A stretch of 64,000 bases of DNA, taken from contig JAAXWF010000003.1 in assembly GCA_013335095.1 (NCBI GenBank), positions 69,960 through 133,959 of the forward strand, written 5' to 3'. Under the pieces are notes generated by a model, which was given only the letters and a program-made list of their open reading frames with translations, did no database searches and had not been told where the DNA came from. Positions 1-64,000 of this stretch are shown piece by piece. The DNA comes from a candidate division WWE3 bacterium. Lineage in GTDB: Bacteria; Patescibacteriota; 4484-211; GCA-002791395. Within the stretch, counting starts at the first letter, position 1, and the number at the start of each line of letters is the position of its first letter. The position numbers and the translations under genes were made by a program.

Positions 1-882
1 TTGCCCGAAATTCTATGGCATTTAGATGAGCCGTTAGCTGACCCGGCCGCTGTTCCGGTATTTTTCTTAAGTCAACTTGCTCGAAAAGACGTCACCGTTG
101 TATTAACTGGTGAAGGTGGAGATGAATTATTTGCAGGTTACAAAGAAGATTTTCAATATCCATTAGGTTCATTATTAAAGCCAATGCCGGGAGCTACCCG
201 CAGTGCGCTGGCTATCGCGTTTGCCGAACTACCAATTCAGAGAGGAAAGGCGCGTGGATATCGAAGCTTATTGAGTGAAAAACAACGCGCCGAACATATA
301 CTCACCGATGTTTTCCGATTTCAGCAGCCACCGATCTTACCCCATTCAGCTCCAGACGCATCAGATGAATTTAGTACGTATTCATTTGATTCATTTTGGA
401 ATAAAGCAAATGGTTTATCTTGGCTCGACAAAATGATGTATCTAGAAACTAGTATCTGGTTAAGTGGTGATCCATTAATGAAGGTAGATAAAATGACCAT
501 GGCGCAATCACTCGAGGCGCGGGTTCCGTTATTAGATATGGAAGTTGTCGAGCTTGCGTTTCAGATCCCCTCAGACTATAAAAATCCCCAGGGAGTCGAG
601 AAATACTTACTACGCCAAGCGTTTAAGGATATCTTACCGACAGATATTTTTGAACGTAAAAAGTCGGCATTTGAATTACCTCTCAAATCATGGCTGGCAC
701 ATGAATTAAAAGACATGGTTAATGAACATCTTTCAATTGATCGGCTCAATGCGTCGCCTTATTTGGATGCAACAATGGCGCGCAAAGTCGTAGACGATCA
801 TCAACAAGATCGTAAAAATTATGCATACGAAGTCTGGGCATTACTGTGCTTTCAATTATGGTATCAGCGATGGATGACATAA
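1..882 (+). CDS. asnB: asparagine synthase (glutamine-hydrolysing), C-terminal synthetase-domain fragment; 5' end lies outside window
   Basis: Translation has the AsnB C-terminal signature (HLDEPLADPAAVP...LTGEGGDELFAGY). Frame is open from position 1, so this is the partial C-terminal half. Confidence 0.75.
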   Translation: MPEILWHLDEPLADPAAVPVFFLSQLARKDVTVVLTGEGGDELFAGYKEDFQYPLGSLLKPMPGATRSALAIAFAELPIQRGKARGYRSLLSEKQRAEHILTDVFRFQQPPILPHSAPDASDEFSTYSFDSFWNKANGLSWLDKMMYLETSIWLSGDPLMKVDKMTMAQSLEARVPLLDMEVVELAFQIPSDYKNPQGVEKYLLRQAFKDILPTDIFERKKSAFELPLKSWLAHELKDMVNEHLSIDRLNASPYLDATMARKVVDDHQQDRKNYAYEVWALLCFQLWYQRWMT

Positions 883-886
883 TATT

Positions 887-2041
887 ATGCGAACGCTCGT
901 TTTTGGCCACGCCTATTCAGCTGCCTATAACCGAATCGACAAATTGAGCCGTTTAGCATCCGATAAACGAGTCCAGCGGCTTGGTGTTGTTATCCCATCA
1001 CCTTGGCATGATCGGATGATGGATACCCCACGTAACTTTTCTCGAGTTTCGGTTGATGATTTATATGATGTCTTTACCATTAAACCGCTCTTTACAGGAT
1101 CACAATCTAAATATTTATTTATGCCCAATGCGATTGCCCATGCGATTGAGTCGTTTAATCCGGATGTGATACATGTAGAACAAGAGCCCCACGACCTCAT
1201 TACCGCAGAGATTATTTGGATGAATCTGCAAGTTCATCGGCGTCCAATTGTTGTGTTTACCTGGGAGAATATACAACGACCGATGTCGATATTTAATAAA
1301 CGTGCTTGTAATGTCGTATTGAAACATGTCGACCATATTATTGCCGGGAATCGTGCTGCGGTCTCATTGAATGAATCGTATGGGTACAAGGGCAAAGCTT
1401 CGGTTCTCCCCCAATTTGGTGTCGATACAAATCGTTTCAGAAAAATTGACGTGAATAGTCTAAAAGAATCGCTTGGATTGCGCGATCGATTTATCGTTGG
1501 ATTTGTTGGACGATATACAAGTGAAAAGGGGATTGGGACATTAATTGAAGCCGTGAAAAAACTTGCTGCCGATTCGGATATTCCGCGTTTTACTCTGTTA
1601 TTGATGAGCTCTATGCAGCCACCAAAATGGATTACCGAAATATCTAATGATTTAAAAGATTACATTCGATTTGTTTCGTCGATACCACACGAAGAATTTC
1701 CTCGGTATATGAACCTTTTTGATGTTCTGGTGTTACCATCTGAATCTCAGATAGAGTGGCAAGAGCAGTTCGGACGAGTTCTTATCGAAGCCATGGCATG
1801 TGAGGTTCCTACCATCGGCTCATCAAGCGGTGCAATTCCCGAAGTTATCGGTGATCATGGATGGATCTTTCCAGAAAAAAATTCGTTAGCGTTATCTGAT
1901 ACTCTTAAGCAAGTAATGTTAAACCCATCTCAATTAAACGAAAAAAGACATGAAGTCCGAGAATACGTTACGAATAATTTTACCCATGAGGTCGTTTGCG
2001 ATCAGACGATTAAGATTTGGGAGGAATGTATAAACAAATGA
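887..2041 (+). CDS. glycosyltransferase family 1 (GT4-type)
   Basis: C-terminal GT-B motif FGRVLIEAMACEVPTIGSSSGAIPEVI (the E-X7-E region typical of GT4). Confidence 0.75.
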   Translation: MRTLVFGHAYSAAYNRIDKLSRLASDKRVQRLGVVIPSPWHDRMMDTPRNFSRVSVDDLYDVFTIKPLFTGSQSKYLFMPNAIAHAIESFNPDVIHVEQEPHDLITAEIIWMNLQVHRRPIVVFTWENIQRPMSIFNKRACNVVLKHVDHIIAGNRAAVSLNESYGYKGKASVLPQFGVDTNRFRKIDVNSLKESLGLRDRFIVGFVGRYTSEKGIGTLIEAVKKLAADSDIPRFTLLLMSSMQPPKWITEISNDLKDYIRFVSSIPHEEFPRYMNLFDVLVLPSESQIEWQEQFGRVLIEAMACEVPTIGSSSGAIPEVIGDHGWIFPEKNSLALSDTLKQVMLNPSQLNEKRHEVREYVTNNFTHEVVCDQTIKIWEECINK

Positions 2042-3141
2042 GAATTTTATATGTTGATCATGCGCCGTACGAAGGGGGAGCCGAAGTCTCGCTCAAACAT
2101 CTTATTGTGCATTTAGATAAAAAGAAGTATCAGGCCATCATCGCTGCTCCCAAAGGTGCGGTGTACTCTGAGCCACTTATTACACATAACGTTCCCTACA
2201 TTCCAATTTCGTTTCATTGGTTGCACTATCATTTGCTTTATCCGATTGTATTGGATGTTATAAATCTGTTGATAATTATTAGAAAGGTTCGTCCAAATAT
2301 AGTGCACTTAAATACGCGGGTAACTAATGTACTAGGAGGAATATTAATTCAATTAAGACCTTTTTTGCCTTTTCTCCAATCAATCCGATTCATCCATCAT
2401 GTTCGAGATAAAGATCCTTTGCCTCAATGGAAATTTAATCTTATCGGTAAAGCCGATTGGCTTATTGCAAATTCTTCTCAAGTTAAAGAGTTTTTAGTTG
2501 AAGGTGGTATCGATGAATCCAAGATTTCTGTGATTTATAACGGTGTCGATCTATCAATTTTCAATCCAGTTAGATTCCCGTGTACCGAAGAATCATTTCC
2601 TAAGATTACTTTTATTGGACAACTATATCCACGAAAGGGTGTTCTGTATCTATTGGAAGCGATGAAGCGAATTGTACAAGTATTCCCCAATGTCCGATTA
2701 GAATTAGCGGGGCAGGATCCTACTCCGCATCAGTCGAACCTGCGTCAATACAAACAATTGGCATCCCAGCTTGGAATCGAGCAATCAATCACTTGGTTAG
2801 GGTATCGTGACGATATCGCCCGGGTTTTGTCGTGTACTGATGTCTTTGTGTTGCCTTCTTTAGAGGAGCCGTTTGGAAGAGTTCTTATAGAAGCAATGGC
2901 CCTTAAAATTCCGGTTGTTGCAACTAGGGTTGGTGGTATTCCCGAGATCGTCGTTGATCAACAGACAGGTCTACTCGTGCCACCATCCAATAGTACTGCT
3001 TTAGCTGACGCAATAATCACACTCCTTGCCAATGATTCCGTTCGAGAATCAATGGGACAATCAGGGTATAATCGTGTTTGCTTACATTTTGATTTAGCCC
3101 GGCATGTTGAGTCTGTGCAAAACCTGTATAATCAGTTGTGA
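2038..3141 (+). CDS. glycosyltransferase family 1 (GT4-type)
   Basis: FGRVLIEAMALKIPVVATRVGGIPEIV motif. ATG at 2038 overlaps the upstream stop (ATGA coupling); the ORF-track start at 2017 is less likely. Confidence 0.7.
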   Translation: MRILYVDHAPYEGGAEVSLKHLIVHLDKKKYQAIIAAPKGAVYSEPLITHNVPYIPISFHWLHYHLLYPIVLDVINLLIIIRKVRPNIVHLNTRVTNVLGGILIQLRPFLPFLQSIRFIHHVRDKDPLPQWKFNLIGKADWLIANSSQVKEFLVEGGIDESKISVIYNGVDLSIFNPVRFPCTEESFPKITFIGQLYPRKGVLYLLEAMKRIVQVFPNVRLELAGQDPTPHQSNLRQYKQLASQLGIEQSITWLGYRDDIARVLSCTDVFVLPSLEEPFGRVLIEAMALKIPVVATRVGGIPEIVVDQQTGLLVPPSNSTALADAIITLLANDSVRESMGQSGYNRVCLHFDLARHVESVQNLYNQL

Positions 3142-4622
3142 TGTTTTCACGTATCTGGATAATAACTGCTATTAATCGTTTTCTAGAGCCAGTATTCAAG
3201 CGATTTGACTTAATATTATTAGGTCTGATCATCCTCATACTCATTCTCCCTAAGTTTCCATTTATTCCTGTAGAGGGCATTTATGTTAATATCCGCATCG
3301 AAGATTTTTTGATTGCTTTTGTGTATATTCTCTGGTTGCTCGGCTACCTTGCCGGGCGGTATCGTATCGGATCAATTTATAATAGTCACGTTATTCTCTT
3401 TTTTCTTGGGTATGGGTTATTGATTACCTTATTAGGGTTAGAGGTTTTGGGTACGATTAGTAATACCAAGGTTGCTCTTTTACATTGGCTCCGACGAGTC
3501 GAGTACATGGGGATATTTTTTGTCGCGGCTACTGTTTTAAGAAAAGAGGGTTTAAAAACCTATATATATGCACTGTTAGGTACGGGTGTTTTTACCTGGA
3601 TTTATGGCTTTCTTCAATGGAAGGATTTGGTTCCAGGGGTTCACACATTAAGCAAATCGGGACAAATTGGTACTTTTTCGGAAATTGGGTATGTCATTTC
3701 TACCTTTGGTGCCCATTATGATTTTGCTGCATTTTTAATTCTGATGATGGTCTTGTCGATTTGGGGGTATTATTCGCATACCAGCCGAAAATATAAAGTT
3801 TTATTCGTATTTTTAGCGTTTGCTTTCTGGTGGATGTCTCGTTTAGTGTATGGTCGTTCGGCGTATTTAGGTATGTTGGTTGCGGCTATTTTTATCTTTT
3901 TAGTTAAGCGGAGTGCGTTTGTCCTTATTCCTGGATGGGAAGTTTTTCAAACGTTTAGTCGGTATTTTGGTGGCCGTTTTAGTAAGTATTCGTACGAATT
4001 TAAGTTTAATATTTTGCCTTCGCCAATGCCCGAACCTACTCTTGTTATTCCAACACCTACAGTTTTACCCACTGATGTCGATTCATTAACGCCGACTCCC
4101 ACACCAAGTGGAGCATTTGGTGCCGGTGTTTCTGAGCAGGCAAAAGCCACCCAGACTTGGCTCGATATCCATACCCATGAATGGTCTCAGATGCTACGCC
4201 AGTATTTACTACGTCTCGATGTTAACTTTGATCCATCAGCTAATATTCGTATAACTTTATGGCAAGATGCATTGGCCAAGGTCGGTTATAACTTTTTGTG
4301 GGGTGGTGGATACTCAATTAACGGGATTGGTACCGATGGCGATTATGTTCGTCATATTGTTGAGGTTGGAGTGATTGGTTTGTCGGTTTTTCTGTTAATC
4401 CTTTTTGATTTTATGCGTATTTCTTGGCGTACATATCGTCAGGAAACTGATTTAGCTACTCGTCATTTTCATCTGGCGATGATTGCATTTATTATCGGGC
4501 TTTTAATTGAGGCTCTGTTTATTGATATTTTTGCCGCATCAAAAATAGCCCTTCTATTTTGGTTTCTCATGGGATTTGTTGCCCTCTATGCTCCTAAACC
4601 GTCAGAACAGGTTGCCAGGTAA
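3138..4622 (+). CDS. polytopic membrane protein, O-antigen ligase / Wzy-like polymerase family, with an internal Pro/Thr-rich linker
   Basis: About 10 predicted TM helices and a periplasmic loop with a PTPTVLPTDVDSLTPTPTPS low-complexity linker. Lies within a GT cluster. Confidence 0.45.
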   Translation: MMFSRIWIITAINRFLEPVFKRFDLILLGLIILILILPKFPFIPVEGIYVNIRIEDFLIAFVYILWLLGYLAGRYRIGSIYNSHVILFFLGYGLLITLLGLEVLGTISNTKVALLHWLRRVEYMGIFFVAATVLRKEGLKTYIYALLGTGVFTWIYGFLQWKDLVPGVHTLSKSGQIGTFSEIGYVISTFGAHYDFAAFLILMMVLSIWGYYSHTSRKYKVLFVFLAFAFWWMSRLVYGRSAYLGMLVAAIFIFLVKRSAFVLIPGWEVFQTFSRYFGGRFSKYSYEFKFNILPSPMPEPTLVIPTPTVLPTDVDSLTPTPTPSGAFGAGVSEQAKATQTWLDIHTHEWSQMLRQYLLRLDVNFDPSANIRITLWQDALAKVGYNFLWGGGYSINGIGTDGDYVRHIVEVGVIGLSVFLLILFDFMRISWRTYRQETDLATRHFHLAMIAFIIGLLIEALFIDIFAASKIALLFWFLMGFVALYAPKPSEQVAR

Positions 4623-4653
4623 CACTATTTCTAATTTTAATAAAAAGTATGAA

Positions 4654-4690
4654 TAAAAAAATGGAGAGCGTCGTTGTGTTGACGCCCTCC
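4654..4690 (-). terminator. rho-independent terminator for the minus-strand gene 4697..5104
   Basis: Hairpin ggagagcgtc/gacgccctcc (4663-4690) directly after the stop. A 7-nt A-run on plus gives the U-run on the minus transcript. Confidence 0.55.
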
Positions 4691-4696
4691 AGCTGC

Positions 4697-5104
4697 TTAG
4701 TTGTCGCGGTTGAGTAGTACCTCAACGGCCCAGATCGGCGGCTCGTTGGAGGGTGATGTATCTGTCATTCGACAGAACAGACACGTACATCCTATGAGGT
4801 GTTTTCCGCGTGGCGGGAGCTGCTCGAGGCGTGCCGGACCGCCGCTTCCGAGCTGTCCGTCGAACACGGGCACAGTACCATCAGGCTTTGAGTAGCCTTC
4901 AGGTACTGCCACCGCCCCTTTTTCGGGGGGGATAAGCGGCGTGGCTTTCACCTTAGCCAGCTGTTCCTGGAAGTTCCAGGGTTTGGGCTGTGGGAAAAAC
5001 CTGTGTTCTGGCAAAAATGCCCACTTAAAAGCGAGCGCCAGGCCTCCGAACGCGATCAGGCCGAGTATGAACCTGATCAGGTCGAACCAAAAAAGTCCGT
5101 CCAA
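4697..5104 (-). CDS. hypothetical membrane-anchored protein (N-terminal TM helix, CxC..C motif); very high GC3 codon usage
   Basis: TTG start at 5104 preceded by strong SD taaggagg. High-GC coding in a low-GC genome. Own terminator downstream. Confidence 0.45.
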   Translation of the reverse strand: MDGLFWFDLIRFILGLIAFGGLALAFKWAFLPEHRFFPQPKPWNFQEQLAKVKATPLIPPEKGAVAVPEGYSKPDGTVPVFDGQLGSGGPARLEQLPPRGKHLIGCTCLFCRMTDTSPSNEPPIWAVEVLLNRDN

Positions 5105-5184
5105 TGTCGGCCTCCTTACGGTTATCCGATATAGCTATATTATACGTTAGTTGAAAAGGTTATTGAGATCTGAGTGGAAATTTA

Positions 5185-5230
5185 GAAAAATAGGGCCGGA
5201 TTTCGTGGTTGTAAACCACGAAACCCGGCC
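5185..5230 (-). terminator. rho-independent terminator of gene 5308..5739 (cassette terminator, copy 1)
   Basis: ggccggatttcgtggtt / aaccacgaaacccggcc stem followed on the minus strand by ctattttt. Confidence 0.6.
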
Positions 5231-5307
5231 GAAGCCGACGACGAACTGATGTGGGCCGTCAAGCGATGTGAACATTGCAGGGTGGTGCAACCCTGCGGGC
5301 TAGGGCG

Positions 5308-5739
5308 TTAGCCGTCAATCCAGACGACGGTCGCCCAACAATTGGCGTACCAGGGGACTCCTAGTAGCCAGCCGTTGCTGAGTGCCTTAGGGCACGCGAC
5401 CGGGTTCCAGCTCCACAGCTGGGTGGTGTTGTAGCTGACATGTCCACACTCTGTGAACTGTCCGTTATAGTAGGCCGTCTCCCATGGCTTGGTCGGGTTA
5501 AAGAAGTTACCCGTCCAGGTGACCTGGGTCGACTGGGCCCCGGGGCAGGCCGAGTAGTGGGCGATGTCCAGCTGCTGATCAGCGGGCTGATCAATCGACG
5601 CCGACATCGGGGCCGAGTTGTCGACCTGCTGGTCGGCCGCGTGGGCCGACTGCGGTGCGAACGAGCCGATCAGGCTGGCGATCACTGCGAGCAGGGTCAC
5701 GAGCTGGGCGAGACGCTTCATGGTGTAGCTGCGCAGCAT
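5308..5739 (-). CDS. small secreted protein, 4 Cys, Trp-rich C-terminus (paralog family member 1)
   Basis: ATG at 5739 with SD aaaggag 6 nt upstream. Sec-type signal peptide MKRLAQLVTLLAVIASLIGSFAPQSAHA. GC3 near saturation. The ORF-track N-terminal extension (TTG at 5862) would bury the signal peptide, so the shorter start is preferred. Confidence 0.6.
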   Translation of the reverse strand: MLRSYTMKRLAQLVTLLAVIASLIGSFAPQSAHAADQQVDNSAPMSASIDQPADQQLDIAHYSACPGAQSTQVTWTGNFFNPTKPWETAYYNGQFTECGHVSYNTTQLWSWNPVACPKALSNGWLLGVPWYANCWATVVWIDG

Positions 5740-5802
5740 ATGCTGCTCCTTTCGTAAAGCTGAAATAAGCTTAGGGGCGTAGTGTGCCCCTCTTCCATAA
5801 AA

Positions 5803-6078
5803 ATCCCGTCCGCTGACTAGCACCATCATCAGGGGGCGGGGTAAAGTTGTTTTGGCTTTCAAAACAACTTAATCCCACCTCCTAACAAAGGGCTAGAAGC
5901 AAGGTAATGCACCAAACTGTCAATGTACAGAATATGAGAATTACTCACATTCATATAATAATGATAGTACTATGGGTTAGGAAAGCAAATGTTTAAGTAT
6001 GAAATTTGTACAATTTATGAAGAAAAATAGGGCCGGATTTCGTGGTTAGACCACGAGATCCGGCCAGTGCCGACGACG
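5803..6078. repeat. ~276-bp noncoding direct repeat, copy 1 (terminator of upstream cassette + AT-rich promoter region + GC-rich leader of downstream cassette)
   Basis: About 95% identical to 6604..6879 by direct comparison of the two stretches. Confidence 0.8.
6022..6065 (-). terminator. rho-independent terminator of gene 6134..6553 (cassette terminator, copy 2)
   Basis: ggccggatttcgtgg / ccacgagatccggcc stem plus U-run on the minus transcript. Confidence 0.6.
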
Positions 6079-6133
6079 TTAGGACGTCAAGCTTTGCGTA
6101 CAGTGCAGGGCGGTGCAACCCTGCCAGGTTAGT

Positions 6134-6553
6134 TTACCACCAGATAGGCTCTTCCCACCAGCAATTGCTCCCCTTCGGGAGCGGTAGCGGGTGACCTTCC
6201 CACCAGCTGGGGCACGGAACGTCATTTGTCCACCACTCTCGGGCCCAGTTTCGGTGACCGCAGTAGATCCAGGTCCGTGTCACTTCGAAGTAGAGGTTGC
6301 TGTTGGCAGCCACGTAGTGACCAGTCCAATGGACTTGCGTTCGTTCCGCAGTTGGGCACTGGGCGTACTTCACCATCTCGTCGCTGGACGAATCCGGCAG
6401 GTCGATGGCAGTACGGCTGATCTGGGTGCTCTTGGCGATCTCGCTATTTGCCGCAGCGGCCTTTTGTGGCGTCGCCAGGCTAATGAGCGTCAGACCGAAG
6501 AGCAAGACGAACAGGGTGGACAGCCTCTTCACGAGGCGCTTGTTGCGCAACAT
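6134..6553 (-). CDS. small secreted protein, 4 Cys, Trp-rich C-terminus (paralog family member 2)
   Basis: SD aaggag 6 nt before the ATG. Signal peptide LSTLFVLLFGLTLISLATPQKAAAA. Shares Y..CP.A..TQV.WTG...CGH...CP...NCW...W with 5308..5739. Confidence 0.6.
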   Translation of the reverse strand: MLRNKRLVKRLSTLFVLLFGLTLISLATPQKAAAANSEIAKSTQISRTAIDLPDSSSDEMVKYAQCPTAERTQVHWTGHYVAANSNLYFEVTRTWIYCGHRNWAREWWTNDVPCPSWWEGHPLPLPKGSNCWWEEPIWW

Positions 6554-6603
6554 TTTGCGCTCCTTCTTAGGTGATTTGGGGCGCTAGAGCCCCGACTTTT
6601 CCT

Positions 6604-6879
6604 ATCCCGTCCGCTGACTAGCACCATCATCAGGGGGCGGGGTAAAGGTGTTTTGGTTTTCAAAACAACTTGATCCCACCTCCTAACAAAGGGCTAGAAG
6701 CAAGGTAATTCACCAAACTGTCAATGTACAGAATATGAGAATTACTCACATTCATATAATAATGATAGTACTATGGGTTAGGAAAGCAAATGTTTGAGTA
6801 TGAAATTTGAACAAAGTGAGAAGAAAAATAGGGCCGGATTTTGTGGTTAGACCACAAAATCCGGCCAGTGCCGACGACG
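6604..6879. repeat. ~276-bp noncoding direct repeat, copy 2
   Basis: See 5803..6078. Confidence 0.8.
6823..6866 (-). terminator. rho-independent terminator of gene 6898..7251 (cassette terminator, copy 3)
   Basis: Perfect stem ggccggattttgtggt / accacaaaatccggcc plus U-run. Confidence 0.6.
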
Positions 6880-6897
6880 GTTAGGCCGTCTGGCCTT

Positions 6898-7251
6898 TTA
6901 CTCGAACCGGTAATACCAGTTATAGTAGATCCCGTCTTGGTAGAGGGATCCTGGGTACTGGTTCCCGGCCAGGTCGAACGTCGGGGGGGTAACCCCGTAG
7001 ACGGGGCCGCTGTGGGCCTTGTGGGGGCCCATCAGCGGGACGGTGATCATAACGCTCGAGCAGTCCGAGCGGATGATTGTACCGATTACGCCACCACTGT
7101 AGAGGTTGATCACGATCTGACAGACCTTTGCCGCCGGGCTGGCGGCGGTGGTCGAGGCCTCGACGTGGGGCGGGTTAACCGCCGTGAAGCCGAGGGACGC
7201 GAGCAGGGCCATGATAATGAGCCAGTGGCTCCAGTGCAGGCGCGGCAACAT
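6898..7251 (-). CDS. small secreted protein (signal peptide, 2 Cys), high GC3
   Basis: SD aaaggagcggcatATG. A cccccatttggggg hairpin sits just upstream of the SD. Hydrophobic N-terminus WLIIMALLASLGFTA. Confidence 0.5.
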   Translation of the reverse strand: MLPRLHWSHWLIIMALLASLGFTAVNPPHVEASTTAASPAAKVCQIVINLYSGGVIGTIIRSDCSSVMITVPLMGPHKAHSGPVYGVTPPTFDLAGNQYPGSLYQDGIYYNWYYRFE

Positions 7252-7491
7252 ATGCCGCTCCTTTCTCCCCCAAATGGGGGTGGTAGGAAGATCCTCCGTG
7301 ACCGGTGTCAGGAGGCATTACTGCTTATTATCCTAATAGTCAGAAATGCCCCCTGAAGAGGTCTTGGATATGTGCCTGGTATGTAAACGTTCGATAGAGG
7401 CATGTAGAACATGCCTATTTCTAGTATAGACCCACTGAGCCTATAGTAAAGTTGATGGGAGATTTAGTTCATTCTTTGTTACAATAGCCAT

Positions 7492-8400
7492 ATGAAGTTG
7501 TCGGTGATCGTTCTTTCATACAATACCCGTGCTCAAACTCGTGATTGTCTGGCATCATTGGTTGGGTTACGTGATGTCTCTATCGGAAAGGATTTTGAAG
7601 TCATCGTTGTTGATAATTTTAGTAGTGACGGTAGTCAGCAAATGATAAAAGATGAATTCCCTCAAGTGACTTTAATCGAACAACGTTCTAATCTCGGATT
7701 TTCTAAAGGTAATAATGTCGGAATCAACTCACTTCATAAGGATAGCCAATATGTTCTGTTTTTGAACCCCGATACAATTGTTCCTTCGGGCACATTAAGC
7801 GAAATGACTAAATTTATGGATGAGAATTTGATGGTAGGTGTGGCTACGTGCAAGGTCCAATTAGCCGATGGGGGTATTGATATGGATTGTCATCGTGGAT
7901 TTCCTCGTCCATGGGTCGCCGCAACTCACTTTGTTGGACTCGATAAGTTATTTCCGAATAATCGGTTAGTATCCGAATATCATTTGGGATGGGAAGATTT
8001 ACAACGTCCTCATGAGATCGGTTCGGCTGTAGGAGCATTTCTTTTTGTCCGTCGTACTATCGGTGATTCAATAAACTGGTTTGATGAAGATTACTTCTTA
8101 AACGGTGAAGATATCGATCTGTGTTACCGAATTCATAAAGCCGGATACTTAGTGATGTATTATCCAAAAGTAACGATTACTCATTTGCGCGGAGTTGCAA
8201 AAGGTACCCGTAAAGAATCAACCCACATAACCAGTGCTGATTATGAACGGAAAAAGATGGTAACTAATGCAACGGTGAATGCAATGCAGCTGTTTTATGA
8301 TAAACACTACCGTAATAAGGATCCAAGATGGAAAAATTTGATCGTTGACGCAGGTATCTTTTTGCTCCGTCAAAAGAGACTGTGGTCTATTCACTCATGA
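7492..8400 (+). CDS. glycosyltransferase family 2
   Basis: N-terminal LSVIVLSYNTRAQTRDCLASL...VIVVDNFSSDGS (GT-A fold, DXD region). Confidence 0.75.
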   Translation: MKLSVIVLSYNTRAQTRDCLASLVGLRDVSIGKDFEVIVVDNFSSDGSQQMIKDEFPQVTLIEQRSNLGFSKGNNVGINSLHKDSQYVLFLNPDTIVPSGTLSEMTKFMDENLMVGVATCKVQLADGGIDMDCHRGFPRPWVAATHFVGLDKLFPNNRLVSEYHLGWEDLQRPHEIGSAVGAFLFVRRTIGDSINWFDEDYFLNGEDIDLCYRIHKAGYLVMYYPKVTITHLRGVAKGTRKESTHITSADYERKKMVTNATVNAMQLFYDKHYRNKDPRWKNLIVDAGIFLLRQKRLWSIHS

Positions 8401-9383
8401 CCCGTTTAATTAGACTTCTCATATTATGTTGTATAAGTATCTTTTTCCTATGGTTGGCGATGAAAGATGTTCATTTAGGTGTTGTTTGGGAATCGTTGAG
8501 CAAGTTCAACAAATTAGGTGTTCTTGGGGCGTTATGTATTTGGATGTGCGGATATATGATCCGGGCGTTCCGTTGGCAAATTTTTTTGAATGCAATTGAT
8601 CATGTGTCATGGCGTAAATCGTTTAACGTCTTGGTTATTGGTTTTATGTCGAATGCATTACTTCCATTACGAGCAGGTGAATTTATTCGAGCATATCTTT
8701 TGAATCAGGTAAATGAAAAAATACCAACCAGTACTGCTTTTGCGACCATTGCCGGTGAGCGGGTATTTGATGGATTGATTGTCGTTGCGCTAACGATTTG
8801 GGGAGCATCGTCACTCCCAGTTCCTGATTGGGCTTCTGCCACCATTCAATTCTCAACGATCTTATTTATTTTCTGTTTTTTTTGTTTTTTGATTGTCGCT
8901 CATTATGCTCGACAATCAATTCAAATTATCAAATCTTTTAGTCGATATTTCCCCAAACGATTAAACCCTCTTATCTATACTTTGAGCGACAAATTTATCG
9001 GCGGTTTAGTGACTCTGACTTCTTGGAAAAACCTGCTGCTGCTACTAGTCCTAAGTATTATTACCTGGTCATTTGAGCTCATTTTTATGTTGCTTTGTGC
9101 CTATAGTTTTCATTTTTCTGTATCATTACATCAAATTGCCTTGCTTACCGGTTTATTAAATCTAGGGGTAATGATCCCGGCTGCACCTGGTGGGGTCGGT
9201 ACTATCGAATTTATCAATGTAGCTGTGTTAACCTTGTTTAGTATTCAAAATTCCGAAGCTTTAGCATATGGCGTTGTTACCCACGCGGCCACAACGATCG
9301 GGATCCTCGGACTGGGCATCTTTGCATTATCCCGTATGCATACAAGCATTGCTCAAATTTGGCAGCGAGTTCGTAATCAATAA
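8397..9383 (+). CDS. flippase-like / lysylphosphatidylglycerol-synthase-TM-family polytopic membrane protein
   Basis: 8 TM helices. Family is typically paired with GT2. ATGA overlap with the upstream gene. Confidence 0.45.
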   Translation: MTRLIRLLILCCISIFFLWLAMKDVHLGVVWESLSKFNKLGVLGALCIWMCGYMIRAFRWQIFLNAIDHVSWRKSFNVLVIGFMSNALLPLRAGEFIRAYLLNQVNEKIPTSTAFATIAGERVFDGLIVVALTIWGASSLPVPDWASATIQFSTILFIFCFFCFLIVAHYARQSIQIIKSFSRYFPKRLNPLIYTLSDKFIGGLVTLTSWKNLLLLLVLSIITWSFELIFMLLCAYSFHFSVSLHQIALLTGLLNLGVMIPAAPGGVGTIEFINVAVLTLFSIQNSEALAYGVVTHAATTIGILGLGIFALSRMHTSIAQIWQRVRNQ

Positions 9384-9416
9384 GTGTTCATATCCGGTGT
9401 GTTTTATAATAGGTAT

Positions 9417-10577
9417 ATGCCGCGTATTGGAATTGACGCCCGAATCTATAAAACAGGAATTGGCCGGTACACAAGAAATTTATTAGATCAACTTGCCACC
9501 ATCGCACCGGATGATTCCGAGTTTATTATCTTTTTACGTAAGGATGGCTTTGACGAATATCAGCCACCAGGTAAACGTTTCACCAAAGTTCTGGCAGATT
9601 ATCAGCCGTACACATTTTCCGAACAGATTCGTTTTTTAAACGATCTACGCAAATATCGACTCGATTTAGTTCATTTCACCAATTTTAATGTGCCGATTTT
9701 ATGGTGGGGAAACTATGTGGTTACCATTCATGACTTAATTCACCAAAGTCACTCAACGTTTGGTAGCAGTACTCGAAATTATCTGTATTATGTCTTTAAA
9801 AAATTGGTCTACTGGTTTGTGATTCGGTGGGTAGGATTGCGTGCTCAGCGCGTTATTGTACCTTCTATTGCAACAAAAGATGATATCGTGCGTGATCTCG
9901 GAATCGATCCTGCTAAAGTAGTTGTAACCTACGAAGGTATGGATGAATCGTTGCTCGCACGTAGTAATAATGCGACTACATCTGAAGATGATGCGGTACT
10001 TAAACGACACGGTATTGATTCGGGGTACATTTTATATGTTGCGACTATGTATCCGCATAAAAACCACGCATCACTCATCGAGGCTTTTAGACAATTATTG
10101 CATGATGGTCGAACTTATAAACTGGTTTTGGTTGGCAAGGTTGATTTCTTCTCAAATAAACTTAGGGCATCGGTATTAGATTCAGATATAAGGGACCAGG
10201 TGATTTTTCCTAATTTTAACGTGGCTGATGGATATCTATCCGATCAAGAACTGCAGGTTCTTTATCGCCATGCATCAATCTATGTATTTCCTTCGTTGAA
10301 GGAGGGGTTTGGTATACCTATTCTGGAAGCTCAAGCATACGGATTACCGGTCGTTTCATCGAATAAATCATGTCTTCCTGAAATTGGTGGTGATTCGGTT
10401 ATATATGTAAATCCCGAAAATCCAGCTGAGCTTAAAACTGCAATTACCAAATTACTTGATGATGCCTCGCTGCGTGATTCATTGGTTAAAAAAGGGTATG
10501 AAAATATAAAGCGGTTTAGCTGGAACACTATGGCTAAAGAAACGTATCAGGCATATCGGGAGGTCTTAAAAATATGA
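9417..10577 (+). CDS. glycosyltransferase family 1 (GT4-type)
   Basis: C-terminal GFGIPILEAQAYGLPVVSSNKSCLPEIGGDSV motif. ATG at 9417 preferred over GTG at 9384. Confidence 0.7.
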   Translation: MPRIGIDARIYKTGIGRYTRNLLDQLATIAPDDSEFIIFLRKDGFDEYQPPGKRFTKVLADYQPYTFSEQIRFLNDLRKYRLDLVHFTNFNVPILWWGNYVVTIHDLIHQSHSTFGSSTRNYLYYVFKKLVYWFVIRWVGLRAQRVIVPSIATKDDIVRDLGIDPAKVVVTYEGMDESLLARSNNATTSEDDAVLKRHGIDSGYILYVATMYPHKNHASLIEAFRQLLHDGRTYKLVLVGKVDFFSNKLRASVLDSDIRDQVIFPNFNVADGYLSDQELQVLYRHASIYVFPSLKEGFGIPILEAQAYGLPVVSSNKSCLPEIGGDSVIYVNPENPAELKTAITKLLDDASLRDSLVKKGYENIKRFSWNTMAKETYQAYREVLKI

Positions 10578-11671
10578 AGATTGCCTTAGTCCATGACGAT
10601 TTTATGCAGTGGGGCGGAGCGGAGCGTTTGTTTACGGCCCTAGCAGAAATGCTCCCAGAATCACCGATATTTACCTCAATGGTATCGGATGACGTATTAA
10701 CCAAGTCCAAACTTGATCGAAGCCGTTTCCATACCTCATGGATGGATAAGATTCCCGCTAAAAAAATATTTAATAAAGCAGTTTTTGCTTGGTATCCAAT
10801 GACATTCGAGAACTTTGATTTTACCGAGTATGACATTGTAATCTCTTCATCGACGCGTTTTGCGCACGGCATAATTACCAAGCCTTCAACGCGCCATATC
10901 GCCTATATCAACTCACCATTTCGCGGATTTTGGGAACCACGGGCATATTTTGGGGATAGTCGTGCAGGAAAACTGTCATATTGGTCACTCCTTCCCTTGT
11001 TATCATATTTTCGAGAATGGGATTATATCGCCGGACAACGAGCCGATATTGTTATCGCGAATAGCCAAACATCCCGTGCTCGAGTCCAAAAATATTACCG
11101 TCGGGACGCTCAAATTATGTATCCGTTTGTTGATCTCGATCGTTTTAAACATTCAGCTAAACCATCATTTACGTTGCCAGATGAATATTTTGTAGTAGTT
11201 TCTCGTTTAGTCGAATGGAAGCGTATTGATGTTGTTATTCAGGCAGCTAACGCGACAGGAAAACAAGTTCTTATCATTGGTACTGGACCCGATAAAGCAC
11301 GACTCGAAGACCTGGCTGGTTCAACGGTCAAATTGCTCGGTTTTGTACCCGATGACGAAGCTACGTATATTCTTGAGCATGCCACCGCGCTTATTCATCC
11401 TCAAAAAGAAGATTTCGGAATGACCGTATTAGAAGCGAATGCCGTAGGAACTCCGGTTATCGCATATAAACGAGGGGGCGCGACTGAAACCGTTGTTGAA
11501 GGTGAAACAGGAACCTTTTTCAAGAAACAAGAAGCATCATCTTTAAGTGAAGCACTTAGTCAATTTGATCGGTCATTATATGATAAAGAGGTAATGGTGG
11601 CTCATGCTCAAACGTTTTCTAAACAATCATTTCTTAATGGATGGCGAGAATTTCTTGATCACCTGGCTTAG
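10574..11671 (+). CDS. glycosyltransferase family 1 (GT4-type)
   Basis: DFGMTVLEANAVGTPVIAYKRGGATETV motif. Confidence 0.7.
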   Translation: MKIALVHDDFMQWGGAERLFTALAEMLPESPIFTSMVSDDVLTKSKLDRSRFHTSWMDKIPAKKIFNKAVFAWYPMTFENFDFTEYDIVISSSTRFAHGIITKPSTRHIAYINSPFRGFWEPRAYFGDSRAGKLSYWSLLPLLSYFREWDYIAGQRADIVIANSQTSRARVQKYYRRDAQIMYPFVDLDRFKHSAKPSFTLPDEYFVVVSRLVEWKRIDVVIQAANATGKQVLIIGTGPDKARLEDLAGSTVKLLGFVPDDEATYILEHATALIHPQKEDFGMTVLEANAVGTPVIAYKRGGATETVVEGETGTFFKKQEASSLSEALSQFDRSLYDKEVMVAHAQTFSKQSFLNGWREFLDHLA

Positions 11672-12521
11672 GGCGATTCGAATTCGGCAATGGATTAAAA
11701 ACCTTATTGTCATTGCTCCGCTTATTTTTTCCGGTCAATTATTAATTTTTCAGGATATAATCAAGACGCTCGATGCCTTTTGCGCCTTCTGTTTGGCCAG
11801 TAGTGCTGTTTATTTATTTAATGACTTGTATGATCAGGATGTTGATAAACTCCATCCCCAAAAACGAAACCGCCCAATTGCCTCAGGTATAATTTCATCT
11901 CAATCTGCAACTTTTGTATCGCTCCTCTTTGTTGTTCTCTCATTGCTTATTGGACAACAGTTAGGATGGCTATTTAATGTGGTCCTTTCGGGTTTTTTCC
12001 TAGTGAACATATTTTATACGATGGGTATTAAAAAATTAGTGATTTGGGACGTTATTTTTCTTGCATTAAGCTTTGTTATTCGCGCGATTGGTGGCGTTGT
12101 GGCAATTAATGCGTTTTTGTCGCCTTGGCTTTTTGTCTTAACGTTATTTTTAGCGGTACTTTTAGCTCTGGGTAAAAGAAGACATGAGTTAGTATTGTTA
12201 GGGGGAAATGCCGGAAAGCACCGGCGAATTCTAGATAAATATACCGTCCAGCTTTTTGACCAATTGATGGTAGTAATGGTAACGGCGAGTTTAATGGCTT
12301 TCATGTTATATACAATGGCTGAAGAAACCGTGATTCATGTAGGGTCAGTAAAGCTTGTCTATTCAATGCCTTTAGTACTGTACGGTTTGTTCCGTTATTT
12401 GTATCTGGTGTATCGCTATGAACAAGGGGGAAATCCGACCGAGACGCTTTTGTCCGATCCACCCCTTCTTATGAGCGTAATCTTGTGGGGGGTGCTCGCG
12501 GTTGCTATAATTTACACCTGA
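11637..12521 (+). CDS. UbiA-family prenyltransferase (decaprenyl-phosphate phosphoribosyltransferase-like)
   Basis: Motif NDLYDQDVDKLHPQKRNRPIASG (UbiA NDxxDxxxD). 8-9 TM helices. Overlaps the upstream GT by ~35 nt in a different frame. Confidence 0.6.
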   Translation: MDGENFLITWLRAIRIRQWIKNLIVIAPLIFSGQLLIFQDIIKTLDAFCAFCLASSAVYLFNDLYDQDVDKLHPQKRNRPIASGIISSQSATFVSLLFVVLSLLIGQQLGWLFNVVLSGFFLVNIFYTMGIKKLVIWDVIFLALSFVIRAIGGVVAINAFLSPWLFVLTLFLAVLLALGKRRHELVLLGGNAGKHRRILDKYTVQLFDQLMVVMVTASLMAFMLYTMAEETVIHVGSVKLVYSMPLVLYGLFRYLYLVYRYEQGGNPTETLLSDPPLLMSVILWGVLAVAIIYT

Positions 12522-12531
12522 CTAGATTTAT

Positions 12532-13983
12532 ATGAGGAAGAGTCAATTATTTATTGCAATTTTTCAGCTTATCGTCGACTATACCGCCGTTATCTCGGCG
12601 TTTTCCGTCGCTTATTGGCTTCGTAGCCGTTGGGATGGTAGCCCACTTGTTCCGTTTGGTGATTTTTTTCTTTTTGCTATGCTGGCTGGTTTAATTTATG
12701 TGTTGATGTTTGGTTATTTAGGGTTGTATGCGATTCGGCGTCATCGTGACCTGGTCGATCAATTATTCGGTATGATTGTTGGAGGACTTTCGGCAACTGC
12801 TTTATCTGGTTCTATAATTTACTTTGGGAAGAACTTCGATTACTCACGGTTAATTCTTGGAACGACATTTATGTTATCAATTGTTTTTGTATGGTTTGGC
12901 CGACTATTTATCGATCAATTGGAGCATATTTGGTATCGCAAAGGATTTGGTATTGTACGCACGCTACTTATCGGTTCGGGATCTCTTTTAACAATGACCA
13001 TTAATGGGTACAGCACCTCAGATGGAAGTGCTTTTCGGGTAATCGGCTTACTGTACACTGGGTCTGATGAGCTGGAAAAATCTATTAACGGTGTACGAGT
13101 TCTTGGTACGTTGAGCGTTGATGGCGTAGAAAAGTTAATTAAGGAGGAAGGCCTTCATGAGGTCGTCGTGGCAGATTCCCAAATAGATGAAAATATTGCC
13201 CTCGATCTAATAAATCTATGCGAAATGTACGGTGTGGTGTTTAAATTCGTTCCGGATACCTTCGAGGTCGCGACTGCACGTGTTGTTACTCATGATTTGG
13301 CGGGGTTAGCACTGATTGAACTTAGGCCCACGATACTTGCTGGCTGGATGCTCATTGTTAAACGTGTTCTCGATTTGATCGGTTCCATTTGTGCACTCGT
13401 TCTTTTATCTCCATTATTTGTTATTACGGCGATTGCTATTCGATTAGATTCCAATGGTCCAATCATCTTCAAGCATCGTCGAGTTGGTCGAAATGGCGTT
13501 GAGTTCGATCTATATAAATTCCGTAGTATGTACATGGTTGAAAAAAATGGACAGATGTTGCATGCCAGTGAAAATACTGCTGTCGAAAAACTTAAAGAGC
13601 AGCAATCTAATTACAAACTAGAAAATGACCCTCGTGTCACTAAAGTCGGAAGCATAATTCGCAAAATGAGTATCGATGAATTACCTCAATTTATTAATGT
13701 TATTCGTGGTGAACTCAGTCTTGTTGGACCTCGGGCATATTTAGCTAAAGAACTCGAAAAGCAGCAGGGAACTTACCCGCAGACTAAGGAACTCGTACGC
13801 CGACTTTTAGCTGTTAAACCTGGGATTACGGGATTGTGGCAAGTTTCAGGACGAAGCAATATTGATTTTAAAGAACGAGTGGCGATGGATGCTTATTATG
13901 CTACTCATGCGACAATCTGGATGGATATTAAATTGTTGTTCCAAACTATTCCAGTAGTATTAAAAGGTTCCGGCGCGATGTAA
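12532..13983 (+). CDS. polyprenyl-phosphate sugar phosphotransferase (WbaP / bacterial sugar transferase family)
   Basis: C-terminal domain LDLIGSICALVLLSPLFVITAIAIRLDSNGPIIFKHRRVGRNGVEFDLYKFRSM and ...ELPQFINVIRGELSLVGPR. Confidence 0.75.
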   Translation: MRKSQLFIAIFQLIVDYTAVISAFSVAYWLRSRWDGSPLVPFGDFFLFAMLAGLIYVLMFGYLGLYAIRRHRDLVDQLFGMIVGGLSATALSGSIIYFGKNFDYSRLILGTTFMLSIVFVWFGRLFIDQLEHIWYRKGFGIVRTLLIGSGSLLTMTINGYSTSDGSAFRVIGLLYTGSDELEKSINGVRVLGTLSVDGVEKLIKEEGLHEVVVADSQIDENIALDLINLCEMYGVVFKFVPDTFEVATARVVTHDLAGLALIELRPTILAGWMLIVKRVLDLIGSICALVLLSPLFVITAIAIRLDSNGPIIFKHRRVGRNGVEFDLYKFRSMYMVEKNGQMLHASENTAVEKLKEQQSNYKLENDPRVTKVGSIIRKMSIDELPQFINVIRGELSLVGPRAYLAKELEKQQGTYPQTKELVRRLLAVKPGITGLWQVSGRSNIDFKERVAMDAYYATHATIWMDIKLLFQTIPVVLKGSGAM

Positions 13984-14037
13984 ACAATGGTATCGGTCCT
14001 TTTAATTGTGCGTTATTTCTTTTATCCTTAATACAGT

Positions 14038-15882
14038 ATGTTTCGAATATATGCTGAAAACAAATGGCGAATAGTATTAGTGCTTGGCGTTATTATAACC
14101 ATGCAACTCTGCTTGTATGTGCTGTTTATAAAGCCAATCCGCGATATTGCATATACTGCCGGGGAATTATATGGCGAAGTATTAGCTTTTCGTTCCACTA
14201 TTTCTTCTAATGATCTCTCGAGCGCCGAAACTCATATGAGTTCAATTAAGCTACGGTTAGAGGATCTTCGTGTGCGCCTGAATAAAATTAGGTATGTCCG
14301 TCATTTCCCTTATTTAAGTGGATATTACGAAGATTCTCAGAACCTTATTCAGGCAGGGATCATTTTTAGCAATTCAGCCGAAGACTTTTTAGTCGATTTT
14401 TTGCCGTTTGCCCCGGTCGTTGGTATCGGTTCTGGTTCGGAAACTGGTACTAGTGATCAAAAGTTGCAACAGCTGGTGACGCTCGCCCCTCAATTGCTTC
14501 CGACTATTGATCGGAGCATTGATGATCTAGAAAAAGCCTTGCCATATCTATTAAATTTGCATTGGGAGCTATATCCAAACACATCAGAGTATCCGATTCG
14601 GGACACACTTCATAAAGTTGTAGATGTTTCTACCGTCGCTCAATCGTATTTATCTGAGGCAAGGACATTTCTGAAAGTCTTTCCCTCTATGTTCGGTGAG
14701 CCAAGTACCAAAAAATACTTGGTTCTGTTCCAAAACGATAAGGAAATCCGTCCAACAGGAGGGTTCATTACTTCTTATACCACGTTAACCATTGATAGCG
14801 GGAAGATTACGATCGAAGATGCAAAAAATATATATGAAGTCTCTAAGAGCGAAGGTTTTTTACCGGCACCTGATCCGATTAAGCAATACTTAAAAGTTAC
14901 CGCATGGCACATGCGAGATACAAACTTTTCACCAGATTTTAAAACCTCAATGGATACGTTTGATAGTTATTGGCGACAACTTGGCCTGACTAAGATTGAC
15001 GGCATCATAACGCTAGATACCCAATTTGTCGCTGGCTTATTGAAACAACTTGGACCAATCGAGATTGCCGACTATGATAATGATTTTTCTGCATATCCAA
15101 ATGTACCGGCAGAATGCAAGCAAGGTGGAAGTACTTTTACCTCGGATAATGTCGTGTGTCGGTTAGAGTACTATGCCCAGCGCTTAACCAACGAGCAAAC
15201 AACACGAAAAGCTGTTATCGGAGATTTGATGGAAAAGATGTTTGATCAATTGATGACCGCTCCTTCAAATAAATGGTATCCGTTAATTTCTGAAGTTCTA
15301 ACGGAGCTTAGTCAAAAACACATGCTCACGTACTTTAAAGATCAAGACGTTCAAGATCTTGGTGAACGACTTAACTGGACTGGTCGTATCCAAGATACTT
15401 CGGGTGACTATCTCCATATTAATGATGCCAATCTTGCTGGTCTAAAATCGGATATGTATCTAAAGCGTTCGGTGGATCAACGATTAGATATTGCTGCTGA
15501 TGGAAGTATTACAAAAACCGTTGCGTTAACCTACGAAAATACTGGTGCGTTTGACGGATGGCTCAATGCCACAGCTCGTAACTACGTTCGAGTGTACGTG
15601 CCAAAGGGATCAAAACTTATTGACGTCAGTGGCGGGGAGGCTAAAACGACGACTCACGATGATTTAGGTAAAACAGTTTTTGATAACTTTATTACGGTAA
15701 AGCCAAAGTCATCTACTACGATAACTTTTACCTATCAGATCCCCATGAAGTATAGTGATGATATGGACATCTTAATCCAAAAACAACCAGGTATTGATCG
15801 AGCTTATCATTCTTTGGATGTAAATGGTCAGAAACAACAGTTTGAATTACTTACTGATTTGCGTTTAAACATAAAAAAGTGA
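14038..15882 (+). CDS. large N-terminally membrane-anchored hypothetical protein (DUF4012-like, envelope-associated)
   Basis: Single N-terminal TM helix, then a long soluble domain. Sits next to the sugar transferase. Confidence 0.35.
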   Translation: MFRIYAENKWRIVLVLGVIITMQLCLYVLFIKPIRDIAYTAGELYGEVLAFRSTISSNDLSSAETHMSSIKLRLEDLRVRLNKIRYVRHFPYLSGYYEDSQNLIQAGIIFSNSAEDFLVDFLPFAPVVGIGSGSETGTSDQKLQQLVTLAPQLLPTIDRSIDDLEKALPYLLNLHWELYPNTSEYPIRDTLHKVVDVSTVAQSYLSEARTFLKVFPSMFGEPSTKKYLVLFQNDKEIRPTGGFITSYTTLTIDSGKITIEDAKNIYEVSKSEGFLPAPDPIKQYLKVTAWHMRDTNFSPDFKTSMDTFDSYWRQLGLTKIDGIITLDTQFVAGLLKQLGPIEIADYDNDFSAYPNVPAECKQGGSTFTSDNVVCRLEYYAQRLTNEQTTRKAVIGDLMEKMFDQLMTAPSNKWYPLISEVLTELSQKHMLTYFKDQDVQDLGERLNWTGRIQDTSGDYLHINDANLAGLKSDMYLKRSVDQRLDIAADGSITKTVALTYENTGAFDGWLNATARNYVRVYVPKGSKLIDVSGGEAKTTTHDDLGKTVFDNFITVKPKSSTTITFTYQIPMKYSDDMDILIQKQPGIDRAYHSLDVNGQKQQFELLTDLRLNIKK

Positions 15883-15908
15883 GGTCCGGATGAACCTCAC
15901 TTCCGTTT
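15874..15908. terminator. bidirectional rho-independent terminator between convergent genes
   Basis: gtgaggt-ccggatga-acctcac hairpin flanked by an A-run on one side and a T-run on the other. Confidence 0.55.
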
Positions 15909-15915
15909 AGGCGAT

Positions 15916-16248
15916 CTACGCAGCGTATACATCTTTGTATAACTGCGCAGCTTCAGTTGCGAGCTTTCGACAGCCCGTGACAGCAAGCATCATTGCTTCC
16001 ATATCACGGACAGCCTCCTCAACACACTGCTTTTTGGCCCATTCCTTTCTGTAATAGTTTTTGAGTACCCAAACCGTCGCGTCATGGAACAGGATGAATA
16101 GTTGTGCTGGATTTTCGATCCATTTTCCAGCGTTCTCCATCATCCTTGTCCAAACGATGTCGACCATCACCCCATTGCTTGCTTCTGCGAGCAGGCGACG
16201 AATAGTCGCTCCATCCTCCGGGAGTTGTATCCGGTTGATCTTGGCCAT
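15916..16248 (-). CDS. hypothetical protein
   Basis: ORF of 110 aa with terminator downstream. No recognisable motif. Confidence 0.35.
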   Translation of the reverse strand: MAKINRIQLPEDGATIRRLLAEASNGVMVDIVWTRMMENAGKWIENPAQLFILFHDATVWVLKNYYRKEWAKKQCVEEAVRDMEAMMLAVTGCRKLATEAAQLYKDVYAA

Positions 16249-16357
16249 ATGGCCTCCTGATTATGCCGGTTTGGCCTATAATAATATTATACCTTATTTT
16301 GATCGCTGTTCAATGGTTTCTTGTGCTGTACTAGTCAGACTGAGTACACTTGTTAGT

Positions 16358-16951
16358 ATGATTACGCAAAATGAACGCGGATGGGTAATGAGCCGCTATC
16401 CCTATGGAGAAGGAAGCAGCATGCTGCATGTGTTTACCCGTCAAAGCGGTGTTGTGAGCGTTGTGGCAAAGTCGGTCCGAAAACCATCTTCGCGGCGGGG
16501 TGGGCATGTCGATCTGTTTAATGAAATAGAATGCTCGATTCGGCCATTCGGCGAGGTCTTTGTTTTATCTGAGGTGACTGTGGTGAAAGCATTTGAGAGT
16601 TTAAAACAAGATTTACATAAATTATCGTATCTGTATTACTTTGCCGAGCTTATCGAACTTTTTATTCAACAGGAGTCTGGGCATCATGTATTATATGACA
16701 AGCTGATTTCGGGAATTGAATTTATTGAGAATCACTCGACAAACCACACTCGAAACCTCGATGAAGTCGCCCGGAGATTTGAGATCTACCTGTTAAGATC
16801 TTTGGGTTTTTGGGCTGATGAAGTTCAGGGGAATGACTATCCTACAAACCCTTCTGAACAACAAAAGTATAATCACCAATTAATACGAGAGGTTGTACAT
16901 CGAAACCTTAAGACGCCATCATTTATTGATTTAAATAAAAATAAAAAGTAA
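16358..16951 (+). CDS. recO: DNA repair protein RecO (short form, no zinc-finger C-terminus)
   Basis: N-terminal OB-fold region ERGWVMSRYPYGEGSSMLHVFTRQSGVVSVVAKSVRKPSSRR matches the RecO N-terminus. The ORF-track start at 16061 is antisense-overlapped upstream extension. Confidence 0.55.
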   Translation: MITQNERGWVMSRYPYGEGSSMLHVFTRQSGVVSVVAKSVRKPSSRRGGHVDLFNEIECSIRPFGEVFVLSEVTVVKAFESLKQDLHKLSYLYYFAELIELFIQQESGHHVLYDKLISGIEFIENHSTNHTRNLDEVARRFEIYLLRSLGFWADEVQGNDYPTNPSEQQKYNHQLIREVVHRNLKTPSFIDLNKNKK

Positions 16952-16966
16952 ATGATTATGTAACCG

Positions 16967-18334
16967 TTAATTTAACTTCTCCTGAAGATATGATTTAAGT
17001 TCGGAGATTGCTACTCGTTCCTGATTTGTTGTGTCGCGATCGCGTACCGTAATCGTATCGTTCTCGAGCGTATCAAAATCAATCGTAATGCACCATGGTG
17101 TTCCGATCTCATCTTGGGCGTAATAGCGTTTTCCAATATTGCCACGCTCATCCCATGCTACCGCCATATCTGAACCAATCATTGCATAGACCTCTTTTGC
17201 CTTCGAGACTAATTCGGGTTTATTTTTGAGGAGTGGAAATACGGCCGCTTGATACGGTGCTAGCGTTGGTTTTATTGATAGCCAGACTCGTTGATCATCT
17301 TCTTGGTACGCTGCACAAAGAATCATTAACGCGGTACGGTTCACCCCAAATGTCGGTTCGATAACATGAGGGATGAGTCGGGTGTTTTGCTGTTGGTCAA
17401 AATAATCTAACTGTGTGCCGGATTTTTCTGAATGATTTCTAAGGTCATAATCGGTACGATAGGCGAGCCCATATAATTCTTTGAAGCCTCCAAATGGATA
17501 ATTATATTCAACATCTTCAGTCCTCGTCGAATAAAATGACAATTCGTCATCGGTATGACGCCTCCATCGTAAATCATTTTCAGGAATACCAAGTCCTGTT
17601 ACCCATGTCCACATATCTTTCTTCCATGATTCGTACTGAGCTTCCCACTCGTCGGGACGAATAAAATACTCTATCTCCATCTGTTCAAATTCGAGAGTTC
17701 TAAAAATAAAATTCCCTTTAGTGATTTCATTACGAAACGCTTTACCGATTTGAGCGATACCAAATGGCAATTTGGGGCTCATTGAATCCATGATTGCCTT
17801 GAAGTTTACAAACATACCTTGTGCAGTTTCGCCTCGTAAATAGGCGAGCGATTCACTTTCGGGTACTATTCCAATATGCGTGGTAAATAGTAGATTAAAT
17901 TGACGGGCTGGGGTCCAATCAAATTCCTGACATGTCGGACAAGTTAAATGATTTTGAGTAATTAGCTGATCCAATTCAGTTGTTGGCAATCCCTCAACTT
18001 TGATGTCTTTTAATGCACCTTCAATTAGGTGATCGGCTCGAGTTCGGGTATGGCACTTTTTGCACTCAACCATCGCGTCTGCAAAGTTATCTGCATGGCC
18101 TGAAGCCCTCCATACGGCTGGATTCATAATAATAGGTGTTTCTATTCCATAAATATCAGGACGCTGACCTACAAAAAATTGCCACCATTGGTTTCGTATA
18201 TTTCGTAAAAGTGCCGTACCTAAAGGACCATATGTCCATGTATTTGCGAGTCCGCCGTAAATTTCTGAATCCTGGAAAATGAATCCTCGTCTTTTGGCTA
18301 GCGCAACGATCTTATCCATCTTATTTTCAATCAT
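16967..18334 (-). CDS. glyQS: glycine--tRNA ligase (dimeric alpha2 type)
   Basis: LAKRRGFIFQDSEIYGGLANTWTYGPLG... is the typical class II GlyRS N-terminus. True start may be the MDKIV ATG at 18319. Confidence 0.85.
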   Translation of the reverse strand: MIENKMDKIVALAKRRGFIFQDSEIYGGLANTWTYGPLGTALLRNIRNQWWQFFVGQRPDIYGIETPIIMNPAVWRASGHADNFADAMVECKKCHTRTRADHLIEGALKDIKVEGLPTTELDQLITQNHLTCPTCQEFDWTPARQFNLLFTTHIGIVPESESLAYLRGETAQGMFVNFKAIMDSMSPKLPFGIAQIGKAFRNEITKGNFIFRTLEFEQMEIEYFIRPDEWEAQYESWKKDMWTWVTGLGIPENDLRWRRHTDDELSFYSTRTEDVEYNYPFGGFKELYGLAYRTDYDLRNHSEKSGTQLDYFDQQQNTRLIPHVIEPTFGVNRTALMILCAAYQEDDQRVWLSIKPTLAPYQAAVFPLLKNKPELVSKAKEVYAMIGSDMAVAWDERGNIGKRYYAQDEIGTPWCITIDFDTLENDTITVRDRDTTNQERVAISELKSYLQEKLN

Positions 18335-18517
18335 TACGTTACTATAGCATTATCCTGCAAAAAAATAACCTGTGTATTCTCTTTCTATTGTTTAATATTT
18401 AAGATCCTTGAGAACTTTTACTCGTAGTTTTATTCCCCCGATCTTGATCTATCGCCTTATTAATATGATGTGTACAAAGTTGATGTTATGAGCCTCTATG
18501 GCGGTACGTATTGATCG

Positions 18518-18547
18518 TTGACACCTGTCTACTATTGGCGGTATATT
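18518..18547 (+). promoter_or_regulatory. sigma70-like promoter of the dcw operon (TTGACA-N18-TATATT)
   Basis: Perfect -35 hexamer 18518-18523 and -10 at 18542-18547, about 65 nt upstream of mraZ. Confidence 0.5.
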
Positions 18548-18548
18548 T

Positions 18549-18575
18549 TGGTGAGAATTGGTGATTTATGGTGAT
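18549..18575 (+). promoter_or_regulatory. putative MraZ operator: three direct repeats TGGTGA(G/T) with exact 10-bp phasing
   Basis: Repeats at 18549, 18559, 18569 immediately downstream of the -10. MraZ proteins autoregulate via phased direct repeats in this position. Confidence 0.45.
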
Positions 18576-18613
18576 TAGCGAATTAATGATGGTATCAACA
18601 CAAAAAACTTATT

Positions 18614-19054
18614 ATGTTTTTAGGAGAGTATCGTTCCTCAATTACTTCAGGCAGCCGAATTGCAATACCGAAACCTTTTCGTATCTTTGGTGATGAAAGT
18701 ATCATCTTAACCCGAGGGTATGAGAACTGTATTGTAATGGTCGGGCGTAGCAATTTTGAAAAGTTATTAGATGGGGTGGCGAATATACCTTTTATATCAA
18801 CTGATAAGAGGCAGACTGCACGGTTCTTATTAGCTGGTGCTCACGAGGTTCTACCCGATAGTCAAGGTCGGGTTGTTTTGCCTGTAAATCTAATTGAACA
18901 TGCTCGTTTAAGAAGTGGCGAAGTCGCATTTTTAGGCGTCGGAGAATGGATAGAGATTTGGGATCTTTCTAATTGGAAAGAGTATCAATCTCAACTCGAT
19001 CAACAGGCTCCTGAAATTGCGAATAGATTAGCGAGTCTTAAGGCTCGTGAATAA
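18614..19054 (+). CDS. mraZ: transcriptional regulator MraZ
   Basis: Double MraZ/SpoVT-AbrB-like halves. First gene of the dcw cluster. Confidence 0.85.
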   Translation: MFLGEYRSSITSGSRIAIPKPFRIFGDESIILTRGYENCIVMVGRSNFEKLLDGVANIPFISTDKRQTARFLLAGAHEVLPDSQGRVVLPVNLIEHARLRSGEVAFLGVGEWIEIWDLSNWKEYQSQLDQQAPEIANRLASLKARE

Positions 19055-19302
19055 CAGGATAAGCGTAAATGTCCTAATAAGTGTTGCACCTTGAATTTAT
19101 CTCTCGAATGTATATTCGAGTTGTGACCCATCGGTGGAGGGCGGTGTCGGCCTGGTAAGAGTCGCTGTCCCTTACCTGAAGCTTGCTTCAGATAAAATGT
19201 GTACTCGAAGCGCTATAAAGAAATAGCCTGTGTATTCCTTTTGACCCCCTCTACCGTTGTGGCGCTAAAACTGGTACTATTTGTAACGTGTCCAGTAGAC
19301 AG

Positions 19303-20175
19303 ATGTCACCTACGCACATTCCAGTCATGCTTAACGAAGCAATTGATGCCCTCTCTATTGAGGATGGCCAGTGGTATATTGATGCCACCTTGGGTGGTGG
19401 CGGTCATGCCTCTGCAATCATTGCAGCCGGAGGAAATGTGTTGGGTATTGAACAAGACCACGCTTCGTTAACTCGAACATCTGCTCAACTGAGCGTTTTT
19501 AATGACCATTTCAAACCAGTATTGGGGCGATTCGGTTCAATAAAATCCCTTGCTACAGATAACGGTTTACAAAATGTATCAGGTATCCTAATGGATTTAG
19601 GATATTCCAGCGATCAACTCGATGATTCCTCTATCGGTATGTCATTTCAACAGGATGCATTACTTGATATGCGATTAAGCGGCGAACTTGGCGTAAGTGC
19701 GGCTGATTTGGTGAACGGATTAGTTTTATCTGAACTCGTTCATTTATTTCAGGAATACGGCGAAGTTGATCGAGCTCGGCGTATTGCTCTGGCTATTGTC
19801 GAATATCGTAAGATCCAACCGATTAAAACGACTGGTCAATTACGAAAAATAATTGAGGATGTGTATGGTGGCCATTGGGCCGATCGAATCCATCCGGCGA
19901 CAAAGGTTTTTCAAGCATTACGAATAGCCGTTAACGATGAACTCGGTCAACTCGAAAAAGGATTAATACAATCGGTCGAATTATTAAACGAACAAGGTCG
20001 ACTTGTTGTTATTGGATTCCATTCACTCGAGGACCGAATGGTGAAGCGCTTTATGCTGAATAATCATGAGCTTACACCGGTCAAGCCATTTCCGATGATG
20101 CCAAGCGAAGATGAAATAGCACGAAATAGTCGATCAAGATCAGCCAAAATGCGAGTAGCAATTAAACAAACTTAA
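19303..20175 (+). CDS. rsmH: 16S rRNA (cytosine1402-N4)-methyltransferase RsmH
   Basis: HIPVMLNEAIDAL...YIDATLGGGGHA SAM-binding motif. Confidence 0.85.
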   Translation: MSPTHIPVMLNEAIDALSIEDGQWYIDATLGGGGHASAIIAAGGNVLGIEQDHASLTRTSAQLSVFNDHFKPVLGRFGSIKSLATDNGLQNVSGILMDLGYSSDQLDDSSIGMSFQQDALLDMRLSGELGVSAADLVNGLVLSELVHLFQEYGEVDRARRIALAIVEYRKIQPIKTTGQLRKIIEDVYGGHWADRIHPATKVFQALRIAVNDELGQLEKGLIQSVELLNEQGRLVVIGFHSLEDRMVKRFMLNNHELTPVKPFPMMPSEDEIARNSRSRSAKMRVAIKQT

Positions 20176-20189
20176 GACCAAAAAATATT

Positions 20190-20534
20190 ATGACAACTGC
20201 CCGACGTCGTAAAACACAACAACAAATTGTTAGTCGATCTCCAAAAGCAACTATGATGTGGTGGGCTGCACTTATTGGTGCTGGTTCTCTTTTTGCAATT
20301 CAAGTCACGCTTTCGGCACGAGTGGCAACTAACGGTGAAGAAATAAAAGAGTTACAGACAAAACAGACTACTTACGAGACCGAGAATAGAGAATTACGAC
20401 GAGAAATTGCTCTATTGGGGTCAATGATTCGTGTTGAAAATGTCGCAGTCAATGACCTCCATATGGTGAAAGCATATAACAACGTTCTGTACCTTCCAGC
20501 CGATCCATCAGGACCCATTGCTAGTAATCAATGA
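20190..20534 (+). CDS. ftsL: cell division protein FtsL-like (single TM + coiled coil)
   Basis: Position between rsmH and ftsI. N-terminal TM helix then coiled coil ELQTKQTTYETENRELRREIALL. Confidence 0.5.
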   Translation: MTTARRRKTQQQIVSRSPKATMMWWAALIGAGSLFAIQVTLSARVATNGEEIKELQTKQTTYETENRELRREIALLGSMIRVENVAVNDLHMVKAYNNVLYLPADPSGPIASNQ

Positions 20535-20542
20535 TCTAATTT

Positions 20543-22504
20543 ATGGCCGGAAGATTTCATTTTATACGATTTTTAATTTGGTGTGTATTTGGCGTGATCT
20601 TTGTCCGTTTATTTGTGATTATGATTGTTCAACATAATCATTATAAAGTGTTGGCATATCGTCAGCATGTTGTTGAGACTAAGCTATCGGCAAACCGCGG
20701 CGAAATCTTTACGAGTGATGGATATCCTTTAGTCGTTAATACCGATGCCTATTTAATGTTTGCTGTTCCTTCAGAAAACTTCGACAAAAATGCTTTAGTT
20801 CAATCAGTTGCCTCTGAGATCGTAAAGCGCGTTGATCTAATTGCGCTTGATCCGGAACTTGAAGATCGGTATAAAAAAATCGAACGCAGAATTAATCCTA
20901 ATTCAACTCCGACGCCAAGTCCTTCGCCTTCGGTATCGACTACCGACCCGAATCAACTACTACCTGTTTACCGCAACTTAACCCTTCCGGTGACGCTTCA
21001 TTATTTGCGATACTTGTACATCCCTTACGAAAATGAACCGGATTGGAAGCAGATGTTAAGAACTGATTTAGAATATGTCTTACCAAAATTGTTAAGTGAT
21101 GACAAAAATTACTTCGTGCAGTTAATCAACCAACTCGATTATGACGACGAAGAAGCGTTAGAAAAGAATGATTGGAAAGGTATTCATTTTACCCCCCAAA
21201 ATAAGCGTACGTATCCAGAGAAGGATATGGCCGCACATCTTCTTGGCATTGTTGGTAAAGATGAAAAGGGTGAAGACAAAGGATACTTCGGTTTGGAGGG
21301 ATATTATAATGGCGACTTGTCTGGACAATCAGGGTATGCCGTTACCGAACAAGATATCGAAGGTAAGATGATTCCAATTGGACTGCAGATGACTAATAAA
21401 CCTTTACATGGACGTGATCTTATTTTAACGATAGATCGAGAATTACAGTACATGCTTGAAAAAAAGATCAGTGAGAGTGTGAAGAAATTTGGAGCAAAGA
21501 ATGGAACAGGAATTATTCTGGATCCCCATTCCGGAGCCATTCTAGCGATGGCTAATGCGCCATCTTATAATCCCGAGTATTGGACTGAGGAACTGTGGGG
21601 CGAAGGGGACGTCAGTAAAGTGGATGTTTTCCGCAACTATGCAATTGCCGCAAACTATGAACCAGGATCAATTATGAAACCAGTTACGATGTCTATGGCT
21701 CTTAATGAATCTTTAGTTACTCCGTTAACAATCTTTCATGATACAGGCCCCGTTACGTACAGTGGGTACCAAGTTCGTACCTGGAATAATAAATATTCTG
21801 GCGATATTTCGATGATGCAGATTTTGCAGTTATCGAACAATACAGGTGCAGCATGGGTCGGGCATCAGGTCGGATTCAATCGATTTGCGGATTATTTAAC
21901 TAAGTTCAACCTGGGGCAGTCTACCGGGATCGATTTACAAGGAGAAGAATCTGGAATAGTCCGCGATGCCCGTGAGTGGCGTGATATCGATTTAGCGAAT
22001 ATGTCGTTTGGTCAGGGTATTTCGGTCACGCCAATTCAAATGACCGCAATCTTTGGGGCGCTCGTTAATGGAGGTATTTTATATCAGCCATATGTTGTTA
22101 AAGAATTAGTCGATCATCTACCGGATGGCGATAAAGTGATTAAAAAAGATCCGGCGGTATTAGGACGTACCATTTCACCGGAAACTTCGGAAAAAATACG
22201 GTACATGTTACGCTCGGTTGTTACTGATGGAGAATTCAAATGGTTCGTACAGAAGGCGGGTATGGATCACTATAGTATTGGTGGCAAAACCGGAACTGCC
22301 CAGATTCCTGTAAACGGACAGTATGACCCAAACAAAACGAATACCACCTTTGTCGGCTTCTCATCTGTTGATGATCCAAAATTTGTGATGTTAATTCGAT
22401 TTAGTCAACCTTCCAGCTCAACATATTCGGCTGATACCGCGGTACCCGCATGGATGGAGGCCGCGAAGGAATTGATGGTACGATTCCAGATTCAGCCAGA
22501 ATAA
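20543..22504 (+). CDS. ftsI: penicillin-binding protein (class B transpeptidase, FtsI/PBP2-like)
   Basis: SxxK (SIMK), SxN (SNN) and KTG(T) motifs present. N-terminal TM. P/S/T-rich insert. Confidence 0.8.
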   Translation: MAGRFHFIRFLIWCVFGVIFVRLFVIMIVQHNHYKVLAYRQHVVETKLSANRGEIFTSDGYPLVVNTDAYLMFAVPSENFDKNALVQSVASEIVKRVDLIALDPELEDRYKKIERRINPNSTPTPSPSPSVSTTDPNQLLPVYRNLTLPVTLHYLRYLYIPYENEPDWKQMLRTDLEYVLPKLLSDDKNYFVQLINQLDYDDEEALEKNDWKGIHFTPQNKRTYPEKDMAAHLLGIVGKDEKGEDKGYFGLEGYYNGDLSGQSGYAVTEQDIEGKMIPIGLQMTNKPLHGRDLILTIDRELQYMLEKKISESVKKFGAKNGTGIILDPHSGAILAMANAPSYNPEYWTEELWGEGDVSKVDVFRNYAIAANYEPGSIMKPVTMSMALNESLVTPLTIFHDTGPVTYSGYQVRTWNNKYSGDISMMQILQLSNNTGAAWVGHQVGFNRFADYLTKFNLGQSTGIDLQGEESGIVRDAREWRDIDLANMSFGQGISVTPIQMTAIFGALVNGGILYQPYVVKELVDHLPDGDKVIKKDPAVLGRTISPETSEKIRYMLRSVVTDGEFKWFVQKAGMDHYSIGGKTGTAQIPVNGQYDPNKTNTTFVGFSSVDDPKFVMLIRFSQPSSSTYSADTAVPAWMEAAKELMVRFQIQPE

Positions 22505-22543
22505 TGGTAAAATATCCGGTCAGAGTATAATTTTTAATATAAT

Positions 22544-23887
22544 ATGGGCATTCTATTTGATGGAAAAAAACGACCACTTAGGGGAATCTATCACGTATCT
22601 CCGGCGCAAGAGTTGTCGAAAAAAATGATGCTAACCAGCCTTCTTTCAGGCAAGGAAAGTATCGTACATAATATCGTTAGCTCTACGAGCTTAAATCAAG
22701 TGATTGAAGTGGTGGAGTTTCTTGGGGCTCAAACTCACTGGGTAAATAATACCTCCATTGCAATAAAGTCTGATACGGTTGGTTCAATCGCACTACCCAA
22801 AGGGATGCTGAATAATCTCCCATTATATTGGTTTGCATTTGCCGTTGTATTAGCCAAGAACGGTAAGGCGGCAATTCCTTTTGAAAACTTTATTGATACT
22901 CATGGTGAGCTGTCCCAGCGAATTTTTACCTTGTTCAATGACCTCGGAGTTGAATTGATTCAGGAGAAAGGTTATTTGATTGGAACCCTGCCAAAAGACT
23001 GGTATGAAGATCGTCCTGTTGTAATGAACTTACCGTACTCATATAAAGAAGAGACTGAAGTTGCGATTTTATTGTCGGTGCTTAGACATAATGTTCATAC
23101 AACGATTCGGAACGTATCAAATGAATTAACGATTGATGTGTTGATTCGGTTTTTGTCTATCGGGGGAGCGGTTATTAGTCGGCCTGACCCTCACACTATA
23201 GTCATTGAGGGGTCAGAACAGCTTGATGCAATGGAGGATTCGGTTCAATCTGATATTACCGAGGCGGGACTTATTGCTTTATGTACTGCTGCTACTGGGG
23301 GAGAGGTTGAGATTCGCAACGTTGAAAAAGAGGGATTACTGCCGCTCATGACTAAGCTAGATCAGATTGGCATTGGATATCGATTTGATGGGGATATTCT
23401 TCGCGTCTGGGCAGAGCAAAATGATCCATTTAATCCTATCGAAATCCGCACTGGTTTATACCCCAGGTTCTCAACCCGTTGGTTAGCACCAATCAGCATA
23501 CTGTTATCTCAATGCAATGGAGAGTCTCGAATTATTGAAACGGTCGACAGTCGTGGTCTTACATTTCTAGATATATTACAGAAAGCTGGTGCCGTATTCT
23601 CGGTGTTCGTGCCTGAAGATTTCGATTATTTGTCTGATTTTGCTTATGATAGTTCAATTTTAAATGGTGAGTACCCTTCATTTGCTGCTAAGATTTTTGG
23701 TCCTACCAAACTAACCTCTCCTTCAGTCATTGATCCTGAAAATACTGCACAGTCTTTGGTCGGATTATTCCTAGGGTTAATGGCCGAGACTCCGGTATCT
23801 ATGTCTAATGCGGAGATTTTAACTGAGGAGTATCCACGAATGATTAGCCAACTTATTGATCTTGGCGCAGGAATAAAATACAGTTGA
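22544..23887 (+). CDS. EPSP-synthase-fold enolpyruvyl-transferase homolog (divergent MurA-like)
   Basis: N-terminal region resembles MurA (…LTSLLSGKESIVHNIVSSTSLNQVIEVVEFLGAQ…). Length matches the fold. Assignment by eye only. Confidence 0.4.
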   Translation: MGILFDGKKRPLRGIYHVSPAQELSKKMMLTSLLSGKESIVHNIVSSTSLNQVIEVVEFLGAQTHWVNNTSIAIKSDTVGSIALPKGMLNNLPLYWFAFAVVLAKNGKAAIPFENFIDTHGELSQRIFTLFNDLGVELIQEKGYLIGTLPKDWYEDRPVVMNLPYSYKEETEVAILLSVLRHNVHTTIRNVSNELTIDVLIRFLSIGGAVISRPDPHTIVIEGSEQLDAMEDSVQSDITEAGLIALCTAATGGEVEIRNVEKEGLLPLMTKLDQIGIGYRFDGDILRVWAEQNDPFNPIEIRTGLYPRFSTRWLAPISILLSQCNGESRIIETVDSRGLTFLDILQKAGAVFSVFVPEDFDYLSDFAYDSSILNGEYPSFAAKIFGPTKLTSPSVIDPENTAQSLVGLFLGLMAETPVSMSNAEILTEEYPRMISQLIDLGAGIKYS

Positions 23888-23891
23888 CACT

Positions 23892-24911
23892 ATGACCTTT
23901 CAAACTATTTCTGATAAGGATATTTGGGATAATTATTTTGACTCTTATAGACCATCTTCAATGTTGCAGTCATGGGCATGGGGTGAATTTCATCAGAATC
24001 AGCACCACCGTGTTTTTCGTATTGGTGAGTTCGATCAGGATTCATTAATTGGTGCGGCTATTATTGTTGAGGTGAGAGCAAAGCGTGGATCATATATTAC
24101 TTGTCAGGGGGGGCCAATGATCGATTGGGATGACCTTGGCCAACGGAATCGATGGATGAATTATCTTGCTGAATTGGCCAAAACTCAACGTGTCGATTTC
24201 GTTCGATTGCAAGTACCGCTAGAACACAATCAAGAAAACATACAGTCCTTTTTTCGCCATGGATATCGTCTCGCACCGATGTACATGCCTGCAGAACACA
24301 CGTTATTACTTGATTTAACAAAATCTGAAGATGAGTTATTAGCAGGGATGCGAAAACAGACCAGGTATTATATTCGTCGAGCCGAAAAGGATGGAGTCGT
24401 CGTACATGTTTCCCATGAGACTAAGGATTTAAAGATTCTTTATGAACTTTATCAAGAAACAGTTAAGCGTCAGCATTTTATTCCTTATTCTGAAAAGTAT
24501 TTTAATGATGAAGTCTCGGCTTTTGCTCAGGATAATCAGGTCGAAGTATTTTTAGGCTATGATCGGGATATTGTGCGATCCGCGGCTATGATTATTTACG
24601 CAGGCGATACCGCGTACTATCATCACGGCGCATCCAAACGGATGGAGCATGAAGAAAGCTTTGCGAGTTATCTTGTTCAATGGCAAGCAATTCGGAGGGC
24701 AAAAGAAAAAGGAATGAAGTTATACGATTTTTGGGGTGTGGCTCCTACCGATGATGGAAATCATGCAAAGTCAGGTCTGACTACATTTAAGCGTGGATTT
24801 GGCGGTACGAGGGTACATAGATTACATACAATTGATCTGCCTATTTCTTGGAAATATTGGCCAATGTGGTTATACAGTAAGGTCGAACGGTATAAACGAG
24901 GTTGGGTTTAG
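23892..24911 (+). CDS. FemAB-family peptidoglycan interpeptide-bridge aminoacyltransferase
   Basis: Resembles the FemAB family (PF02388) along its length (WAWGEF…ITCQGGPMIDW…YYHHGAS…). Confidence 0.55.
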   Translation: MTFQTISDKDIWDNYFDSYRPSSMLQSWAWGEFHQNQHHRVFRIGEFDQDSLIGAAIIVEVRAKRGSYITCQGGPMIDWDDLGQRNRWMNYLAELAKTQRVDFVRLQVPLEHNQENIQSFFRHGYRLAPMYMPAEHTLLLDLTKSEDELLAGMRKQTRYYIRRAEKDGVVVHVSHETKDLKILYELYQETVKRQHFIPYSEKYFNDEVSAFAQDNQVEVFLGYDRDIVRSAAMIIYAGDTAYYHHGASKRMEHEESFASYLVQWQAIRRAKEKGMKLYDFWGVAPTDDGNHAKSGLTTFKRGFGGTRVHRLHTIDLPISWKYWPMWLYSKVERYKRGWV

Positions 24912-25084
24912 GTTTTACATATTATTGACACATAGTTTGTGATTTGTTAAATAGGAAGTATGCAAAATGCATTCAATGTAAAAACGAAATCTATTATTGC
25001 TCTCCACATTATGTGTGGTTGCCTACTCGTAGGCAACTAGTACATAGGGAGGGACCAATAATGGTCACCGTCACAAGACGTAAA

Positions 25085-25107
25085 CCCTCCCACCGGGAGG
25101 GTTTTTT
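25085..25107 (+). terminator. intrinsic terminator / attenuator hairpin in the leader upstream of 25244
   Basis: ccctccc-acc-gggaggg followed by TTTTTT. An upstream agggaggg (25045-25052) could pair alternatively with ccctccc. Confidence 0.45.
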
Positions 25108-25243
25108 CGTTTTGGCACATTAATAAAATTTAATAGTTTGTGGGAATAACTGCATTTAAAATGAGTGCATTTATTTCCCCAAACTATTTCAATGGTGCTG
25201 GGGGCACAGGTTTTGCCCGTGCTAATGAAGCAGGAGGTCTCTA

Positions 25244-27076
25244 ATGGATCCGGTTCACATCGAACGTTTGTTCGAACCTTACCGACTTCAGGGAGGATTG
25301 ATCGATCGGTCTCGACTCACGTGCTTGACGTATGTAATTACCACAAGCTCGTTAAGCCTTTCCGGTTTTGATCAAATGCTTCTAATTGCTGCAACTGGAG
25401 CTACCTCAATCGTAAAGTATCCATCTGATTTGGCATACTTTATTCGCCGAACCAACGAAGCGTTAGCAAATAGTACGCTTCATGTACCTAGGGAGATTGC
25501 GATCGACGGGATCACCTCGATCGAGCAACTCTATGCACTGGTCGGGGATGATTGGCGGGTTGAGTTACTCAATGACAAGCGTGCTGCGGAAGCGCGACTA
25601 ATGCGAAAGCATGTTGTCATACATGAGGCAACTGCTTTAGGTTCTTTCTATGAGGTCCAGACCAACAAAACCGCAATACTGCGGGTCTTGGTGTATGACC
25701 AAGACATGACCTCATTGATGCAAACAGCCCACGCGATTTCTCGTGCGCTTGGGATTGGTGTTAATGAATTAGTTTTCATCTCGTCATCGGGTGAAGTTTT
25801 ATACCCGCCTGACCGGCCTGCGGTGATGACGCGGAGTGTCCATGAGGGAATAAAGCACATTCGCCTTATTCCTCGGACTCTGCCACTCTCTGAGGATGTG
25901 CTTCAAGTGTGTGCTCGACGGGCAGTATCTGGAAAATATAGTCAGATCAAGCCTCTTTCTGTAGGTGAGAAGAGTGGTCGGATTCCGTCGACTCTTCCGG
26001 AGGCTGTTATCGCTCGAACTATCCAGGATGTTACGAATCGGGGTTTAAACCGGGTCGTTTCATCGCTTACTGGAATTACCGATACGCCGCTTATATATGA
26101 GGCGACCGATGTCGGTGGCAATTGCATGGAATTATTCCAGCTTATGGTCGCATGTCTGCGAACTGGGTTGCCTGGCGTATTTAGTATCGAGCATCGTGCC
26201 CACAACATCGGCGACTACTTTGAGCGTGTGCTCGGTCCATCTCTTGCTCTTATCGGTAATATGACGACGTTGTTGCCCGAGCTACATCAACAACGTGCCG
26301 ATCATATGACCGGAGCGGATTTATTTGCGACACTCAACGTACAACTGACCCCACCGCTCGCTGCTCTATCTCATTTGCCGGTCGGTAATTTTTACCGAGC
26401 GGTGCATGAATACCTTGTTCGGCGGGTATGCCAGATCCTTCGGCTCGCCGTTCGAGTTGCTGTTGTCGATGCGGAAACACTTTTTAGTGAAGCTACGCCG
26501 CTACTAACCTTGGGGGAGGCGGTAGATTTGATTCGAAGCGAGCTCGATGAACGAGTTATTGCCAATGTCTATGAGCATGGCCGACAACGTCAGATTTATA
26601 CATCTGATATAGATCGATCCAGGCAGTGGGAGCGCGTGTGTACCTTTTTGCAGGGCACTCAGGCGTGGCCTGGTGGGGCGTTAACGTATCTACTTCTTGC
26701 CGCATTATCGCACCATGGGCCGACCATCTTAAATTTGAAAGATAGTCGGCTTGGAGATGTGGCTAGAGCGTCGTTGACTTCCATTCATCTTATGGGCGGA
26801 GTTAATCATGCTCAGATAGCGGTCTCGGGAGTAACCAGGTGCTATCCGATTGGACGAGAAGCTCATACCGGGGATAATGTCGATCCGGTTATTTTTGCCA
26901 TGATGCTTGATCAGTATCCGACTGAAATGGCGGAATTGATCAGATCGATGATGGCTAGCTGGATTTTCCCGGTAACTCCGGAAAATGCTGGTCTCGTTCA
27001 GGTCTTTTGGTTAGGGAGCAGAGGGCGATGGTTCTCCACCCGATACCTTGATTCGGCTGGTGGTCAGCGTCCATGA
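25244..27076 (+). CDS. hypothetical protein (610 aa), moderately elevated GC
   Basis: Strong SD aggaggt before the ATG. No motif recognised. Confidence 0.45.
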   Translation: MDPVHIERLFEPYRLQGGLIDRSRLTCLTYVITTSSLSLSGFDQMLLIAATGATSIVKYPSDLAYFIRRTNEALANSTLHVPREIAIDGITSIEQLYALVGDDWRVELLNDKRAAEARLMRKHVVIHEATALGSFYEVQTNKTAILRVLVYDQDMTSLMQTAHAISRALGIGVNELVFISSSGEVLYPPDRPAVMTRSVHEGIKHIRLIPRTLPLSEDVLQVCARRAVSGKYSQIKPLSVGEKSGRIPSTLPEAVIARTIQDVTNRGLNRVVSSLTGITDTPLIYEATDVGGNCMELFQLMVACLRTGLPGVFSIEHRAHNIGDYFERVLGPSLALIGNMTTLLPELHQQRADHMTGADLFATLNVQLTPPLAALSHLPVGNFYRAVHEYLVRRVCQILRLAVRVAVVDAETLFSEATPLLTLGEAVDLIRSELDERVIANVYEHGRQRQIYTSDIDRSRQWERVCTFLQGTQAWPGGALTYLLLAALSHHGPTILNLKDSRLGDVARASLTSIHLMGGVNHAQIAVSGVTRCYPIGREAHTGDNVDPVIFAMMLDQYPTEMAELIRSMMASWIFPVTPENAGLVQVFWLGSRGRWFSTRYLDSAGGQRP

Positions 27077-27125
27077 AATCGTGCAGGTTGCTCTTTATGA
27101 GCTGCCTGCATATGTACAAATTCTT

Positions 27126-27863
27126 ATGAATACTAAAGAACAAAAACAAATAAATACAATGGGTCACAAGCAGCATAAAAGTGTTTTAGTTGTGACGGCC
27201 CATGCTGATGATCATATTGCGAGCGCTGGAACAATCTTCAAACTAAAGGATCAGGGCTACGAAGTGTATGAACTTATTATGACAGATTCGAGTGAAGGAC
27301 GTGATTATCGTCACTTAAATGGATCATATGATGTTAGTCAAATGCGCGAAGATGAGTTTAGTGATGCTTCGTTGTTTCTTGGTACAAAAGAAATATACCG
27401 ATTAGGTCAGGAAGATCTGAATTTGCGATATTCAAAACAACTCGTATTCCAAACCGCTCATATAATTCGTCAGATCCGTCCGACAGTTGGTATCATCATG
27501 AATAATTTTGATTGGCACTCGGATCATATTGCTTCATATCGTATCGCTTCAACGGCGTTTAAAATCGCCGCAACTGGTATTAGGCCGGAATTGGGGGATC
27601 ATCATCGTACTCCAATGGTTTTGGCTGTCGAGGGAATGATCCCAATTAAACCTTCAATACTTGTTGATATCACAAATTACTATGATAAAAAAATAGAGTT
27701 ATTTAAAATTTATGAGTCACAAGCTTCATCAAAATCGTTAGGATTTCATGAGGGTTTAGCAAAAGTTCGTGGCTATCACGTTCGTCGCAATGGTAGCTTG
27801 CTTGCAGAAGCATTCTCTACCGATCCAACATCTCCAATTATTCTTTTCGATGAAGAACTATGA
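27126..27863 (+). CDS. PIG-L / LmbE-family N-acetylglucosaminyl deacetylase
   Basis: VLVVTAHADDH is the LmbE AHPDDE-type zinc motif. Confidence 0.65.
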   Translation: MNTKEQKQINTMGHKQHKSVLVVTAHADDHIASAGTIFKLKDQGYEVYELIMTDSSEGRDYRHLNGSYDVSQMREDEFSDASLFLGTKEIYRLGQEDLNLRYSKQLVFQTAHIIRQIRPTVGIIMNNFDWHSDHIASYRIASTAFKIAATGIRPELGDHHRTPMVLAVEGMIPIKPSILVDITNYYDKKIELFKIYESQASSKSLGFHEGLAKVRGYHVRRNGSLLAEAFSTDPTSPIILFDEEL

Positions 27864-28750
27864 ACACTGTTTCTCCAACCATCAACACTAATATTCCCGT
27901 ATTAGGGGATCCTACGAATCGTAAAATTGTTAACCTAACTGATGGTGATTCAAACCAAGTCTACCGAGTTAATGGACGATACATATATAAAGAATACTTT
28001 TCTTCGGAACAACTTAATTACGAGACGACGGGGTGCTTAGTGTTTAATCTCCTTTCATCGTATGGTATTCCAATGCTTCTTGATAAAGGGCCAAACTATT
28101 TGGTAACGGAGTATATCGATTCTACATCATGCTTGATGCTGTACCGCCAGGGACAACTAAGTAAGACTGAAATTGGTCGGAAGGCAAGTACTTTTTTATC
28201 CGAAGTCTATTGGAATTACCGTTACTTTAATCGCAGTAAGGTTGCGCTTTTTCAAAATATTGCCTGGAAAGATCGATTTATTGCAATCTTGAATTACACT
28301 CAAGCTCACTATCAAGATTGGAATATTCATCTAGATGCGGGGGATCTTCGTCAGATTGGAGACATACTGACTCGGCTGAGTTGTATATACATACCACCAC
28401 AATCGCTAACTTTTCTGCATCGGGATTTGCACCTTGATAATGTCCTCATACAAGAAAAAAAGTCCGGACGTGATTCTAACTTTTTCATTGATTTTGAGCA
28501 CTGCATGGAGGGACCAATTGAGTTTGAGTTGCAGAATTCAATCTTCTGGGATGATGAGTGGTCATTGCCGGTCAACTTTGTCCGCGACGAATTGATAAAA
28601 GTACATGATATCCCATATTCTATTGAATTAGAAAAACAGCTCCTCGGTCTGTATTATGTAGATCAACTTAATTTAGCTTATTCAAAACTTGACTATACAA
28701 AGATGAACATTCTTGCGGATCGATTTCGATCTTTTTATGCACCGAGCTAG
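27860..28750 (+). CDS. aminoglycoside-phosphotransferase / choline-kinase-like small-molecule kinase
   Basis: Catalytic loop HRDLHLDNVL and IDFEH (DFG-like). ATGA overlap with the deacetylase. Confidence 0.55.
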   Translation: MNTVSPTINTNIPVLGDPTNRKIVNLTDGDSNQVYRVNGRYIYKEYFSSEQLNYETTGCLVFNLLSSYGIPMLLDKGPNYLVTEYIDSTSCLMLYRQGQLSKTEIGRKASTFLSEVYWNYRYFNRSKVALFQNIAWKDRFIAILNYTQAHYQDWNIHLDAGDLRQIGDILTRLSCIYIPPQSLTFLHRDLHLDNVLIQEKKSGRDSNFFIDFEHCMEGPIEFELQNSIFWDDEWSLPVNFVRDELIKVHDIPYSIELEKQLLGLYYVDQLNLAYSKLDYTKMNILADRFRSFYAPS

Positions 28751-28826
28751 TTGATTATTGCAATTTATGTTGCAATTATATCCTATAATGTAAGAGTCTC
28801 TAAGTTCAGGTAGGAAAGGAGGAGCG

Positions 28827-29453
28827 ATGCCGTTAGTGTATCGCGAGGAATGCTGGACCCTTAAGGGTGATACAGGTACGGCTAATACGCCGGACCTGTT
28901 TATCACTAGAAGGATTCCAGTCGGATCAGCCGAGGTGAGCCTTTCTCGGCTCGTCGTTCAACGAATCGAGCGGGAGGTGACAATCGTCGTTGTCCACTTT
29001 CGCCTTGATTACGCTGATGAAAGCCCGGTTCTGATCCAACAGGAGCCAGTCAGGTTTTTTTGCGACTGGCTGCAGGTTCAATGGACCCCGATCTTGGGGC
29101 GGATCAACACGGGATACTATGACCTCAGTGGTCCTAGTACACAGAAGCTAAACAGCTACACACCCAAACGTGCCGCTGATGTCAACCAGGTAACCAAACT
29201 GGATGACGTGCTTCTGTTTGGCGATCCGCTGCAGGTGGCCGTCCGCGCTCAGGGGTTTGGTGTTCCGGTGAAGGAATACCTGCGCCGGCTGCGTAACGAA
29301 CCCCGTCGACTGCTGGTGGCCGCGATGACCAGCAAGATCGACACGCTCCTGCAGACATTGGTGGTACCATGGCGGTTACCATCGACGTGGATTGGAACAG
29401 ACGAGCTTGATCCGTTCGAAGGATCGCTTAAAGCTCGTTTTCGCTGGCGGTAG
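28827..29453 (+). CDS. hypothetical protein, high GC (~55%)
   Basis: SD aaaggagg before the ATG. Strong terminator downstream. Confidence 0.4.
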   Translation: MPLVYREECWTLKGDTGTANTPDLFITRRIPVGSAEVSLSRLVVQRIEREVTIVVVHFRLDYADESPVLIQQEPVRFFCDWLQVQWTPILGRINTGYYDLSGPSTQKLNSYTPKRAADVNQVTKLDDVLLFGDPLQVAVRAQGFGVPVKEYLRRLRNEPRRLLVAAMTSKIDTLLQTLVVPWRLPSTWIGTDELDPFEGSLKARFRWR

Positions 29454-29462
29454 GTAAGTCCT

Positions 29463-29497
29463 GGGACTGACTGTGAATAACAGTCGGTCCCTTTTTA
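29463..29497 (+). terminator. rho-independent terminator
   Basis: 11-bp stem gggactgactg/cagtcggtccc followed by TTTTTA. Confidence 0.6.
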
Positions 29498-29537
29498 TAC
29501 TCCCGGTAAAGTTATTCGGTGGTAAAATAAACGAGAA

Positions 29538-30569
29538 ATGGACAAGTTTTTTGGGATCTTATTACTTTCTTCATCATTTACCGCATTACTCATGGTTCCC
29601 TTTATCAATTTATTGTATTTTCTAAAGTTTCGTACGCCTCAGGTTGAAAGCGTTGATTCACTTGGGCGCAAAACCCCGTTTAATAAATTAATGGGAAACA
29701 AGGTCGGGACGCCGACCGGTGGGGGAGTCCTTTTGATAACTTCTACATTTTTATTCACCTTAATCTTTTATGGATTAACCCAATTTTCACTAAACTGGAC
29801 GGCATGGATTCTGTTTGCCACATTGTTTTTATTTGGAATGCTTGGGCTCTACGACGACTGGTTAAAGTTTTTTGGTGTTAAAGAAAAGAAAGCATGGTTA
29901 TTCGATTTTAAATATAAGTTATTTGTACAGATTTTATTTGGAATAATCGTTTCTTCACTTTTGTATTACAAAATGGGATTACATTTAATTTCAATACCTG
30001 TAATTACCGCACTGACGAGTTTTCGTTTAGAGCTCGGGTGGTGGTTTATTCCAATTGCCGCATTCATAATTATTTCTACGAGCAATGCGTTTAATATTGC
30101 CGACGGACTAGACGGCTTATCAGCTGGCCTTTTAGTTATTGCTCTCAGTGCTTTTTGGGCTCTCACTGGTTATTCTTCGTATGGTGGGGATGTCAGTTTA
30201 TTTATTGCAACTATAATTGGAGCGTTATTAGTATATCTTTATTTCAATATTTTTCCTGCGCGTATTTTTTATGGAGATACAGCCGCGTTAGCATTTGGAG
30301 CGGTGCTCGCGGTAATTGCATTGATACTCGATCAAGCGCTAGTCTTACCAATTATCGGAGGTATGTTCGTTGTCGAAGGTGCGTCGAGCTTAATTCAGAT
30401 GTTATCGTTTAAGTTTCGAAACGGTAAACGTGTCTTTAAGATCGCCCCATTGCATCATCATTTTCAAGTAATCGGATGGGAAGAGACAAAAGTGACGATG
30501 AGGTTCTGGTTATTCGGTATTGTATTGGCATTCGCCGGACTCTTTTTAGCTACGTTTGGACTTGGTTAA
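29538..30569 (+). CDS. mraY: phospho-N-acetylmuramoyl-pentapeptide transferase
   Basis: MraY signatures incl. NKVGTPTGGG and C-terminal HHHFQ. Confidence 0.85.
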   Translation: MDKFFGILLLSSSFTALLMVPFINLLYFLKFRTPQVESVDSLGRKTPFNKLMGNKVGTPTGGGVLLITSTFLFTLIFYGLTQFSLNWTAWILFATLFLFGMLGLYDDWLKFFGVKEKKAWLFDFKYKLFVQILFGIIVSSLLYYKMGLHLISIPVITALTSFRLELGWWFIPIAAFIIISTSNAFNIADGLDGLSAGLLVIALSAFWALTGYSSYGGDVSLFIATIIGALLVYLYFNIFPARIFYGDTAALAFGAVLAVIALILDQALVLPIIGGMFVVEGASSLIQMLSFKFRNGKRVFKIAPLHHHFQVIGWEETKVTMRFWLFGIVLAFAGLFLATFGLG

Positions 30570-30646
30570 ATATTTCATGATCAATCTAATACTGCCCCAA
30601 TATGTTTTATCCATGAATCGATTAGTATTATGCTTAGGAGGATACT

Positions 30647-31849
30647 GTGCCGATTAAGAATAAAAAGAAACCCGCCAGTGTTGCTCGAACAAAAAGTAGG
30701 CTAAGGCTAAACTATGACGATGTTCCTGTTATTGATTATGTGTTGGCAGGTGTGATTGTTTTATTGACATTATTTGGTGTCGTGATGGTCTATAATACCA
30801 GCATAATTTTAGCGTTTGAACAATTTGGTGATAAATATTGGTTTTTAAAAAACCAAGCTATGTGGGCTATTCTTGGTTTAACCGGTGGTTTATTTACCAG
30901 CATGATAGATTATCGCGTTTGGCGTAAATTCGCTTTTCCTTTGGTTGTTATTACGATTGTTATGTTGATATTGGTTTTAGTGCCGGGGCTTTCAAATGAA
31001 GTCTATGGAGCAAAGCAACGATTGATTATTCCAGGAGGGCTACCATTTTTGAAACATATTTTTATTCAGCCCTCAGAAGTGGCAAAACTGACCCTAATAA
31101 TGTATTTGGGAAGTCTACTTGCAAAATATAATGAGCAAAAAAAACACGAATTCCCTCATGCCCAGTTTTGGATAATTACATCGATTATTCTAGGTTTAAC
31201 AGCTATCGAGCCCGATTTAGGTAATGCAATTTTAATAATGGGAGGAGCATTCGCCGTATATTTTGTGTCCGGGGCTCCGCTTCTGTATATTCTTAGTTTA
31301 GTTGCTGTGGGAGGGCTTGCCGCACTGGGTTATGCCTTTTCAAGCGAATATCGTCGTCAGCGCCTCTTTACGTTTCTTGATCCCAACAACGATCCTCAGG
31401 GTGTGTCATACCATGTTACCCAGATATTAATAGCGCTTGGTTCAGGTGGTTTCTTTGGATTGGGTCTAGGGAATTCGAGACAAAAGCATCAATATATCCC
31501 AGAAGTGCCAACAGATTCGATTTTTGCCATAATCGGTGAAGAACTTGGCTTTGTCGGAGCCTGTCTTGTTATTTCTGCATTGATCTTTATTATTTGGCGG
31601 GGGATTAAAATTGCATTCGCATGCGAGGATACTTTTGGTAGATTGCTTGCCATCGGTATTATTACAAATATTGCACTACAAACTGTAGTTAACTTAGGCG
31701 GAATGGTCGGAATTATGCCGCTTACGGGCGTTCCATTGCCGTTTATTAGTTATGGCGGATCTTCGTTAACCTTAATGTTGGTCTCAATCGGAATCCTGCT
31801 CAATATTTCAAAATCAACAACGGTACGTTCGGTAAAAAGTCAAAAGTAA
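30647..31849 (+). CDS. ftsW: SEDS-family peptidoglycan polymerase FtsW/RodA
   Basis: 10 TM helices and conserved SEDS C-terminal region (…MPLTGVPLPFISYGGSS). Confidence 0.8.
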   Translation: MPIKNKKKPASVARTKSRLRLNYDDVPVIDYVLAGVIVLLTLFGVVMVYNTSIILAFEQFGDKYWFLKNQAMWAILGLTGGLFTSMIDYRVWRKFAFPLVVITIVMLILVLVPGLSNEVYGAKQRLIIPGGLPFLKHIFIQPSEVAKLTLIMYLGSLLAKYNEQKKHEFPHAQFWIITSIILGLTAIEPDLGNAILIMGGAFAVYFVSGAPLLYILSLVAVGGLAALGYAFSSEYRRQRLFTFLDPNNDPQGVSYHVTQILIALGSGGFFGLGLGNSRQKHQYIPEVPTDSIFAIIGEELGFVGACLVISALIFIIWRGIKIAFACEDTFGRLLAIGIITNIALQTVVNLGGMVGIMPLTGVPLPFISYGGSSLTLMLVSIGILLNISKSTTVRSVKSQK

Positions 31850-31908
31850 TTCAACAATAACACACGTTTTTTCCAGTGATTGGCATCCTACTGTGGTATA
31901 AAAGTAGG

Positions 31909-33042
31909 ATGGATTCATTGTTACCAACGATTGCTTTTACTGGAGGACATCACAATTCAGCCTTATCTGTTGCTGTTGAGGTTGAAAAAAGAAAGCTCGC
32001 AAAAGTTATCTGGTTTGGACATAAGTTTACGATGCTCGGGGATACAAAACCGTCTGCTGAGTTTACCGAAGTTACTAAAAATAATATTCCTTTTTATGAT
32101 ATTAAAGCGGGTAAAGTTTATAAGACATTTAATTTAATCCATTGGTTACGCTTACCATTTGGTTTTTTTCAATCCTACTGGTATCTGATGCGGGTTCGTC
32201 CCGCACTGGTGGTGAGCTTTGGAGGCTATTTAGCAGCTCCAGTTGTTTTGGCTGCTTGGTTACAAGGTATTCCATCGGTTACCCATGAACAGACCTCAGT
32301 CGTTGGTTTATCTAATCGATTCATTTCTCTATTTGTTAAAAAGATATTTATCACTTGGCCGCAGTCAAAGCAGTATTTTGATAGCGAGAAGACTGTGGTA
32401 ACTGGGTTACCCTTGCGCGAAAATATTTTTACTACACAGACTAGCGAAAAACTATTCAACAACTCTCTTCCGGTAATTTATGTAACCGGCGGTAAACAAG
32501 GAAGTCACGTCATTAATATGGCAATTCGTGATGTCTTACCTCGACTGTTAGAATTTGCGAATGTTATTCACCAGTCGGGAGCGACTACCGTCACTAATGA
32601 CTTTGAAGCATTAGCTGAGATTCGAAAACGACTTCCTGATAATCTACGTGATCGATATCTGTTGTTTCCATATATTTACCAGGATCAAATAGGTAATATC
32701 TTTTCACAAACTGATTTGATTATTGCTCGGGCAGGTGCTCATACCGTGTATGAAGTCGCCGCATTGGGAATGCCCGCGTTGTTTATTCCAATCCCTTGGG
32801 TTTCTCATAATGAGCAATATAAAAATGCGCGTATGCTCGTAAATAAAGGGTCGGCAATAATTGTGCCTGAAGATAGTCTAACGCCTCAGTCTCTTTTACA
32901 AGAGATAAAGCGTATGCTCGATCAAAAGGAACATTATCAAGAACACGCACACGAAGCAAAAACAAGTGTAATATTTAATGCAAAGGAGCGAATGGTTGAT
33001 GAATTGGCTGCCCTACTTTCAACAGAAACGAAAAAATATTAA
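31909..33042 (+). CDS. murG: undecaprenyldiphospho-muramoylpentapeptide beta-N-acetylglucosaminyltransferase
   Basis: FTGGHHNSAL motif (the G-loop GGTGGH of MurG) and C-terminal GT-B domain. Confidence 0.8.
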   Translation: MDSLLPTIAFTGGHHNSALSVAVEVEKRKLAKVIWFGHKFTMLGDTKPSAEFTEVTKNNIPFYDIKAGKVYKTFNLIHWLRLPFGFFQSYWYLMRVRPALVVSFGGYLAAPVVLAAWLQGIPSVTHEQTSVVGLSNRFISLFVKKIFITWPQSKQYFDSEKTVVTGLPLRENIFTTQTSEKLFNNSLPVIYVTGGKQGSHVINMAIRDVLPRLLEFANVIHQSGATTVTNDFEALAEIRKRLPDNLRDRYLLFPYIYQDQIGNIFSQTDLIIARAGAHTVYEVAALGMPALFIPIPWVSHNEQYKNARMLVNKGSAIIVPEDSLTPQSLLQEIKRMLDQKEHYQEHAHEAKTSVIFNAKERMVDELAALLSTETKKY

Positions 33043-33838
33043 AAAACGCCGAACTAATTCGGATCAAACTTATGCATGGTGGCGATCAAAATCCTTTAGT
33101 GGCGGAATCGTAACTGGCATTTTACTTATTAGTTTATTTGTACTGATAAAATCTGAAGTGTTATTGGTTAAACGTATTGATGTTAATATAACAAACTCTC
33201 GTTTTATTAAAAATCAGGATATAAATATTTATTTGGCCCCGTATATTCGAGAATCAATTTTTTCAATTCGCACTCACCAGATCGAACTCGATTTATTAAA
33301 AAAGTTTCCTCAATTACAAACTATAAACGTGACAAAAGTACTACCCGATACTATTCAAGTGACCGGTAAAGAATATGATATCGACGTTGTATTGAAAGTC
33401 GGGGATGTGCCCTATGTTGTTTCTCCTCAGGGGTATATTTTTGGCCAATTGCAACCAGACGAGATTGCAAATGTTGCAATTATTGAATTTAAGCAACTCG
33501 ATTTATTTAAAGATACTCAACAAATTGTGGGGCAATCAGTGCCTCAATCCACCCAAGATGATATTCAACAGATTCTTTCATATGATTGGTCTGCGCTTCA
33601 AATCAAGGTGAAAAGCATTTTTGTTTTTAATCAATATTACGAGTTGATTTGTAACTCACGTTTGGGCAATAATGGAGGCTCGGGGGAATCATCATTTGTG
33701 CTGCGGATTGGAGTAAAGAACTCTGTTACAGAGCTTTTTAAGCGTATGGAAGTAATCTTATCCTCAGCCGAAAAAGATAATCGTCGATTAGAACTTTTAG
33801 ATTTACGATTCCAAGCCCCTGTGGTAAGATTTAAATAG
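32978..33838 (+). CDS. ftsQ: cell division protein FtsQ/DivIB-like (TM + POTRA)
   Basis: Position between murG and ftsA. Single TM helix then POTRA-like region (LLVKRIDVNITNSRF…). Confidence 0.5.
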   Translation: MQRSEWLMNWLPYFQQKRKNIKKRRTNSDQTYAWWRSKSFSGGIVTGILLISLFVLIKSEVLLVKRIDVNITNSRFIKNQDINIYLAPYIRESIFSIRTHQIELDLLKKFPQLQTINVTKVLPDTIQVTGKEYDIDVVLKVGDVPYVVSPQGYIFGQLQPDEIANVAIIEFKQLDLFKDTQQIVGQSVPQSTQDDIQQILSYDWSALQIKVKSIFVFNQYYELICNSRLGNNGGSGESSFVLRIGVKNSVTELFKRMEVILSSAEKDNRRLELLDLRFQAPVVRFK

Positions 33839-33844
33839 CGAAAC

Positions 33845-35149
33845 ATGGCTAAAGAACAAATAATTTCCGCTATTGACGTAGGCTCGTCGAAGATCGTTTG
33901 CCTGATCGCTGAGATCCTTGAAGACAAGATCCAGATTATTGGCGTATCGACCCTCCCATCACGCGGCATAAAAAAAGGCGTTGTTGTAGATATTGATGAA
34001 GCTGTTGAGGTGCTCTCAGAAGGCATGGAAGCCGCTGAGCGCATGGCAGGTGTTTCAGTATCACGGGTGTGGGTAACGGTTAACGGGAGTCATATCTCTT
34101 CAGTTAATTCACAAGGTGTTGTGGCTGTCTCGGCACCTGATGGAGAGATTTCTGTATCCGATGTGAATCGTGTGACCGAGGCTGCTCGGGCTATTTCTAT
34201 GCCATCCTCACGCGAAATCATTCATGTGATACCACGTACCTTTATTGTCGATTCTCAGGAGGGGATTGATGATCCGGTAGGGATGAGCGGGGTACGTTTA
34301 CAAGTTGAAACACATATTGTTTCTGGTGCAACAACAAGTATGCGCAACTTGGTAAAGTGTATTCAACAGGTTGGTCTCGATGCAGAAAATTTAACCTTTA
34401 CTGGACTCGCTGCTTCGGAAAGCGTATTGTCAGAGACAGAAAAAGAATTAGGTGTTGTCGTTGCTGATATCGGTGGCGGAACGAGCAATATTTGTATATT
34501 TGTTGACGGCTCACCTGTTTACAGTAGTGTGTTAAAACTCGGCGGTAAAAATATTACCTCTGATATTGCGATCGGACTTCGTGTTTCTCTTGAAGAAGCC
34601 GAAGAGATTAAAAAGTACATGGGTGTGTATGAGGCAAAACTTGCACAAAAATCAAAAGCTGGCGGCGAGCGATCTTATTTTAGCGGAGCAACAACAAATA
34701 AAGATGACGAAGATATTGATATCTCATCGCTAGGATTACCGAATATTCAAAAAGTAAATCGAAAGTTTCTTATCGAAGGTATTATTCAACCCAGACTAGA
34801 AGAGATCGCTGATGAGATTCAACAAGAGATTAAAAAGAGTGGGTATGAAGGATTGATGCCTGCTGGTGTTGTTGTTGCAGGAGGCACTGCATTAACCGTT
34901 AGCTTGAAGGATACTTTTAGCATTGTGTTAAATCTTCCTGTCCGAATTGCTGAACCAACAGGTGTATCCGGATTAATTGATGAAGTGAATGGACCTGCGT
35001 TTGCTGCGAGTATCGGAGGTATTATTTATGCAGCAAAAAATAGCGTTGGCGGGGTAAGATCAATGGTTCCGAAATTTAAATTACCACTTGGAAGTGTCAA
35101 ATCCGCATTTGATCGGGTTGTACATATTTTTAAAGGATTCATGCCCTAA
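33845..35149 (+). CDS. ftsA: cell division protein FtsA
   Basis: Actin-fold N-terminus AIDVGSSKIVCLIAE and ADIGGGTSN phosphate-2 motif. Confidence 0.85.
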   Translation: MAKEQIISAIDVGSSKIVCLIAEILEDKIQIIGVSTLPSRGIKKGVVVDIDEAVEVLSEGMEAAERMAGVSVSRVWVTVNGSHISSVNSQGVVAVSAPDGEISVSDVNRVTEAARAISMPSSREIIHVIPRTFIVDSQEGIDDPVGMSGVRLQVETHIVSGATTSMRNLVKCIQQVGLDAENLTFTGLAASESVLSETEKELGVVVADIGGGTSNICIFVDGSPVYSSVLKLGGKNITSDIAIGLRVSLEEAEEIKKYMGVYEAKLAQKSKAGGERSYFSGATTNKDDEDIDISSLGLPNIQKVNRKFLIEGIIQPRLEEIADEIQQEIKKSGYEGLMPAGVVVAGGTALTVSLKDTFSIVLNLPVRIAEPTGVSGLIDEVNGPAFAASIGGIIYAAKNSVGGVRSMVPKFKLPLGSVKSAFDRVVHIFKGFMP

Positions 35150-35244
35150 GGCTTTATGAAAATCAGCGTGATGGTAAACTACTACCATTTGAAAATCATG
35201 TGTTATCATTGTCATCACAACTTACGAAAGGAGTTTTACGATAA

Positions 35245-36351
35245 ATGTTAATAAAACCAGAAGTCGAAAAATTTGCCAAAATAAAAGTCATCGGTGTTGG
35301 CGGAGGCGGCTCTAACGCTATTGCTACCATGATGGAAGAACAAAATATTCAAGGTGTAGATTTTATTGCGGTTAATACCGATGCTCAGCACCTCACCAGT
35401 TCTCCAGCGCCAATAAAAATTCAGATCGGTAAGGAATTAACTAAAGGTCTTGGTGCTGGTGGGAATCCCGAAATCGGGCGTCGTTCGGCTGAAGAGAATG
35501 CCGAATTAATTCATCAACATTTAGATGGTACTGATATGGTGTTTATTACCGCTGGCATGGGAGGCGGAACCGGATCGGGGGCCGCACCATTTATTGCTGA
35601 AGTTGCTAAAAAATTAGGGGCATTAACAGTTGGAGTTGTTACTAAACCATTTTCATTTGAAGGTTCACGTCGAATGATGAATGCAGAAGGATCTTTGAAT
35701 GAGTTGAAAGAACGCGTTGATGCGTTAATTACAATTCCAAATCAGCGTCTACTTGAAATTATAGAACCGGACCGACCGCTCCTTGATGCGTTTAAAGTAG
35801 CAGATTCGGTACTAGGACAATCAGTTCAAGGTATCTCAGACATTATCGTTCTTCCTGGTTTGATCAACCGAGATTTTGCTGATGTAAAAAGTATTATGGC
35901 GGATGCCGGAAGTGCGTTAATGGGCATTGGTTTCGGATCTGGTGAAGATCGAGCGGTTAAGGCGGCCAAAGAAGCCATTGAGAGTCCGCTTCTAGAAAGT
36001 TCAATCGAAGGCGCTAAAGGAATACTGTTTAATGTTATCGGTGATCACTCGCTAACTTTGGCCGAGGTTAACCAGGCTGCTGATGTTATTAGTAGTGCGG
36101 CTGATCCAGATGCCAATATAATCTTTGGTGCAGCAATTAATGAAGAACTAAAAGATCGGATTAAGATAACCGTAATCGCGACTGGATTTGATGAAAATCG
36201 TCAAAAACTTAAGCGTGGTATTACTTCCCAAGTAACTTCTCATGATACTCCGTCGTATTCTGAAGATTTTACGTATTCAAATAATCAAAACAATTCACAT
36301 GAAGATAAAGAAGAAGAATACGAAACCCCGGCATTTTTACGCCGAAGATAA
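35245..36351 (+). CDS. ftsZ: cell division GTPase FtsZ
   Basis: GVGGGGSNA and GGGTGSG tubulin signature. Confidence 0.9.
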   Translation: MLIKPEVEKFAKIKVIGVGGGGSNAIATMMEEQNIQGVDFIAVNTDAQHLTSSPAPIKIQIGKELTKGLGAGGNPEIGRRSAEENAELIHQHLDGTDMVFITAGMGGGTGSGAAPFIAEVAKKLGALTVGVVTKPFSFEGSRRMMNAEGSLNELKERVDALITIPNQRLLEIIEPDRPLLDAFKVADSVLGQSVQGISDIIVLPGLINRDFADVKSIMADAGSALMGIGFGSGEDRAVKAAKEAIESPLLESSIEGAKGILFNVIGDHSLTLAEVNQAADVISSAADPDANIIFGAAINEELKDRIKITVIATGFDENRQKLKRGITSQVTSHDTPSYSEDFTYSNNQNNSHEDKEEEYETPAFLRRR

Positions 36352-36352
36352 A

Positions 36353-36892
36353 TTATCCTTGATGTAGCCAGATTTGATCAGCATACCCCTCGAGCAAATT
36401 GATTTTTCTTGCTAATACAAACAATGCGTCCGAGAGGCGGTTAATGAATTTTAACTGTGTCGGGTTTAATTTATTAACATGATGAAGGGCTACCATATGG
36501 CGTTCGGCTGAACGGCATTGAGTTCGGGCTAGATGGCAGAAAGCCGCGGCTTTACTACCTCCAGGAATAATGAAATTGTGTAATGGAGGGAGTTTTTGTT
36601 CGTAATAATCAATCATTTTTTCAAGATTTTCGACTAATGATTCTGGGAAGGGTAAGTTTGCTCCAGCGATATTACTGCCAAGTGTAAATAGAATTTGCTG
36701 AATATTAAATAAAAGCTGGTTGATTTCATATGAGTGGGGGATGTCGACCAAGTGAGCACGCGTTATACCGATGACGACATTCAATTCGTCTATGGCACCG
36801 ATTAGTTGTGCTTTCCGATCATCCTTATTGATTCGCTCTCCGGTCGCCAGTGAGGTTCTTCCATTGTCTCCTTTTTTAGTATACAGCGACAT
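36353..36892 (-). CDS. ATP:cob(I)alamin adenosyltransferase, PduO type
   Basis: N-terminal YTKKGDNGRTSL motif. Sits next to the B12-dependent RNR. Confidence 0.65.
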   Translation of the reverse strand: MSLYTKKGDNGRTSLATGERINKDDRKAQLIGAIDELNVVIGITRAHLVDIPHSYEINQLLFNIQQILFTLGSNIAGANLPFPESLVENLEKMIDYYEQKLPPLHNFIIPGGSKAAAFCHLARTQCRSAERHMVALHHVNKLNPTQLKFINRLSDALFVLARKINLLEGYADQIWLHQG

Positions 36893-37057
36893 GTCGGCAT
36901 TATAACATGAATCAAGTGGCTTGAGCCTGATGCTAAAGGTAAATACTCTAGATTGGATACAGAAAGCCTAACCGTAATGTAGAAGTTTTTTATTAATGAT
37001 AAGAAGCAAAACACATCGTTGACATCAATGTCACACCGATTAAGATAGAGGGACATT

Positions 37058-39571
37058 ATGAGTTATTTAGATGAGTTCGATAAATTAGTAAAAGAGATTG
37101 TTAATGAGGATGCGTTGGAATTAAATAACACCTTTTCAGAGTTACCTGCTCGTATCTCCGAAATTGAATTATCCGAAAATGCTCGCGAGATTTTTAACCG
37201 TCGTTACCGTCGACGAGATCGTGAAGGTAATTATATGGAATCCATCGAAGAGGCGTTTCAACGTGTCGCCTCGCATGTTGCTGCCGGAGAAGATTCACCT
37301 GAAGCAAAAAATTATTATTCAACTATTTTTTATAATATCCTTGCTTCATTAGATTTTATTCCAAATTCACCAACCTGGACCGGAGCGGGGACTCCTCTTG
37401 GACAACTCGCGGCTTGCTTTGTGTTACCCATTGCCGATGACATGGGAAACGATCCTGATGGTATTTTTTCTACGTTACGTAATGCCGCATTAGTACAAAA
37501 AACTGGTGGCGGAAATGGATTTTCATTTTCTTCCCTGCGACCAAAAGGTGATGTGGTAAAGACCAGTATGGGACAAGCAACTGGACCGGTCGGATTTCTT
37601 GAAGTGTATGACGGTGCGTTTGGGGAGATTGCTCAAGGTGGGGTACGACGCGGAGCTAACATGGCTGTGCTTCGGGTTGATCATCCGGATATCCGTGAGT
37701 TTATTCAGTGCAAAGCTCAGGAAGGTAAAATCCAAAACTTTAATATTTCTGTTGCGATTACTGATGAATTCATGACCGCGGTTAAAAATGATACTGAATT
37801 TTCATTGCGCAATCCACGAAATGGGGAAGTCTGGGAGAACGTTCGTGCTCGTGAGTTATTCGATATGATCGTTGAATTTGCTCATCGCAATGGTGAGCCA
37901 GGTGTATTGTTTATTGACGAAGCGAATCGTTATAACCCCGTACCGAATCAGTATTCGCTTGAAGCAACTAATCCATGTGGCGAACAATGGCTAGGGCCAT
38001 ATGAAAATTGCTGTTTGGGTCATGTCAATTTATCAAATCACTTTCATGATGGAAATCTTGATTGGGATCGATTAGCTCAGACGGTCGAATGGTCGACACG
38101 TTTCTTGGATGATGTCGTCACCGTAAATGCATACGTGGATGCTGTTCCTCAACTTAAAGAAGCCGCGTACAAGAATCGCCGTATTGGCCTAGGATATACT
38201 GGTTTGGCTGATCTTATGTACAAAATGGATATCGCGTATGGAAGTGATGAAGGCGCAGAATTTGCCGCTCAAATTACTGAATTTGTCCGCTATCATTCAA
38301 TGCTCGCCAGCATCTCTTTAGCAAAAGAACGTGGGGCATTTCCTGGAATCTCAGGTAGCATCTATGATTTTGGTTCCATGACTTGGAAATCACCGGTGCC
38401 ATTTCGGGCATACTCGCGAGACTGGATGCGTCCCGAAGTAGACTGGACATTTGTTGTTGACGGTATTCGTGAATTTGGTATCCGCAATTCGACACAAATG
38501 ACCGTTGCACCGACTGGTACTGTTTCGACGATTGCCGGACTAGAAGGCTATGGTTGTGAACCGGTGTTTGCTCTGGCCTATTATCGAAACGTGTATCAAG
38601 CGGCTGGGCAAGATCAACGCTTAACCTTGAAATACATTAGTCCATTAATTAACCAACGATTAGATCAGCTCGATCTTACCCCTGAGCAAAAAGATCGGAT
38701 TATTGATGAAATTATTGAGAGGGGATCAGTGAGTGGTGTAGATGAGCTGCCAAAAAATATACGTGGAGTATTTAAAGTATCTGCTGATATTACTCCTGAA
38801 GAGCATGTATTAATGCAAGCAAGCATTCAGGCTTTTATTGATAATTCGATTTCAAAAACATGTAATTTCCCTGAATCAGCAACCAAAGAAGATGTTTACA
38901 AAGCATATTTTCAAGCTTGGGAAAGTAAGTGTAAAGGACTTACCGTTTATCGAACAGGTTCACGTATGGAAGTAGTGCTCGAAACTAAAGAAACTAAAGA
39001 TAAAAAGCAACAGGCAGAAACTCATCCAGTCGGATTTGTTGTTAGACCAAGACCAAGCGTATTGATGGGAGAAACTCGTAAATTAAACACACCTCTAGGA
39101 AACATGTATATGACAGTGAACCGGAATGATGATGGTGATTACCATGAGATTTTTATTAATCTAGGAAAAGCAGGTTCGGATATTCGGGCTGATGCCGAAG
39201 CTATGGGCAGACTTATTTCATTAATCTTCAGACTTGGGTCAGCGAATAATCAACAGAGAATGGCTGCCGTTATAGAAGAGCTTGAAGGAATCAGTAGCGG
39301 TATGTCTTCAGGGTTTGGGGAAGCTCGGATTCTTTCGATTCCCGATGCAATCGCCCTCGCTTTAAAACAGATCGATAATCCGGCCAATAGTGCAACTCAA
39401 ACAGAGATGCCGCTGTTTCCCGTAGCCGATAATGAGCCTCAAAAAACTTCTTCGCCAAAACAAAATAAAGAAATGTGCCCGTTTTGTGGTAATTATTCGG
39501 TGATTATGGTCGAAGGTTGTAAAAAATGTTCTGTTCAATTAGGCGGTTGCGGTGGATTTTCTGCGTGCTAA
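37058..39571 (+). CDS. nrdJ: adenosylcobalamin-dependent ribonucleotide reductase (class II)
   Basis: ATP-cone-like N-terminus, class II RNR core (…NPCGEQ…), C-terminal CxxC…CxxC zinc ribbon. Confidence 0.8.
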
Positions 39572-39632
39572 TTCATAATTTTTTATTATTGCCGTAAATG
39601 AGTACTATTCATTATAGTATTAGCATCTCGTT

Positions 39633-40208
39633 ATGAAATTAAACTATCGAACTGCAGCAATCTTCGGCGTATTTCTCGTAAGCATATTAATACTAAGTAT
39701 TGGAATATTATTGAAACTAACGCCACAAGATAAGGCGACTCTAAATACTGTCAACATCACCACATTTACTCGTACATATGATGCATATACAAAGCCTAAT
39801 TTAGATTTAGTTTCGATCACACCGACCCCATTACCTGGTGGAAAACCGTGGTGGCTTCAATCATCTGATCAACCTATTAATGACACTGTTGCATTTGGTC
39901 GTAATCTAGGAACAATGATTTTTGATATTCGTTCAAAAAGCGATTTCGATGCAGATCATCTATCCGGGGCGTTTAGTTTACCTTTTGATGTTATTGTTTC
40001 GGGTACATATTCTATTCCATTATCTGCCGAAGTTATCATGTACGGTGACCGAATCACTTCGGATCAAAAGAATATAATTTCAGAGGCACTATTTTCGAAA
40101 GGGATACGCTCTGCTCAAATAATTGATTCATCGTATTCGGAATTAACCAGCATATTACCCCATGAACCTACAAAAGAAACATTTAAAGAAGATGATACAC
40201 ATGAATAA
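39633..40208 (+). CDS. membrane-anchored rhodanese-like domain protein
   Basis: N-terminal TM helix. Region DIRSKSDFDADHLSGAFSLP resembles a rhodanese active-site neighbourhood. Confidence 0.35.
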   Translation: MKLNYRTAAIFGVFLVSILILSIGILLKLTPQDKATLNTVNITTFTRTYDAYTKPNLDLVSITPTPLPGGKPWWLQSSDQPINDTVAFGRNLGTMIFDIRSKSDFDADHLSGAFSLPFDVIVSGTYSIPLSAEVIMYGDRITSDQKNIISEALFSKGIRSAQIIDSSYSELTSILPHEPTKETFKEDDTHE

Positions 40209-42558
40209 ACTAATACATTTGTTAATTTATTCAGTATTTATTAGTACGTGTATTTTATATATCTTTTGCCCAGCTCTAACCTATGCAGCGCCCACCGCAA
40301 CAAAACGAATCGGAACGTTAAATGGCACTAACTTTGTAGAAAAAAATACCTTTACAGTTGGGGAAAAGGCTACCTACGAATTAACAATTAATGGGCCAGC
40401 TAATTCCACCAGCAGTCGAAGAGTTCCGATGGACGTTATGTTTGTCGTTGATGATTCAGGTAGTACTACAATGGCGAATTGGCCCGGGGCATATTCGTAT
40501 GGTTCTCCAAAACCTCTGGTAATCGAGGTTGCTCAGTACGCCATGAAATCAATGCTTGATATGGCTGATCCAACTATTGATCGATTCGGACTGGTCTACT
40601 TCAAAATGGATGCTAAATTGACCCAACCATTAACAAATGATTTTAATTTACTAAAAAGCAAAATTGATGGTTTGCCGAGGACTGACGGTGGTTCTGATCT
40701 TGGGGAAGGTGCACTTACTGCATCTCAGCATCTCGTTGCTCAATCACGACCAGATGCGTCACGTAATGTTATTTTATTGAGTGATGGAGGGATTACCTGT
40801 TGTGCTCCTTGGACTATTGATCTACTGGATCCATCAGTCACTGATTATCAGATTAATAACGGAATTACTGGTCATAGTGTTGGGATGGGGGCTGGTACCA
40901 TTCAGGTTCCTAATAGTCGGTTTGATGATTATGTGTATACCTGTCCTATTGGCAATGTTCGCGTTCGAAGTGGAGAGGAGTATTTAAAATGTTATTCTCA
41001 AATGACGGGGGGCACGTATACGTATGGACCTGATCCTGATTCTTTTGTGGCGGCATTTCAGGCTATGGTGCAAATAATAAATGAGAATCTGTCGACATCG
41101 GTTGAAGATTATATAAATACAACACATTTTCAAAACCCACGGTTAGTTAGTGTTACTGATTTATATGGCAATACAACATCAGATACCGTAACTATTACGG
41201 GTAATCGTGTTTCAGCTGATTTTGGCAACCTCTCCAGTGGGGATGGGCGTAGAATTTATGTTGAAGCAGATGTTACAGCCGGTTCTACAGGTACTTCATG
41301 GAGCGTCACCGCCGATGCTCAACCAGATAATAGTAATTCGGTGAATTATACGGTTGATACCGGATCGATTCAATCGACAGCAATATTTAATAATCCGCTC
41401 ATTACGGTTCATTACCCGCTACCTGGATCAATAAGTGGACGTGTTTACCTTGATTTAAGTAATAACTGCTCATTAGAAAGCGGTGAAGCTGGTACCAATT
41501 CAGCTAGTCTTCGCCTTGATCAGTTACTACCAAGTTCATGTTCTCCTTCAACGCGAACTACAATACCTGATAGTAGTGGTAATTATACTTTTTCTAACCT
41601 AGACTGTTTTGAACCGAGCGGCGGCGCTACATATCGTCTATTTGTAACTTCAACTAATGCTGATTTCACCACAACAACATGTGGTAATTCATATACGATA
41701 AACCTAAGTCCAGGTGAGGATTATCAGATAAATCCTCCGCTATCCGTACTAAAAGATCCATGGTTCCAATTATCTGGAGGATCTGTGTACGCTCATGGGA
41801 TGATTAACTCTCCAATACCAAATTCGGCGATAGATAAATATATAATCTCTTCAAATGCAACTCTTAGTGCGGGTCATATTGCGACTGACTCGACAATCCA
41901 ACTTGATAATGGAGATATTTCATCGAAGCATTGGAGTACTGTCCCGTATTCTGAAACTATTGCCTCCACAATGATGCCTGACCAGGTTGTATCTATGTTA
42001 CAAAATTATATTGATGATCCCAATTACGATGGGTCTGCACCAAAGGCAGGGGATGCAACTGATGGTATCGCGGTGTATTCATCGAAAAGATCAACCCTGA
42101 CGTTATCTGGAAATTGGCAGCATATTAATTTCCCGGTAATAGTAATTATGGACAGCACTGCTGGCGGCATGGATGTACGTATTCCAAGTTCAATTACCCA
42201 GGGGCATATTAGTTTAAACCAAAAGGGATTTCTCATGATTATTGCTCGGGATATCTTTATCGATTCAGGTCTTGGTGAGGACGATAATAGTTCGACATCG
42301 CCAACCTTAGAGGGACTTTTTATTGCCCGACGTAATTTTGATGCGGGTGGGAGTGGAGATCCAGCCATCGACAAACGATTAAATATCAGTGGTTCTGTTA
42401 TTACCGGAACTGATAGCTTGGGTGGATATACGAGTCAACGCACTCATGAAGAAAATTATTTATATCCAGCCGATTATTTTGTATTTAATCCCAAACTACT
42501 GTTAAATTACCCATCGCAATTGATGCCGTCTCATTATAGTTGGAACGAAGTCCATTGA
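40201..42558 (+). CDS. large secreted surface protein: signal peptide, vWA domain, CnaB/SdrD-B-like domain, conserved C-terminal module
   Basis: Signal peptide MNKLIHLLIYSVFISTCILYIFCPALTYA. MIDAS DxSxS (VVDDSGS). Motif GRVYLDLSNNC…GEAG. About 380 C-terminal aa paralogous to 43116..45863. Confidence 0.6.
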   Translation: MNKLIHLLIYSVFISTCILYIFCPALTYAAPTATKRIGTLNGTNFVEKNTFTVGEKATYELTINGPANSTSSRRVPMDVMFVVDDSGSTTMANWPGAYSYGSPKPLVIEVAQYAMKSMLDMADPTIDRFGLVYFKMDAKLTQPLTNDFNLLKSKIDGLPRTDGGSDLGEGALTASQHLVAQSRPDASRNVILLSDGGITCCAPWTIDLLDPSVTDYQINNGITGHSVGMGAGTIQVPNSRFDDYVYTCPIGNVRVRSGEEYLKCYSQMTGGTYTYGPDPDSFVAAFQAMVQIINENLSTSVEDYINTTHFQNPRLVSVTDLYGNTTSDTVTITGNRVSADFGNLSSGDGRRIYVEADVTAGSTGTSWSVTADAQPDNSNSVNYTVDTGSIQSTAIFNNPLITVHYPLPGSISGRVYLDLSNNCSLESGEAGTNSASLRLDQLLPSSCSPSTRTTIPDSSGNYTFSNLDCFEPSGGATYRLFVTSTNADFTTTTCGNSYTINLSPGEDYQINPPLSVLKDPWFQLSGGSVYAHGMINSPIPNSAIDKYIISSNATLSAGHIATDSTIQLDNGDISSKHWSTVPYSETIASTMMPDQVVSMLQNYIDDPNYDGSAPKAGDATDGIAVYSSKRSTLTLSGNWQHINFPVIVIMDSTAGGMDVRIPSSITQGHISLNQKGFLMIIARDIFIDSGLGEDDNSSTSPTLEGLFIARRNFDAGGSGDPAIDKRLNISGSVITGTDSLGGYTSQRTHEENYLYPADYFVFNPKLLLNYPSQLMPSHYSWNEVH

Positions 42559-42621
42559 TACGATGAGGATAGAGGTTAAAGGTCGTTTCTATACTGTTAT
42601 TTTATGTTTTGATGTTCTATT

Positions 42622-43122
42622 ATGATAGAAGATATGTTTCGAAACATAACACTTGGATGGAAAAAAGTGCTTGCAATAAGTATTATTGCTGTTTTTATTG
42701 GTGTTTCAGGATATGGCCTCGTAACCTATTTATCACATGAAACTTCAAGGACTATTCAGTTAGACGATGGACAACAGTTACTTGCGGTTCTTCAACATCA
42801 AGCGGTTCCACTCGAATCGACATCAATTGAAAGCGCTGGACTCTTATACTTAATTAGTGGGGTAGTTAATGATGTAACTCCGGCTTACAATGCTAATCAA
42901 CAGGGGATTTCGTTTCACCTTATTGATGGCCAGGGTAATCTCTTACCACCACAATTTATGTTATATGACAGCTCTACATCTATCGTTCATCTCGATAGTC
43001 AGGGAGAAAGCCAAGCCTCGATTAAAGATATTCGTCAAGGTGATGCCGTTAAGGTAAATTATTACGTTGATTTAAAGTCTGGCGAATCGTTGGTTACCAA
43101 AATAGCATTGCTTACATGGTAA
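42622..43122 (+). CDS. hypothetical membrane-anchored protein
   Basis: One TM helix near the N-terminus. Lies between the two giant paralogs. Confidence 0.35.
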   Translation: MIEDMFRNITLGWKKVLAISIIAVFIGVSGYGLVTYLSHETSRTIQLDDGQQLLAVLQHQAVPLESTSIESAGLLYLISGVVNDVTPAYNANQQGISFHLIDGQGNLLPPQFMLYDSSTSIVHLDSQGESQASIKDIRQGDAVKVNYYVDLKSGESLVTKIALLTW

Positions 43123-45863
43123 AGCTCAAGTATTTTCTCCTCCTGTTTTTAATATTAACTCCGATGTTTTTATCTTCGTTTTCTCGTGTAGCCTCTGCTG
43201 CATGTGTTTGTTCTGGCGCGTTTGGGGCATGTTCCTGTTCGAGTTCAGGCTGCAATGGCATACAGGTATGCAATGGAACTGACAATATAACTGGAGCATC
43301 ATGTGTTCTCTCCCAGAGTTGTAATTTACCACCAAATACAAATAGTTGTGATTGTAGTGGTGTTAAATGTAATGGGAGTGGGGAATGTTGGAATTACAGT
43401 AACACGTCATGTACATATCCCAGTCAGTGTACCGGGGCATTGGGGGGGGGGACTGGGTGTCATTATTGCCAGACTCCGCTTGTTACTGCAACACCAGTAC
43501 CAACAACGCCTCCATTATCTGGTTCATGCGGTGGTGGTTGTGGCTTTTGTGAATGGCGTGGTAGTGATGGAGCCTGTCATGGCGGAGCCCGTCCTGGTGG
43601 TGGATGGTGCTGTCATCGTTCTTGTGTAAATGGTACATGCGCAACAGTCGATGGATCTGGTTCCGATTCTTGTGCGTCTAATGGTTCTACATGTGCTATG
43701 CCAACTCCTGGTCCTGGTGTTTGTGTTAATGGTGCTTCATGTAGCTGCTCTGGCGCAAGTGCCGGTCATTGTTCACAGTGTGGTGGCAGTTGGTGCAATG
43801 GTGGCCATTGTAGTTGTGGAGGGAGTGGTGGGTGCTCGACCCAACTGACCTGTTCTAATTTTACTGCAACTGGGCCAAGTGGTACGGTTATTCATGCGAT
43901 ATCACAAGATGATCATAATAAAGGCTATGCAGTCCCTGAATTAATAGTTCGACCAAATGATAATATTCGGTTCTATAACGATATATTTCCAGATGAGCCG
44001 TACGGTATGCGTGGTGAATATAATTGGGGCGATGGTACATCATGTCGTGAATGGTTAGTCGGTAATCATTCATCGCCGCGCGCGGTTTACTTCTGTAATG
44101 CCGGGAAGCTCAATAATGCCTGGTATAACGATGCTAATCTGCCCAACGTTACGATTGCTCCCAAACCGTACCCGTGGTGTGATGAAGACCTTTGGGACTC
44201 CGGCGACTGCGACTGTACTGCTGATGGGCGTACGATGATGTGCTTAATGCATGCCGACGATGGCGTCGCATATCGACGATATGCAGCATCTGGAGTCTAT
44301 TCCGTTGCTTTACGTGCTCAAACAGCATGTGTTTGGGATGATAATAATTCAAATCCGTGTTTATTGAAAATTCGTGTGCAAGCACCTCCAACGATTCCAA
44401 CTGGTCTACAAGTTGTATGTAATAATGGTAGTGGAAACGCTACATTCTCGTGGAACGCATCAACGAACACTGCTCGATATGTATTACGTATAAATAAAGA
44501 ACCAGCCGCCGACTGGGCAAATGTTGCTGCCGGTGATCAGTACATTGAAACCTCGGCAACTTCATATACGACTAATATAACTTTCGGCGATTCATATGCA
44601 TGGTGGAGTGTGCAGCCTGTGGCTGTCGGCGAAATGTATCCGTATTCTTCGACCGCGGCATATAGTGGTGCTTTCGCGTGTCCGAATGTGACACCAACCC
44701 CGCTACCTACCTTAACACCTGTTCCTGCCCAAGTCGGGGGTAATGTTTTCCTTGATATAAGTAATAATTGTATGAAGGATTCGGGTGAACCGGGTTCATC
44801 GGATGCAACGCTTCGATTAGAGCGCCTACTTCCTGGTTCTTGCCCAGCTTATTCACAGAATCAAAATCCAACTGCAAGTGGTACGTATTCATTTACTAAT
44901 TTAAATTGTTTTGATGCCGCTGCGAGTTCGACATACCGATTGCGAGCCAGTACTGCAAATGCTAATTATGAACTACGATGTGGCAATGACCTCAACTTAA
45001 ATGTTATTGGTGGCGCAAATGTTCAGCGCGATTTTGGCTTAACTATCTTACGGGATCCTTGGTTTCAGGCATATAGTGGTGCGATATATGCTGATGGTTC
45101 GATTGACTCAAAGATTCCTGCATCAGCAATAAATCCTCGGTTAGTATATTCTGATATTGTTCATTCTCCAGAGGTTGTGTCTGGGGGCACTATTAATACA
45201 AACAGCGGAACCGTATCATCGACGAATTGGAAGATTTCAAGTTACGCATCTGAGGCTGAATTGCCCGTGAGTATGACGCAAATTATTAAGACATTAACGG
45301 GAAAGGTTGACCGAAATAATTGGAATGGTGCTCCCCCAGTGGCTAGTGATGCGACCGATGGTATCGCCGTATACTATAACAAGGCGGATAATGTGACACT
45401 AAATGGAAATTGGCAGAACATCAATTTTCCTGCAGTTGTTATGGTCGAAGGGACCTCTGCTACTAATGGAAATATTACAATTCCAAATACGATTGTTGGT
45501 CAACGAATTACGCTTGGAGCAAATGGCTTTTTGATGGTTCTTGCGTACAACGATATATTAGTGTCATCTTCGATTGGAGAAATGTTCAATATGTCTAGTA
45601 CTCCAGATTTAGAAGGTCTCTTTATCGCCGGGCGTAATGTGAATGTCGGCGGGACGAATGACCGTCTTGTTGATAAACGTATTAATATCTCCGGTAATGT
45701 TATTACCGGCACTCGGGTTGCGGGTACGTACATCTCAAGGCGTAGTCATGAAGATAACCATCTTTATCCTTCTGACTATTTTATTTACAATCCTAAGTTA
45801 ATACTCAATATCCCACGCATCTTGTCTGATCCCGCATATGAATGGGGCGAACAACTAAAGTAG
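43116..45863 (+). CDS. large secreted cysteine-rich surface protein with FN3-like middle region and the same CnaB-like + C-terminal module as 40201..42558
   Basis: Signal peptide; about 250 aa with >40 Cys. C-terminal region alignable to the vWA paralog (…DPWFQ…SGG.VYA.G.I.S.IP.SAI…ISG.VITGT…YNPKL.LN.P). Confidence 0.6.
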   Translation: MVKLKYFLLLFLILTPMFLSSFSRVASAACVCSGAFGACSCSSSGCNGIQVCNGTDNITGASCVLSQSCNLPPNTNSCDCSGVKCNGSGECWNYSNTSCTYPSQCTGALGGGTGCHYCQTPLVTATPVPTTPPLSGSCGGGCGFCEWRGSDGACHGGARPGGGWCCHRSCVNGTCATVDGSGSDSCASNGSTCAMPTPGPGVCVNGASCSCSGASAGHCSQCGGSWCNGGHCSCGGSGGCSTQLTCSNFTATGPSGTVIHAISQDDHNKGYAVPELIVRPNDNIRFYNDIFPDEPYGMRGEYNWGDGTSCREWLVGNHSSPRAVYFCNAGKLNNAWYNDANLPNVTIAPKPYPWCDEDLWDSGDCDCTADGRTMMCLMHADDGVAYRRYAASGVYSVALRAQTACVWDDNNSNPCLLKIRVQAPPTIPTGLQVVCNNGSGNATFSWNASTNTARYVLRINKEPAADWANVAAGDQYIETSATSYTTNITFGDSYAWWSVQPVAVGEMYPYSSTAAYSGAFACPNVTPTPLPTLTPVPAQVGGNVFLDISNNCMKDSGEPGSSDATLRLERLLPGSCPAYSQNQNPTASGTYSFTNLNCFDAAASSTYRLRASTANANYELRCGNDLNLNVIGGANVQRDFGLTILRDPWFQAYSGAIYADGSIDSKIPASAINPRLVYSDIVHSPEVVSGGTINTNSGTVSSTNWKISSYASEAELPVSMTQIIKTLTGKVDRNNWNGAPPVASDATDGIAVYYNKADNVTLNGNWQNINFPAVVMVEGTSATNGNITIPNTIVGQRITLGANGFLMVLAYNDILVSSSIGEMFNMSSTPDLEGLFIAGRNVNVGGTNDRLVDKRINISGNVITGTRVAGTYISRRSHEDNHLYPSDYFIYNPKLILNIPRILSDPAYEWGEQLK
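43442..43451 (+). repeat. G10 homopolymer tract inside the coding sequence (encodes GGG)
   Basis: ttg-ggggggggg-gact read directly. Sits about 110 codons into the gene. Confidence 0.85.
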
Positions 45864-45901
45864 TTTTTGTAGAATCTAATCTGAAAGATACGTAAGAGTT
45901 T

Positions 45902-47182
45902 TTAGGAATCTAATCCAGGGACAGGGTAGGTTAGTGCAAAGTCACGTACTTGAGTTTTTAATTCTTCAAGCATTTTTTCATCTTCACGGTTCATTATTGC
46001 TAGATGCATCCAATTCGCAATCTTTGTCATTTCATCCTTTTTTATTCCTCGTGATGTTATTGCTGGTGTACCGATTCTAATTCCAGATGGATTCCATGGT
46101 TTCGCGCTATCATTCGGAACGGTGTTTTTATTGACGATAATGTTGGCTTTTTCTAATGCTACGGCTGCGTCAGTTCCGGTAATATCAAGATTACGAAGAT
46201 CGATGAGAACGAGATGCTTATCCGTGCCACCGGTGCATACATCATAACCTCGATCAACTAATTCTTGTGCCAGCGATTGAGCGTTTTCTACAATCTGTTT
46301 GGTATATTCCTTAAATTCAGGTTGTGCAGCTTGTTTTAACGCTACTGCAATACCTGCGATGCTATGGTTCATTGGTCCACCTTGCAAGCCCGGGAATACC
46401 GATGAATTTATCGCTTCAATATATTCTTTTTTGGCAAATATCATCGCGCCAATCGGTCCGCGTAATGTTTTGCGCGTTGTCATGGTGACAATATCTGCAT
46501 ACGGAAACGGTGATTTATTTGCTCCGCCAGCAATAAGTCCTGCTTCATGGGCCACATCTGCCATATAGAGTGCACCCACCTTATCGGCGATTTCTTTCAT
46601 TCTTTTGTAATCGATTTCACGTGGATACGCAGTTCCACCGGAAATTATTATTTTGGGTTTATGCTCAAGAGCAATTTTTTCGACTTCGTCATAATTAAAC
46701 CATCGCGTTTGTGGATCAACATAATAATAGACGGGGTGGTACACCTTGCTCGTCATGCTTACTGGTTTACCGTTCGGGAGCTTCCAACCATGGGATAAAT
46801 GTCCGCCATCATATAGAAACATCGACATAATTGTATCGCCGGGCTGAAGGAGTGCATTATATACCGACAAATTGGCTACACTTCCGGTAACTGCTTGGAC
46901 ATTAACCCCCCATAATTCCGGATCTAAATTAAATACGCCGAGTGCTCGTTTTTTAGTTAAGTCTTCAATATAGTCAATAAATTCATTCCCCTGGTAGTAT
47001 CGTTTGAATGCTTGGCCTTCAGAGTATTTATTCATTAATGGGCTACCAACGGCTTCACGTACCGCTAAGCTTACATAGTTTTCCGAAGGGATCATTTCAA
47101 GTTGTTCTCGTTGACGGTGTTCTTCGCTTTCGATCAGCGTATAAAGCTCTTGATCTTCATTTATGAGATTTTCGTAGGCCAT
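45902..47182 (-). CDS. glyA: serine hydroxymethyltransferase
   Basis: Full-length SHMT with PLP-lysine region (…TTRKTLRGP…). Confidence 0.9.
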   Translation of the reverse strand: MAYENLINEDQELYTLIESEEHRQREQLEMIPSENYVSLAVREAVGSPLMNKYSEGQAFKRYYQGNEFIDYIEDLTKKRALGVFNLDPELWGVNVQAVTGSVANLSVYNALLQPGDTIMSMFLYDGGHLSHGWKLPNGKPVSMTSKVYHPVYYYVDPQTRWFNYDEVEKIALEHKPKIIISGGTAYPREIDYKRMKEIADKVGALYMADVAHEAGLIAGGANKSPFPYADIVTMTTRKTLRGPIGAMIFAKKEYIEAINSSVFPGLQGGPMNHSIAGIAVALKQAAQPEFKEYTKQIVENAQSLAQELVDRGYDVCTGGTDKHLVLIDLRNLDITGTDAAVALEKANIIVNKNTVPNDSAKPWNPSGIRIGTPAITSRGIKKDEMTKIANWMHLAIMNREDEKMLEELKTQVRDFALTYPVPGLDS

Positions 47183-47286
47183 GTCATATTATAGTCATCC
47201 CGCCAACTATTATTCAATAAGTTTCGTGTGGTACTATTGTGAGCACCTTATTATGAGGTCTGTGTATCGTTTGAAGGAGGGTAGGT

Positions 47287-48210
47287 ATGCGGTATTTACC
47301 GTACTCACAGCGGAGGCCGGATCGGCAGTATAGTCAGCTTCTGGTCGAGATCCTTAATTCAGGTCTTTGGTCGCCCGCACAACAAGGTGGCCGGACAAGA
47401 AGTCGGTTGGGCTGCCAGATGCGGTTTCCATTATCGAACGGATTTCCGATTGTGACCGTCAGGGATCTGGCTACTCCATTTAAGAGTGGCCGCTCAATCC
47501 TTGGGCAGGCGCTGGGCGAACTGTGCGGGTTTCTTAATGGTGCTCGTACCCAAGAAGAGCTGGAGCAATTCGGCTGCTATTGGTGGGCACCATGGGTAAC
47601 CGAAGCAAAATGTGCCAAGCGTGGACTTGAGGAAGGGGATCTTGGACCAGGCTCATATGGGCCAGTCTGGACGGCATTTCCAACGCCTGATGGTAGCACC
47701 TTTAATCAGTTTGATGCGATGGTTCAGCAGATGATTGAACTCCCGCATCTTAAAACTCACCAGGTTGTACCGTGGTTTCCGCCGTACAATTTTCGTGGTG
47801 ACGGTGTTTTACAGCAGGTCGTTGTTGTGCCGTGTCATGGATGGGTGAATGTCGCTGTATATCCAGAACTCGGTGAATTCGACCTAGTCCACGTACAGCG
47901 GAGTGCTGATGTACCGGTTGGGCTGGTGGCGAATATGATTCAGTACGCTGCCCTCATGCTTATGCTTGAGGTGCTTACGGGATATCATCCACGTGAGCTG
48001 GTGTATATGATCGTGAACGCCCATGTGTTCGAATCGCAGCTGGTGGCTGTCGATAAGATCCTTGGGGTGGAGCCTGTCGAATTTCCTACAGTGACCATCG
48101 CCGAGCATGCCCAAGCACATTCAAGTGTTCGGGATTTTCGTGCCGGTGATTTTATTGTTTCCGATTATCATCCGGTTCTTCCGGTGATGCGGATTCCAAC
48201 ACCGGTATAA
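47287..48210 (+). CDS. thyA: thymidylate synthase ThyA-family (divergent; see findings)
   Basis: PCH active-site motif (VVVPCHGWV). GPVW…PTPDG, QRSADV…N…Y and C-terminal H..FE blocks alignable to ThyA. SD aaggaggg. Confidence 0.7.
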   Translation: MRYLPYSQRRPDRQYSQLLVEILNSGLWSPAQQGGRTRSRLGCQMRFPLSNGFPIVTVRDLATPFKSGRSILGQALGELCGFLNGARTQEELEQFGCYWWAPWVTEAKCAKRGLEEGDLGPGSYGPVWTAFPTPDGSTFNQFDAMVQQMIELPHLKTHQVVPWFPPYNFRGDGVLQQVVVVPCHGWVNVAVYPELGEFDLVHVQRSADVPVGLVANMIQYAALMLMLEVLTGYHPRELVYMIVNAHVFESQLVAVDKILGVEPVEFPTVTIAEHAQAHSSVRDFRAGDFIVSDYHPVLPVMRIPTPV

Positions 48211-48219
48211 GGAGGCGCT

Positions 48220-48753
48220 GTGGAACCGAACTCTTCTCGGCTGAAGGTCTCAATTATCGCCGCGGTTAGCGACCATGGTTGTATCGGTTTACGCGGGGCT
48301 CTGCCATGGGATCTTCATACCGATCTCCGGCGGTTCGCGCGGATAACCGCAGGTCAGCCGGTAATTATGGGGCGTTCGACTTGGGAATCTATCGTCGCGA
48401 TGCGGGGAGGGGCTCTCCCTGGTCGGACGAATATTGTTCTGACCAGTCAAGTTCCGTATCGTGTTCCGGATGATGTGATCGTAGTGAATTCGCTTCACCG
48501 CGCGTTACTCATCGTGCCGGGTGATAGTGTGTTTGTGATCGGCGGAGCATCTTTATATGCACCGGCCCTGCCTCTGGCGACATCGTTGCATATTACCTGG
48601 GTACATGCACGAATTGTTGGCGATCGCCACTTTCCTGCGTTTAATCCAGCGAACTGGGATGTCGTGACGACTGAAGAGGTCTCAATCGGCCCGCAGGATC
48701 AGTACGCATCAACGTACACACTGTATAAACGGAGGGTTCATGGATCAGAGTAG
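48220..48753 (+). CDS. folA: dihydrofolate reductase
   Basis: VSIIAAVSDHGCIGLRGALPWDLHTDLRRFARIT is the DHFR N-terminal signature. Confidence 0.8.
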   Translation: MEPNSSRLKVSIIAAVSDHGCIGLRGALPWDLHTDLRRFARITAGQPVIMGRSTWESIVAMRGGALPGRTNIVLTSQVPYRVPDDVIVVNSLHRALLIVPGDSVFVIGGASLYAPALPLATSLHITWVHARIVGDRHFPAFNPANWDVVTTEEVSIGPQDQYASTYTLYKRRVHGSE

Positions 48754-49177
48754 TCAGCCCTTCGTTGTGCTTGAGCATGCACGCTCGGCAGATCAGCTGC
48801 TGGTCATGCAACAGATCACTGCGGATGGGGTGTGCCCATTTTGTATGGAGCATCTGTTCTCTTACCATGATCAACCGATCTTGTGGGGGGGCATATCGTG
48901 GATCATTACCCCTAGCCGTTGGCCGTATGCTGGAACGAGGTTGCACCTTTTGGCGATTTCTATCCAGCACGTAGAACATCTATCCGATGTCACCCCGTCG
49001 GCGGCGATGGATCTATGGCAAGGCTTAAGTTGGGTCGAGCAGAACTTTACGCTTGCGGGGGGAGCGATTGGTCTGCGTTTTGGTGATCCTACCTTAAATG
49101 GTGGGAGTGTTCGACACCTACATGCTCATATCATTGTGGCGGACGGGCAGCAGCCCGTTCGTTTCAAGATGGGTTGA
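48740..49177 (+). CDS. HIT-family (histidine triad) nucleotide hydrolase/transferase with CxxC
   Basis: HLHAHII histidine triad. Confidence 0.7.
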   Translation: MDQSSQPFVVLEHARSADQLLVMQQITADGVCPFCMEHLFSYHDQPILWGGISWIITPSRWPYAGTRLHLLAISIQHVEHLSDVTPSAAMDLWQGLSWVEQNFTLAGGAIGLRFGDPTLNGGSVRHLHAHIIVADGQQPVRFKMG

Positions 49178-49191
49178 TGTAGGTAACGTAT

Positions 49192-49226
49192 ATGCCTCGG
49201 TCGTAATTGATCGAGGCATTTTTATT
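49192..49226 (+). terminator. rho-independent terminator of the thyA-folA-HIT operon
   Basis: atgcctcg…cgaggcat stem followed by TTTTATT. Confidence 0.6.
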
Positions 49227-49231
49227 ATAGG

Positions 49232-49260
49232 TTGACGATGGTGTTTGTTGTATATATAAT
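49232..49260 (+). promoter_or_regulatory. consensus sigma70 promoter TTGACG-N17-TATAAT driving a noncoding transcript
   Basis: -35 at 49232-49237, -10 at 49255-49260. No ORF of 60 aa or more lies downstream before the terminator at 49872. Confidence 0.55.
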
Positions 49261-49295
49261 ATGTAACATTCTACGTGTGAGGCGCACCGGAAAGA

Positions 49296-49375
49296 CTGTG
49301 AACTGGATCAACCCCGTTTTCCATAGGGGTTGGCGGTTTGGGCTCGAAAGAGCTAGAGGCTGAAGAAGCCCACAG
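49296..49375 (+). repeat. structured repeat module A (P1 ctgtg/cacag; hairpin aacccc…ggggtt; GNRA-capped hairpin gctcGAAAgagc)
   Basis: Read directly. About 90% identical to C and about 85% to B. Confidence 0.8.
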
Positions 49376-49436
49376 TCGCCCTGCCGTGGGGTTATTCACG
49401 GCTGCGGAGGACTTTGTCCTCCAAAAATCCTAAATT

Positions 49437-49513
49437 CTGTGAACTGGATCGATCCCGTTTTGAGGGGTCGGCGGTTTGGGCTCGAAAGAGCTAGTGGCTG
49501 AAGAAGCCCACAG
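49437..49513 (+). repeat. structured repeat module B
   Basis: Hairpin 1 changed to gatccc…ggggtc. Pairing is preserved (A-U to G-C plus a G-U), i.e. a compensatory change. Confidence 0.8.
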
Positions 49514-49548
49514 AGTTTAGGATCTCGGCATCCGTTCATGATGGATGA

Positions 49549-49628
49549 CTGTGAACTGGATCAACCCCATTTTCCATAGGGGTTGGCGGTTCGGGCTCGG
49601 AAGAGCTATAGGCTGAAGAAGCCCACAG
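49549..49628 (+). repeat. structured repeat module C
   Basis: Tetraloop variant gctcGGAAgagc. Otherwise as module A. Confidence 0.8.
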
Positions 49629-49871
49629 TTATTCATCATGGATGTGTTGCCATGGAGAGCCTGCGGCGTTATCCGTAGGTCTACCCTCTCCATTACTCGC
49701 CCTCAATCGAGGGCTGCGGGGAAATTTCCCTGCGCGCACCGGTAGAGTGCGCTACATCACCCGGGGTGGATTGCTTGGCAACACCCCTTTCCAGCAAGGC
49801 TGGATCTGATCAATTTAACGCTGCTACTTAAATTTTTCGCAGCAATTTTGATCGATCTCGTCTTGCGATAT

Positions 49872-49911
49872 GGCCGGCACTCCGAAAGGGATGCCGGCCT
49901 TTTCTTTTTTT
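49872..49911 (+). terminator. rho-independent terminator (8-bp GC stem + U-run)
   Basis: ggccggca-ctccgaaaggga-tgccggcc-ttttcttttttt. Confidence 0.65.
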
Positions 49912-50761
49912 ACTCCATTGAATTAGGAACTATCACGTGAACAATACGTACACCAAAGTGTTTCAGTATTGTTTGACCATCGAGCATTGCATAGCCATCT
50001 GCATAGTACATCGTCCGAATGCCTGAGCATCCGATTAACTTTGCACACGCTGGGCAGGGAAATGTACTTACATAGAGATGGCTTCCTTTTGTCCGAAATC
50101 CATCTCTAGCTGCCATTGCGATTACATACGCTTCGGCATGAATTGCCGTGGTTAGATCAACATGCACTGCTTTATACAATGCATTACGCGGATCCCCGTC
50201 ACTATATGGGGTAAGTGGATGCGGGAGGTGACGGTTAAACCCCGTGATGAGTATTTGTCCTCGCGGGGAGACCAATACCGCTCCTACCTGACGCCACCAA
50301 TCCGAAGATTGATGCGCCGCTTTTTGTGCCCGCCCAAGCAGTTCAACATGACAAGCCTCTGCCGTGATGACTTGATCCGGTATAACCTCTTGTTCGGTAA
50401 CCGTACGCCGTTTATCCCATCGCAAAAAGATCGCCGAATAGATGGTCTGATTACGTTTGAAGTACTGGTGCGCCAATTGATGACACACATCTTCGTCGGG
50501 CATCACTATCAGTGAGGCTTGCATTGCTAGTTCCCGAAGACCGTCCTCATCGATTACACGAACGCTTGGTATGATCCCGATGACTCGTAGCGCATCAGCA
50601 ATCATATGGGGCGTGAGTGACCGAATCTCTTTGGCCAGGTAATCAAACTGATCAATTAACTCTTGTGAGATGATACAGAGTTGATCAGCATCAGCGTGGC
50701 ATTTAAGTAGATCGATATATCCACGATGAAGTATGGGGATATAGGCTACGATGACCTTCAT
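49910..50761 (-). CDS. dCMP / deoxycytidylate deaminase with ~130-aa N-terminal extension of unknown function
   Basis: Zinc motifs HAE and PCPAC in the C-terminal half. N-terminal half unassigned. Confidence 0.6.
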   Translation of the reverse strand: MKVIVAYIPILHRGYIDLLKCHADADQLCIISQELIDQFDYLAKEIRSLTPHMIADALRVIGIIPSVRVIDEDGLRELAMQASLIVMPDEDVCHQLAHQYFKRNQTIYSAIFLRWDKRRTVTEQEVIPDQVITAEACHVELLGRAQKAAHQSSDWWRQVGAVLVSPRGQILITGFNRHLPHPLTPYSDGDPRNALYKAVHVDLTTAIHAEAYVIAMAARDGFRTKGSHLYVSTFPCPACAKLIGCSGIRTMYYADGYAMLDGQTILKHFGVRIVHVIVPNSME

Positions 50762-51336
50762 CCATCACCCCCTACGAGTTGATCGATTTGTTGGGTTAGT
50801 TGTGCCAACAAATCCTTGATTTGGCTGGCTAGCGTAACATGCATCATCCGTATCCTGGCGGTTGTCGATGTGGTCGCCTGCGATTCGATTACCTCAATTG
50901 CGCCACAAAACTGCAGTAACTCAGCCAATTCATCTTCTGAGTATGCAGTTCTTCGAGATACCACGAGAACATCTGGCTTTACTGCGCGAATAAGTCCCCA
51001 ACGAACTTCTTCGGCTGGTTTGATATACACCAGTGTTACCGATCGCAAAAAACACAGCATCGTTACCCGTTCCTGTTCGGGAACTATCGGACGATGTGGT
51101 CCTTTGCGTTTTTTAATCCGCTCATCGCTATCGACCCCGACGATAAGCGCATCACCGAGTGCATGCGCTCGTTCAAGATATAGTCCATGACCCCAATGTA
51201 TGAGATCCCACGAACCTGATGTGAGAACGATCCGACATCCCAGTGTCCGTAGGGCTGACACTTTCGCAATAACGTCGTCAAGTGACGTACATACGCGACG
51301 TTCTGGTTCAGATCCAGCTCCAAATACATCGCCCAT
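50758..51336 (-). CDS. cytidylyltransferase-like nucleotidyltransferase (TagD / RfaE-domain-II-like, HxGH)
   Basis: TSGSWDLIHWGHGLYLERAHALGDALIVGVDSDE matches the (H/T)xGH nucleotidyltransferase fold. ATG at 51336 has SD aggagga. ATGA overlap with the deaminase. Confidence 0.6.
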   Translation of the reverse strand: MGDVFGAGSEPERRVCTSLDDVIAKVSALRTLGCRIVLTSGSWDLIHWGHGLYLERAHALGDALIVGVDSDERIKKRKGPHRPIVPEQERVTMLCFLRSVTLVYIKPAEEVRWGLIRAVKPDVLVVSRRTAYSEDELAELLQFCGAIEVIESQATTSTTARIRMMHVTLASQIKDLLAQLTQQIDQLVGGDG

Positions 51337-51534
51337 GGCAAATCCTCCTGTTGTCTTCCAATGATCGGGTGGGCAGAGTGGGTATACTTTAGCCGATGTT
51401 ATTATAATGATCAATCGTCATTTGAGCCTTTATATCGGTATTTTAGTTGGACTCTTTCGCCGAGGCTCTTGTACCGTGGAAAACTAGTGTTTGTTTTCGA
51501 TCGAATCTGTACTAATATCAATACTAGAACGCGC

Positions 51535-53211
51535 ATGGCGAAATATATTTTTGTAACTGGCGGTGTCCTATCAGGACTTGGCAAAGGCATAACAGCCGCA
51601 TCTCTTGCGCTTTTACTTAAATCCCGAGGCTATACTATAACTGCAGCAAAATGTGACATGTATCTCAATGTAGATGCAGGTACGATGAACCCATTAGAAC
51701 ATGGAGAAGTGTTTGTGACTCAAGATGGTTTAGAGACTGATCAAGACTTAGGACATTACGAACGGTTCCTCTCAACTATGCTAACGCGAGATAATTACAT
51801 GACCAACGGTCAAATTTATTGGGAAGTACTACAAAAAGAACGTGCTCTTGAATATGGTGGGAAATGCGTTCAGCCGTATCACCATATACCTCCGGTTATC
51901 ATTAATCATTTGAATAAGGCTATACACGAACATCACGCCGATATTATTTTAGTCGAATTAGGCGGAACCGTTGGTGAATATGAAGGACTTTTATTTCTAG
52001 AAACAATCAGACGACTTAAAAGACAGTATCCCGGTGATGTCGCGCTGGTTCATGTTGGATATTTGCCTGCCCCAGCATCAATTGGTGAATTAAAGTCGAA
52101 ACCACTCCAACAATCAGTCACGCAACTTAATGCCGTTGGGCTCGAACCTGATTTTATTATTGCCCGAGCAGCTAAACCCATCGATCATATCCGTAAAGAA
52201 AAGATCGCCTTAGCAGCAGGACTACCGGTTGAACACATTATTTCAAATCCAGATGTAAAAAGTATCTATGAAGTTCCGTTGATCTTAAAAGAACAACATT
52301 TCGATGAGATCGTCCTTGATCGTCTTAATCTAAAACATAAGAAAAGTGATTTAAAGGATTGGGAGCATTTAGTGAGGCGAATAAAAGCCGATAAACCCGA
52401 AATCAAGATTGCGATGGTGGGGAAGTATCAGACAACAGGTGATTATACCCTTGAAGATGCGTACGTGTGTGTAGTTGAAGCACTAAAACATGCCGGTTGG
52501 GCTCAGGGTGTATCGCCAAAACTGACCTGGATTGATGCCGAAAAACTGCAAGAAAGTACGCCATCTCAAGTTGATGAAATATTAAAGGATTTTGATGGTA
52601 TGATCGTTCCTCAAGGATGGGGAAGTCGTGGAGTTGAAGGTAAGATTAAAGCGATTGAATATGCCCGCGAACATAAGCTCCCTTACCTCGGACTGTGTTT
52701 TGGAATGCAGATGGCTGTAATTGAGTTTGCCCGCCACGTTGTTGGTCTAACCGGGGCTAATTCAACCGAGGTTAACGATAAAACCAAGTATCCTGTGATT
52801 CACGTGATGCCACACCAAAAAGAGTACTTAGAAAACAAACAGTACGGTGGAACGATCCGCATGGGGCAATGGCCGTGTGTGTTAAAAGAAGGGACTCATC
52901 TGCATGCGGCATATCAGGAAATGTCAAAAGATATTCCCTATGTTGAACGCAAACGTCCGTTAACTGTACTAGAGCGTCATCGTCATCGATATGAGTTTAA
53001 CAACGAATTCAAAAAACAACTTGAGCAAGCGGGACTAATAATTTCGGGTACGTCTCCTGATGGAAAATTAGTTGAATCAGTAGAGCTGCCTACCGATGTC
53101 CATCCTTTTTTTGTTGCAACGCAGTTTCATCCGGAATATCAATCGTGGCCACTTATTCCTAATCCTGTATTTATGGCCTTTATTGAACATGTGCGCACCA
53201 ATTCAAAGTGA
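51535..53211 (+). CDS. pyrG: CTP synthase
   Basis: MAKYIFVTGGVLSGLGKGI N-terminus and glutamine amidotransferase C-terminus (GLCFGMQ). The ORF-track upstream extension is discarded. Confidence 0.9.
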   Translation: MAKYIFVTGGVLSGLGKGITAASLALLLKSRGYTITAAKCDMYLNVDAGTMNPLEHGEVFVTQDGLETDQDLGHYERFLSTMLTRDNYMTNGQIYWEVLQKERALEYGGKCVQPYHHIPPVIINHLNKAIHEHHADIILVELGGTVGEYEGLLFLETIRRLKRQYPGDVALVHVGYLPAPASIGELKSKPLQQSVTQLNAVGLEPDFIIARAAKPIDHIRKEKIALAAGLPVEHIISNPDVKSIYEVPLILKEQHFDEIVLDRLNLKHKKSDLKDWEHLVRRIKADKPEIKIAMVGKYQTTGDYTLEDAYVCVVEALKHAGWAQGVSPKLTWIDAEKLQESTPSQVDEILKDFDGMIVPQGWGSRGVEGKIKAIEYAREHKLPYLGLCFGMQMAVIEFARHVVGLTGANSTEVNDKTKYPVIHVMPHQKEYLENKQYGGTIRMGQWPCVLKEGTHLHAAYQEMSKDIPYVERKRPLTVLERHRHRYEFNNEFKKQLEQAGLIISGTSPDGKLVESVELPTDVHPFFVATQFHPEYQSWPLIPNPVFMAFIEHVRTNSK

Positions 53212-53239
53212 TTTTTCAATACATTAATAGCGGAAGTTT

Positions 53240-53449
53240 TTACGCTCCGGCAGTTAGCCGAATTCCTAGAAATGAAGCAACAATAACAACGATTAGAAAA
53301 GCGATTAATAGCTTTAAAATAAGTGAAGAAACGACTTTAAGAAATGATAACAACGTAACCGTAATCGAGAATACGACGATCAAGATAATTAAATATCGTG
53401 GAGTTAGTAAAATCGGTAAAACCGTTTGGAAAAATGTTGATAATGTCAT
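53240..53449 (-). CDS. possible small two-TM membrane protein (69 aa)
   Basis: Two strongly hydrophobic segments; weak SD. Could be spurious in an AT-rich spacer. Confidence 0.2.
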   Translation of the reverse strand: MTLSTFFQTVLPILLTPRYLIILIVVFSITVTLLSFLKVVSSLILKLLIAFLIVVIVASFLGIRLTAGA

Positions 53450-53487
53450 AACCTTTATTCTATAGTATAACGCGATGGCTCGAATGA

Positions 53488-53976
53488 TTAAAGCTGTGCC
53501 GGATGCATTCCACCTGCTAAACGTAATCTAAGTGCACCGAGTTGTAACAGTGATTCCGGTGCTAATCGAGATTTAACCGAACCGTCTTTATCCTGGTCGA
53601 TCAAGAATCCGAGATGTCTAATTGCGTGAATGACTACGTCTTGTTGTTTTAAATTTGCTGGGCGGGGGATAATCGGATTGGTTTGTTCAATCGCGGTAAA
53701 TTGCTCGAATTCAAGGGAATCGTTCGGCTCGATGGTGATAGCATCACAATAAATGAGATACGTAATGATGATCTGATTGGGATTTTCGAATCGCCAACTC
53801 GTTGAATGAACAATTGCTTTTTGTAGATTTAGACCTGGTATTGTTTGGGTGGCTAGCCATTGATGAACGGTATCGTCCGGATTTTGCGGGGTATTAGTTG
53901 TATCAAGTGGTGTTATGCGATATCGAATGGTTCTCTCGATTAATGTCGCGACTATACATTCAATGATCGTGTTCAT
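53488..53976 (-). CDS. hypothetical protein
   Basis: ORF trimmed to ATG at 53976, because the ORF-track start runs into tRNA-Leu. Confidence 0.35.
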   Translation of the reverse strand: MNTIIECIVATLIERTIRYRITPLDTTNTPQNPDDTVHQWLATQTIPGLNLQKAIVHSTSWRFENPNQIIITYLIYCDAITIEPNDSLEFEQFTAIEQTNPIIPRPANLKQQDVVIHAIRHLGFLIDQDKDGSVKSRLAPESLLQLGALRLRLAGGMHPAQL

Positions 53977-53985
53977 GAATTTAAG

Positions 53986-54072
53986 TGGTGCCGGAGGAGA
54001 GACTCGAACTCTCACGGGTTTTGAATCCATCGGATTTTAAGTCCGACGCGTCTGCCATTCCGCCACTCCGGC
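53986..54072 (-). tRNA. tRNA-Leu (anticodon UAA), CCA encoded
   Basis: Cloverleaf folded by hand: acceptor GCCGGAG/CTCCGGC, anticodon loop CUUAAAA, long variable arm, T-loop TTCGAGT, 3' ACCA. Confidence 0.85.
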
Positions 54073-54128
54073 TTATAAAACGTACCCCTGTATTGTATCA
54101 GACTTGCCCAGAATGTGGAGTATGCGCA

Positions 54129-54791
54129 CTATTTTTCTGAGGTCGTTGCGGGCGTTTCAAGGGGGATATTTTTAGATACACGTGAAATTGAACTGTTTGG
54201 AATAATATGAATGGCTTTATCGGGTGATTCAATGATCGTGGTACGTAAATTGACCTGTTTTACAACGCCTTTAACCCCGGCGATATCGACTACGTCGCCA
54301 ATGTTATATTGATTTTCCAAAATCATAAAAAAACCGGTTACAACATCCTGGACTAGCTTTTGAGATCCGAATCCTACCGCCAGTCCAACGACTCCGGCAC
54401 TGGTAATAATTGGCGCAATATTTACACCCCATTCGGCTAACGCCATAACAAATACAATTCCCCATACCAGAACAGCCGCGGCGTTGCCCATAATGCTTTT
54501 TAGTGTATGTAAACGAGGCGATATTGTGGTCGATGATCCGACACCGTCATTGATCCGTTTAAGAAGTCGGGATATTGAGGTATTTATTATTTGAATCGCA
54601 ATATACCCGGCAACCAAATATACCGAGGTTTTTATCAGTTTATTCGTATACACGGGCAGTTCAGCCATCAGTATTGTCGCGTTTTGTTGTAGTAATGCGG
54701 TATCTATTGGCTTCATGTACCCCTCTATTGTACTGTTTCTGGCAAGAAATTGGTATGTTCGGAGATTTTTAACCGTATAATTATAAGTCAA
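54129..54791 (-). CDS. small-conductance mechanosensitive channel (MscS family)
   Basis: Three TM helices followed by MscS beta domain (…GDVVDIAGVKGVVKQVNLRTTIIESPDKAIHIIPNS). Confidence 0.65.
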   Translation of the reverse strand: MTYNYTVKNLRTYQFLARNSTIEGYMKPIDTALLQQNATILMAELPVYTNKLIKTSVYLVAGYIAIQIINTSISRLLKRINDGVGSSTTISPRLHTLKSIMGNAAAVLVWGIVFVMALAEWGVNIAPIITSAGVVGLAVGFGSQKLVQDVVTGFFMILENQYNIGDVVDIAGVKGVVKQVNLRTTIIESPDKAIHIIPNSSISRVSKNIPLETPATTSEK

Positions 54792-55297
54792 TGAACATGT
54801 ATGGGTACGCTTTTTATCGACGAAATAGTGGTTGTCGGCTGTTATATTCCCTGACAGGTTTTGACTACCGGTGTCTTATATTTGGCGAAAAATCTTTGCA
54901 TACCTTTATTAACCGACTAATCACTGATCAACCAGATTATGTTATTGGATTTGGGGTGTACGGCGGCCGTGATCAGGATAAGCTCAGGATTGAAACTGTA
55001 TGTCGGAACACTTTTGGCCGTAAACCGGTTATCGAAGGCGGACCGCCTGAGTTACTGATGAAGCCGTTTATTCATCCGACATTAAATCTTAAGAATGCCA
55101 AGTGGATGGGAAATTCGTGGTGTAATCGGAGTTCGTACGAAATTACTAATCAAAAGGCACGCGGACAATTATCGTCGGCATTCACATTCATTCATGTACC
55201 TAAAAAGATAACCGAGGGACATATCTATGACCTACAATCTCAGATCGATTCATTATTACAGGGGGAGTTCGTTATTCCGGCAGAAGGCGTTCTATAA
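54791..55297 (+). CDS. hypothetical protein
   Basis: ORF only. Confidence 0.3.
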   Translation: MNMYGYAFYRRNSGCRLLYSLTGFDYRCLIFGEKSLHTFINRLITDQPDYVIGFGVYGGRDQDKLRIETVCRNTFGRKPVIEGGPPELLMKPFIHPTLNLKNAKWMGNSWCNRSSYEITNQKARGQLSSAFTFIHVPKKITEGHIYDLQSQIDSLLQGEFVIPAEGVL

Positions 55298-55832
55298 GGT
55301 TAAATTCTTGTTCGCAGCCGGGATATTGAACGGTACGTTTTTTCCCGTTTAAATTTACATAATAGGTAGCCGAATAGTCCATGACGACTGGGGCGTCGCA
55401 CTGCTTATCGAGTATATTTTGTTGTGAAATGGTCGTTTTAATCTGTTCGAGTGTTTGTGAAGATAGGGCTTTTTGACGTCTGTTGTATCCGTCATAAATT
55501 AATCGTCCATCTGTATATACGGTCGTGGTTTGGCTGCATGCACTTGGATTTTCACTACAATCACCGTTTGGCGTCTTGCCCCATGATTCACTTTTTTGAA
55601 AGATAATATCGTCGGTTGGTGTTATTGGGTTTTGATTTTGGTTGTTGTTTTGAGATGCCATTCGTCGGCCAAGTAGATACCCTCCGATACTAAAGATAAT
55701 CGCGCACACCACCGCTACGCGGACTAAGTTCGTCACATTTATTGCTGAGATGTTCATGAATGCTGGTTCAGCAGGTGATGTTTTGGGTAGGGAGTTTTTC
55801 TTTTTAGGACGTGTCGGGTTTTTTACCGGCAT
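55272..55832 (-). CDS. hypothetical membrane-anchored protein (signal-anchor, 6 Cys ectodomain)
   Basis: Basic N-terminus, single TM helix, Q/N-rich linker. Confidence 0.35.
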   Translation of the reverse strand: MPVKNPTRPKKKNSLPKTSPAEPAFMNISAINVTNLVRVAVVCAIIFSIGGYLLGRRMASQNNNQNQNPITPTDDIIFQKSESWGKTPNGDCSENPSACSQTTTVYTDGRLIYDGYNRRQKALSSQTLEQIKTTISQQNILDKQCDAPVVMDYSATYYVNLNGKKRTVQYPGCEQEFNLIERLLPE

Positions 55833-55983
55833 GGGTTTAGTCTAACCAAAGATATCTAATGAGGCAAGTTTTAAATTGATCTGATCGGGTAGGCAGTTGG
55901 TGTCAATGCGAATAATATGGGTAAGGATGGCGTTATATACAAACACCGCATTATTTATCTGCTGTGGTGGCAGATACTGCTTT

Positions 55984-56427
55984 TTAGGCTTTAATTGCAA
56001 TTGATTGAATATGCGAAACGGTGATCCAGGCTGCCATCGAGCCAAATCCCGCTTTATTAATAAAAAAGGGATGCACGTCGCGTACGTTGGAGAGAAATAT
56101 CAGGATACAGTATCTTTTACTACTAAATAAGTTTATGTAATGTCCAAGTTGATCGTCTGATATCCCGTCGGCTTTTCCGTATTCGGCAAGAATTTGGGTA
56201 ACTTTTTGGGGGGCTAGGTCTTCAAACTGGATAACGCGCGATACGCTTGCCGCAAGCTTCACTGGTTCTCCGGTATCTTTAAAATAAATCGTGTCTCCTG
56301 ATTCGACCTCGTTCCATGGGCGATAGCGGTGTTTGTACCAGCGTGATTCGATCTGTTTTTCACCAGAACGGATCTTTTCGGTTAACCCCCATGACTTGTT
56401 CATTATTGCGACATGATCGCGTGGCAT
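55984..56427 (-). CDS. ASCH-domain (PUA-like) protein
   Basis: IRSGEKQIESRW matches the ASCH G(E/K)KT.E.R motif. Confidence 0.45.
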   Translation of the reverse strand: MPRDHVAIMNKSWGLTEKIRSGEKQIESRWYKHRYRPWNEVESGDTIYFKDTGEPVKLAASVSRVIQFEDLAPQKVTQILAEYGKADGISDDQLGHYINLFSSKRYCILIFLSNVRDVHPFFINKAGFGSMAAWITVSHIQSIAIKA

Positions 56428-56444
56428 CGTAACGATAGTATAGT

Positions 56445-56951
56445 ATGAAGGGTGATATGGCTAAACCAGCATTTTCGATAGCGCGTATTGATGAACGGAT
56501 CAAGACTTTGTGGCCGTCTGCTTCTCCTACCGTGGCGGCACAATGGGCGATTGACTGTACTGTTCGTGTGTTGCCGTTTTTTGAACAGGAGTATCCAAAC
56601 GATACTCGGCCACGTCAGGCTCTTGCTGCACTCACGCAGTGGATGAATACCGGCGTATTTAAGATGGCCGTTATACGTACCGCGTCGCTTGATTCACATG
56701 CCGCGGCGCGCGAAGTTGGCAATGATACTCCCGCCCGATCAGCGGCTCGTTCTGCAGGACAAACGTGTGCAACGGCTCATGTTAAAGATCATGCAATTGC
56801 CGCAGCGATGTATGCTCAGCAGGCATTGTTTCGGAGCGCGCTACCAGAGCTGTCATTGGATTTGGTCGCCAGCGAACGAGAGTGGCAGTATGAGCATTTG
56901 TGTGAGCTTATTCGTGTATCACCAGCGGATGCTGTCTCTACTGACAAATAG
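56445..56951 (+). CDS. alpha-helical hypothetical protein, Imm5-like putative immunity-protein family
   Basis: W..DC..RVLP.FE….D.RPRQA motif recalled from putative-immunity-protein families. GC higher than neighbours. Confidence 0.35.
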   Translation: MKGDMAKPAFSIARIDERIKTLWPSASPTVAAQWAIDCTVRVLPFFEQEYPNDTRPRQALAALTQWMNTGVFKMAVIRTASLDSHAAAREVGNDTPARSAARSAGQTCATAHVKDHAIAAAMYAQQALFRSALPELSLDLVASEREWQYEHLCELIRVSPADAVSTDK

Positions 56952-56986
56952 AATTTCTGGTAAAAATAGCGTAGTATACGTACATC

Positions 56987-57265
56987 ATGGCGCACACTTC
57001 ACGCGAAGAATTACTCAAAAAGCTAGAACATGCTAAATCTATGGTCGAGATTGGGGCTGAGTATCAACATGTGAAGTCGGGAGGTCGGTATGTGGTGACC
57101 GATATCGTTATTCGCGAAGACAACGAAGAGATTCGGGTTATTTATCAGGAGTTAGAGCATACTCCAACAATCAGTTGGGATCGTTCGTTTGATGGTACCG
57201 ATGGTTGGATTGTGCCGACCGAAGTTGATGGTAAAGAATCTCCCCGGTTTGTTCGTTGTGCATAG
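56987..57265 (+). CDS. DUF1653-like small protein
   Basis: Y.HVKSGG.Y.V….E…I..YQ.L pattern. Confidence 0.4.
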   Translation: MAHTSREELLKKLEHAKSMVEIGAEYQHVKSGGRYVVTDIVIREDNEEIRVIYQELEHTPTISWDRSFDGTDGWIVPTEVDGKESPRFVRCA

Positions 57266-57978
57266 GTCTTGTTTATCTTTATTATTTCTTGGTTTACAAT
57301 TTAGCGCAGATGGATTTTTCAACCGATGAGAAATTGATTGTGCGCCAGTCGCTCGAGGTCTATGCGGCGATTATTTGTGTTTGGATTGTGTTGTGGATTA
57401 TTAAGTCGCCAATTAATGATCCGAGTACGTTTTTAGGGAGTTCTTTAGGTGGGGTGTTATTTTGGACGGTTGCGAAGGTGATTGTGTGGATTTTGCCGTC
57501 GCTGTATTTGATTCGTTTTTCTAATCGTACGGTTGGTGATGTGTTTAATGTTACGGCCTGGCGTCAGTGGCTTGTGTGGGGAGTTGGGAGTGGGATGCTC
57601 GTTGCGATTATTAATACGATTCCTAAGATTATGGCGAACCAGCCGCTTGTGCCGCCGCATTTTGCCATTTCGTATATGAGTGCAGGATTTATTACGCCGA
57701 TTTTGGAGGAGTTTTTTATGCGTGGCGCGTTGATGGGGAATATGCAAAAACAGTTTTCTTTTTGGAAGGCGAATGTGATTACGTCGGTGTTATTTTTAGG
57801 GCTTCATTTACCGGGATGGTATTTTATGGGAACGTTGGTTGATAATTTTACCAAACCAATTGGAGGTGCGTTTTCGATCTTTTTACTTGGGTTATTGTTT
57901 GGATACGTGACTCACAAAGGTAAATCTGTCTTGGCCGGTACGATTGTTCATAGTTTAAATAATTTGACGGTGGGGTAA
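57256..57978 (+). CDS. CPBP-family intramembrane metalloprotease (CAAX protease / Abi-like)
   Basis: EEFFMRG (EExxxR), FLGLH (FxxxH) and HSLNN (HxxxN) motifs. Multi-TM. Confidence 0.7.
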   Translation: MCIGLVYLYYFLVYNLAQMDFSTDEKLIVRQSLEVYAAIICVWIVLWIIKSPINDPSTFLGSSLGGVLFWTVAKVIVWILPSLYLIRFSNRTVGDVFNVTAWRQWLVWGVGSGMLVAIINTIPKIMANQPLVPPHFAISYMSAGFITPILEEFFMRGALMGNMQKQFSFWKANVITSVLFLGLHLPGWYFMGTLVDNFTKPIGGAFSIFLLGLLFGYVTHKGKSVLAGTIVHSLNNLTVG

Positions 57979-58273
57979 TTGTACAAGGAGGCATTCCCGC
58001 GAGACGAAACCCTTTGGTAGCCCTCCAATCGTGATAATATCAATTATACCAATCAAATAAAAATCATTAAGTTGTACGATGATTTCCTCTAGATGGGCAC
58101 AGCTGCGACCATGCCATAACTATCAGATAGAAAAGCAAAAAAAGTAGGGCTAGTATATGCTAGAATCATGCTACCGAATGGTCTTTGTAGTGAAAGTACC
58201 TTTTAAGGGAGCAAATGTTGGCACAGTAATGTGATCCATCTTTGCTACATGGACCGCCTAGGATTAAACCAAT

Positions 58274-61066
58274 ATGGACAAAGGAGCTCACTTTTACAAA
58301 TGTGATTTTCAAGTTCACACTCCTCGGGACGCAAACTGGGAGGGTGCGGAAGCCATCACAGAGCAAGACCGTAAAGCTTATGCAGAGGAGCTTATTCAAG
58401 CATGCCGAGCAAAGAATATTGATGTAATTGCAGTAACTGATCATCACGATTTCTGCATGTTCCCATATGTGAAAGCCGCAGCTGCAACAGAGGTGAATGC
58501 TACAGGAGACTCCATTCTGAAAGAGAATCAGATTATTGTCTTTCCTGGCATCGAAATCACGCTTTCATCTCCACCTTGCCAAGCGATACTTTTATTCGAT
58601 GCTGATTTCGATGAGACAAAATTTGGAGACATTCTAACAACGCTCACTATTGCTGCCACAGATCCGGCAAATAGCAAACTTGCAAGCGTTGAGTCTGTAT
58701 CACCGGCATCAATCACCGGATTGAACGATCTCGAAGAACGACTAAATCAGCATCCATGGCTTAAAGGAAAATACATCATACTTCCGAACGTCACTTCAGC
58801 AGGATATAAAACTCTTTTTCGGGATGGATTCGCAAAACACTACAAAGAGATGCGTTGCGTGGGTGGTTATGTTGATGGTGATTATTCAAAGTCGAGTGAT
58901 GGACATAAAAATATCCTTGAGGGTCGCCAGCAAAATAATGGATACAAACCGATTGCCGTCTTTCAAACTTCAGATAACCGCAAGCGTGATCATTCTGATC
59001 TTGGTTCGTCTAGCACATACGTCAAATGGTCAGAGCCGACTGCAGAGGCACTGCGTCAGGCATGCTTGGCTAGAGAATCTAGGGTTTCTCTCATTGAACC
59101 CGAACTTCCGAATCTTTGGATTACATCAATCAGCGTTACAAACTCCAAGTTTCTTGGACAAATTGGCTTTGATTTAAACCAGCAATACAACGCCATTATT
59201 GGCGGTCGTGGTACGGGCAAGTCTACAATTCTCGAATATCTCCGATGGGGACTTTGTGATCAGCCGATGGAAAGCGAGGACATGGATATTGTGCAAACTA
59301 AACGTAAGAACTTGATCGACAATACTCTCCAGAAATTCGACGGTGAAGTGCATGTGGAATTTTTACTCAATGACGTTCCTCATATCGTAAAACGTAACTC
59401 AAAGAAGCAGGAAATTTTGCTTAAAATTGGCGACGGTGATTTTACTCTTGCCACAGAACAACAAGTGCGAAATTTGCTTCCGATTCAAGCGTACAGTCAG
59501 AAACAGCTTAGTAGCGTAGGTGTACGCATCGATGAGCTCAAGCGTTTTGTCGAATTACCAATCAAACAGGAACTCGATCAGATTCGTTCGGATGTAAGAG
59601 ACATCGAAGCGAAGATGCGATCCACCTATGGCGATCTAATTCGGATGAATGAAGTCAAAGCCGAAATCGATAAAAACAACGTTGAGATAGCTTCTTCGAC
59701 TAAACAACTGGAGAAACTTCGCAAGAGTCTTAAAGGTTTATCTAAAGAGGATCAGGAAACTATCGATCAAAAGGCAAAGTACGATAACGAAGAAGCGATC
59801 ATTGAGGGTCTCAAAAACGAGCTAGAAACGACCCAAAAGCACGTCGGTAGTCTTGTTGTTGAAGCATTGGAGAGCGAAGATGTAGAGGAGGAAGATTTCG
59901 AGCTTGAGAACAAATCTCTGATCGGCCGTATTCAAGAGAAATATGCTTCTAAATTTATCGAAATAGAAGCTGGTGTTTCTTCACTCGCTAATCTCTTCAA
60001 TCCAACATCGCTCAAGAGTATCAATGACGAAGTTGAAGAATGGGAAAAACTCAAGACGGCGTTTGATAAGAAATACGAAGCCGCAAAAGTAAAAGCTAAG
60101 GATAACCAGCAACAGCTCGATCAGATCCAAACTCTTGAGAAGCGTATTGCCGCACTCAAAAAACAACAGACGGAAAAACGCAATGCACTTGCGGCTCTTG
60201 GCGATCCAGAAACTGCGTACAAAAAACTCCGCACCAAGTGGGACGGTTTGCATACCCAAAAAATCACAGCTCTTGAGAAGCAGTGTACTCAGTTCACCGC
60301 ACTCTCTGACGATCTCATTAAGGCAGAAATTACAAACAGTCTGGACACTACATCCCTCACATTAAAACTCAAGACTGCTTTTTCCGGCATGAACATTAAC
60401 GAAGCAAAGCTTGAGAAAGTCTGCCAATCCCTCTTAGAAGCGAGTGATCCCCTTGTTGAATGGAACAGCATTCTTTCTGAACTTGAAAAGCTCGCATTTT
60501 ACTCCACAGAGGGACCGGATGAAATACCGGATACCCCGATTCTTAACAAGTGCAATTTTATTGACACTGAGCGTACAAGAATTGCGGGGAGTTTTGACTC
60601 TGCACGATGGCTTGATCTTTCTGTCACAGAGCTTGAATTTAATCCAAAGTTTTCTTATTGCACTAACAAAACGGAAAAAGATTATATCGGATTCTCGGAT
60701 GCATCAGCTGGTCAACAAGCTACCGCCTTGCTTACCGTTCTGTTGAACCAGCCAGGTGCGCCACTCATTATCGATCAACCTGAGGATGATATCGACAGTA
60801 AGATGTTCAAAGATATTGTTCAGCAGGTGTGGAGGGCTAAGGGTAAACGTCAGCTTGTTTTTGCGAGCCATAGTGCGAACATTGTCGTCAACGGTGATGC
60901 CGAACTGGTGGTCTGTTGTGACTACATAAAAACTGGTGATCAGACCCGTGGAGCAATTAAAGCTATGGGTGCGATCGATAAAAAAGAGATTAAAGAAGAA
61001 ATCATTCTTGTCACAGAAGGTGGACGGGATGCATTCAAATTAAGAATGGATCAATACGGTTTTTAA
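58274..61066 (+). CDS. PHP-domain phosphoesterase fused to SMC/ABC-type ATPase (Walker A GGRGTGKST, long coiled coil, Walker B LIIDQPEDDID); candidate single-gene anti-phage defence protein
   Basis: N-terminus CDFQVHTPRD…VTDHHD has PHP His motifs. The ATPase head is split by a ~350-aa coiled coil. ABC signature-like SDASAGQQ precedes Walker B. Confidence 0.7.
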   Translation: MDKGAHFYKCDFQVHTPRDANWEGAEAITEQDRKAYAEELIQACRAKNIDVIAVTDHHDFCMFPYVKAAAATEVNATGDSILKENQIIVFPGIEITLSSPPCQAILLFDADFDETKFGDILTTLTIAATDPANSKLASVESVSPASITGLNDLEERLNQHPWLKGKYIILPNVTSAGYKTLFRDGFAKHYKEMRCVGGYVDGDYSKSSDGHKNILEGRQQNNGYKPIAVFQTSDNRKRDHSDLGSSSTYVKWSEPTAEALRQACLARESRVSLIEPELPNLWITSISVTNSKFLGQIGFDLNQQYNAIIGGRGTGKSTILEYLRWGLCDQPMESEDMDIVQTKRKNLIDNTLQKFDGEVHVEFLLNDVPHIVKRNSKKQEILLKIGDGDFTLATEQQVRNLLPIQAYSQKQLSSVGVRIDELKRFVELPIKQELDQIRSDVRDIEAKMRSTYGDLIRMNEVKAEIDKNNVEIASSTKQLEKLRKSLKGLSKEDQETIDQKAKYDNEEAIIEGLKNELETTQKHVGSLVVEALESEDVEEEDFELENKSLIGRIQEKYASKFIEIEAGVSSLANLFNPTSLKSINDEVEEWEKLKTAFDKKYEAAKVKAKDNQQQLDQIQTLEKRIAALKKQQTEKRNALAALGDPETAYKKLRTKWDGLHTQKITALEKQCTQFTALSDDLIKAEITNSLDTTSLTLKLKTAFSGMNINEAKLEKVCQSLLEASDPLVEWNSILSELEKLAFYSTEGPDEIPDTPILNKCNFIDTERTRIAGSFDSARWLDLSVTELEFNPKFSYCTNKTEKDYIGFSDASAGQQATALLTVLLNQPGAPLIIDQPEDDIDSKMFKDIVQQVWRAKGKRQLVFASHSANIVVNGDAELVVCCDYIKTGDQTRGAIKAMGAIDKKEIKEEIILVTEGGRDAFKLRMDQYGF

Positions 61067-61125
61067 ATGTTAGATCCGACTCCGGTTGCCAGTGTCCAAA
61101 TCTCCCAGGCTAACGCCAAAAAACG

Positions 61126-61152
61126 AAAAAACCTGGCTCGTACCAGGTTTTC
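61126..61152. terminator. bidirectional intrinsic terminator
   Basis: aaaaaa-cctgg-ctcgta-ccagg-ttttc. Confidence 0.5.
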
Positions 61153-61189
61153 AAGGCTAAATTTGAAGATTTTTCAGTTTATTATCGTA

Positions 61190-61264
61190 TGGAGCGGGTA
61201 GCGGGAATCGAACCCGCATCTTCACCTTGGAAGGGTGACATAATAGCCTTTATACAATACCCGC
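61190..61264 (-). tRNA. tRNA-Gly (anticodon UCC), CCA encoded
   Basis: Cloverleaf folded by hand: acceptor GCGGGTA/TACCCGC, anticodon stem TCACC/GGTGA with loop CUUCCAA, T-arm GCGGG-TTCGATT-CCCGC. Confidence 0.85.
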
Positions 61265-61312
61265 ACACTAATTGGTCACTACGCTCAATATTATAACAAA
61301 AAAGGGAAAGAG

Positions 61313-61978
61313 TTACTGTACCTCGTTTAACCTAGCCGACTCAATAAACACCGGCTCAGTTGGAGTAGACTGCTCACCATACATATTACCTTCTACCGGC
61401 GTATCGGCAATCTTATCAATCGTCTCAAGACCGCTAACTACCTGGCCAAAAATCGTATACTGCTTTGGCAACGGATAATCAGCATGCATAATAAAGAACT
61501 GGCTTCCGCTCGTATTTGCACCCGAATTTGCATACGCAATCACCCCACGCTTATAATCACGAGTCACCGGTTCATCCTTAATCTCATAGCCTGGACCACC
61601 CGTACCGTCACCTGACGGATCGCCACCCTGAATCATAAAACCCTTAATAATTCGGTGGAACGAAAGACCATCATAAAAACCCTCTTTAACTAAAAACGCG
61701 AAATTATTTGCTGCAATTGGAGTCTCCTTATTAAACAGCTCAATCGTCATATCACCGTCCGACGTCTTCATCGTAACCTGATACTTCTTATTGGCATCTA
61801 AAAATTGTTCTGGTGCTGAAGAATATGTCTTACTCATCTGACTTGTTGGTCTTGGTGTACTTGTTGTCGACGTACCAGTTGGCGCATTCGTATCTTTAGG
61901 CGCACCAAACAAAACAAATACAACTACAATTATAGCGCCTATTGCAATCAGCCACTTTGTCGTCGATTCACCATTCAT
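61313..61978 (-). CDS. peptidyl-prolyl cis-trans isomerase, cyclophilin type, with signal anchor
   Basis: HRIIKGFMIQGGDP and GSQFFI cyclophilin motifs. N-terminal TM helix. Confidence 0.85.
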   Translation of the reverse strand: MNGESTTKWLIAIGAIIVVVFVLFGAPKDTNAPTGTSTTSTPRPTSQMSKTYSSAPEQFLDANKKYQVTMKTSDGDMTIELFNKETPIAANNFAFLVKEGFYDGLSFHRIIKGFMIQGGDPSGDGTGGPGYEIKDEPVTRDYKRGVIAYANSGANTSGSQFFIMHADYPLPKQYTIFGQVVSGLETIDKIADTPVEGNMYGEQSTPTEPVFIESARLNEVQ

Positions 61979-62084
61979 ACGACTTGATTATAGTGAAATA
62001 TCCGATTAATTCAACCAGCACAAACCATTTTTACATCATCGAAAAATACTAGTTGTGTTAGCATAGAAATAGCGACATTTTCCT

Positions 62085-64000
62085 ATGCGGTATCAACCAA
62101 TCTCACGTCTGTATAACTACCTAAAAAAACTAACCACCCGTCGACCGTTTATACCAATAATAAACCTAATCATCTTTATTGCTGCAATGGTCATAGTGAG
62201 CCGGATAAATCACCTCACCGCATCAATCGAACCACTCGCACCAGACGGCAGTGTATCGGGTGAAGTCGTTCCAACATTCGATCATGGAGTTAGTCCACAA
62301 TTTCTCATAAACAGCGGGGGAATCGTTATCGAACCTGCCACCGCATCATCAACTGGAACGTTGGATACCGAAACCGGACAAGTTAGTGCCAGACTCATAC
62401 AACAAGATGGGGTCGAAGTCGATACCAAACCGATTATTGATACTTCTCCTGCTGGGCCTAACGAATTCTTAGTCAAAATTCCGGCTGGTTCACAATTCAC
62501 CCCGGGGAAGTTTCATCTCGAAGTCGAACTAAATGGACGAAACCGACATCAAACCTTAACCCAAGATTTTACCTGGGGGGTATTAGCGGTAAATGTCGAT
62601 AAATCTGTGTATTACCCGAATGAAGTTGTACCAATTGGGATCGCCGTACTCGATGACGATGGAACCACACTGTGCGATGCCAGGCTTTCGGTTGTGGTAA
62701 CGGCTCCAAGCGGTAAACGAACCGAATACACCTCGGACAATAACCAGGTCTCGGTATCAAAAACCTGCCGGGATAAAAACGTCACGTATGACCCTGATTA
62801 TTTAGTCACCCACACCGTTGATGAGATCGGAACATACGGCGTATCAGTCTGGGCAAATACGGTAAATGGGCTTCGTAGTACCGAGCTTAGTTTTGATGTA
62901 GTTGAAAGTGCCGAAATCGTTATTCATCGTGACACTATGGCTATGCGAATATATCCACCCGAATATTACCGTGCTCAGGCGAAACTCGAAGTCCTGCGGG
63001 ACTTTCAAGGAACGGTTACCGAAAAAGTTCCGGCAAGCTTTGAAGTCTCGGGGGCGGTGTTATATCGATTGCGTCCCGGGATAGAAGAACCCGAACTGAT
63101 AAGTTCGGTCGAGTTTACTGATTTGCCTCAAGATAAAGCAAAGCTGATGCGGTGGAATGATGTTAGGCTTTCGCCCAGTGATCAGGCGTGGATTACCTAT
63201 ACCTACAAAATGCCCGATGTCAGCCCGGAGTTTTACTTAGTTGGGCCAATCACCATGACGCAGCAGGCAATAAATGGCGATGAAGGTGGAATTGTTCAGC
63301 CTACGTTAGTGGTCTCTGAACCGCGTCAATGGCAGATCGCCGCCGACTCATTGACCGATGCCAGCGCTACCAGGTTATGGTCAGCGGGATTTGAACTTAA
63401 CTCAACCACGGCCGATATGGAGTACACGGCTAATATTGGTACGACTCCTTCAATAAGTTCGGGAACCGTAAGATCGGGAACATACTCACTACAAACAAAT
63501 TTAGGATCAGACGGAACCAGTGGGATTAGGTATGCATTTGCTACTGCTGATACGGCAACAAGAACGTTTTTTAGAGCGTACATTCGCGTTGCTACCCTAC
63601 CCAATGCCACAACTACGATTATGACTCTGAGAGATTTGGCCGGGACGGACCAGGCGGGACTTCGTATGACCACCGGCGGCGCACTACAGCTTTATAATGA
63701 AGAAGATAGCGCACAAATCGGAAGCAATTCATCGGCATTATCAACAAATACCTGGTATCGGCTCGAACTTGCGGCTGACTTTGGTACGGCAGCAACCGGC
63801 GATACTCGTGTTGCGGCACGAATTGATGGGAATGAATTTGCCCTTTCAACAACGACCAATTGGGCGAATGGTACGGCTGCAGTTACCATCGGTATTCTAA
63901 CGACTGCAACCGCCAACTTTTATTGGGATGATCTTGCGGTTAACCAGGATGCGTATACCGGGCAAGAAAACTGGCCCGGTGCCGGAAACATCGTTTATTT
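62085..64000 (+). CDS. large membrane-anchored surface protein (partial, continues beyond window); C-terminal region LamG/concanavalin-like
   Basis: Hand translation from ATG 62085 gives over 630 codons with no stop to the window end. N-terminal TM helix IPIINLIIFIAAMVIVS. Absent from the ORF track, presumably because there is no stop in the window. Only antisense ORFs are listed there. Confidence 0.5.
   Translation, partial: MRYQPISRLYNYLKKLTTRRPFIPIINLIIFIAAMVIVSRINHLTASIEPLAPDGSVSGEVVPTFDHGVSPQFLINSGGIVIEPATASSTGTLDTETGQVSARLIQQDGVEVDTKPIIDTSPAGPNEFLVKIPAGSQFTPGKFHLEVELNGRNRHQTLTQDFTWGVLAVNVDKSVYYPNEVVPIGIAVLDDDGTTLCDARLSVVVTAPSGKRTEYTSDNNQVSVSKTCRDKNVTYDPDYLVTHTVDEIGTYGVSVWANTVNGLRSTELSFDVVESAEIVIHRDTMAMRIYPPEYYRAQAKLEVLRDFQGTVTEKVPASFEVSGAVLYRLRPGIEEPELISSVEFTDLPQDKAKLMRWNDVRLSPSDQAWITYTYKMPDVSPEFYLVGPITMTQQAINGDEGGIVQPTLVVSEPRQWQIAADSLTDASATRLWSAGFELNSTTADMEYTANIGTTPSISSGTVRSGTYSLQTNLGSDGTSGIRYAFATADTATRTFFRAYIRVATLPNATTTIMTLRDLAGTDQAGLRMTTGGALQLYNEEDSAQIGSNSSALSTNTWYRLELAADFGTAATGDTRVAARIDGNEFALSTTTNWANGTAAVTIGILTTATANFYWDDLAVNQDAYTGQENWPGAGNIVY

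Follow-up and report, generated by a model that had tools for sequence, protein, structure and literature searches.

A GC-rich islet of genes mostly for predicted exported proteins, alien to its host in codon usage, inserted in a glycan gene cluster of a candidate division WWE3 bacterium

Our analysis of a 64-kb stretch of DNA (the window) from a candidate division WWE3 MAG shows that its sugar-polymer gene cluster carries an inserted 2.9-kb islet of four small genes, whose codon dialect is alien to the host. The reading that we consider best, and to which we give about even confidence, sees these as foreign-composition cargo genes for exported proteins that have been wired into host-like expression modules. 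The islet and its genes are as follows.

4623..7491, minus strand: the complete insertion, bounded by the Wzy-like stop and the GT2 start; empty site in L005, junctions in L025 and L026
4697..5104, minus strand: gene for a 135-aa protein (HGA91_04820) that starts with TTG behind GGAGG and has a hydrophobic N-terminal anchor without cleavage motif
5308..5739, minus strand: gene for a 143-aa predicted secreted protein (HGA91_04825), signal peptide to AHA-AD, then a 4-Cys, Trp-rich domain
6134..6553, minus strand: gene for a 139-aa predicted secreted paralog (HGA91_04830), signal peptide to AAA-AN, 4 Cys, 11 Trp
6898..7251, minus strand: gene for a 117-aa predicted secreted protein (HGA91_04835), signal peptide to VEA-ST, 2 Cys, Tyr/Trp-rich C-terminus

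Windows of 300 nt reveal four GC peaks of 0.58-0.63 between 4651 and 7350 over flanks of about 0.40. Per gene, GC and GC3 amount to 0.57 and 0.63 (135 aa), 0.62 and 0.83 (143 aa), 0.59 and 0.76 (139 aa) and 0.62 and 0.86 (117 aa), so that GC3 lies 10 to 18 sd above that of 28 native genes (mean 0.346, sd 0.028, maximum 0.40); FtsZ and other core genes have GC3 values of 0.28-0.35. Both calculations agree with a first-pass annotation of this DNA, which had called the genes high in GC and GC3 relative to the flanking genes. Its further claim of a compositionally foreign islet is borne out by codon choice: G/C-ending codons are preferred in every amino-acid class (AAG 11:0, CAG 15:3; CTG plus CTC in 28 of 34 Leu codons and TTA in none), and RSCU correlates negatively with the host background (r=-0.47). 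Other GC-elevated genes of the window share this dialect at only r=0.05-0.14. GC2 and amino-acid composition are shifted too, with Ala and Pro up and Lys and Ile down, which fits long evolution under a GC-favouring regime.

That the minus strand is the coding one is evident from GC3 well above GC1 and GC2, with which SDs, signal peptides and terminators concur. The plus strand also has long ORFs (171, 127 and 105 aa), which are shadow ORFs. Three of the gene sizes given previously stand, while the second gene encodes 143 rather than 144 residues. Judged by hydropathy, charge and AXA inspection, three of the four products look Sec-exported, as the annotation had it: the 143-, 139- and 117-aa proteins combine a positive n-region, a 12-residue h-region (mean Kyte-Doolittle 2.6-2.9) and signal peptidase sites (AHA-AD, AAA-AN and VEA-ST, respectively) at residues 32-34, so they would pass through Sec and then be cleaved by signal peptidase I. 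In the 135-aa protein the hydrophobic N-terminal segment carries a net charge of -1 and an AXA site is lacking; this small protein would instead be anchored in the membrane by its N-terminus. Alignment of the 143- and 139-aa proteins (34% identity, E 3e-16, 4 aligned Cys, many Trp) upholds the pair of 4-Cys, Trp-rich paralogs recognised earlier, to which the mature part of the 117-aa protein is unrelated. AlphaFold2 gave no usable fold with a single sequence or a 3-sequence alignment (pLDDT 42 and 45). The 5' ends of the 143- and 117-aa genes, comprising SD and signal peptide, show a weak similarity that could be convergent.

The islet is an insertion, because the orthologous Wzy-like and GT2 genes lie 23 nt apart in a related WWE3 genome (L005/L017) whose cluster is collinear with that of the window over >10 kb. 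No other relative shows conserved synteny, and the GT2 of this one is just 54% identical; no GC-rich window was found in the sequences L005, L017 and L018. GT4, Wzy-like, GT2 and LPG_synthase_TM genes flank the islet. The Wzy-like label of the annotation finds no direct Pfam match in the window's own protein but holds by homology (E 9e-20) to an L018 protein that passes Pfam Wzy_C. As had been noted, the edges lack mobility features: no integrase or transposase ORF occurs in or beside the islet, no direct repeats flank it and the nearest tRNA is at 53986. The terminator DNA pattern had no match among the genome contigs searched, so this MAG is not a GTDB species representative.

Given that the source is a MAG and the contrast in composition extreme, reads of a high-GC organism might have been joined to a WWE3 contig by faulty assembly or binning. 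To our minds, this is barely credible. Such a chimera needs eight composition switches, each placed exactly at a transcription-unit boundary, and an independent Logan assembly (SRR11449211) reproduces both low-GC/high-GC junctions at 100% identity in contigs L025 and L026, breaking nowhere but inside the two 276-nt repeats described below. Moreover, the same architecture recurs in four other runs at the locus of a homolog, P0005.

The non-coding parts of the islet are laid out as follows.

4662..4691, minus strand: intrinsic terminator of the 135-aa gene, 11-bp stem then TTTTTTT
5105..5193, minus strand: spacer upstream of the 135-aa gene, 35% GC, TATAAT hexamer inside
5194..5230, minus strand: intrinsic terminator of the 143-aa gene, 17-bp stem then CTATTTTTCT; one of three copies of one terminator
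5277..5296, minus strand: first 3'UTR hairpin of the 143-aa unit, GCAGGGTTGCACCACCCTGC; also in the 139-aa unit (6104-6124)
5773..5791, minus strand: GC hairpin that precedes the SD of the 143-aa gene by about 25 nt, in its proximal 5'UTR
5803..6078, minus strand: conserved 276-nt block, copy 1, with the terminator of the 139-aa gene (6031-6065), a 144-nt spacer of 30% GC and a leader hairpin
6576..6595, minus strand: GC hairpin in the proximal 5'UTR of the 139-aa gene
6604..6879, minus strand: conserved 276-nt block, copy 2, with the terminator of the 117-aa gene (6832-6866), a spacer of 31% GC and a leader hairpin (6632-6684)
7252..7345, minus strand: structured leader of the 117-aa gene, two GC hairpins, fold z -4.4
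7346..7491, no strand assigned: divergent region from the 117-aa leader to the GT2 start, 41% GC

Each of the four genes has its own SD and its own minus-strand intrinsic terminator, exactly as first annotated, whereas the GC hairpin said to precede every SD is present for three genes and absent from the 135-aa gene. Directly 3' of the genes and on their strand, GC-rich stem-loops followed by a U-tract fold with z -5.5 to -9.0 (UTR folds overall, -2.8 to -9.0). We picture the islet as four autonomous minus-strand transcription units, each probably running from an AT-rich, host-like spacer (the presumed promoter, with the transcription start) through a GC-hairpin leader and a strong SD to a GC-rich CDS and one or two 3' hairpins, the last being the intrinsic terminator. 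The spacer in copy 1 carries a perfect TTGACA hexamer, yet a sigma-70 scan of the conserved spacer found no canonical -10 and no minus-strand promoter. Base composition follows this layout: GC is 0.30-0.31 in spacers, 0.48-0.52 in leaders, 0.57-0.62 in CDSs and 0.60-0.63 in 3'UTRs, compared with 0.38 in host intergenic DNA, so the GC-rich parts coincide with the presumed transcribed segments, and the 144-nt spacers between units, with 30-31% GC, resemble host intergenic sequence.

The hairpins on either side of the genes may protect the mRNA and insulate each unit. Known 5' stabilisers of mRNA are the ompA 5' stem-loop and the STAB-SD of B. thuringiensis cryIIIA. As in these, a large hairpin (24 bp in copy 1, 5831-5883) at a long distance 5' of the start codon carries an AGGAGG that resembles an SD, additional GC hairpins precede the true SD and strong hairpins follow at the 3' end; in contrast to them, the SD-like element lies within the hairpin and would be paired, and no sequence homology links the islet to them. 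In the MFE fold of the 117-aa leader, the proximal GC hairpin pairs with the SD.

GC-rich islands in AT-rich genomes are a classic signature of ncRNA, and sedentary chromosomal integrons hold cassette arrays such as the VCR-flanked cassettes of Vibrio. Both precedents speak for seeing the GC peaks as structured ncRNAs or integron-like cassettes rather than ordinary protein genes, the more so as the islet, too, has small orphan ORFs in the same orientation, diverse and separated by highly conserved, hairpin-capable repeats. The resemblance is superficial. Three-base periodicity is strong, the ORFs are intact with SDs and signal peptides, and protein-level conservation with P0005 persists despite saturated DNA divergence. 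Rfam covariance models gave no match at gathering score and chance-level matches only at E<=1, that is, no family. As for integrons, no integrase ORF (IntI) lies in or beside the islet, the repeats combine terminator, promoter and leader rather than attC, forming perfect 16-17-bp hairpins followed by a T-tract without separated R''/R' boxes, and the units number just 3-4, each with its own AT-rich spacer in place of promoterless cassettes. We regard this reading as largely refuted and extremely improbable.

Conservation between two of the units is mosaic. Their 276-nt terminator-spacer-leader blocks are 95% identical, while 3'UTRs (74%), CDSs (46%) and proximal 5'UTRs (32%) have far lower nucleotide identity, and the adjoining CDSs, 34% identical in amino acids, are saturated (dS 1.3-1.8). 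No third copy of the block was found in the 64-kb window. Such a tract beside saturated CDSs is a sign of conversion or recent duplication, and GC-biased gene conversion in a recombining tandem array might then have lifted the GC of the genes, for which GC-rich secreted multigene families in AT-rich eukaryotic genomes, as reported in PMC10438818, offer a parallel. We think this very unlikely, however, since the homogenised tract includes the most AT-rich part of the islet (30-31% GC) and the GC-rich CDSs are its least similar parts. Nor is the strong codon-position pattern (GC3 0.76-0.86 versus GC1 and GC2 near 0.5) what it predicts, and P0005 is not part of any tandem paralog array. Under our preferred reading, that of foreign cargo in host-like modules, the terminator-spacer-leader module would have been duplicated at a later stage, or homogenised by gene conversion, which would account for the 95% block identity despite saturated CDS divergence.

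P0005 is the one further family member that HMMER retrieved with a family profile from 1.84 billion representatives. Used as queries in word-indexed searches of 5.8 billion clusters, the 143- and 117-aa proteins and the family alignment yielded nothing beyond it; the 117-aa protein matched only itself. The 4-Cys, Trp-rich family thus has three members (the 143-aa protein, the 139-aa protein and P0005) among about 15 billion proteins. Neither JGI metagenome contigs nor viral contigs contain it, and the viral contigs also lack the 117- and 135-aa proteins; for the 135-aa protein, coverage beyond the domain and structure databases consisted of an exact look-up and this viral scan. All four proteins lack matches in Pfam, PHROGs, NCBIfam, PADLOC and PDB sequences, no toxin, immunity or transporter domains turned up in them or at the locus (Pfam, NCBIfam, PADLOC), and we found no description in the literature of GC-rich secreted-protein islets of this type or of the source runs. 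Judging from these searches, the domain, which appears beta-rich, represents a previously undescribed family. A lead to HYR_4C (PF23237) came from repeat proteins P0004 and P0006, which score E 3e-6 and 2e-4 against the family profile. HYR_4C, too, is beta-rich with four cysteines and has a CGH..Y..TRTW-like motif locally, but its motif order differs, none of the four islet proteins matched it or any other Pfam model at E<=0.1, and we rejected the identity at an hhalign probability of 34% over 18 columns. Small Sec-dependent bacteriocins and secreted, disulfide-stabilised inhibitors or binding proteins of Actinobacteria include lactococcin 972 and tendamistat. The islet proteins resemble these in size, Sec signal peptide, two probable disulfides and beta-rich fold; they differ in having no sequence or profile similarity to them and no immunity or ABC-transporter genes nearby. 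They may be extracellular binding or antagonistic factors acting at the cell surface or at an interface with a partner cell; the effector and bacteriocin roles put forward in the annotation are likewise guesses.

P0005 resides in a different low-GC genome, where it forms an island of roughly 60% GC in a 35-40% GC context (GC3 0.88 and 0.72, with flanks at 0.31-0.40) and has a Mutator-family transposase as neighbour. Its codon preferences match those of the islet (RSCU r=0.79), and the dialect extends to neighbours without homology, namely the 117-aa and 105-aa genes. The three family members are mutually equidistant with saturated dS, and all keep GC3 at 0.76-0.88. Since the dialect is common to the family's only other locus, we consider a common non-host gene pool the most likely origin of the cargo, meaning proximal 5'UTR, CDS and 3' hairpins, which would then have become joined to host-like expression modules. 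Foreign composition and insertion, as the annotation proposed, both stand; a recent import from an actinobacterial-like, high-GC donor finds no support or is weakened. No homolog in a high-GC context was found among about 15 billion proteins (searches of 1.84 billion representatives and 5.8 billion clusters), and the equidistance and saturation just described speak against a recent event. Spacers of 30-31% GC are unexpected in a block from a high-GC donor, so one transfer of a whole block out of such a genome is insufficient and extra steps are needed; and as the sole known relative is also GC-rich in a low-GC genome, a simple recent import is an incomplete explanation.

In general terms, horizontal acquisition of genes by Patescibacteria is on record (PMC12455944). 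With horizontally acquired genomic islets, ours shares host-deviant composition and codon usage, absence from the syntenic site of a relative and orphan secreted 'accessory' proteins. Unlike them, its edges lack integrase, transposase, tRNA and direct repeats, its GC-richness is limited to the presumed transcribed segments with host-like AT-rich spacers between, its donor was not found and its sole homolog sits again in a low-GC genome. Counting against our own preferred reading are the two low-GC family contexts with no donor found, and the missing mobility genes, tRNA and flanking direct repeats at the islet.

A serious rival, which we nevertheless hold to be unlikely, is that the genes are native and lineage-restricted in low-GC CPR-like bacteria and that selection acting on their transcripts preserves the high GC, favouring either mRNAs of great stability and structure or a control of translation through codon choice. 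It would explain why GC-richness tracks the presumed transcribed region including the UTR hairpins, why GC3 stays high in two low-GC genomes after dS has saturated, why non-homologous neighbours share the dialect and why no high-GC homolog appears. CDS folds also speak for it, with MFE at -0.40 to -0.43 kcal/mol/nt versus about -0.23 in native genes and z -3.0 to -5.5 relative to synonymous-codon shuffles. However, this z is unspecific: other window genes behave likewise (thyA -4.75, an orphan 208-aa gene -5.9, mraZ -4.85), and P0005 does not (-0.6). Neither the shift in GC2 and amino-acid usage nor the absence of the islet from the syntenic site of the related WWE3 genome fits readily, and core genes including FtsZ show no such GC3. 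AAG 11:0 together with G-ending Gln/Glu codons is atypical of translational selection, the usual pattern of which differs. A more specific version, which strikes us as quite doubtful, holds that small mobile 'export cassettes' circulate among low-GC CPR-like genomes and that GC-richness is one of their heritable traits, kept by selection. The whole transcript, UTR hairpins and G/C-recoded CDS alike, would be kept GC-rich for stable, insulated mRNAs or for translation tied to a particular tRNA supply or a high-GC partner, and only the non-transcribed spacers would drift to host AT-richness. If true, this would be a bacterial case of transcript-delimited base composition held against strong mutational bias. 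If, on the other hand, the islet came by plain transfer from an unsampled high-GC lineage, it would be ordinary though striking.

For CPR/Patescibacteria, a life in attachment to other cells is assumed. The small proteins that they export are leading candidates for a role at this interface and almost none is characterised, which is where a new and extremely rare secreted 4-Cys, Trp-rich family may matter. The locus is also a clean natural case of base composition that changes over at the presumed boundaries of transcription units; with the switch repeated in a second, unrelated low-GC genome (P0005), foreign origin versus selection on transcript composition becomes testable. Finally, it supplies compact presumed promoter, leader and terminator parts of a CPR bacterium. 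The divergent region before GT2 contains a putative plus-strand promoter, TTGATG-N17-TACAAT, assigned by eye, which could re-start the interrupted glycan operon.

The islet at 4623-7491 of the window is real and striking: it is an insertion, and its duplicated expression modules hold a new and very rare family of secreted proteins. All four of its proteins have identical NCBI entries, annotated as hypothetical, on a 260-kb contig of a 'candidate division WWE3 bacterium' MAG; three have the sizes proposed by the first-pass annotation while the second has 143 rather than 144 residues.

4697-5104, minus: 135-aa protein (HGA91_04820), GC3 0.63
5308-5739, minus: 143-aa protein (HGA91_04825), GC3 0.83
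6134-6553, minus: 139-aa protein (HGA91_04830), GC3 0.76
6898-7251, minus: 117-aa protein (HGA91_04835), GC3 0.86

The windowed GC/GC3 calculation bears out the array of four GC-rich minus-strand genes, with four GC peaks (0.58-0.63; 300-nt windows) within 4651-7350, troughs of 0.42-0.49 between them and flanks of about 0.40, in a window whose mean GC is 43% and which also holds the dcw cluster (MraZ, a PBP, FtsA, FtsZ), ribonucleotide reductase and CTP synthase. GC of the four ORFs is 0.57-0.62 and their GC3 lies +10 to +18 sd above the 28 native genes (mean 0.346, sd 0.028). Every amino-acid class favours codons that end in G or C (AAG 11:0, CAG 15:3, CTG+CTC 28/34 Leu, TTA 0), and the proteins are enriched in Ala, Pro and Trp and depleted in Lys and Ile. 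RSCU of three window genes correlates negatively with the host (r=-0.47) and positively (r=0.79) with two genes on L001, the Logan contig that encodes P0005, the sole further homolog of the family. Against the window's other GC-elevated genes (thyA/folA/HIT and two orphans) it gives r=0.05-0.14, and these in turn give r=0.34-0.39 against the host. Since GC3 > GC1/GC2 periodicity, SDs, signal peptides and terminator orientation agree, the minus strand is the coding one; we reject the long plus-strand ORFs of the islet as shadow ORFs. An origin of the GC peaks in ncRNA or an integron is contradicted by the codon periodicity, protein-level conservation, repeats that are terminators and no matches in Rfam. 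The Logan gene caller chose a 171-aa antisense shadow ORF (L026, a contig covering one islet junction, 76-591 = window 6841-7356, plus) over the 117-aa gene, and catalogues built from such gene calling can miss or mis-strand similar GC-rich genes in low-GC genomes.

The islet is not an assembly artefact. Both outer low-GC/high-GC junctions are confirmed by two contigs of an independent Logan assembly (SRR11449211), which agree with window 1-5832 and 6766-15674 throughout (100% identity); their only breaks fall inside the two copies of a 276-nt repeat within the islet, as is typical of short-read assemblers. Our search for relatives (GT2 query, one genome per species) led to the WWE3 MAG CG22_combo_39_12 (locus L005; same organism as JGI contig L017), which is collinear with window 7492-17746 and in which a gap of just 23 nt separates the Wzy-like (3783-5345) and GT2 (5369-6283) genes, both on one strand. 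Because these two adjoin without an islet - albeit in a distant relative whose GT2 is only 54% identical to the window's - the 2.87 kb at 4623-7491 are inserted DNA that splits an operon-like cluster of glycan genes. No 300-nt window with GC of at least 50% occurs in L005 or in a second related locus, L018. The claim that genes for secreted proteins were inserted here and are compositionally foreign holds, as does the statement that integrase, transposase and tRNA are lacking at the islet edges, where we found none. The neighbouring gene can be called 'Wzy-like' only because its product is homologous to one from L018 that scores as Wzy_C in Pfam. Within the otherwise collinear cluster there is one local rearrangement: an LPG_synthase_TM gene (window 8382-9383) directly follows GT2, whereas in L005 (8631-9626) it comes after two GT4 genes.

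Each islet gene appears as a unit of its own, whose parts differ sharply in base composition.

Base composition along a presumed transcription unit (minus strand)
Spacer between units, 144 nt: GC 0.30-0.31
Leader: GC 0.48-0.52
CDS: GC 0.57-0.62
3'UTR: GC 0.60-0.63
Host intergenic DNA, pooled: GC 0.38

These values mean that GC-richness tracks the presumed transcribed segments, the non-transcribed spacers being host-like. The spacer holds a perfect TTGACA hexamer, and a promoter scan of it found no canonical -10. At the start of the leader stands a 24-bp hairpin, within which lies an SD-like AGGAGG, and a second GC hairpin comes shortly before the true SD (AAGGAG); the leader folds with z -2.8 to -4.4. 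Transcription would be predicted to start at the foot of the 24-bp hairpin, around 5886 and 6687. A GC hairpin upstream of every SD had been claimed and is present in three genes, the 135-aa gene having none; an intrinsic terminator for each gene was correctly called (4/4). In the 143-, 139- and 117-aa units the terminator is a 16-17-bp hairpin followed by CTATTTTTCT, its three near-identical copies (6 arm matches vs 0.11 expected by chance) including AACCACRAAATCCGGCCCTATTTTT, and the 143- and 139-aa units also have a conserved 3'UTR hairpin, GCAGGGTTGCACC.CCCTGC. From this anatomy we infer that the islet mRNAs are independently transcribed and hairpin-protected. A TTG-initiated short frame, MK(A/T)KT(T/P)LPRPLMMVLVSGRD, runs through the conserved leader (window 5863-5803 and 6664-6604, minus) and is probably non-coding; it shares the reading frame of the 143-aa gene, with which it makes up a 184-aa ORF, but not that of the 139-aa gene.

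Conservation between the 143- and 139-aa units is mosaic. The 276-nt terminator-spacer-leader block (5803-6078 vs 6604-6879) is 95% identical; over the final 50-63 nt ahead of the start codon the figure drops to 32%, the CDS reaches 46% (34% aa; dS 1.84, saturated) and the 3'UTR is back at 74%. A 95% identical block beside saturated CDSs argues that the coding parts had diverged long before the regulatory module was duplicated or homogenised. GC-biased gene conversion is contradicted, since the homogenised tract holds the islet's most AT-rich part. The 117-aa gene is unrelated in its mature part, yet it too has this terminator, along with a similar SD/start context.

The two paralogs with four Cys named by the first-pass annotation are the 143- and 139-aa proteins (34% identity, E 3e-16), in which all four Cys align and which contain 8 and 11 Trp, respectively. 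Signal peptides in three proteins are supported, as predictions by inspection of sequence features, by n/h/c regions and cleavage-type sites (AHA|AD, AAA|AN or VEA|ST) in the 143-, 139- and 117-aa proteins; the 135-aa protein has an N-terminal hydrophobic segment only. Sec would export these small proteins, and two disulfides may stabilise the paralogs. No functional homology was found in Pfam, PHROGs, NCBIfam, PADLOC or PDB sequences, and structure prediction gave beta-strands at pLDDT 42-45. The many exposed aromatic residues suggest that the proteins may bind a glycan or surface ligand outside the cell.

The family is very rare. Queries with the 143- and 117-aa proteins returned self matches only (word-indexed search, 5.8 billion clusters), and HMMER with a mature-domain profile against 1.84 billion representatives gave, besides both paralogs of the window, a single real homolog, P0005 (122 aa, E 7e-5, with four Cys and the RTQVHWTG motif kept), and weak matches to long repeat proteins; a profile including P0005 added no members. 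The repeat-protein matches are HYR_4C domains, with which we claim no kinship (hhalign: 34% probability over 18 columns only). At 90% identity, all six orphans form clusters of their own. P0005 occurs on Logan contigs that are identical in four runs, SRR34334327, SRR34334329, SRR34334330 and SRR29704197, all belonging to other projects, and, with an adjoining 105-aa secreted orphan (GC3 0.88 and 0.72), forms an island of ~60% GC between flanks of GC3 0.31-0.40 and intergenic DNA of 34-39% GC. A low-GC Mutator-family transposase (PF00872, E 2e-7; L001 1941-2963, minus) sits ~430 nt from this pair and hints at how such cargo might move. All three family members are about equidistant (34-37% aa identity, dS 1.3-1.8).

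As to origin, cargo from a foreign pool is favoured by the empty site, a host-anticorrelated codon dialect that extends to every codon class, shifts in GC2 and in amino-acid usage, and the transposase beside the P0005 locus. Recent acquisition from an actinobacterial-like donor, as first proposed, is not established: no high-GC homolog exists among ~15 billion proteins, which counts against a simple donor, as do the low-GC genomes of both known family contexts, GC3 kept despite saturated synonymous divergence, and host-like AT-rich spacers between GC-rich segments. Alternatively, selection may maintain the high GC of the transcripts, either because it makes mRNAs stable and structured or because it allows codon-dependent control; this fits the composition boundaries and UTR hairpins. 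In a direct test of this reading, the islet CDSs formed more stable folds than their synonymous shuffles (z -3.0 to -5.5), but thyA, mraZ and an orphan gene did the same and P0005 did not. The islet would be more notable if its composition proves selected rather than donor-inherited. Compositionally deviant genomic islets are a known kind, of which this one is a variant; what sets it apart is that a second low-GC genome shows the same combination of GC-rich cargo and AT-rich wiring.

Further genes of the window deserve mention.

25244-27076: orphan gene, 610 aa, GC 0.50
28827-29453: orphan gene, 208 aa, GC 0.55, GC3 0.61
47287-51414: nucleotide-metabolism block (thymidylate synthase, DHFR, HIT protein, dCMP/cytidine deaminase-domain protein, cytidylyltransferase-like protein), GC 0.47-0.54
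56445-56951: Imm5-like immunity protein (PF21805, E 2.5e-36), GC 0.52
58274-61066: 930-aa AAA_21/AAA_23 ATPase

Neither GC-raised orphan has a signal peptide or family match, and each stands alone in its cluster; a canonical TTGCAA-N17-TATAAT promoter and a strong SD precede the 208-aa gene, which also has a terminator-like hairpin. Unlike the islet, the nucleotide-metabolism block has a codon usage of r=0.34 against the host and is probably an older or milder acquisition. The Imm5-like gene is a polymorphic-toxin immunity gene, and the ATPase has 'Ppl' as its top PADLOC match (E 4e-38), with weaker ones to LmuB, AriA and GajA-type defence ATPases.

What the first reader, a model, noticed from the sequence alone, without database searches (positions are those of the whole stretch)
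5803..6879. Noncoding spacers (~276 bp, ~95% identical) are far more conserved than the coding paralogs they separate
The intergenic unit (terminator of one cassette, AT-rich promoter region, GC-rich leader of the next) occurs twice nearly identically at 5803-6078 and 6604-6879. A third partial copy (terminator only) lies at 5185-5260. The proteins between the copies share only roughly 30-35% identity. Conserved flanks around hypervariable secreted-protein genes suggest cassette exchange, gene conversion, or diversifying selection on the proteins, as in polymorphic toxin or variable-antigen loci. Within the repeat on the minus strand there is a strong SD (aggaggtggg) with a TTG-initiated short upstream ORF. 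It is fused in-frame to paralog 1 in copy 1, but out of frame and ending at the start codon of paralog 2 in copy 2. This may be a regulatory leader peptide.
Basis: seen in the sequence. Interest (0 to 1): 0.65.

Follow-up and report, generated by a model that had tools for sequence, protein, structure and literature searches.

The report
Recently homogenised intergenic control module
Two neighbouring, anciently diverged genes for small exported proteins in an uncultivated (WWE3/CPR) bacterium are preceded by a nearly identical 276-base terminator-promoter-leader unit, most likely because one copy was recently pasted over the other by recombination; this is a real but fairly ordinary kind of event, in an oddly GC-rich gene island.

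Summary
Window 5803-6078 and 6604-6879 are 276 nt, ungapped, with 13 differences (95.3%). A partial third copy (terminator only) lies at 5184-5243. An independent k-mer assembly of the source reads breaks exactly where the two copies stop being distinguishable, so this is not an assembly artefact.

All four genes lie on the minus strand in a GC-rich island (GC3 0.63-0.86 against about 0.35 for the genome). The island sits inside a cell-envelope glycosyltransferase cluster of a candidate division WWE3 genome.

On that strand the unit consists of an intrinsic terminator, a 29%-GC core (presumed promoter) and an 80-nt leader hairpin.

Paralogs p1 and p2 share 34% amino-acid and 46% nucleotide identity. 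Third-codon positions are at chance level (dS saturated). The unit is therefore far younger than the gene duplication.

The only outside homolog (P0003) is as distant from p1 and p2 as they are from each other. Its leader shows no sequence similarity to the unit.

Best reading: recent, probably repeated, gene conversion of the regulatory module. Long-term constraint explains it less well.

The proposed leader peptide is not supported. No integron, MITE or shufflon feature is met. Diversifying selection and cassette exchange remain untested.

The parts
5803..6078 (-). Repeat unit copy 1. It lies between p2 (upstream on the minus strand) and p1 (downstream). It holds the terminator of p2, an AT-rich core and the leader hairpin of p1.
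6604..6879 (-). Repeat unit copy 2. It lies between g3 and p2 and is 95.3% identical to copy 1, with 13 mismatches and no gaps.
5184..5243 (-). Partial third copy, covering only the terminator of p1. It is 85-87% identical to the terminator end of the unit.
6031..6065 (-). Intrinsic terminator hairpin of p2: a 16-position stem with one C-A mismatch in the RNA, followed by CUAUUUUUCUUC. Free energy -26.8 kcal/mol.
6832..6866 (-). Intrinsic terminator hairpin of g3: a perfect 16-bp stem plus a U-run, -28.7 kcal/mol. It differs from copy 1 by a compensated C-G to U-A pair change.
5194..5230 (-). Intrinsic terminator hairpin of p1: a 17-bp stem plus a U-run, -31.1 kcal/mol.
5897..6030 (-). AT-rich core of unit copy 1 (29% GC). 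It includes an 85-nt stretch (5910-5994) identical in both copies. It is the presumed promoter region, but the promoter is not located: there is a perfect TTGACA at 5923-5918 with no recognisable -10.
6698..6831 (-). AT-rich core of unit copy 2.
5817..5896 (-). Long imperfect leader hairpin of p1 (-44.1 kcal/mol, z = -7.7). Its 5' arm carries AGGAGGUGGG, paired with CCCCGCCCCCU in the 3' arm.
6618..6697 (-). Long leader hairpin of p2 (-39.2 kcal/mol, z = -7.4).
5308..5739 (-). p1: a 143-aa exported protein with a signal peptide and 4 Cys. GC3 0.82. NCBI locus tag HGA91_04825.
6134..6553 (-). p2: a 139-aa paralog of p1 at 34% identity. GC3 0.76. NCBI locus tag HGA91_04830.
6898..7251 (-). g3: a 117-aa exported protein with no detectable homology to p1 or p2. 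It shares their terminator, distal 3'UTR and SD/start-codon hairpin design. GC3 0.86.
4697..5104 (-). g0: a 135-aa protein with an N-terminal membrane anchor, the last gene of the island. GC3 0.63. It has its own promoter, SD and terminator (4662-4691).
5254..5296 (-). 3'UTR hairpin region of p1 (GCAGGG...CCCTGC). It is 84% identical to the p2 counterpart at 6082-6124 and represents an older layer of noncoding similarity.
6082..6124 (-). 3'UTR hairpin region of p2.
4638..7406 (.). GC-rich island: 54% GC overall, coding parts 57-62%, in a 43% GC window. It interrupts a plus-strand glycosyltransferase / O-antigen-type cluster.

Best explanation
The 276-nt repeat is the complete punctuation module between adjacent minus-strand genes for small exported proteins.

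In the direction of transcription it contains:
1. The last 13 nt of the upstream 3'UTR.
2. A strong intrinsic terminator.
3. A core of about 135 nt at 29% GC, which must carry the promoter of the next gene. This is inferred; the promoter was not located.
4. An 80-nt leader hairpin at the start of that gene's 5'UTR.

The module ends 50-60 nt before the start codon. The gene-proximal leader (a small GC hairpin, the SD and a hairpin around the start codon) is not part of it.

p1 and p2 are old paralogs. Their synonymous sites are saturated, and they are as far from each other as from the only homolog found in another organism. The module copies are only 4.7% diverged, so they must share a much more recent ancestor than the genes do.

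The most likely cause is non-allelic homologous recombination within the tandem array: gene conversion, copying one intergenic region over the other. Older and weaker layers of similarity in the 3'UTRs and terminators of p1, p2 and the unrelated g3 (63-90%) suggest this has happened more than once.

The consequence is that p1 and p2 are terminated, transcribed and led by the same signals, and so are probably co-regulated. In addition, p2 is bracketed by 276-nt direct repeats that could mediate its loss or amplification.

Shown: the repeat, its anatomy, the saturation of the coding divergence, and that the repeat is real in the reads. Inferred: promoter activity, gene conversion as the mechanism, and co-regulation.
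For: Repeat and boundaries:
- 276 nt, 13 mismatches, no gaps.
- The identity profile runs at 93-100% inside the unit and falls to about 55% at 5802/6603.

Coding divergence:
- 34% amino-acid and 46% nucleotide identity. Third-position identity is 36% against 34% by chance; dS = 1.65.
- p1, p2 and P0003 are mutually 33-34% identical.
- The leader of P0003 shows no significant sequence similarity to the unit: the local alignment score lies within the shuffle null, and global identity is 49% against 46 +/- 1.7%. Constraint alone has therefore not preserved this leader over that time span.

Ancestral homology around the tract:
- The proximal 5'UTRs have the same architecture at about 57% identity.
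- The 3'UTR plus terminator are 63-90% identical.
- The 3'UTR of g3 is 70% identical to the distal p2 3'UTR.

Functional signals:
- The terminators are canonical: 16-17 bp GC-rich stems plus a U-run, -27 to -31 kcal/mol.
- With the p1 terminator as outgroup, copy 2 carries a compensated C-G to U-A change.
- The leader hairpins have z-scores of -7.4 and -7.7.

Other support:
- The repeat is genuine in the reads.
- RecO is encoded at 16061-16951, so part of the homologous-recombination machinery is present.
Against: - There are only two full copies, and no population or sister-genome data, so conversion is inferred from pattern alone.
- The direction and number of events are unknown.
- The promoter could not be identified with a sigma-70 consensus on the minus strand.
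- The outgroup argument assumes that the L002 leader is homologous to the window leaders. They share only architecture and a short CTAGCnCTTT(T)GTT motif at the hairpin base.
- A single recombinational insertion of a p2-plus-unit cassette would leave the same two direct repeats.
Confidence: 0.6

Rival explanations
1. Cassette gain by recombination. An 801-bp segment (p2 plus one unit) entered, or can leave, by a single crossover within the unit: Campbell-type integration or loop-out between homologous units, for example after DNA uptake from another strain. The two direct repeats would be the footprint and the handle of cassette exchange, not the product of conversion between resident sequences.
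For: - The repeats are direct, 801 nt apart, and bracket exactly one gene.
- An 85-nt perfectly identical core (5910-5994) is flanked by clusters of differences, as expected around a crossover point.
- The unrelated gene g3 carries the same terminator.
- GC-rich ORFs alternate with an AT-rich unit, which looks modular.
- The only outside homolog is likewise a GC-rich ORF pair set in AT-rich DNA, next to a Mutator-family transposase.
Against: - Sequences just outside the unit still look like old in-situ paralogs: the proximal leader at about 57% with the same hairpin/SD design, and the p1/p2 3'UTRs at 84%.
- No variant lacking p2, and no other genome carrying the unit, was found.
- No recombinase or transposase lies in the window.
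Confidence: 0.2
2. Long-term purifying selection. The whole 276 nt is a functional noncoding element, for example a regulatory RNA or leader plus protein-binding sites, that has stayed about 95% identical since the p1/p2 duplication.
For: - The RNA structure is strong (z about -7.5 to -9).
- The terminator carries a compensated pair change.
- A perfect 11-bp inverted repeat (AAGTTGTTTTG/CAAAACAACTT) could serve as an operator.
Against: - Synonymous sites are saturated, while 85 consecutive nt of the unstructured AT-rich core are 100% identical.
- The leader of the equidistant homolog P0003 has no sequence similarity to the unit.
- Substitutions in the leader hairpin of copy 2 weaken it and are not compensated (-39.2 against -44.1 kcal/mol).
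- There is no Rfam match.
Confidence: 0.1
3. A small non-autonomous mobile element (MITE/Correia-like, or an integron attC-like site) that inserted twice.
For: - The ends are discrete in ungapped register.
- The unit carries outward-facing signals (terminator and promoter region), as Correia elements do. That comparison rests on my own knowledge.
- A CCTAAC...GTTAGG complement 191 nt apart recalls integron core sites.
Against: - There are no terminal inverted repeats beyond an 11-nt, 82% match present in one copy only.
- There is no target-site duplication: the flanks are ATAAAA/TTAGGA and TTTCCT/GTTAGG.
- Only two copies occur in 64 kb plus 5.3 kb of extension.
- No real copy turned up in the other collections. 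The terminator pattern gave one unrelated hit in genome contigs and none in viral contigs. The leader pattern gave none in metagenome contigs or viral contigs. blastn of the unit gave none in phages or plasmids.
- The unit folds into two separate hairpins, not one attC-like bulged hairpin of 57-141 nt.
- No integrase lies in the window.
Confidence: 0.05
4. The AGGAGG-TTG upstream ORF encodes a regulatory leader peptide.
For: AGGAGGTG lies 10 nt before a TTG, and the ORF is open in both copies.
Against: - The SD and the TTG are sequestered in the hairpin stem.
- Both substitutions in the shared 20 codons are non-synonymous.
- The frame relative to the downstream gene and the peptide tails are not conserved.
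- The L002 leader has no SD in front of its in-frame TTG.
Confidence: 0.05

Closest known systems
Concerted evolution by ectopic gene conversion confined to the noncoding flanks or promoters of tandem paralogs (for example the HMA4 promoter regions of Arabidopsis halleri, PMC3749932; conversion between E. coli rRNA operons, PMC8022953)
   Same: A tract of near-identity with sharp edges lies inside otherwise diverged tandem duplicates. The tract covers regulatory DNA. The copies are direct and close together.
   Different: The coding parts here are saturated (34% amino-acid identity), so the contrast is extreme. The tract is a whole terminator-promoter-leader module. The host is a CPR bacterium and the genes are orphans. 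Conversion is inferred, not demonstrated.
Mycoplasma vpma/vsp/vsa variable surface lipoprotein loci (PMC2268961)
   Same: A cluster of genes for exported proteins with very different mature parts but a highly conserved 5' untranslated region. In that system the conserved 5'UTR is the recombination substrate.
   Different: In those loci the conserved block also includes the signal peptide, the genes lie in both orientations, a tyrosine recombinase (Xer1/Mbr/HvsR) is adjacent, and only one promoter serves the locus. Here all genes are co-oriented, each has its own unit, the signal-peptide DNA is diverged (about 50-60% identity), and no recombinase is present.
Integron cassette arrays with near-identical attC sites (for example Vibrio VCRs; from my own knowledge)
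   Same: Co-oriented small genes of dissimilar sequence are separated by a conserved, hairpin-forming noncoding repeat.
   Different: There is no intI and no attC architecture (R''/L''/L'/R' in a single bulged hairpin of 57-141 nt). The hairpins here are a canonical terminator and a leader stem, and the unit carries an AT-rich promoter-like core.
Correia/NEMIS and other intergenic MITEs that supply promoters, terminators and RNase III sites (from my own knowledge)
   Same: An intergenic repeat carrying transcription signals and long RNA hairpins.
   Different: There are no terminal inverted repeats, no target duplication and only two copies.

Membership tests
Gene-conversion tract between tandem paralogs | A long run of near-identity with abrupt edges, embedded in an alignment of much more diverged paralogous sequence | tested here: met
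   Identity is 93-100% across the 276 nt. It is about 55% from 5802/6603 onward and 46% in the coding sequence, with third positions at chance level.
Gene-conversion tract between tandem paralogs | The sequence flanking the tract is homologous but older, so the tract overwrote resident homologs | tested here: inconclusive
   The proximal leader is about 57% identical with the same hairpin/SD layout. The 3'UTRs are 84% identical. The terminators are 81-100% identical. This is suggestive, but the segments are short.
Gene-conversion tract between tandem paralogs | An outgroup shows that the copies are more alike within the genome than orthologs are between genomes | tested here: inconclusive
   Only one outside homolog exists (P0003, locus L002). 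Its leader has no sequence similarity to the unit, but homology of that leader is not established.
Gene-conversion tract between tandem paralogs | Homologous-recombination machinery is present | tested here: inconclusive
   RecO is encoded at 16061-16951. RecA is not in this window, and the rest of the genome could not be read.
Rho-independent (intrinsic) terminator | A GC-rich stem-loop followed directly by a U-run on the transcribed strand, downstream of a stop codon | tested here: met
   The minus-strand hairpins at 6866-6832 and 5230-5194 were flagged by the scan. All three hairpins fold at -26.8 to -31.1 kcal/mol and are followed by CUAUUUUUCU. One compensated pair change is present.
Integron cassette array / attC site | An integron integrase (intI, a tyrosine recombinase) next to the array | tested here: not met
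   No Phage_integrase or other recombinase Pfam hit occurs in the ORFs scanned, nearly all those of at least 90 aa in the window, or in the 5.3 kb beyond its left end. A CALIN-type array lacking an integrase is not excluded by this test alone.
Integron cassette array / attC site | attC: a 57-141 nt imperfect palindrome with R''(RYYYAAC)/L''...L'/R'(GTTRRRY) forming one bulged hairpin | tested here: not met
   The unit is 276 nt and folds into two independent hairpins. The only core-like match is CCTAAC/GTTAGG, 191 nt apart: 10 nt at 90% in copy 1 and 6 nt in copy 2.
MITE / Correia-like element | Terminal inverted repeats and a target-site duplication | tested here: not met
   A seed-6 inverted-repeat search finds no terminal inverted repeats. 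The flanking hexamers differ.
MITE / Correia-like element | Multiple dispersed copies | tested here: inconclusive
   No further copy occurs in the window or in the 5.3 kb of extension held in L007; L006 lies wholly inside the window. The other collections gave one unrelated hit and otherwise none. The remaining roughly 200 kb of the contig and the rest of the genome could not be searched.
Site-specific inversion shufflon (vpma/vsp/vsa type) | An adjacent recombinase, genes in opposite orientations, a single promoter, and a conserved 5'UTR plus signal peptide | tested here: not met
   Only the conserved 5'UTR is present. All four genes are on one strand, there is no recombinase, and the signal-peptide DNA is about 50-60% identical.
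Leader-peptide attenuator | A translated upstream ORF whose peptide or frame is conserved and which is coupled to an alternative structure | tested here: not met
   Both substitutions are non-synonymous. The frame and end differ between copies. The SD and start lie inside the stem. Translation itself is not testable here.
Known RNA families (Rfam 15) | A covariance-model match at or above the gathering score | tested here: not met
   Only two tRNAs are found in the window. Nothing above noise lies in 4600-7500 at E<=1.
Known protein families for p1/p2/g3/g0 | A profile match in Pfam, NCBIfam, PADLOC or PDB sequences | tested here: not met
   Searches gave no match. The family has 3 credible members; a fourth, unrelated repeat-protein hit (P0004, E 1.6e-4) is likely spurious. 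This is out of 1.84 billion representatives and 5.8 billion clusters.

The most novel reading that the evidence does not exclude
The island may be a recombinase-independent cassette array. ORFs for exported proteins with foreign-looking composition are plugged between copies of a native-looking AT-rich terminator-promoter-leader adaptor. These ORFs have GC3 of 0.72-0.88 and sit with sharp ORF-level boundaries in two unrelated AT-rich genomes whose other genes have GC3 of 0.32-0.40. The adaptor would both express the ORFs and serve as the homology handle for gaining, losing and swapping cassettes between strains. That would be a way for a reduced CPR symbiont to domesticate and shuffle acquired effector genes.
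Probability: 0.12. Interest if true: 0.75.

Novelty: new member of a known kind. Interest (0 to 1): 0.4.

Why it matters
This is a clean, well-delimited example of regulatory DNA being homogenised between old paralogs in a CPR bacterium. Almost nothing is known about promoters, leaders or recombination dynamics in that group. The unit provides a candidate promoter/leader module and three related terminators that can be tested directly.

The more curious point is compositional. This orphan family of exported-protein genes keeps a GC3 of about 0.8 inside AT-rich genomes in two independent contexts, and no GC-rich donor is known. If that reflects a shuttling cassette pool rather than chance transfer, it would bear on how episymbiotic CPR bacteria acquire and vary their secreted proteins.

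As it stands, the finding is real and tidy but mechanistically ordinary.

Tried and rejected
Searches for further copies of the unit:
- The terminator pattern in genome contigs gave one unrelated hit, in a Lichenihabitans MAG. The source genome is evidently not in that collection.
- The leader pattern in metagenome contigs gave nothing.
- The terminator and leader patterns in viral contigs gave nothing.
- blastn of the unit against phages and plasmids gave nothing.

Searches for protein relatives:
- Word-indexed searches with p2 and p1 found only themselves; the search with the 3-sequence profile found only its three members.
- The exhaustive profile search added one real relative, P0003. It also gave one repeat-protein hit that is likely spurious, P0004.
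- Back-translated scans of JGI metagenomes and of viral contigs found no relatives.
- tblastn against phages and plasmids found nothing.

Protein function:
- No Pfam, NCBIfam, PADLOC or PDB-sequence hit.
- The AlphaFold2 model from a 3-sequence alignment has pLDDT 49, so no fold search was run.

Promoter:
- The sigma-70 scan found no minus-strand site in the unit. The only hits there are on the plus strand (ATGAGA-17-AATAAT at 5934-5962 and 6735-6763). The small plus-strand ORF downstream of them is not conserved between copies: 13 aa against 6 aa, read directly from the sequence.

Other tests:
- Homology of g3 and g0 to the p1/p2 family was rejected.
- Integron, MITE, shufflon and leader-peptide readings were each tested and not met (see the membership table).
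- An exact look-up of p2 in the contig collection failed. The flanking genes did give Logan contigs, which proved useful as an assembly control.
- Literature searches found no report of this family, or of GC-rich secreted-protein islands in WWE3.
Full report
**Observation.** The repeat exists exactly as described. Window 5803-6078 and 6604-6879 align without gaps over 276 nt with 13 mismatches (95.3%; blastn E = 8e-126). In ungapped register the identity drops to background immediately outside both ends.

A partial copy at 5184-5243 (60 nt, 85-87%) corresponds to the terminator end of the unit only. No other copy occurs in the 64-kb window (blastn with word size 7, E<=1).

The two genes share 34% amino-acid identity. 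In a codon alignment they are 46% identical at the nucleotide level. Third positions are 36% identical, against 34% expected from composition alone. dN is 0.83 and dS is 1.65, which means saturated.

**Not an artefact.** The window comes from a candidate division WWE3 (CPR) MAG, locus tags HGA91_048xx, on a 260-kb contig. Two contigs from an independent Logan assembly of run SRR11449211 match the window with zero mismatches. One ends at 5832 and the other begins at 6766.

Those points are 5802+30 and 6796-30. They are the last 31-mers that still contain a base specific to one copy. This is how a k=31 graph must break if both copies, with their differences, are present in the reads. The same contigs join the GC-rich genes physically to the AT-rich flanking genes, so the island is not a binning or chimera artefact.

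**Context.** The window is ordinary chromosome. Besides the genes around the island, it holds:
- glycosyltransferases, an O-antigen-ligase-like membrane protein, UbiA and Bac_transf genes;
- RecO and a class II tRNA synthetase;
- a cell-division and cell-wall cluster (MraZ, RsmH/MraW, a penicillin-binding protein, FtsW, FtsA, FtsZ and neighbours);
- ribonucleotide reductase, SHMT, ThyA/DHFR and CTP synthase.

Overall GC is 43%, and GC3 of typical genes is 0.30-0.40.

Between the ligase-like gene (3138-4622, +) and a GT2 gene (7492-8400, +) lies a 2.8-kb island (4638-7406). It holds four small genes, all on the minus strand:

| Gene | Coordinates | Length | GC3 |
|---|---|---|---|
| g3 | 6898-7251 | 117 aa | 0.86 |
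| p2 | 6134-6553 | 139 aa | 0.76 |
| p1 | 5308-5739 | 143 aa | 0.82 |
| g0 | 4697-5104 | 135 aa | 0.63 |

. g3, p2 and p1 have typical Sec signal peptides with AXA-type cleavage motifs; g0 has an N-terminal membrane helix. This is read from the translations. p1 and p2 share four cysteines and the motif TQVxWTG. g3 and g0 are not detectably related to them.

**Anatomy of the unit, in the direction of transcription (minus strand).**
1. Thirteen nt of the upstream 3'UTR (CGUCGUCGGCACU).
2. A 16-position GC-rich hairpin followed by CUAUUUUUCUUC, which is a textbook intrinsic terminator. The hairpins at 6866-6832 and 5230-5194 were flagged by the scan. The three terminators fold at -26.8, -28.7 and -31.1 kcal/mol.
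3. A core of about 135 nt at 29% GC. It contains a small AU hairpin and a perfect TTGACA, but no convincing -10, so the promoter is inferred and not located.
4. An 80-nt imperfect hairpin (5896-5817 and 6697-6618). Its free energy is -44.1 and -39.2 kcal/mol, with z = -7.7 and -7.4. In it, AGGAGGUGGG pairs with CCCCGCCCCCU.
5. The sequence GAUGAUGGUGCUAGUCAGCGGACGGGAU, whose first part (through GCUAG) forms the 3' side of that hairpin's basal stem, where the unit ends.

The gene-proximal 50-60 nt of each leader lie outside the unit. They contain a short GC hairpin, the SD GAAAGGAG/AGAAGGAG and the ATG. They are only about 57% identical between p1 and p2, though built the same way.

Using the p1 terminator as outgroup, copy 2 has changed a C-G pair to U-A on both sides (6842 and 6856, the copy-2 counterparts of 6041 and 6055). 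This is a compensated change that argues the hairpin is under selection.

**Why the unit is so similar.** A divergence of 4.7% beside synonymous sites that are fully randomised means the two unit copies share an ancestor far more recent than the genes do.

Long-term constraint is a poor explanation, for three reasons:
- 85 consecutive bases of the unstructured AT-rich core are identical (5910-5994).
- The substitutions in the leader hairpin of copy 2 are uncompensated and weaken it.
- The one homolog found anywhere else provides a calibration, described next.

That homolog is P0003, 122 aa, found in Logan assemblies of four other runs (loci L002-L005). It is as distant from p1 and p2 (33-34%) as they are from each other. 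Its upstream region has the same architecture: a long hairpin with z = -7.9, then small GC hairpins, then GAAAGGAG. But it has no significant sequence similarity to the unit. The local alignment score lies within the shuffle null, and global identity is 49% against 46 +/- 1.7%.

The sequences bordering the tract look like old, diverged homologs. The p1/p2 3'UTR hairpins are 84% identical. The three terminators are 81-100% identical over their aligned segments. The short 3'UTR of g3 is 70% identical to the distal 3'UTR of p2. This layering is what repeated gene conversion within a tandem array would produce.

I therefore favour recent non-allelic gene conversion of the whole terminator-promoter-leader module (confidence about 0.6). 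The practical consequence is that p1 and p2 share their expression signals. RecO is encoded in the window; RecA could not be checked.

**Rivals.** A single-crossover insertion or loop-out of an 801-bp 'p2 + unit' cassette would leave the same pair of direct repeats. It also fits the modular alternation of GC-rich ORFs with an AT-rich unit. I cannot exclude it (about 0.2), but the old homology just outside the unit argues for resident paralogs.

A mobile element is unlikely:
- There are no terminal inverted repeats and no target duplication.
- There are only two copies.
- Searches of the other collections gave one unrelated hit and otherwise none.

An integron-like reading fails on both defining features. 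There is no integrase in the window. There is also no attC architecture: two independent hairpins in 276 nt, and only a CCTAAC/GTTAGG complement 191 nt apart.

A vpma/vsp-type shufflon shares the conserved 5'UTR idea (PMC2268961). It needs a recombinase, inverted genes and a conserved signal peptide, none of which is present.

**The upstream ORF.** The ORFs exist: TTG at 5862, in frame with p1, and TTG at 6663, out of frame and ending 20 nt past the p2 ATG. Against a leader peptide:
- Both the AGGAGG and the TTG are buried in the leader stem.
- The two substitutions in the shared 20 codons are both non-synonymous: LKAKTTLPRP... against LKTKTPLPRP....
- The tails differ completely between the copies.

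I regard it as a by-product of a stop-poor, GC-rich stem.

**What remains unexplained.** The ORFs of this island, and P0003 with its neighbour gene in L002, have GC3 of 0.72-0.88. This holds in two unrelated AT-rich contexts, where flanking genes have GC3 of 0.32-0.40. The composition switches at the ORF and leader boundaries.

Transfer from a GC-rich donor is the simplest idea. However, no GC-rich homolog turned up among 1.84 billion representative proteins, and the spacers between the ORFs are AT-rich. The function of the proteins is unknown. There are no family, defence or structure matches, and the AF2 model is unusable at pLDDT 49.

**Verdict.** The most likely mechanism, gene conversion of a regulatory intergenic module between tandem paralogs, is a known kind of event, seen here in a new setting. 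Interest is moderate (0.4). It comes mostly from the CPR context, the usable candidate promoter/leader/terminator set, and the unexplained GC-rich cassette-like composition.

Noticed in passing
window 5733-5746, 6545-6560, 7242-7258 (minus strand): In p1, p2 and the unrelated g3, the ATG sits in the loop of a 5-6 bp GC hairpin directly after the SD. The stems differ by compensated changes: GCAGCA/TGCTGC, GCGCAA/TTGCGC and GCGGCA/TGCCGC. The free energies are -8.4, -8.7 and -16.2 kcal/mol. This may be a translation-initiation control shared by the island genes. It is absent from the L002 homolog.
   Followed up: partly
window 4638-7406; L002 805-1515: The small exported-protein ORFs have GC3 of 0.63-0.88. 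They sit inside genomes whose other genes have GC3 of 0.30-0.40, and the composition switches at ORF boundaries. The pattern appears in two unrelated contigs. In L002 the ORF pair lies next to a Mutator-family transposase. No GC-rich donor homolog was found.
   Followed up: partly
window 5884-5896 and 6685-6697 (minus strand); L002 667-681: The motif CTAGCnCTTT(T)GTT sits at the 5' base of the long leader hairpin in both the window units and the otherwise dissimilar L002 leader. It could be a transcription start, an operator or a processing signal. On sequence statistics alone it is not significant.
   Followed up: partly
window 58274-61066 (+): A 930-aa protein whose N-terminus looks PHP-like (by eye; no Pfam PHP hit) has AAA/SMC-type ATPase domains. 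It matches the PADLOC Ppl anti-phage defence model (E = 4e-38) and, more weakly, LmuB, AriA and GajA.
   Followed up: partly
window 56445-56951 (+): This gene encodes an Imm5-like immunity protein (Pfam PF21805, E = 2.5e-36). It is moderately GC-rich (52%). No toxin gene was recognised next to it.
   Followed up: no
window 47287-49177 (+) and 49910-51414 (-): This is a second island of raised GC (0.47-0.54). It carries thymidylate synthase, DHFR, a HIT-family protein, a dCMP deaminase and a cytidylyltransferase. It is probably a horizontally acquired nucleotide-metabolism block.
   Followed up: no
window 43116-45863 (+) and 40162-42558 (+): These are two large exported proteins. One is 915 aa, with a Cys/Ser/Gly-rich N-terminus (AACVCSGAFGACSCSSSG) and only a sub-threshold SdrD_B hit. 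The other is 798 aa with a VWA domain. They may be surface or adhesion proteins.
   Followed up: no
window 7455-7494 (+): The GT2 gene at 7492 has TACAAT only 6 nt before its ATG and no SD. This suggests a leaderless mRNA, in contrast to the long structured leaders of the island genes.
   Followed up: no
window 5934-5962 and 6735-6763 (+): The only sigma-70-like matches inside the unit are on the plus strand (ATGAGA-17-AATAAT). They would drive transcription antisense to the 3' ends of p2 and g3. The small plus-strand ORF downstream of them is not conserved between the copies.
   Followed up: partly

Follow-up and report, generated by a model that had tools for sequence, protein, structure and literature searches.

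The two halves of the dcw cluster in the 64-kb window, the whole stretch of DNA that was analysed, which comes from a candidate-phylum (WWE3) bacterium, are separated by ∼4.3 kb that comprise two units: an operon (unit 1, 24925–28750) made up of a promoter, a structured leader of ∼150 nt, ORF610, a PIG-L deacetylase gene and an APH-like kinase gene, and an orphan gene, ORF208, with its terminator (unit 2, 28827–29491). Sequence comparison indicates that ORF610, the deacetylase and the kinase are a rare conserved set that recurs in the ultra-small bacteria of the candidate phyla radiation (CPR), not a random insert. We tentatively propose that the trio could serve a mycothiol/bacillithiol-like route, in which a GlcNAc-type sugar would be deacetylated and then N-acylated in an ATP-driven reaction, with one phosphorylation step; we regard this as plausible though somewhat short of an even chance.

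Organization of the segment

The features mapped from the FemAB-family gene to mraY all lie on the plus strand. The four ORFs were recovered where the initial annotation had placed them, at 25244–27076, 27048/27126–27863, 27860–28750 and 28827–29453, and the gene order that it gave for both flanks was re-found in a Pfam and NCBIfam domain scan. Upstream are mraZ, rsmH, ftsL, ftsI, an EPSP-synthase/MurA-like gene (155 bits, far under the MurA cutoff of 392.7) and a FemAB-family gene (23892–24911; Pfam FemAB, 135.8 bits), which closes the proximal dcw block and, as the upstream flank, lies outside the module. Downstream, mraY (29538–30569; Pfam Glycos_transf_4, 96 bits) opens the distal block and is followed by ftsW, murG, ftsQ, ftsA and ftsZ. 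The intervening genes are, as had been claimed, unrelated to canonical dcw genes, and murC, murD, murE, murF and ddl are indeed missing from the cluster, no Mur ligase or Ddl domain being found in any scanned ORF across the 64-kb window. We found no direct or inverted repeats bordering the block and no integrase or tRNA adjoining it. The earlier description of a cluster split by an insert is right in that a block does lie between the dcw halves, but it is better seen as a replacement in a variable slot because distant relatives hold other genes, Mur ligases included, between ftsI and mraY. In these relatives (FemAB 46–48% identical) the interval carries an alpha/beta-hydrolase, a DegT aminotransferase, three Mur ligases and a second FemAB-like gene, and the trio was not found there. 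The operon in the window's lineage occupies the dcw slot that Mur ligases fill in relatives.

Recurrence and composition of the three-gene set

Of nine independent loci, seven (the window, L002, L006, L008/L009, L010, L011 and L095) have an ORF610-family gene next to the module deacetylase, the kinase or both; the sample comprises only about nine loci, mostly on short contigs. Gene order within the trio varies (X-PIGL-APH or X-APH-PIGL) while the set is retained. Neither partner is near the distant family member in L096, and an ORF610-family or module-kinase gene was present in 0 of 80 generic PIG-L loci. L006 has the order FemAB, ORF611, PIG-L, as in the window, with protein identities of 53% for FemAB (the closest homolog), 45% for ORF611 and about 70% for PIG-L (our own count over a partial gene); the arrangement was therefore inherited within the lineage. 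An ancestral arrangement had been expected to show the same order and a uniform composition in relatives: L006 keeps the order, but composition is not uniform. The cell-wall neighbours of the trio are FemAB in the window and L006 and, directly upstream in L008, a MurE-like gene, with another Mur ligase in L096 from the same MAG. In L010 a GT4 glycosyltransferase, with BshA and MshA as its best, though weak, NCBIfam matches, comes after the trio, which is surrounded by GT2, GT-C and YfhO genes, while L002 and L011 lack a cell-wall context, L011 having an SLT transglycosylase and a GmrSD restriction gene in its neighbourhood.

Hosts of ORF610-family loci include WWE3, Saccharibacteria (L011) and further MAGs.

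Per-gene values bear out the earlier remark that the first and last genes of the segment are compositionally distinct: GC and GC3 are 0.499 and 0.465 for ORF610 and 0.552 and 0.608 for ORF208, against 0.35–0.43 and about 0.28–0.39 for dcw genes. Equally GC-rich sequence occurs elsewhere in the window, in the thyA, DHFR, HIT and dCMP deaminase genes (47287–50761) and in the region 4700–7490. Moreover, the ORF610-type gene is GC-richer than the adjacent PIG-L and/or APH gene in six of seven loci, whatever the GC of the host, and the offset is reproduced in hosts of 40–52% GC; the exception is L010, whose PIG-L gene is slightly the richer. We therefore see no evidence of recent import here, since an ORF610-type gene of high GC is seen at nearly all the loci, and we rejected the GC contrast as a local sign of such import. 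The view of ORF610 as a separate, compositionally foreign gene also fails, as neither the deacetylase nor the kinase has a more constant partner.

A conserved leader RNA upstream of ORF610

The initial annotation overlooked a conserved leader RNA, with promoter and terminator, that precedes ORF610. The promoter-like element (24925–24953; TTGACA, a 17-nt spacer and TG-T-TAAATA, an extended −10) was read directly off the sequence, having failed the strict −10 rule of the promoter scan; TTGAC(A) boxes are found at the equivalent relative position in eight of nine family loci, most with −10 or extended −10 elements beside them as judged by eye. The leader itself (24988–25112) contains a long hairpin, a small hairpin and an intrinsic terminator. 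Within the long hairpin, CUCUCC (25000–25005) pairs with GGGAGGG (25047–25053) and the apical stem spans 25017–25036. The terminator, identified by a terminator scan downstream of femAB, covers 25082–25104 plus a T-run, and its 5′ arm, CCCUCCC, is predicted to pair alternatively with the same GGGAGGG, giving an antiterminator. The folding z-score of the leader is −6.7 to −7.3. A covariance model (R1) identified copies in L006, L008 and L012; 91% of cells in its alignment are paired and 11 of 23 pairs have changed on both sides, a result matched by 0 of 500 shuffles. Where the terminator differs between loci, the upstream sequence that is complementary to its arm differs with it. Rfam contained no family matching the leader at E≤10 above chance level.

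Directly 3′ of the terminator is a conserved box, GCACATTAA (25115–25123), which is identical or near-identical after the terminator in L006, L011 and L012. Between the terminator and the ribosome-binding site (RBS) lies a second long hairpin (25132–25188) with 23-nt arms that are 87% complementary and no T-run; most other loci have a hairpin of different sequence at the equivalent position, as read by eye. The leader in L012 precedes a different set, of unannotated enzymes and a glutamine amidotransferase, a pattern consistent with a regulator that senses a metabolite or state and governs ligase-type chemistry.

Family and predicted fold of ORF610

ORF610 (25244–27076, 610 aa), the first gene of the operon, has a strong RBS (AGGAGG). 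It had been suggested that HMM searches might identify the protein, but it matched nothing in Pfam, NCBIfam, PADLOC, PHROG or the PDB sequences, in keeping with the earlier statement that it is not a Mur ligase. The family is very rare, with 24 clusters (6 close, ∼18 distant) among 1.84 billion representatives. From its AlphaFold model (pLDDT 90.3 at full length; pLDDT 92.9 and pTM 0.92 for the C-terminal part) ORF610 looks like a member of an undescribed family of enzymes shaped like a tRNA synthetase (aaRS): residues ∼262–610 are modelled as a class I aaRS-like (HUP/Rossmann) domain, preceded by an extra alpha/beta region (residues 1–260) that is confined to the ∼610-aa subfamily. Foldseek ranked ArgRS, class I LysRS, MetRS and GluRS best; the next matches, pantothenate synthetase and AlbC, a cyclodipeptide synthase, belong to the same superfamily and transfer acyl groups. 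For the C-terminal half, the first 11 PDB matches were without exception catalytic domains of class I aaRS (ArgRS, E=3.4e-4, probability 0.98), and ArgRS was again the best match in an independent viral structure library, although in absolute terms the likeness is weak (TM 0.29–0.36, rmsd about 10 Å). Sequence or profile similarity to aaRS, MshC or BshC was not found, and neither MshC nor BshC was among the top 50 structural matches.

Six residues (P332, S333, G478, K499, G504 and R532) are invariant in the family down to about 20% identity, and D500 is nearly so, being invariant in a 23-sequence alignment. The invariant K499-D-S-x-x-G loop follows model strand 494–499, and we take it to occupy the position of KMSKS in class I aaRS. 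The canonical HIGH motif of these enzymes is absent, the equivalent loop reading T-D-x-G-G-N. ORF610 has diverged much faster than its deacetylase and kinase partners (33–45% compared with 45–71% identity).

The deacetylase and kinase

The second gene encodes a PIG-L/LmbE-family zinc deacetylase (27126–27863; Pfam PF02585, 68.6 bits, cutoff 28.2). Its ORF is open from 27048, but comparison with homologs of 228–237 aa makes the ATG at 27126 the likely start, so that the gene is clear of ORF610 and does not overlap it. The protein is 67–71% identical to the module copies in L002, L008 and L011. The best NCBIfam model is BshB1 (74.7, under the cutoff of 182.5), as it is for module PIG-L genes elsewhere. 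Both the family assignment and the integrity of the active-site metal motifs, AHADD and HxDH, are clear. Among solved structures, the protein is nearest to Pyrococcus diacetylchitobiose deacetylase (E=6e-16), BC1534 and BshB. The earlier proposal of a GlcNAc-directed pathway is a sensible reading.

The kinase (27860–28750; Pfam APH, 35.2 bits, cutoff 23.2) is of the APH, protein-kinase-like family, and its start overlaps the deacetylase stop in an ATGA at 27860–27863, as first described. It is 45–46% identical to module copies and has no close relative among solved structures. The motifs K44, E55, HRDLHLDN and IDFEH are intact and conserved, and the enzyme is predicted to be catalytically intact. 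The earlier pairing of deacetylase and kinase as a functional unit also stands.

Proposed function and alternatives

Unit 1 would be a self-contained operon with its own promoter, in which competition between the leader terminator and the upstream antiterminator would make transcription into the genes conditional. PIG-L would remove the N-acetyl group from an amino sugar that may be free, glycosidically linked or carrier-linked and that, by analogy with the known chemistry of the family, we infer to be of GlcNAc type. The class I aaRS-like domain of ORF610 would use ATP to activate a carboxylate, in the simplest case an amino acid, and then move the activated group onto the freed amine, a ligase role suggested by the modelled fold, the invariant residues and gene linkage. 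The kinase would phosphorylate the acceptor or product; mycothiol synthesis offers a parallel in its use of a phosphorylated acceptor. For ORF610 acting after PIG-L there are two models, MshC, which follows MshB in mycothiol synthesis, and BshC, which is thought to act after BshB. MshC, a paralog of CysRS, acylates GlcN post-deacetylation, and other class I aaRS-like enzymes are amide ligases (PMC2922099). Against this reading, besides the weak likeness of fold, the missing HIGH motif and the unlinked family member in L096, a mycothiol-type scheme needs no kinase and the conserved set has no glycosyltransferase. Since the operon adjoins femAB, murE or glycosyltransferase genes, its product is most likely a constituent of the cell envelope or a precursor of one.

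The main rival is salvage, in which the kinase would phosphorylate an amino sugar at C1 and the HUP-type domain of ORF610, as a nucleotidyltransferase, would join the sugar phosphate to an NTP and so make an NDP-sugar for the envelope, in the manner of AmgK/MurU for MurNAc or LicA/LicC for choline. The kinase would have a natural place in this scheme, anomeric sugar kinases being known in the APH family, and the cell-wall and glycosyltransferase contexts suit it; the HUP superfamily holds nucleotidyltransferases as well as class I aaRS, and CPR bacteria lean heavily on salvage. We nevertheless consider it unlikely, as the top 50 structural matches of ORF610 comprise aaRS, pantothenate synthetase and a cyclodipeptide synthase but no cytidylyl-, adenylyl- or uridylyltransferase, ORF610 lacks the HxGH motif, known sugar-1-phosphate nucleotidyltransferases such as MurU and GlmU have another fold, and the kinase has no detectable affinity to any sugar-kinase family. 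A role for PIG-L in preparing the sugar, for instance out of host-derived chitobiose or pieces of peptidoglycan, is equally doubtful, although its nearest solved structures, which are chitobiose deacetylases, speak for it. Less probable again is a cassette for small-molecule inactivation or immunity that detoxifies an acetamido-sugar antibiotic or toxin, such as an aminoglycoside or nucleoside antibiotic. Enzymes of the APH and LmbE types take part in making aminoglycosides and in resistance to them, the unrelated genomic contexts in two CPR lineages with PIG-L at about 70% identity suggest horizontal spread, the L011 cassette lies near the transglycosylase and restriction genes, and the faster divergence of ORF610 is expected of a specificity component. 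However, PADLOC and PHROG families gave no match above noise, the cassette was not found in phage and plasmid collections, mobility marks (integrase, flanking repeats, tRNA) were not found beside the block, two diverged WWE3 genomes have it at the same position and the kinase has no near relative among resistance APHs. That the compound's presence would switch on the operon through the leader is similarly improbable.

Two further explanations have very little probability. ORF610 might be a non-homologous, ATP-dependent stand-in for the Mur ligases that adds amino acids to UDP-MurNAc, given its putative adenylate-forming ligase fold and its location in the FemAB–MraY interval, which in relatives holds Mur ligases, in a window without one. 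However, the L008 and L096 ligases in one MAG mean that the family and Mur ligases can be present side by side, the trio is also found outside cell-wall contexts (L002, L011), and one enzyme replacing four specific ligases is not plausible. The model implied by the initial annotation, a recent mosaic of unrelated foreign genes from a GC-rich donor (ORF610, ORF208) without coherent function, would account for these compositional outliers among dcw genes, for the lack of relatives of ORF208 and for the absence of the genes from the dcw position in the FemAB 46–48% relatives. It is contradicted for the trio by recurrence in L006, L008, L011 and L010, the genes being found together in at least seven loci, and is opposed by the shared order in L006, the GC offset reproduced across hosts of 40–52% GC and the lack of flanking direct or inverted repeats.

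Mosaic insertion may be true for ORF208 alone (28827–29453, 208 aa), which has its own RBS and a promoter-like TTGCAA...TATAAT site upstream. Apart from itself, it had no homolog among 5.8 billion proteins, nor any in the fetched loci, and no match in Pfam, NCBIfam, PADLOC or PHROG; it is, by these searches, a true orphan unrelated to the conserved module. The strong terminator that had been ascribed to it was found at 29463–29491, where a 12-pair stem with seven GC pairs, followed by TTTTT, closes the inserted segment.

A three-gene operon within the dcw cluster

All four open reading frames that the initial annotation listed between the two halves of the dcw cluster were recovered: a 610-residue protein (ORF610, 25244–27076), a PIG-L deacetylase (27126–27863), an APH-like kinase (27860–28750) and an orphan gene (ORF208, 28827–29453). 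ORF610 corresponds to NCBI HGA91_04920 on a 260-kb contig of a WWE3 bacterium (CPR/Patescibacteria), and the same DNA is present in Logan run SRR11449211. Pfam and NCBIfam searches bore out the assignments on both sides of the block, with mraZ, rsmH, ftsL, ftsI, a MurA-like gene of the EPSP-synthase fold and FemAB upstream and mraY, ftsW, murG, ftsQ, ftsA and ftsZ downstream, as well as those of the deacetylase and kinase, whose genes do overlap at an ATGA. The terminator described after ORF208 was located at 29463–29491, and a further one lies downstream of femAB (25082–25104). Mur ligases and Ddl had been reported missing from the cluster, and no such domain occurred in any open reading frame scanned across the 64 kb. 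In the HMM searches proposed for the 610-residue protein, neither ORF610 nor ORF208 matched anything in Pfam or NCBIfam, and ORF208 had no homologue anywhere searched, the other loci examined here included. ORF610 is not a Mur ligase, as had been argued, lacking any Mur_ligase_M or Mur_ligase_C match in Pfam; the true Mur ligases of relatives were readily picked up by the same domain test, and a Mur ligase in disguise was ruled out on the lack of a domain match.

ORF610, the deacetylase and the kinase form a conserved three-gene operon. The order is ORF619–APH–PIG-L in a non-dcw context (L002), and ORF611–PIG-L–APH after a MurE-like C-terminus at L008/L009. At L006, a FemAB gene whose product is 53% identical to that of the window precedes ORF611 and PIG-L, with the contig end next, and in a Saccharibacteria metagenome-assembled genome (MAG; L011) ORF614–APH–PIG-L lies near an SLT transglycosylase and GmrSD. 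Distant family members occur at L010, where the gene for a 470-residue protein follows GT2, GT-C and GT2 genes and is itself followed by APH-like, PIG-L, GT4 and then YfhO genes; at L095, where PIG-L follows; and at L096. The deacetylases of these modules are 67–71% identical to one another and the kinases 45–46%, the ORF610 proteins only 33–45%. As a control we used generic PIG-L loci (26–32% identity) from JGI contigs scanned with a PIG-L alignment, a scan that returned generic relatives only; none of the 80 carried an ORF610-family or module-kinase gene. A full-text search of the literature found no description of the trio, and neither it nor the structured 5′ leader RNA upstream of ORF610 (24988–25112) is represented in Pfam, NCBIfam, PADLOC, PHROGs or Rfam.

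The MAG of L008 (GCA_964502675.1) holds both the full trio (P0007) and a distant 490-residue paralog (P0010, L096:1870–3342). This paralog has a promoter–terminator leader of like layout and neither deacetylase nor kinase nearby; it lies instead beside genes for a cysteine-desulfurase-like aminotransferase, a peptide deformylase and a Mur ligase.

The ORF610 family and its base composition

A word-indexed search of 5.8 billion proteins returned only ORF610 itself and one 619-residue homologue (33% identity, 99% coverage); searching 1.84 billion cluster representatives exhaustively with an HMMER profile gave a family of 24 proteins. Six members of about 610 residues share 33–45% identity, one being 467 residues long without the N-terminal part; approximately 18 of the 24 are proteins of 300–530 residues that match the C-terminal ∼330 residues only. 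All 24 lack a recognised Pfam domain, and a PDB sequence search with the family profile gave no match. The 185,579 GTDB species representatives contain a single family locus (L011), and JGI metagenome contigs scanned with ORF610 patterns yielded zero confirmed matches. Because its homologues at 33–45% identity align over the full length, ORF610 is a real protein, and it represents an undescribed protein family. The idea that the high GC conceals a non-coding RNA or an intron was excluded, there being no Rfam match and no tRNA.

Measured gene by gene, ORF610 (GC 0.499, GC3 0.465) and ORF208 (0.552, 0.608) are the compositional outliers they had been taken for, the dcw genes having GC of about 0.35–0.43 and GC3 of about 0.28–0.39. 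For ORF610 the contrast is real, but it fails as a sign of recent import: in six of seven comparable loci the ORF610-family gene is GC-richer than the adjacent deacetylase and/or kinase gene (0.44–0.55 against 0.38–0.47 for PIG-L and 0.38–0.41 for APH). The exception is L010, where PIG-L (0.448) lies slightly above the family gene (0.437). The offset is seen in the ∼40% GC host of the window and in ∼50% GC hosts (loci L011 and L007), the two small genes being the outliers in GC-rich hosts. Since it recurs across hosts, it provides no evidence of a separate or recent arrival of ORF610. No explanation for it was found in codon selection, RNA structure or repeated replacement. The difference amounts to 5–15 GC points, third codon positions included, in the window, L002, L006, L008, L011 and L095, and it persists over protein identities of 33–45%.

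Equally GC-rich in the window are the thyA, DHFR, HIT and dCMP deaminase genes and the 4.7–7.5 kb region; uneven base composition is a common feature of this genome and extends to ordinary metabolic genes. The patch at 47287–50761 (thyA, DHFR, HIT-family and dCMP deaminase genes) has GC of 0.47–0.54 and GC3 of 0.43–0.56. The region 4697–7490, 2.8 kb of 53% GC without a long open reading frame between glycosyltransferase genes, encodes on its minus strand three or four small proteins (5308–5862, 6134–6553, 6898–7251 and 4697–5104), apparently paralogous and Cys/Trp-rich with signal peptides, none of which has a Pfam or Rfam match. Elsewhere in the window, a 930-residue protein with AAA_21/AAA_23 (AbiEii-like/SMC-like ATPase) domains (58274–61066) adjoins a tRNA-Gly gene and is possibly a defence or repair ATPase.

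A variable slot between ftsI and mraY

The initial annotation held that the dcw cluster is split by an insert of genes unrelated to division. Synteny supports this in that the trio has no counterpart in two WWE3-type relatives, whose FemAB is 46–48% identical and whose clusters have the same GlyRS | mraZ–rsmH–ftsL–ftsI–MurA-like start. Their ftsI–mraY interval holds, in order, genes for an alpha/beta-hydrolase, a Mur ligase, a DegT aminotransferase, FemAB and a second Mur ligase, then an inverted RelA/SpoT gene, a FemAB-like gene and a 695-residue Mur ligase. The gene order of the window is however kept in L006, its closest FemAB relative, and to that extent the arrangement is inherited. With L006 keeping the order and the WWE3-type relatives carrying other genes, the ftsI–mraY slot of WWE3 dcw clusters is best described as variable, which matters for peptidoglycan capability inferred from genomes. 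In the lineage of the window and L006 the ORF610 proteins have had time, while the trio occupied the slot, to drift apart to 45% identity.

The block has neither flanking repeats nor a tRNA nearby, no recombinase occurs among the open reading frames, and phage and plasmid collections contained no family homologues; on the lack of repeats and of phage or plasmid homologues, insertion of a mobile element was rejected. PADLOC gave only noise-level matches (E ≥ 0.0025) and PHROGs one uncharacterised family, which matched the PIG-L enzyme; a defence system was likewise rejected. The near-70% identity of the deacetylases of WWE3 and Saccharibacteria suggests that the cassette moves as a whole between CPR lineages.

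The trio-free dcw clusters at L012:4360–11147 and L013:4476–16625 contain three Mur ligases and two FemAB-like genes, and their ftsI–mraY gene content suggests a non-standard peptidoglycan stem-peptide chemistry. The dcw 'MurA' of the window (22544–23887) reaches only 155 bits where the MurA equivalog cutoff is 392.7; it is an EPSP-synthase-fold protein and may be something other than a canonical MurA; the gene is kept at the same place in L013, and its L012 counterpart has no recorded Pfam match.

Partner enzymes and predicted fold of ORF610

The deacetylase matches PF02585 with 68.6 bits (gathering cutoff 28.2), and its zinc motifs A25-H-A-D-D29 and H131-S-D-H134 are invariant across all module copies. 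Its nearest solved relatives are the Pyrococcus diacetylchitobiose deacetylases (E 6e-16), B. cereus BC1534, TT1542 and BshB. The best NCBIfam model is BshB1 (TIGR04001), at 74.7 bits below its cutoff of 182.5; the L010 copy also stays under the cutoffs of BshB1 (99.1 against 182.5) and MshB (TIGR03445, 34 against 224). The kinase matches APH (PF01636) with 35.2 bits (cutoff 23.2), and K44, E55, H-R-D-L-H-L-D-N and I-D-F-E-H are conserved in full-length copies. It shows no significant similarity to choline kinases, anomeric sugar kinases or resistance APHs: it reached 18.5 for Choline_kinase (cutoff 29), with no NCBIfam match, and its best PDB profile matches were unrelated protein kinases at E of about 0.05, with no close characterised relative. 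Both enzymes are intact in their motifs and are ordinary members of their families.

AlphaFold2 models of ORF610 were built with the 24-sequence alignment (full length, pLDDT 90.3 and pTM 0.76; residues 262–610, pLDDT 92.9 and pTM 0.92). In Foldseek searches the 11 best PDB matches of the C-terminal model were class I aminoacyl-tRNA synthetase (aaRS) catalytic domains at a TM of only 0.29–0.36, with Campylobacter ArgRS 3fnr the best (E 3.4e-4, probability 0.98), class I LysRS 1irx at E 8.8e-4 and E. coli and further ArgRS, MetRS and GluRS among the others. Pantothenate synthetase, GlnRS and the cyclodipeptide synthase AlbC came next. The full-length model gave the same top matches, the N-terminal half adding weak peptidyl-tRNA-hydrolase and PAC2-like ones, and in the viral library BFVD the best structural match was again an ArgRS. 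Sequence profiles did not place residues ∼262–610 in the class I aaRS/HUP superfamily: they had no Pfam, NCBIfam or PDB profile match, and profile–profile comparison with E. coli ArgRS found no link (hhalign probability 0.5%). Given the low TM and the lack of a profile–profile match, we treat the likeness as a fold-level resemblance and not as membership. ORF610 is a conserved, enzyme-like protein whose predicted fold is closest to class I aaRS.

P332, S333, G478, K499, G504 and R532 are invariant throughout the family, and nearly invariant residues include Y285, N293, E296, A319, Y384, W475, G492, D500 and D547, of which D500 is invariant in a 23-sequence alignment that leaves out the weakest match. 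The conserved loop K499-D-S-(R/x)-x-G504 follows strand 494–499 in the model, where we take it to occupy the place of KMSKS in class I enzymes, an equivalence by position only. The HIGH (HxGH) signature is absent after strand 1; the loop there is T288-D-V-G-G-N293 (T-D-x-G-G-N in the family) and has no histidines.

A proposed pathway and its rivals

Very probably the three enzymes of the trio work as one functional unit, with an acetamido sugar as their substrate. By analogy with mycothiol and bacillithiol synthesis, the LmbE-type deacetylase would unblock the amine of a GlcNAc residue, the aaRS-like ORF610 would acylate the freed amine with an ATP-activated carboxylate, and the kinase would either provide the acceptor in phosphorylated form or alter the product. 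The acylation step has a precedent in class I aaRS-like ligases (PMC2922099), and we put forward this deacetylate-then-acylate mechanism tentatively, at rather less than an even chance. A role in the cell envelope is supported by the FemAB and MurE neighbours and by the glycosyltransferase-rich L010, where a GT4 with weak similarity to BshA/MshA lies downstream of the trio.

The trio resembles MshB/MshC and BshB/BshC in that a PIG-L/LmbE deacetylase is tightly linked to a Rossmann-type protein whose predicted fold recalls class I aaRS, and bacillithiol synthesis also supplies the best NCBIfam model for the trio deacetylase; bshC (yllA) of Bacillus subtilis lies at the dcw cluster too. ORF610 however has no sequence similarity to MshC or BshC, lacks the HIGH motif and carries an additional N-terminal region of ∼260 residues. 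Moreover, all scores fall below the BshB, MshB, BshA and MshA cutoffs, the trio has an extra kinase, and it has no conserved glycosyltransferase or acetyltransferase (MshD). We know of no mycothiol- or bacillithiol-type thiol in the CPR bacteria that host it. The aaRS-like amide ligases and cyclodipeptide synthases, in which the HUP/Rossmann domain was recruited for non-ribosomal amide bonds, sit in small operons with tailoring enzymes (Aravind, de Souza, Iyer 2010, PMC2922099), and AlbC and pantothenate synthetase are among the structural matches of ORF610. ORF610 has no detectable sequence relation to the families of that survey, which does not describe it, leaves LmbE/deacetylases unmentioned and has 'kinase' only in fold names.

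The main rival, that the kinase and ORF610 are a salvage pair of kinase plus nucleotidyltransferase, explains the kinase better than the acylation pathway does. As in AmgK/MurU and LicA/LicC, an APH-fold kinase is paired with an enzyme that may use nucleotides, in the setting of the cell envelope. The structural matches of ORF610 fit this rival worse, and MurU and LicC have a fold different from ORF610; the trio kinase shows no measurable similarity to AmgK or LicA, and in the trio a deacetylase is an obligate partner. We consider a salvage pair unlikely. The archaeal Dac pathway also combines deacetylation with later phosphorylation, and Pyrococcus Dac is the closest solved structure to PIG-L, but its third enzyme is the glycoside hydrolase GlmA and ORF610 has no glycosidase-like fold.

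A structured leader RNA

Upstream of the ORF610-family gene, eight of nine loci share a TTGAC(A) box, an intrinsic terminator and a strong RBS, independent of which gene lies upstream. The terminator T-run starts 173–247 nt downstream of the box, about 60–290 nt then separate it from the RBS, and a −10 or extended −10 element is seen by eye beside most boxes. All eight leaders folded much better than their shuffles, at z-scores of −2.8 to −6.7. In all seven loci with a perfect terminator stem, an exact complement (6–8 nt) of the terminator 5′ arm lies 21–60 nt upstream and varies in sequence in step with the terminator. Upstream element and 5′ arm are GGGAGGG and CCCTCCC in the window, GGAGAGGT and ACCTCTCC in L006, AGGAGGG and CCCTCCT in L008, GGGAGGCT and AGCCTCCC in L002, GGAGGTTT and AAACCTCC in L011, GGAGGG and CCCTCC in L095, and GGCGGG and CCCGCC in L096. 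At most 29 of 2,000 shuffles attained the observed complement length in five loci. In the predicted structure of lowest energy, a CUCUCC-type strand sequesters the upstream element within a long hairpin, giving the classical anti-antiterminator/antiterminator/terminator layout. On sequence grounds, the leader has the features of a generic transcription-attenuation switch, with predicted exclusive pairings conserved by covariation.

Since a MAFFT/RNAalifold alignment of all eight leaders recovered the terminator alone, a covariance model (R1) was built from the window, L006 and L008 leaders. R1 finds a fourth strong copy (48 bits, E about 6e-10) at L012:14654–14777, where a WWE3 relative without the trio has it preceding genes for a 421-residue protein, a class I glutamine amidotransferase and a 442-residue paralog of the first (14861–18567). 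The regulon of the leader therefore extends beyond the ORF610 family. Across the four aligned sequences 91% of cells are paired, with both-sided changes in 11 of 23 pairs; none of 500 shuffles reached that pairing, and slid controls were 46–64% paired. With a small sample and an alignment fitted to the model, this covariation is supportive rather than conclusive. The L012 421- and 442-residue proteins have no Pfam or PDB match and no homology to ORF610 was found; both contain an E-x-N-x-R-L-T motif that recalls ATP-grasp ligases by eye only.

The order of promoter, sensor hairpin, exclusive antiterminator/terminator and gene is that of attenuation leaders such as riboswitches and T-boxes. That aaRS genes are the typical targets of T-boxes is of note in view of the predicted aaRS-like fold of ORF610. 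The leader is however short for a T-box (∼150 nt), with no specifier or T-box sequence recognised. Rfam gave no match at the gathering threshold, and at E ≤ 10 only terminator-driven chance matches (for example, Phe_leader, 25.8 against 55); without an Rfam signal, a T-box was rejected. A leader peptide was rejected as well: a 20-codon open reading frame (25062–25124) spans the terminator, and its equivalents elsewhere are absent or 2–4 codons long.

CPR/Patescibacteria account for a large share of bacterial diversity and have tiny genomes with many unannotated genes; to our knowledge, their redox and cell-wall biochemistry is almost unknown. A 'hypothetical protein' is here made testable by a defined family, a confident structural model and invariant residues, together with two partner enzymes of known chemistry and a structured leader expected to respond to a pathway signal. 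Should the mycothiol-like logic be right, these organisms would have an amino-sugar conjugate or envelope modification that is new, and the tRNA-synthetase-like ligases would gain a branch. It is a long shot that ORF610 is a third aaRS-like ligase lineage after MshC and BshC, building with the deacetylase and kinase a new glucosamine–amino-acid (or glucosamine–acyl) conjugate in Patescibacteria under a new class of riboswitch with further targets among the unannotated enzymes of related genomes; such a conjugate might serve as a cofactor of the mycothiol/bacillithiol type or modify the envelope.

Two further elements separate the leader from the RBS. A box, GCACATTAA, stands at 25115–25123 straight after the leader terminator and recurs in L006, L011 and L012. 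Between this box and the RBS lies a second long hairpin (25132–25188), which has no T-run and has a counterpart in most other loci.
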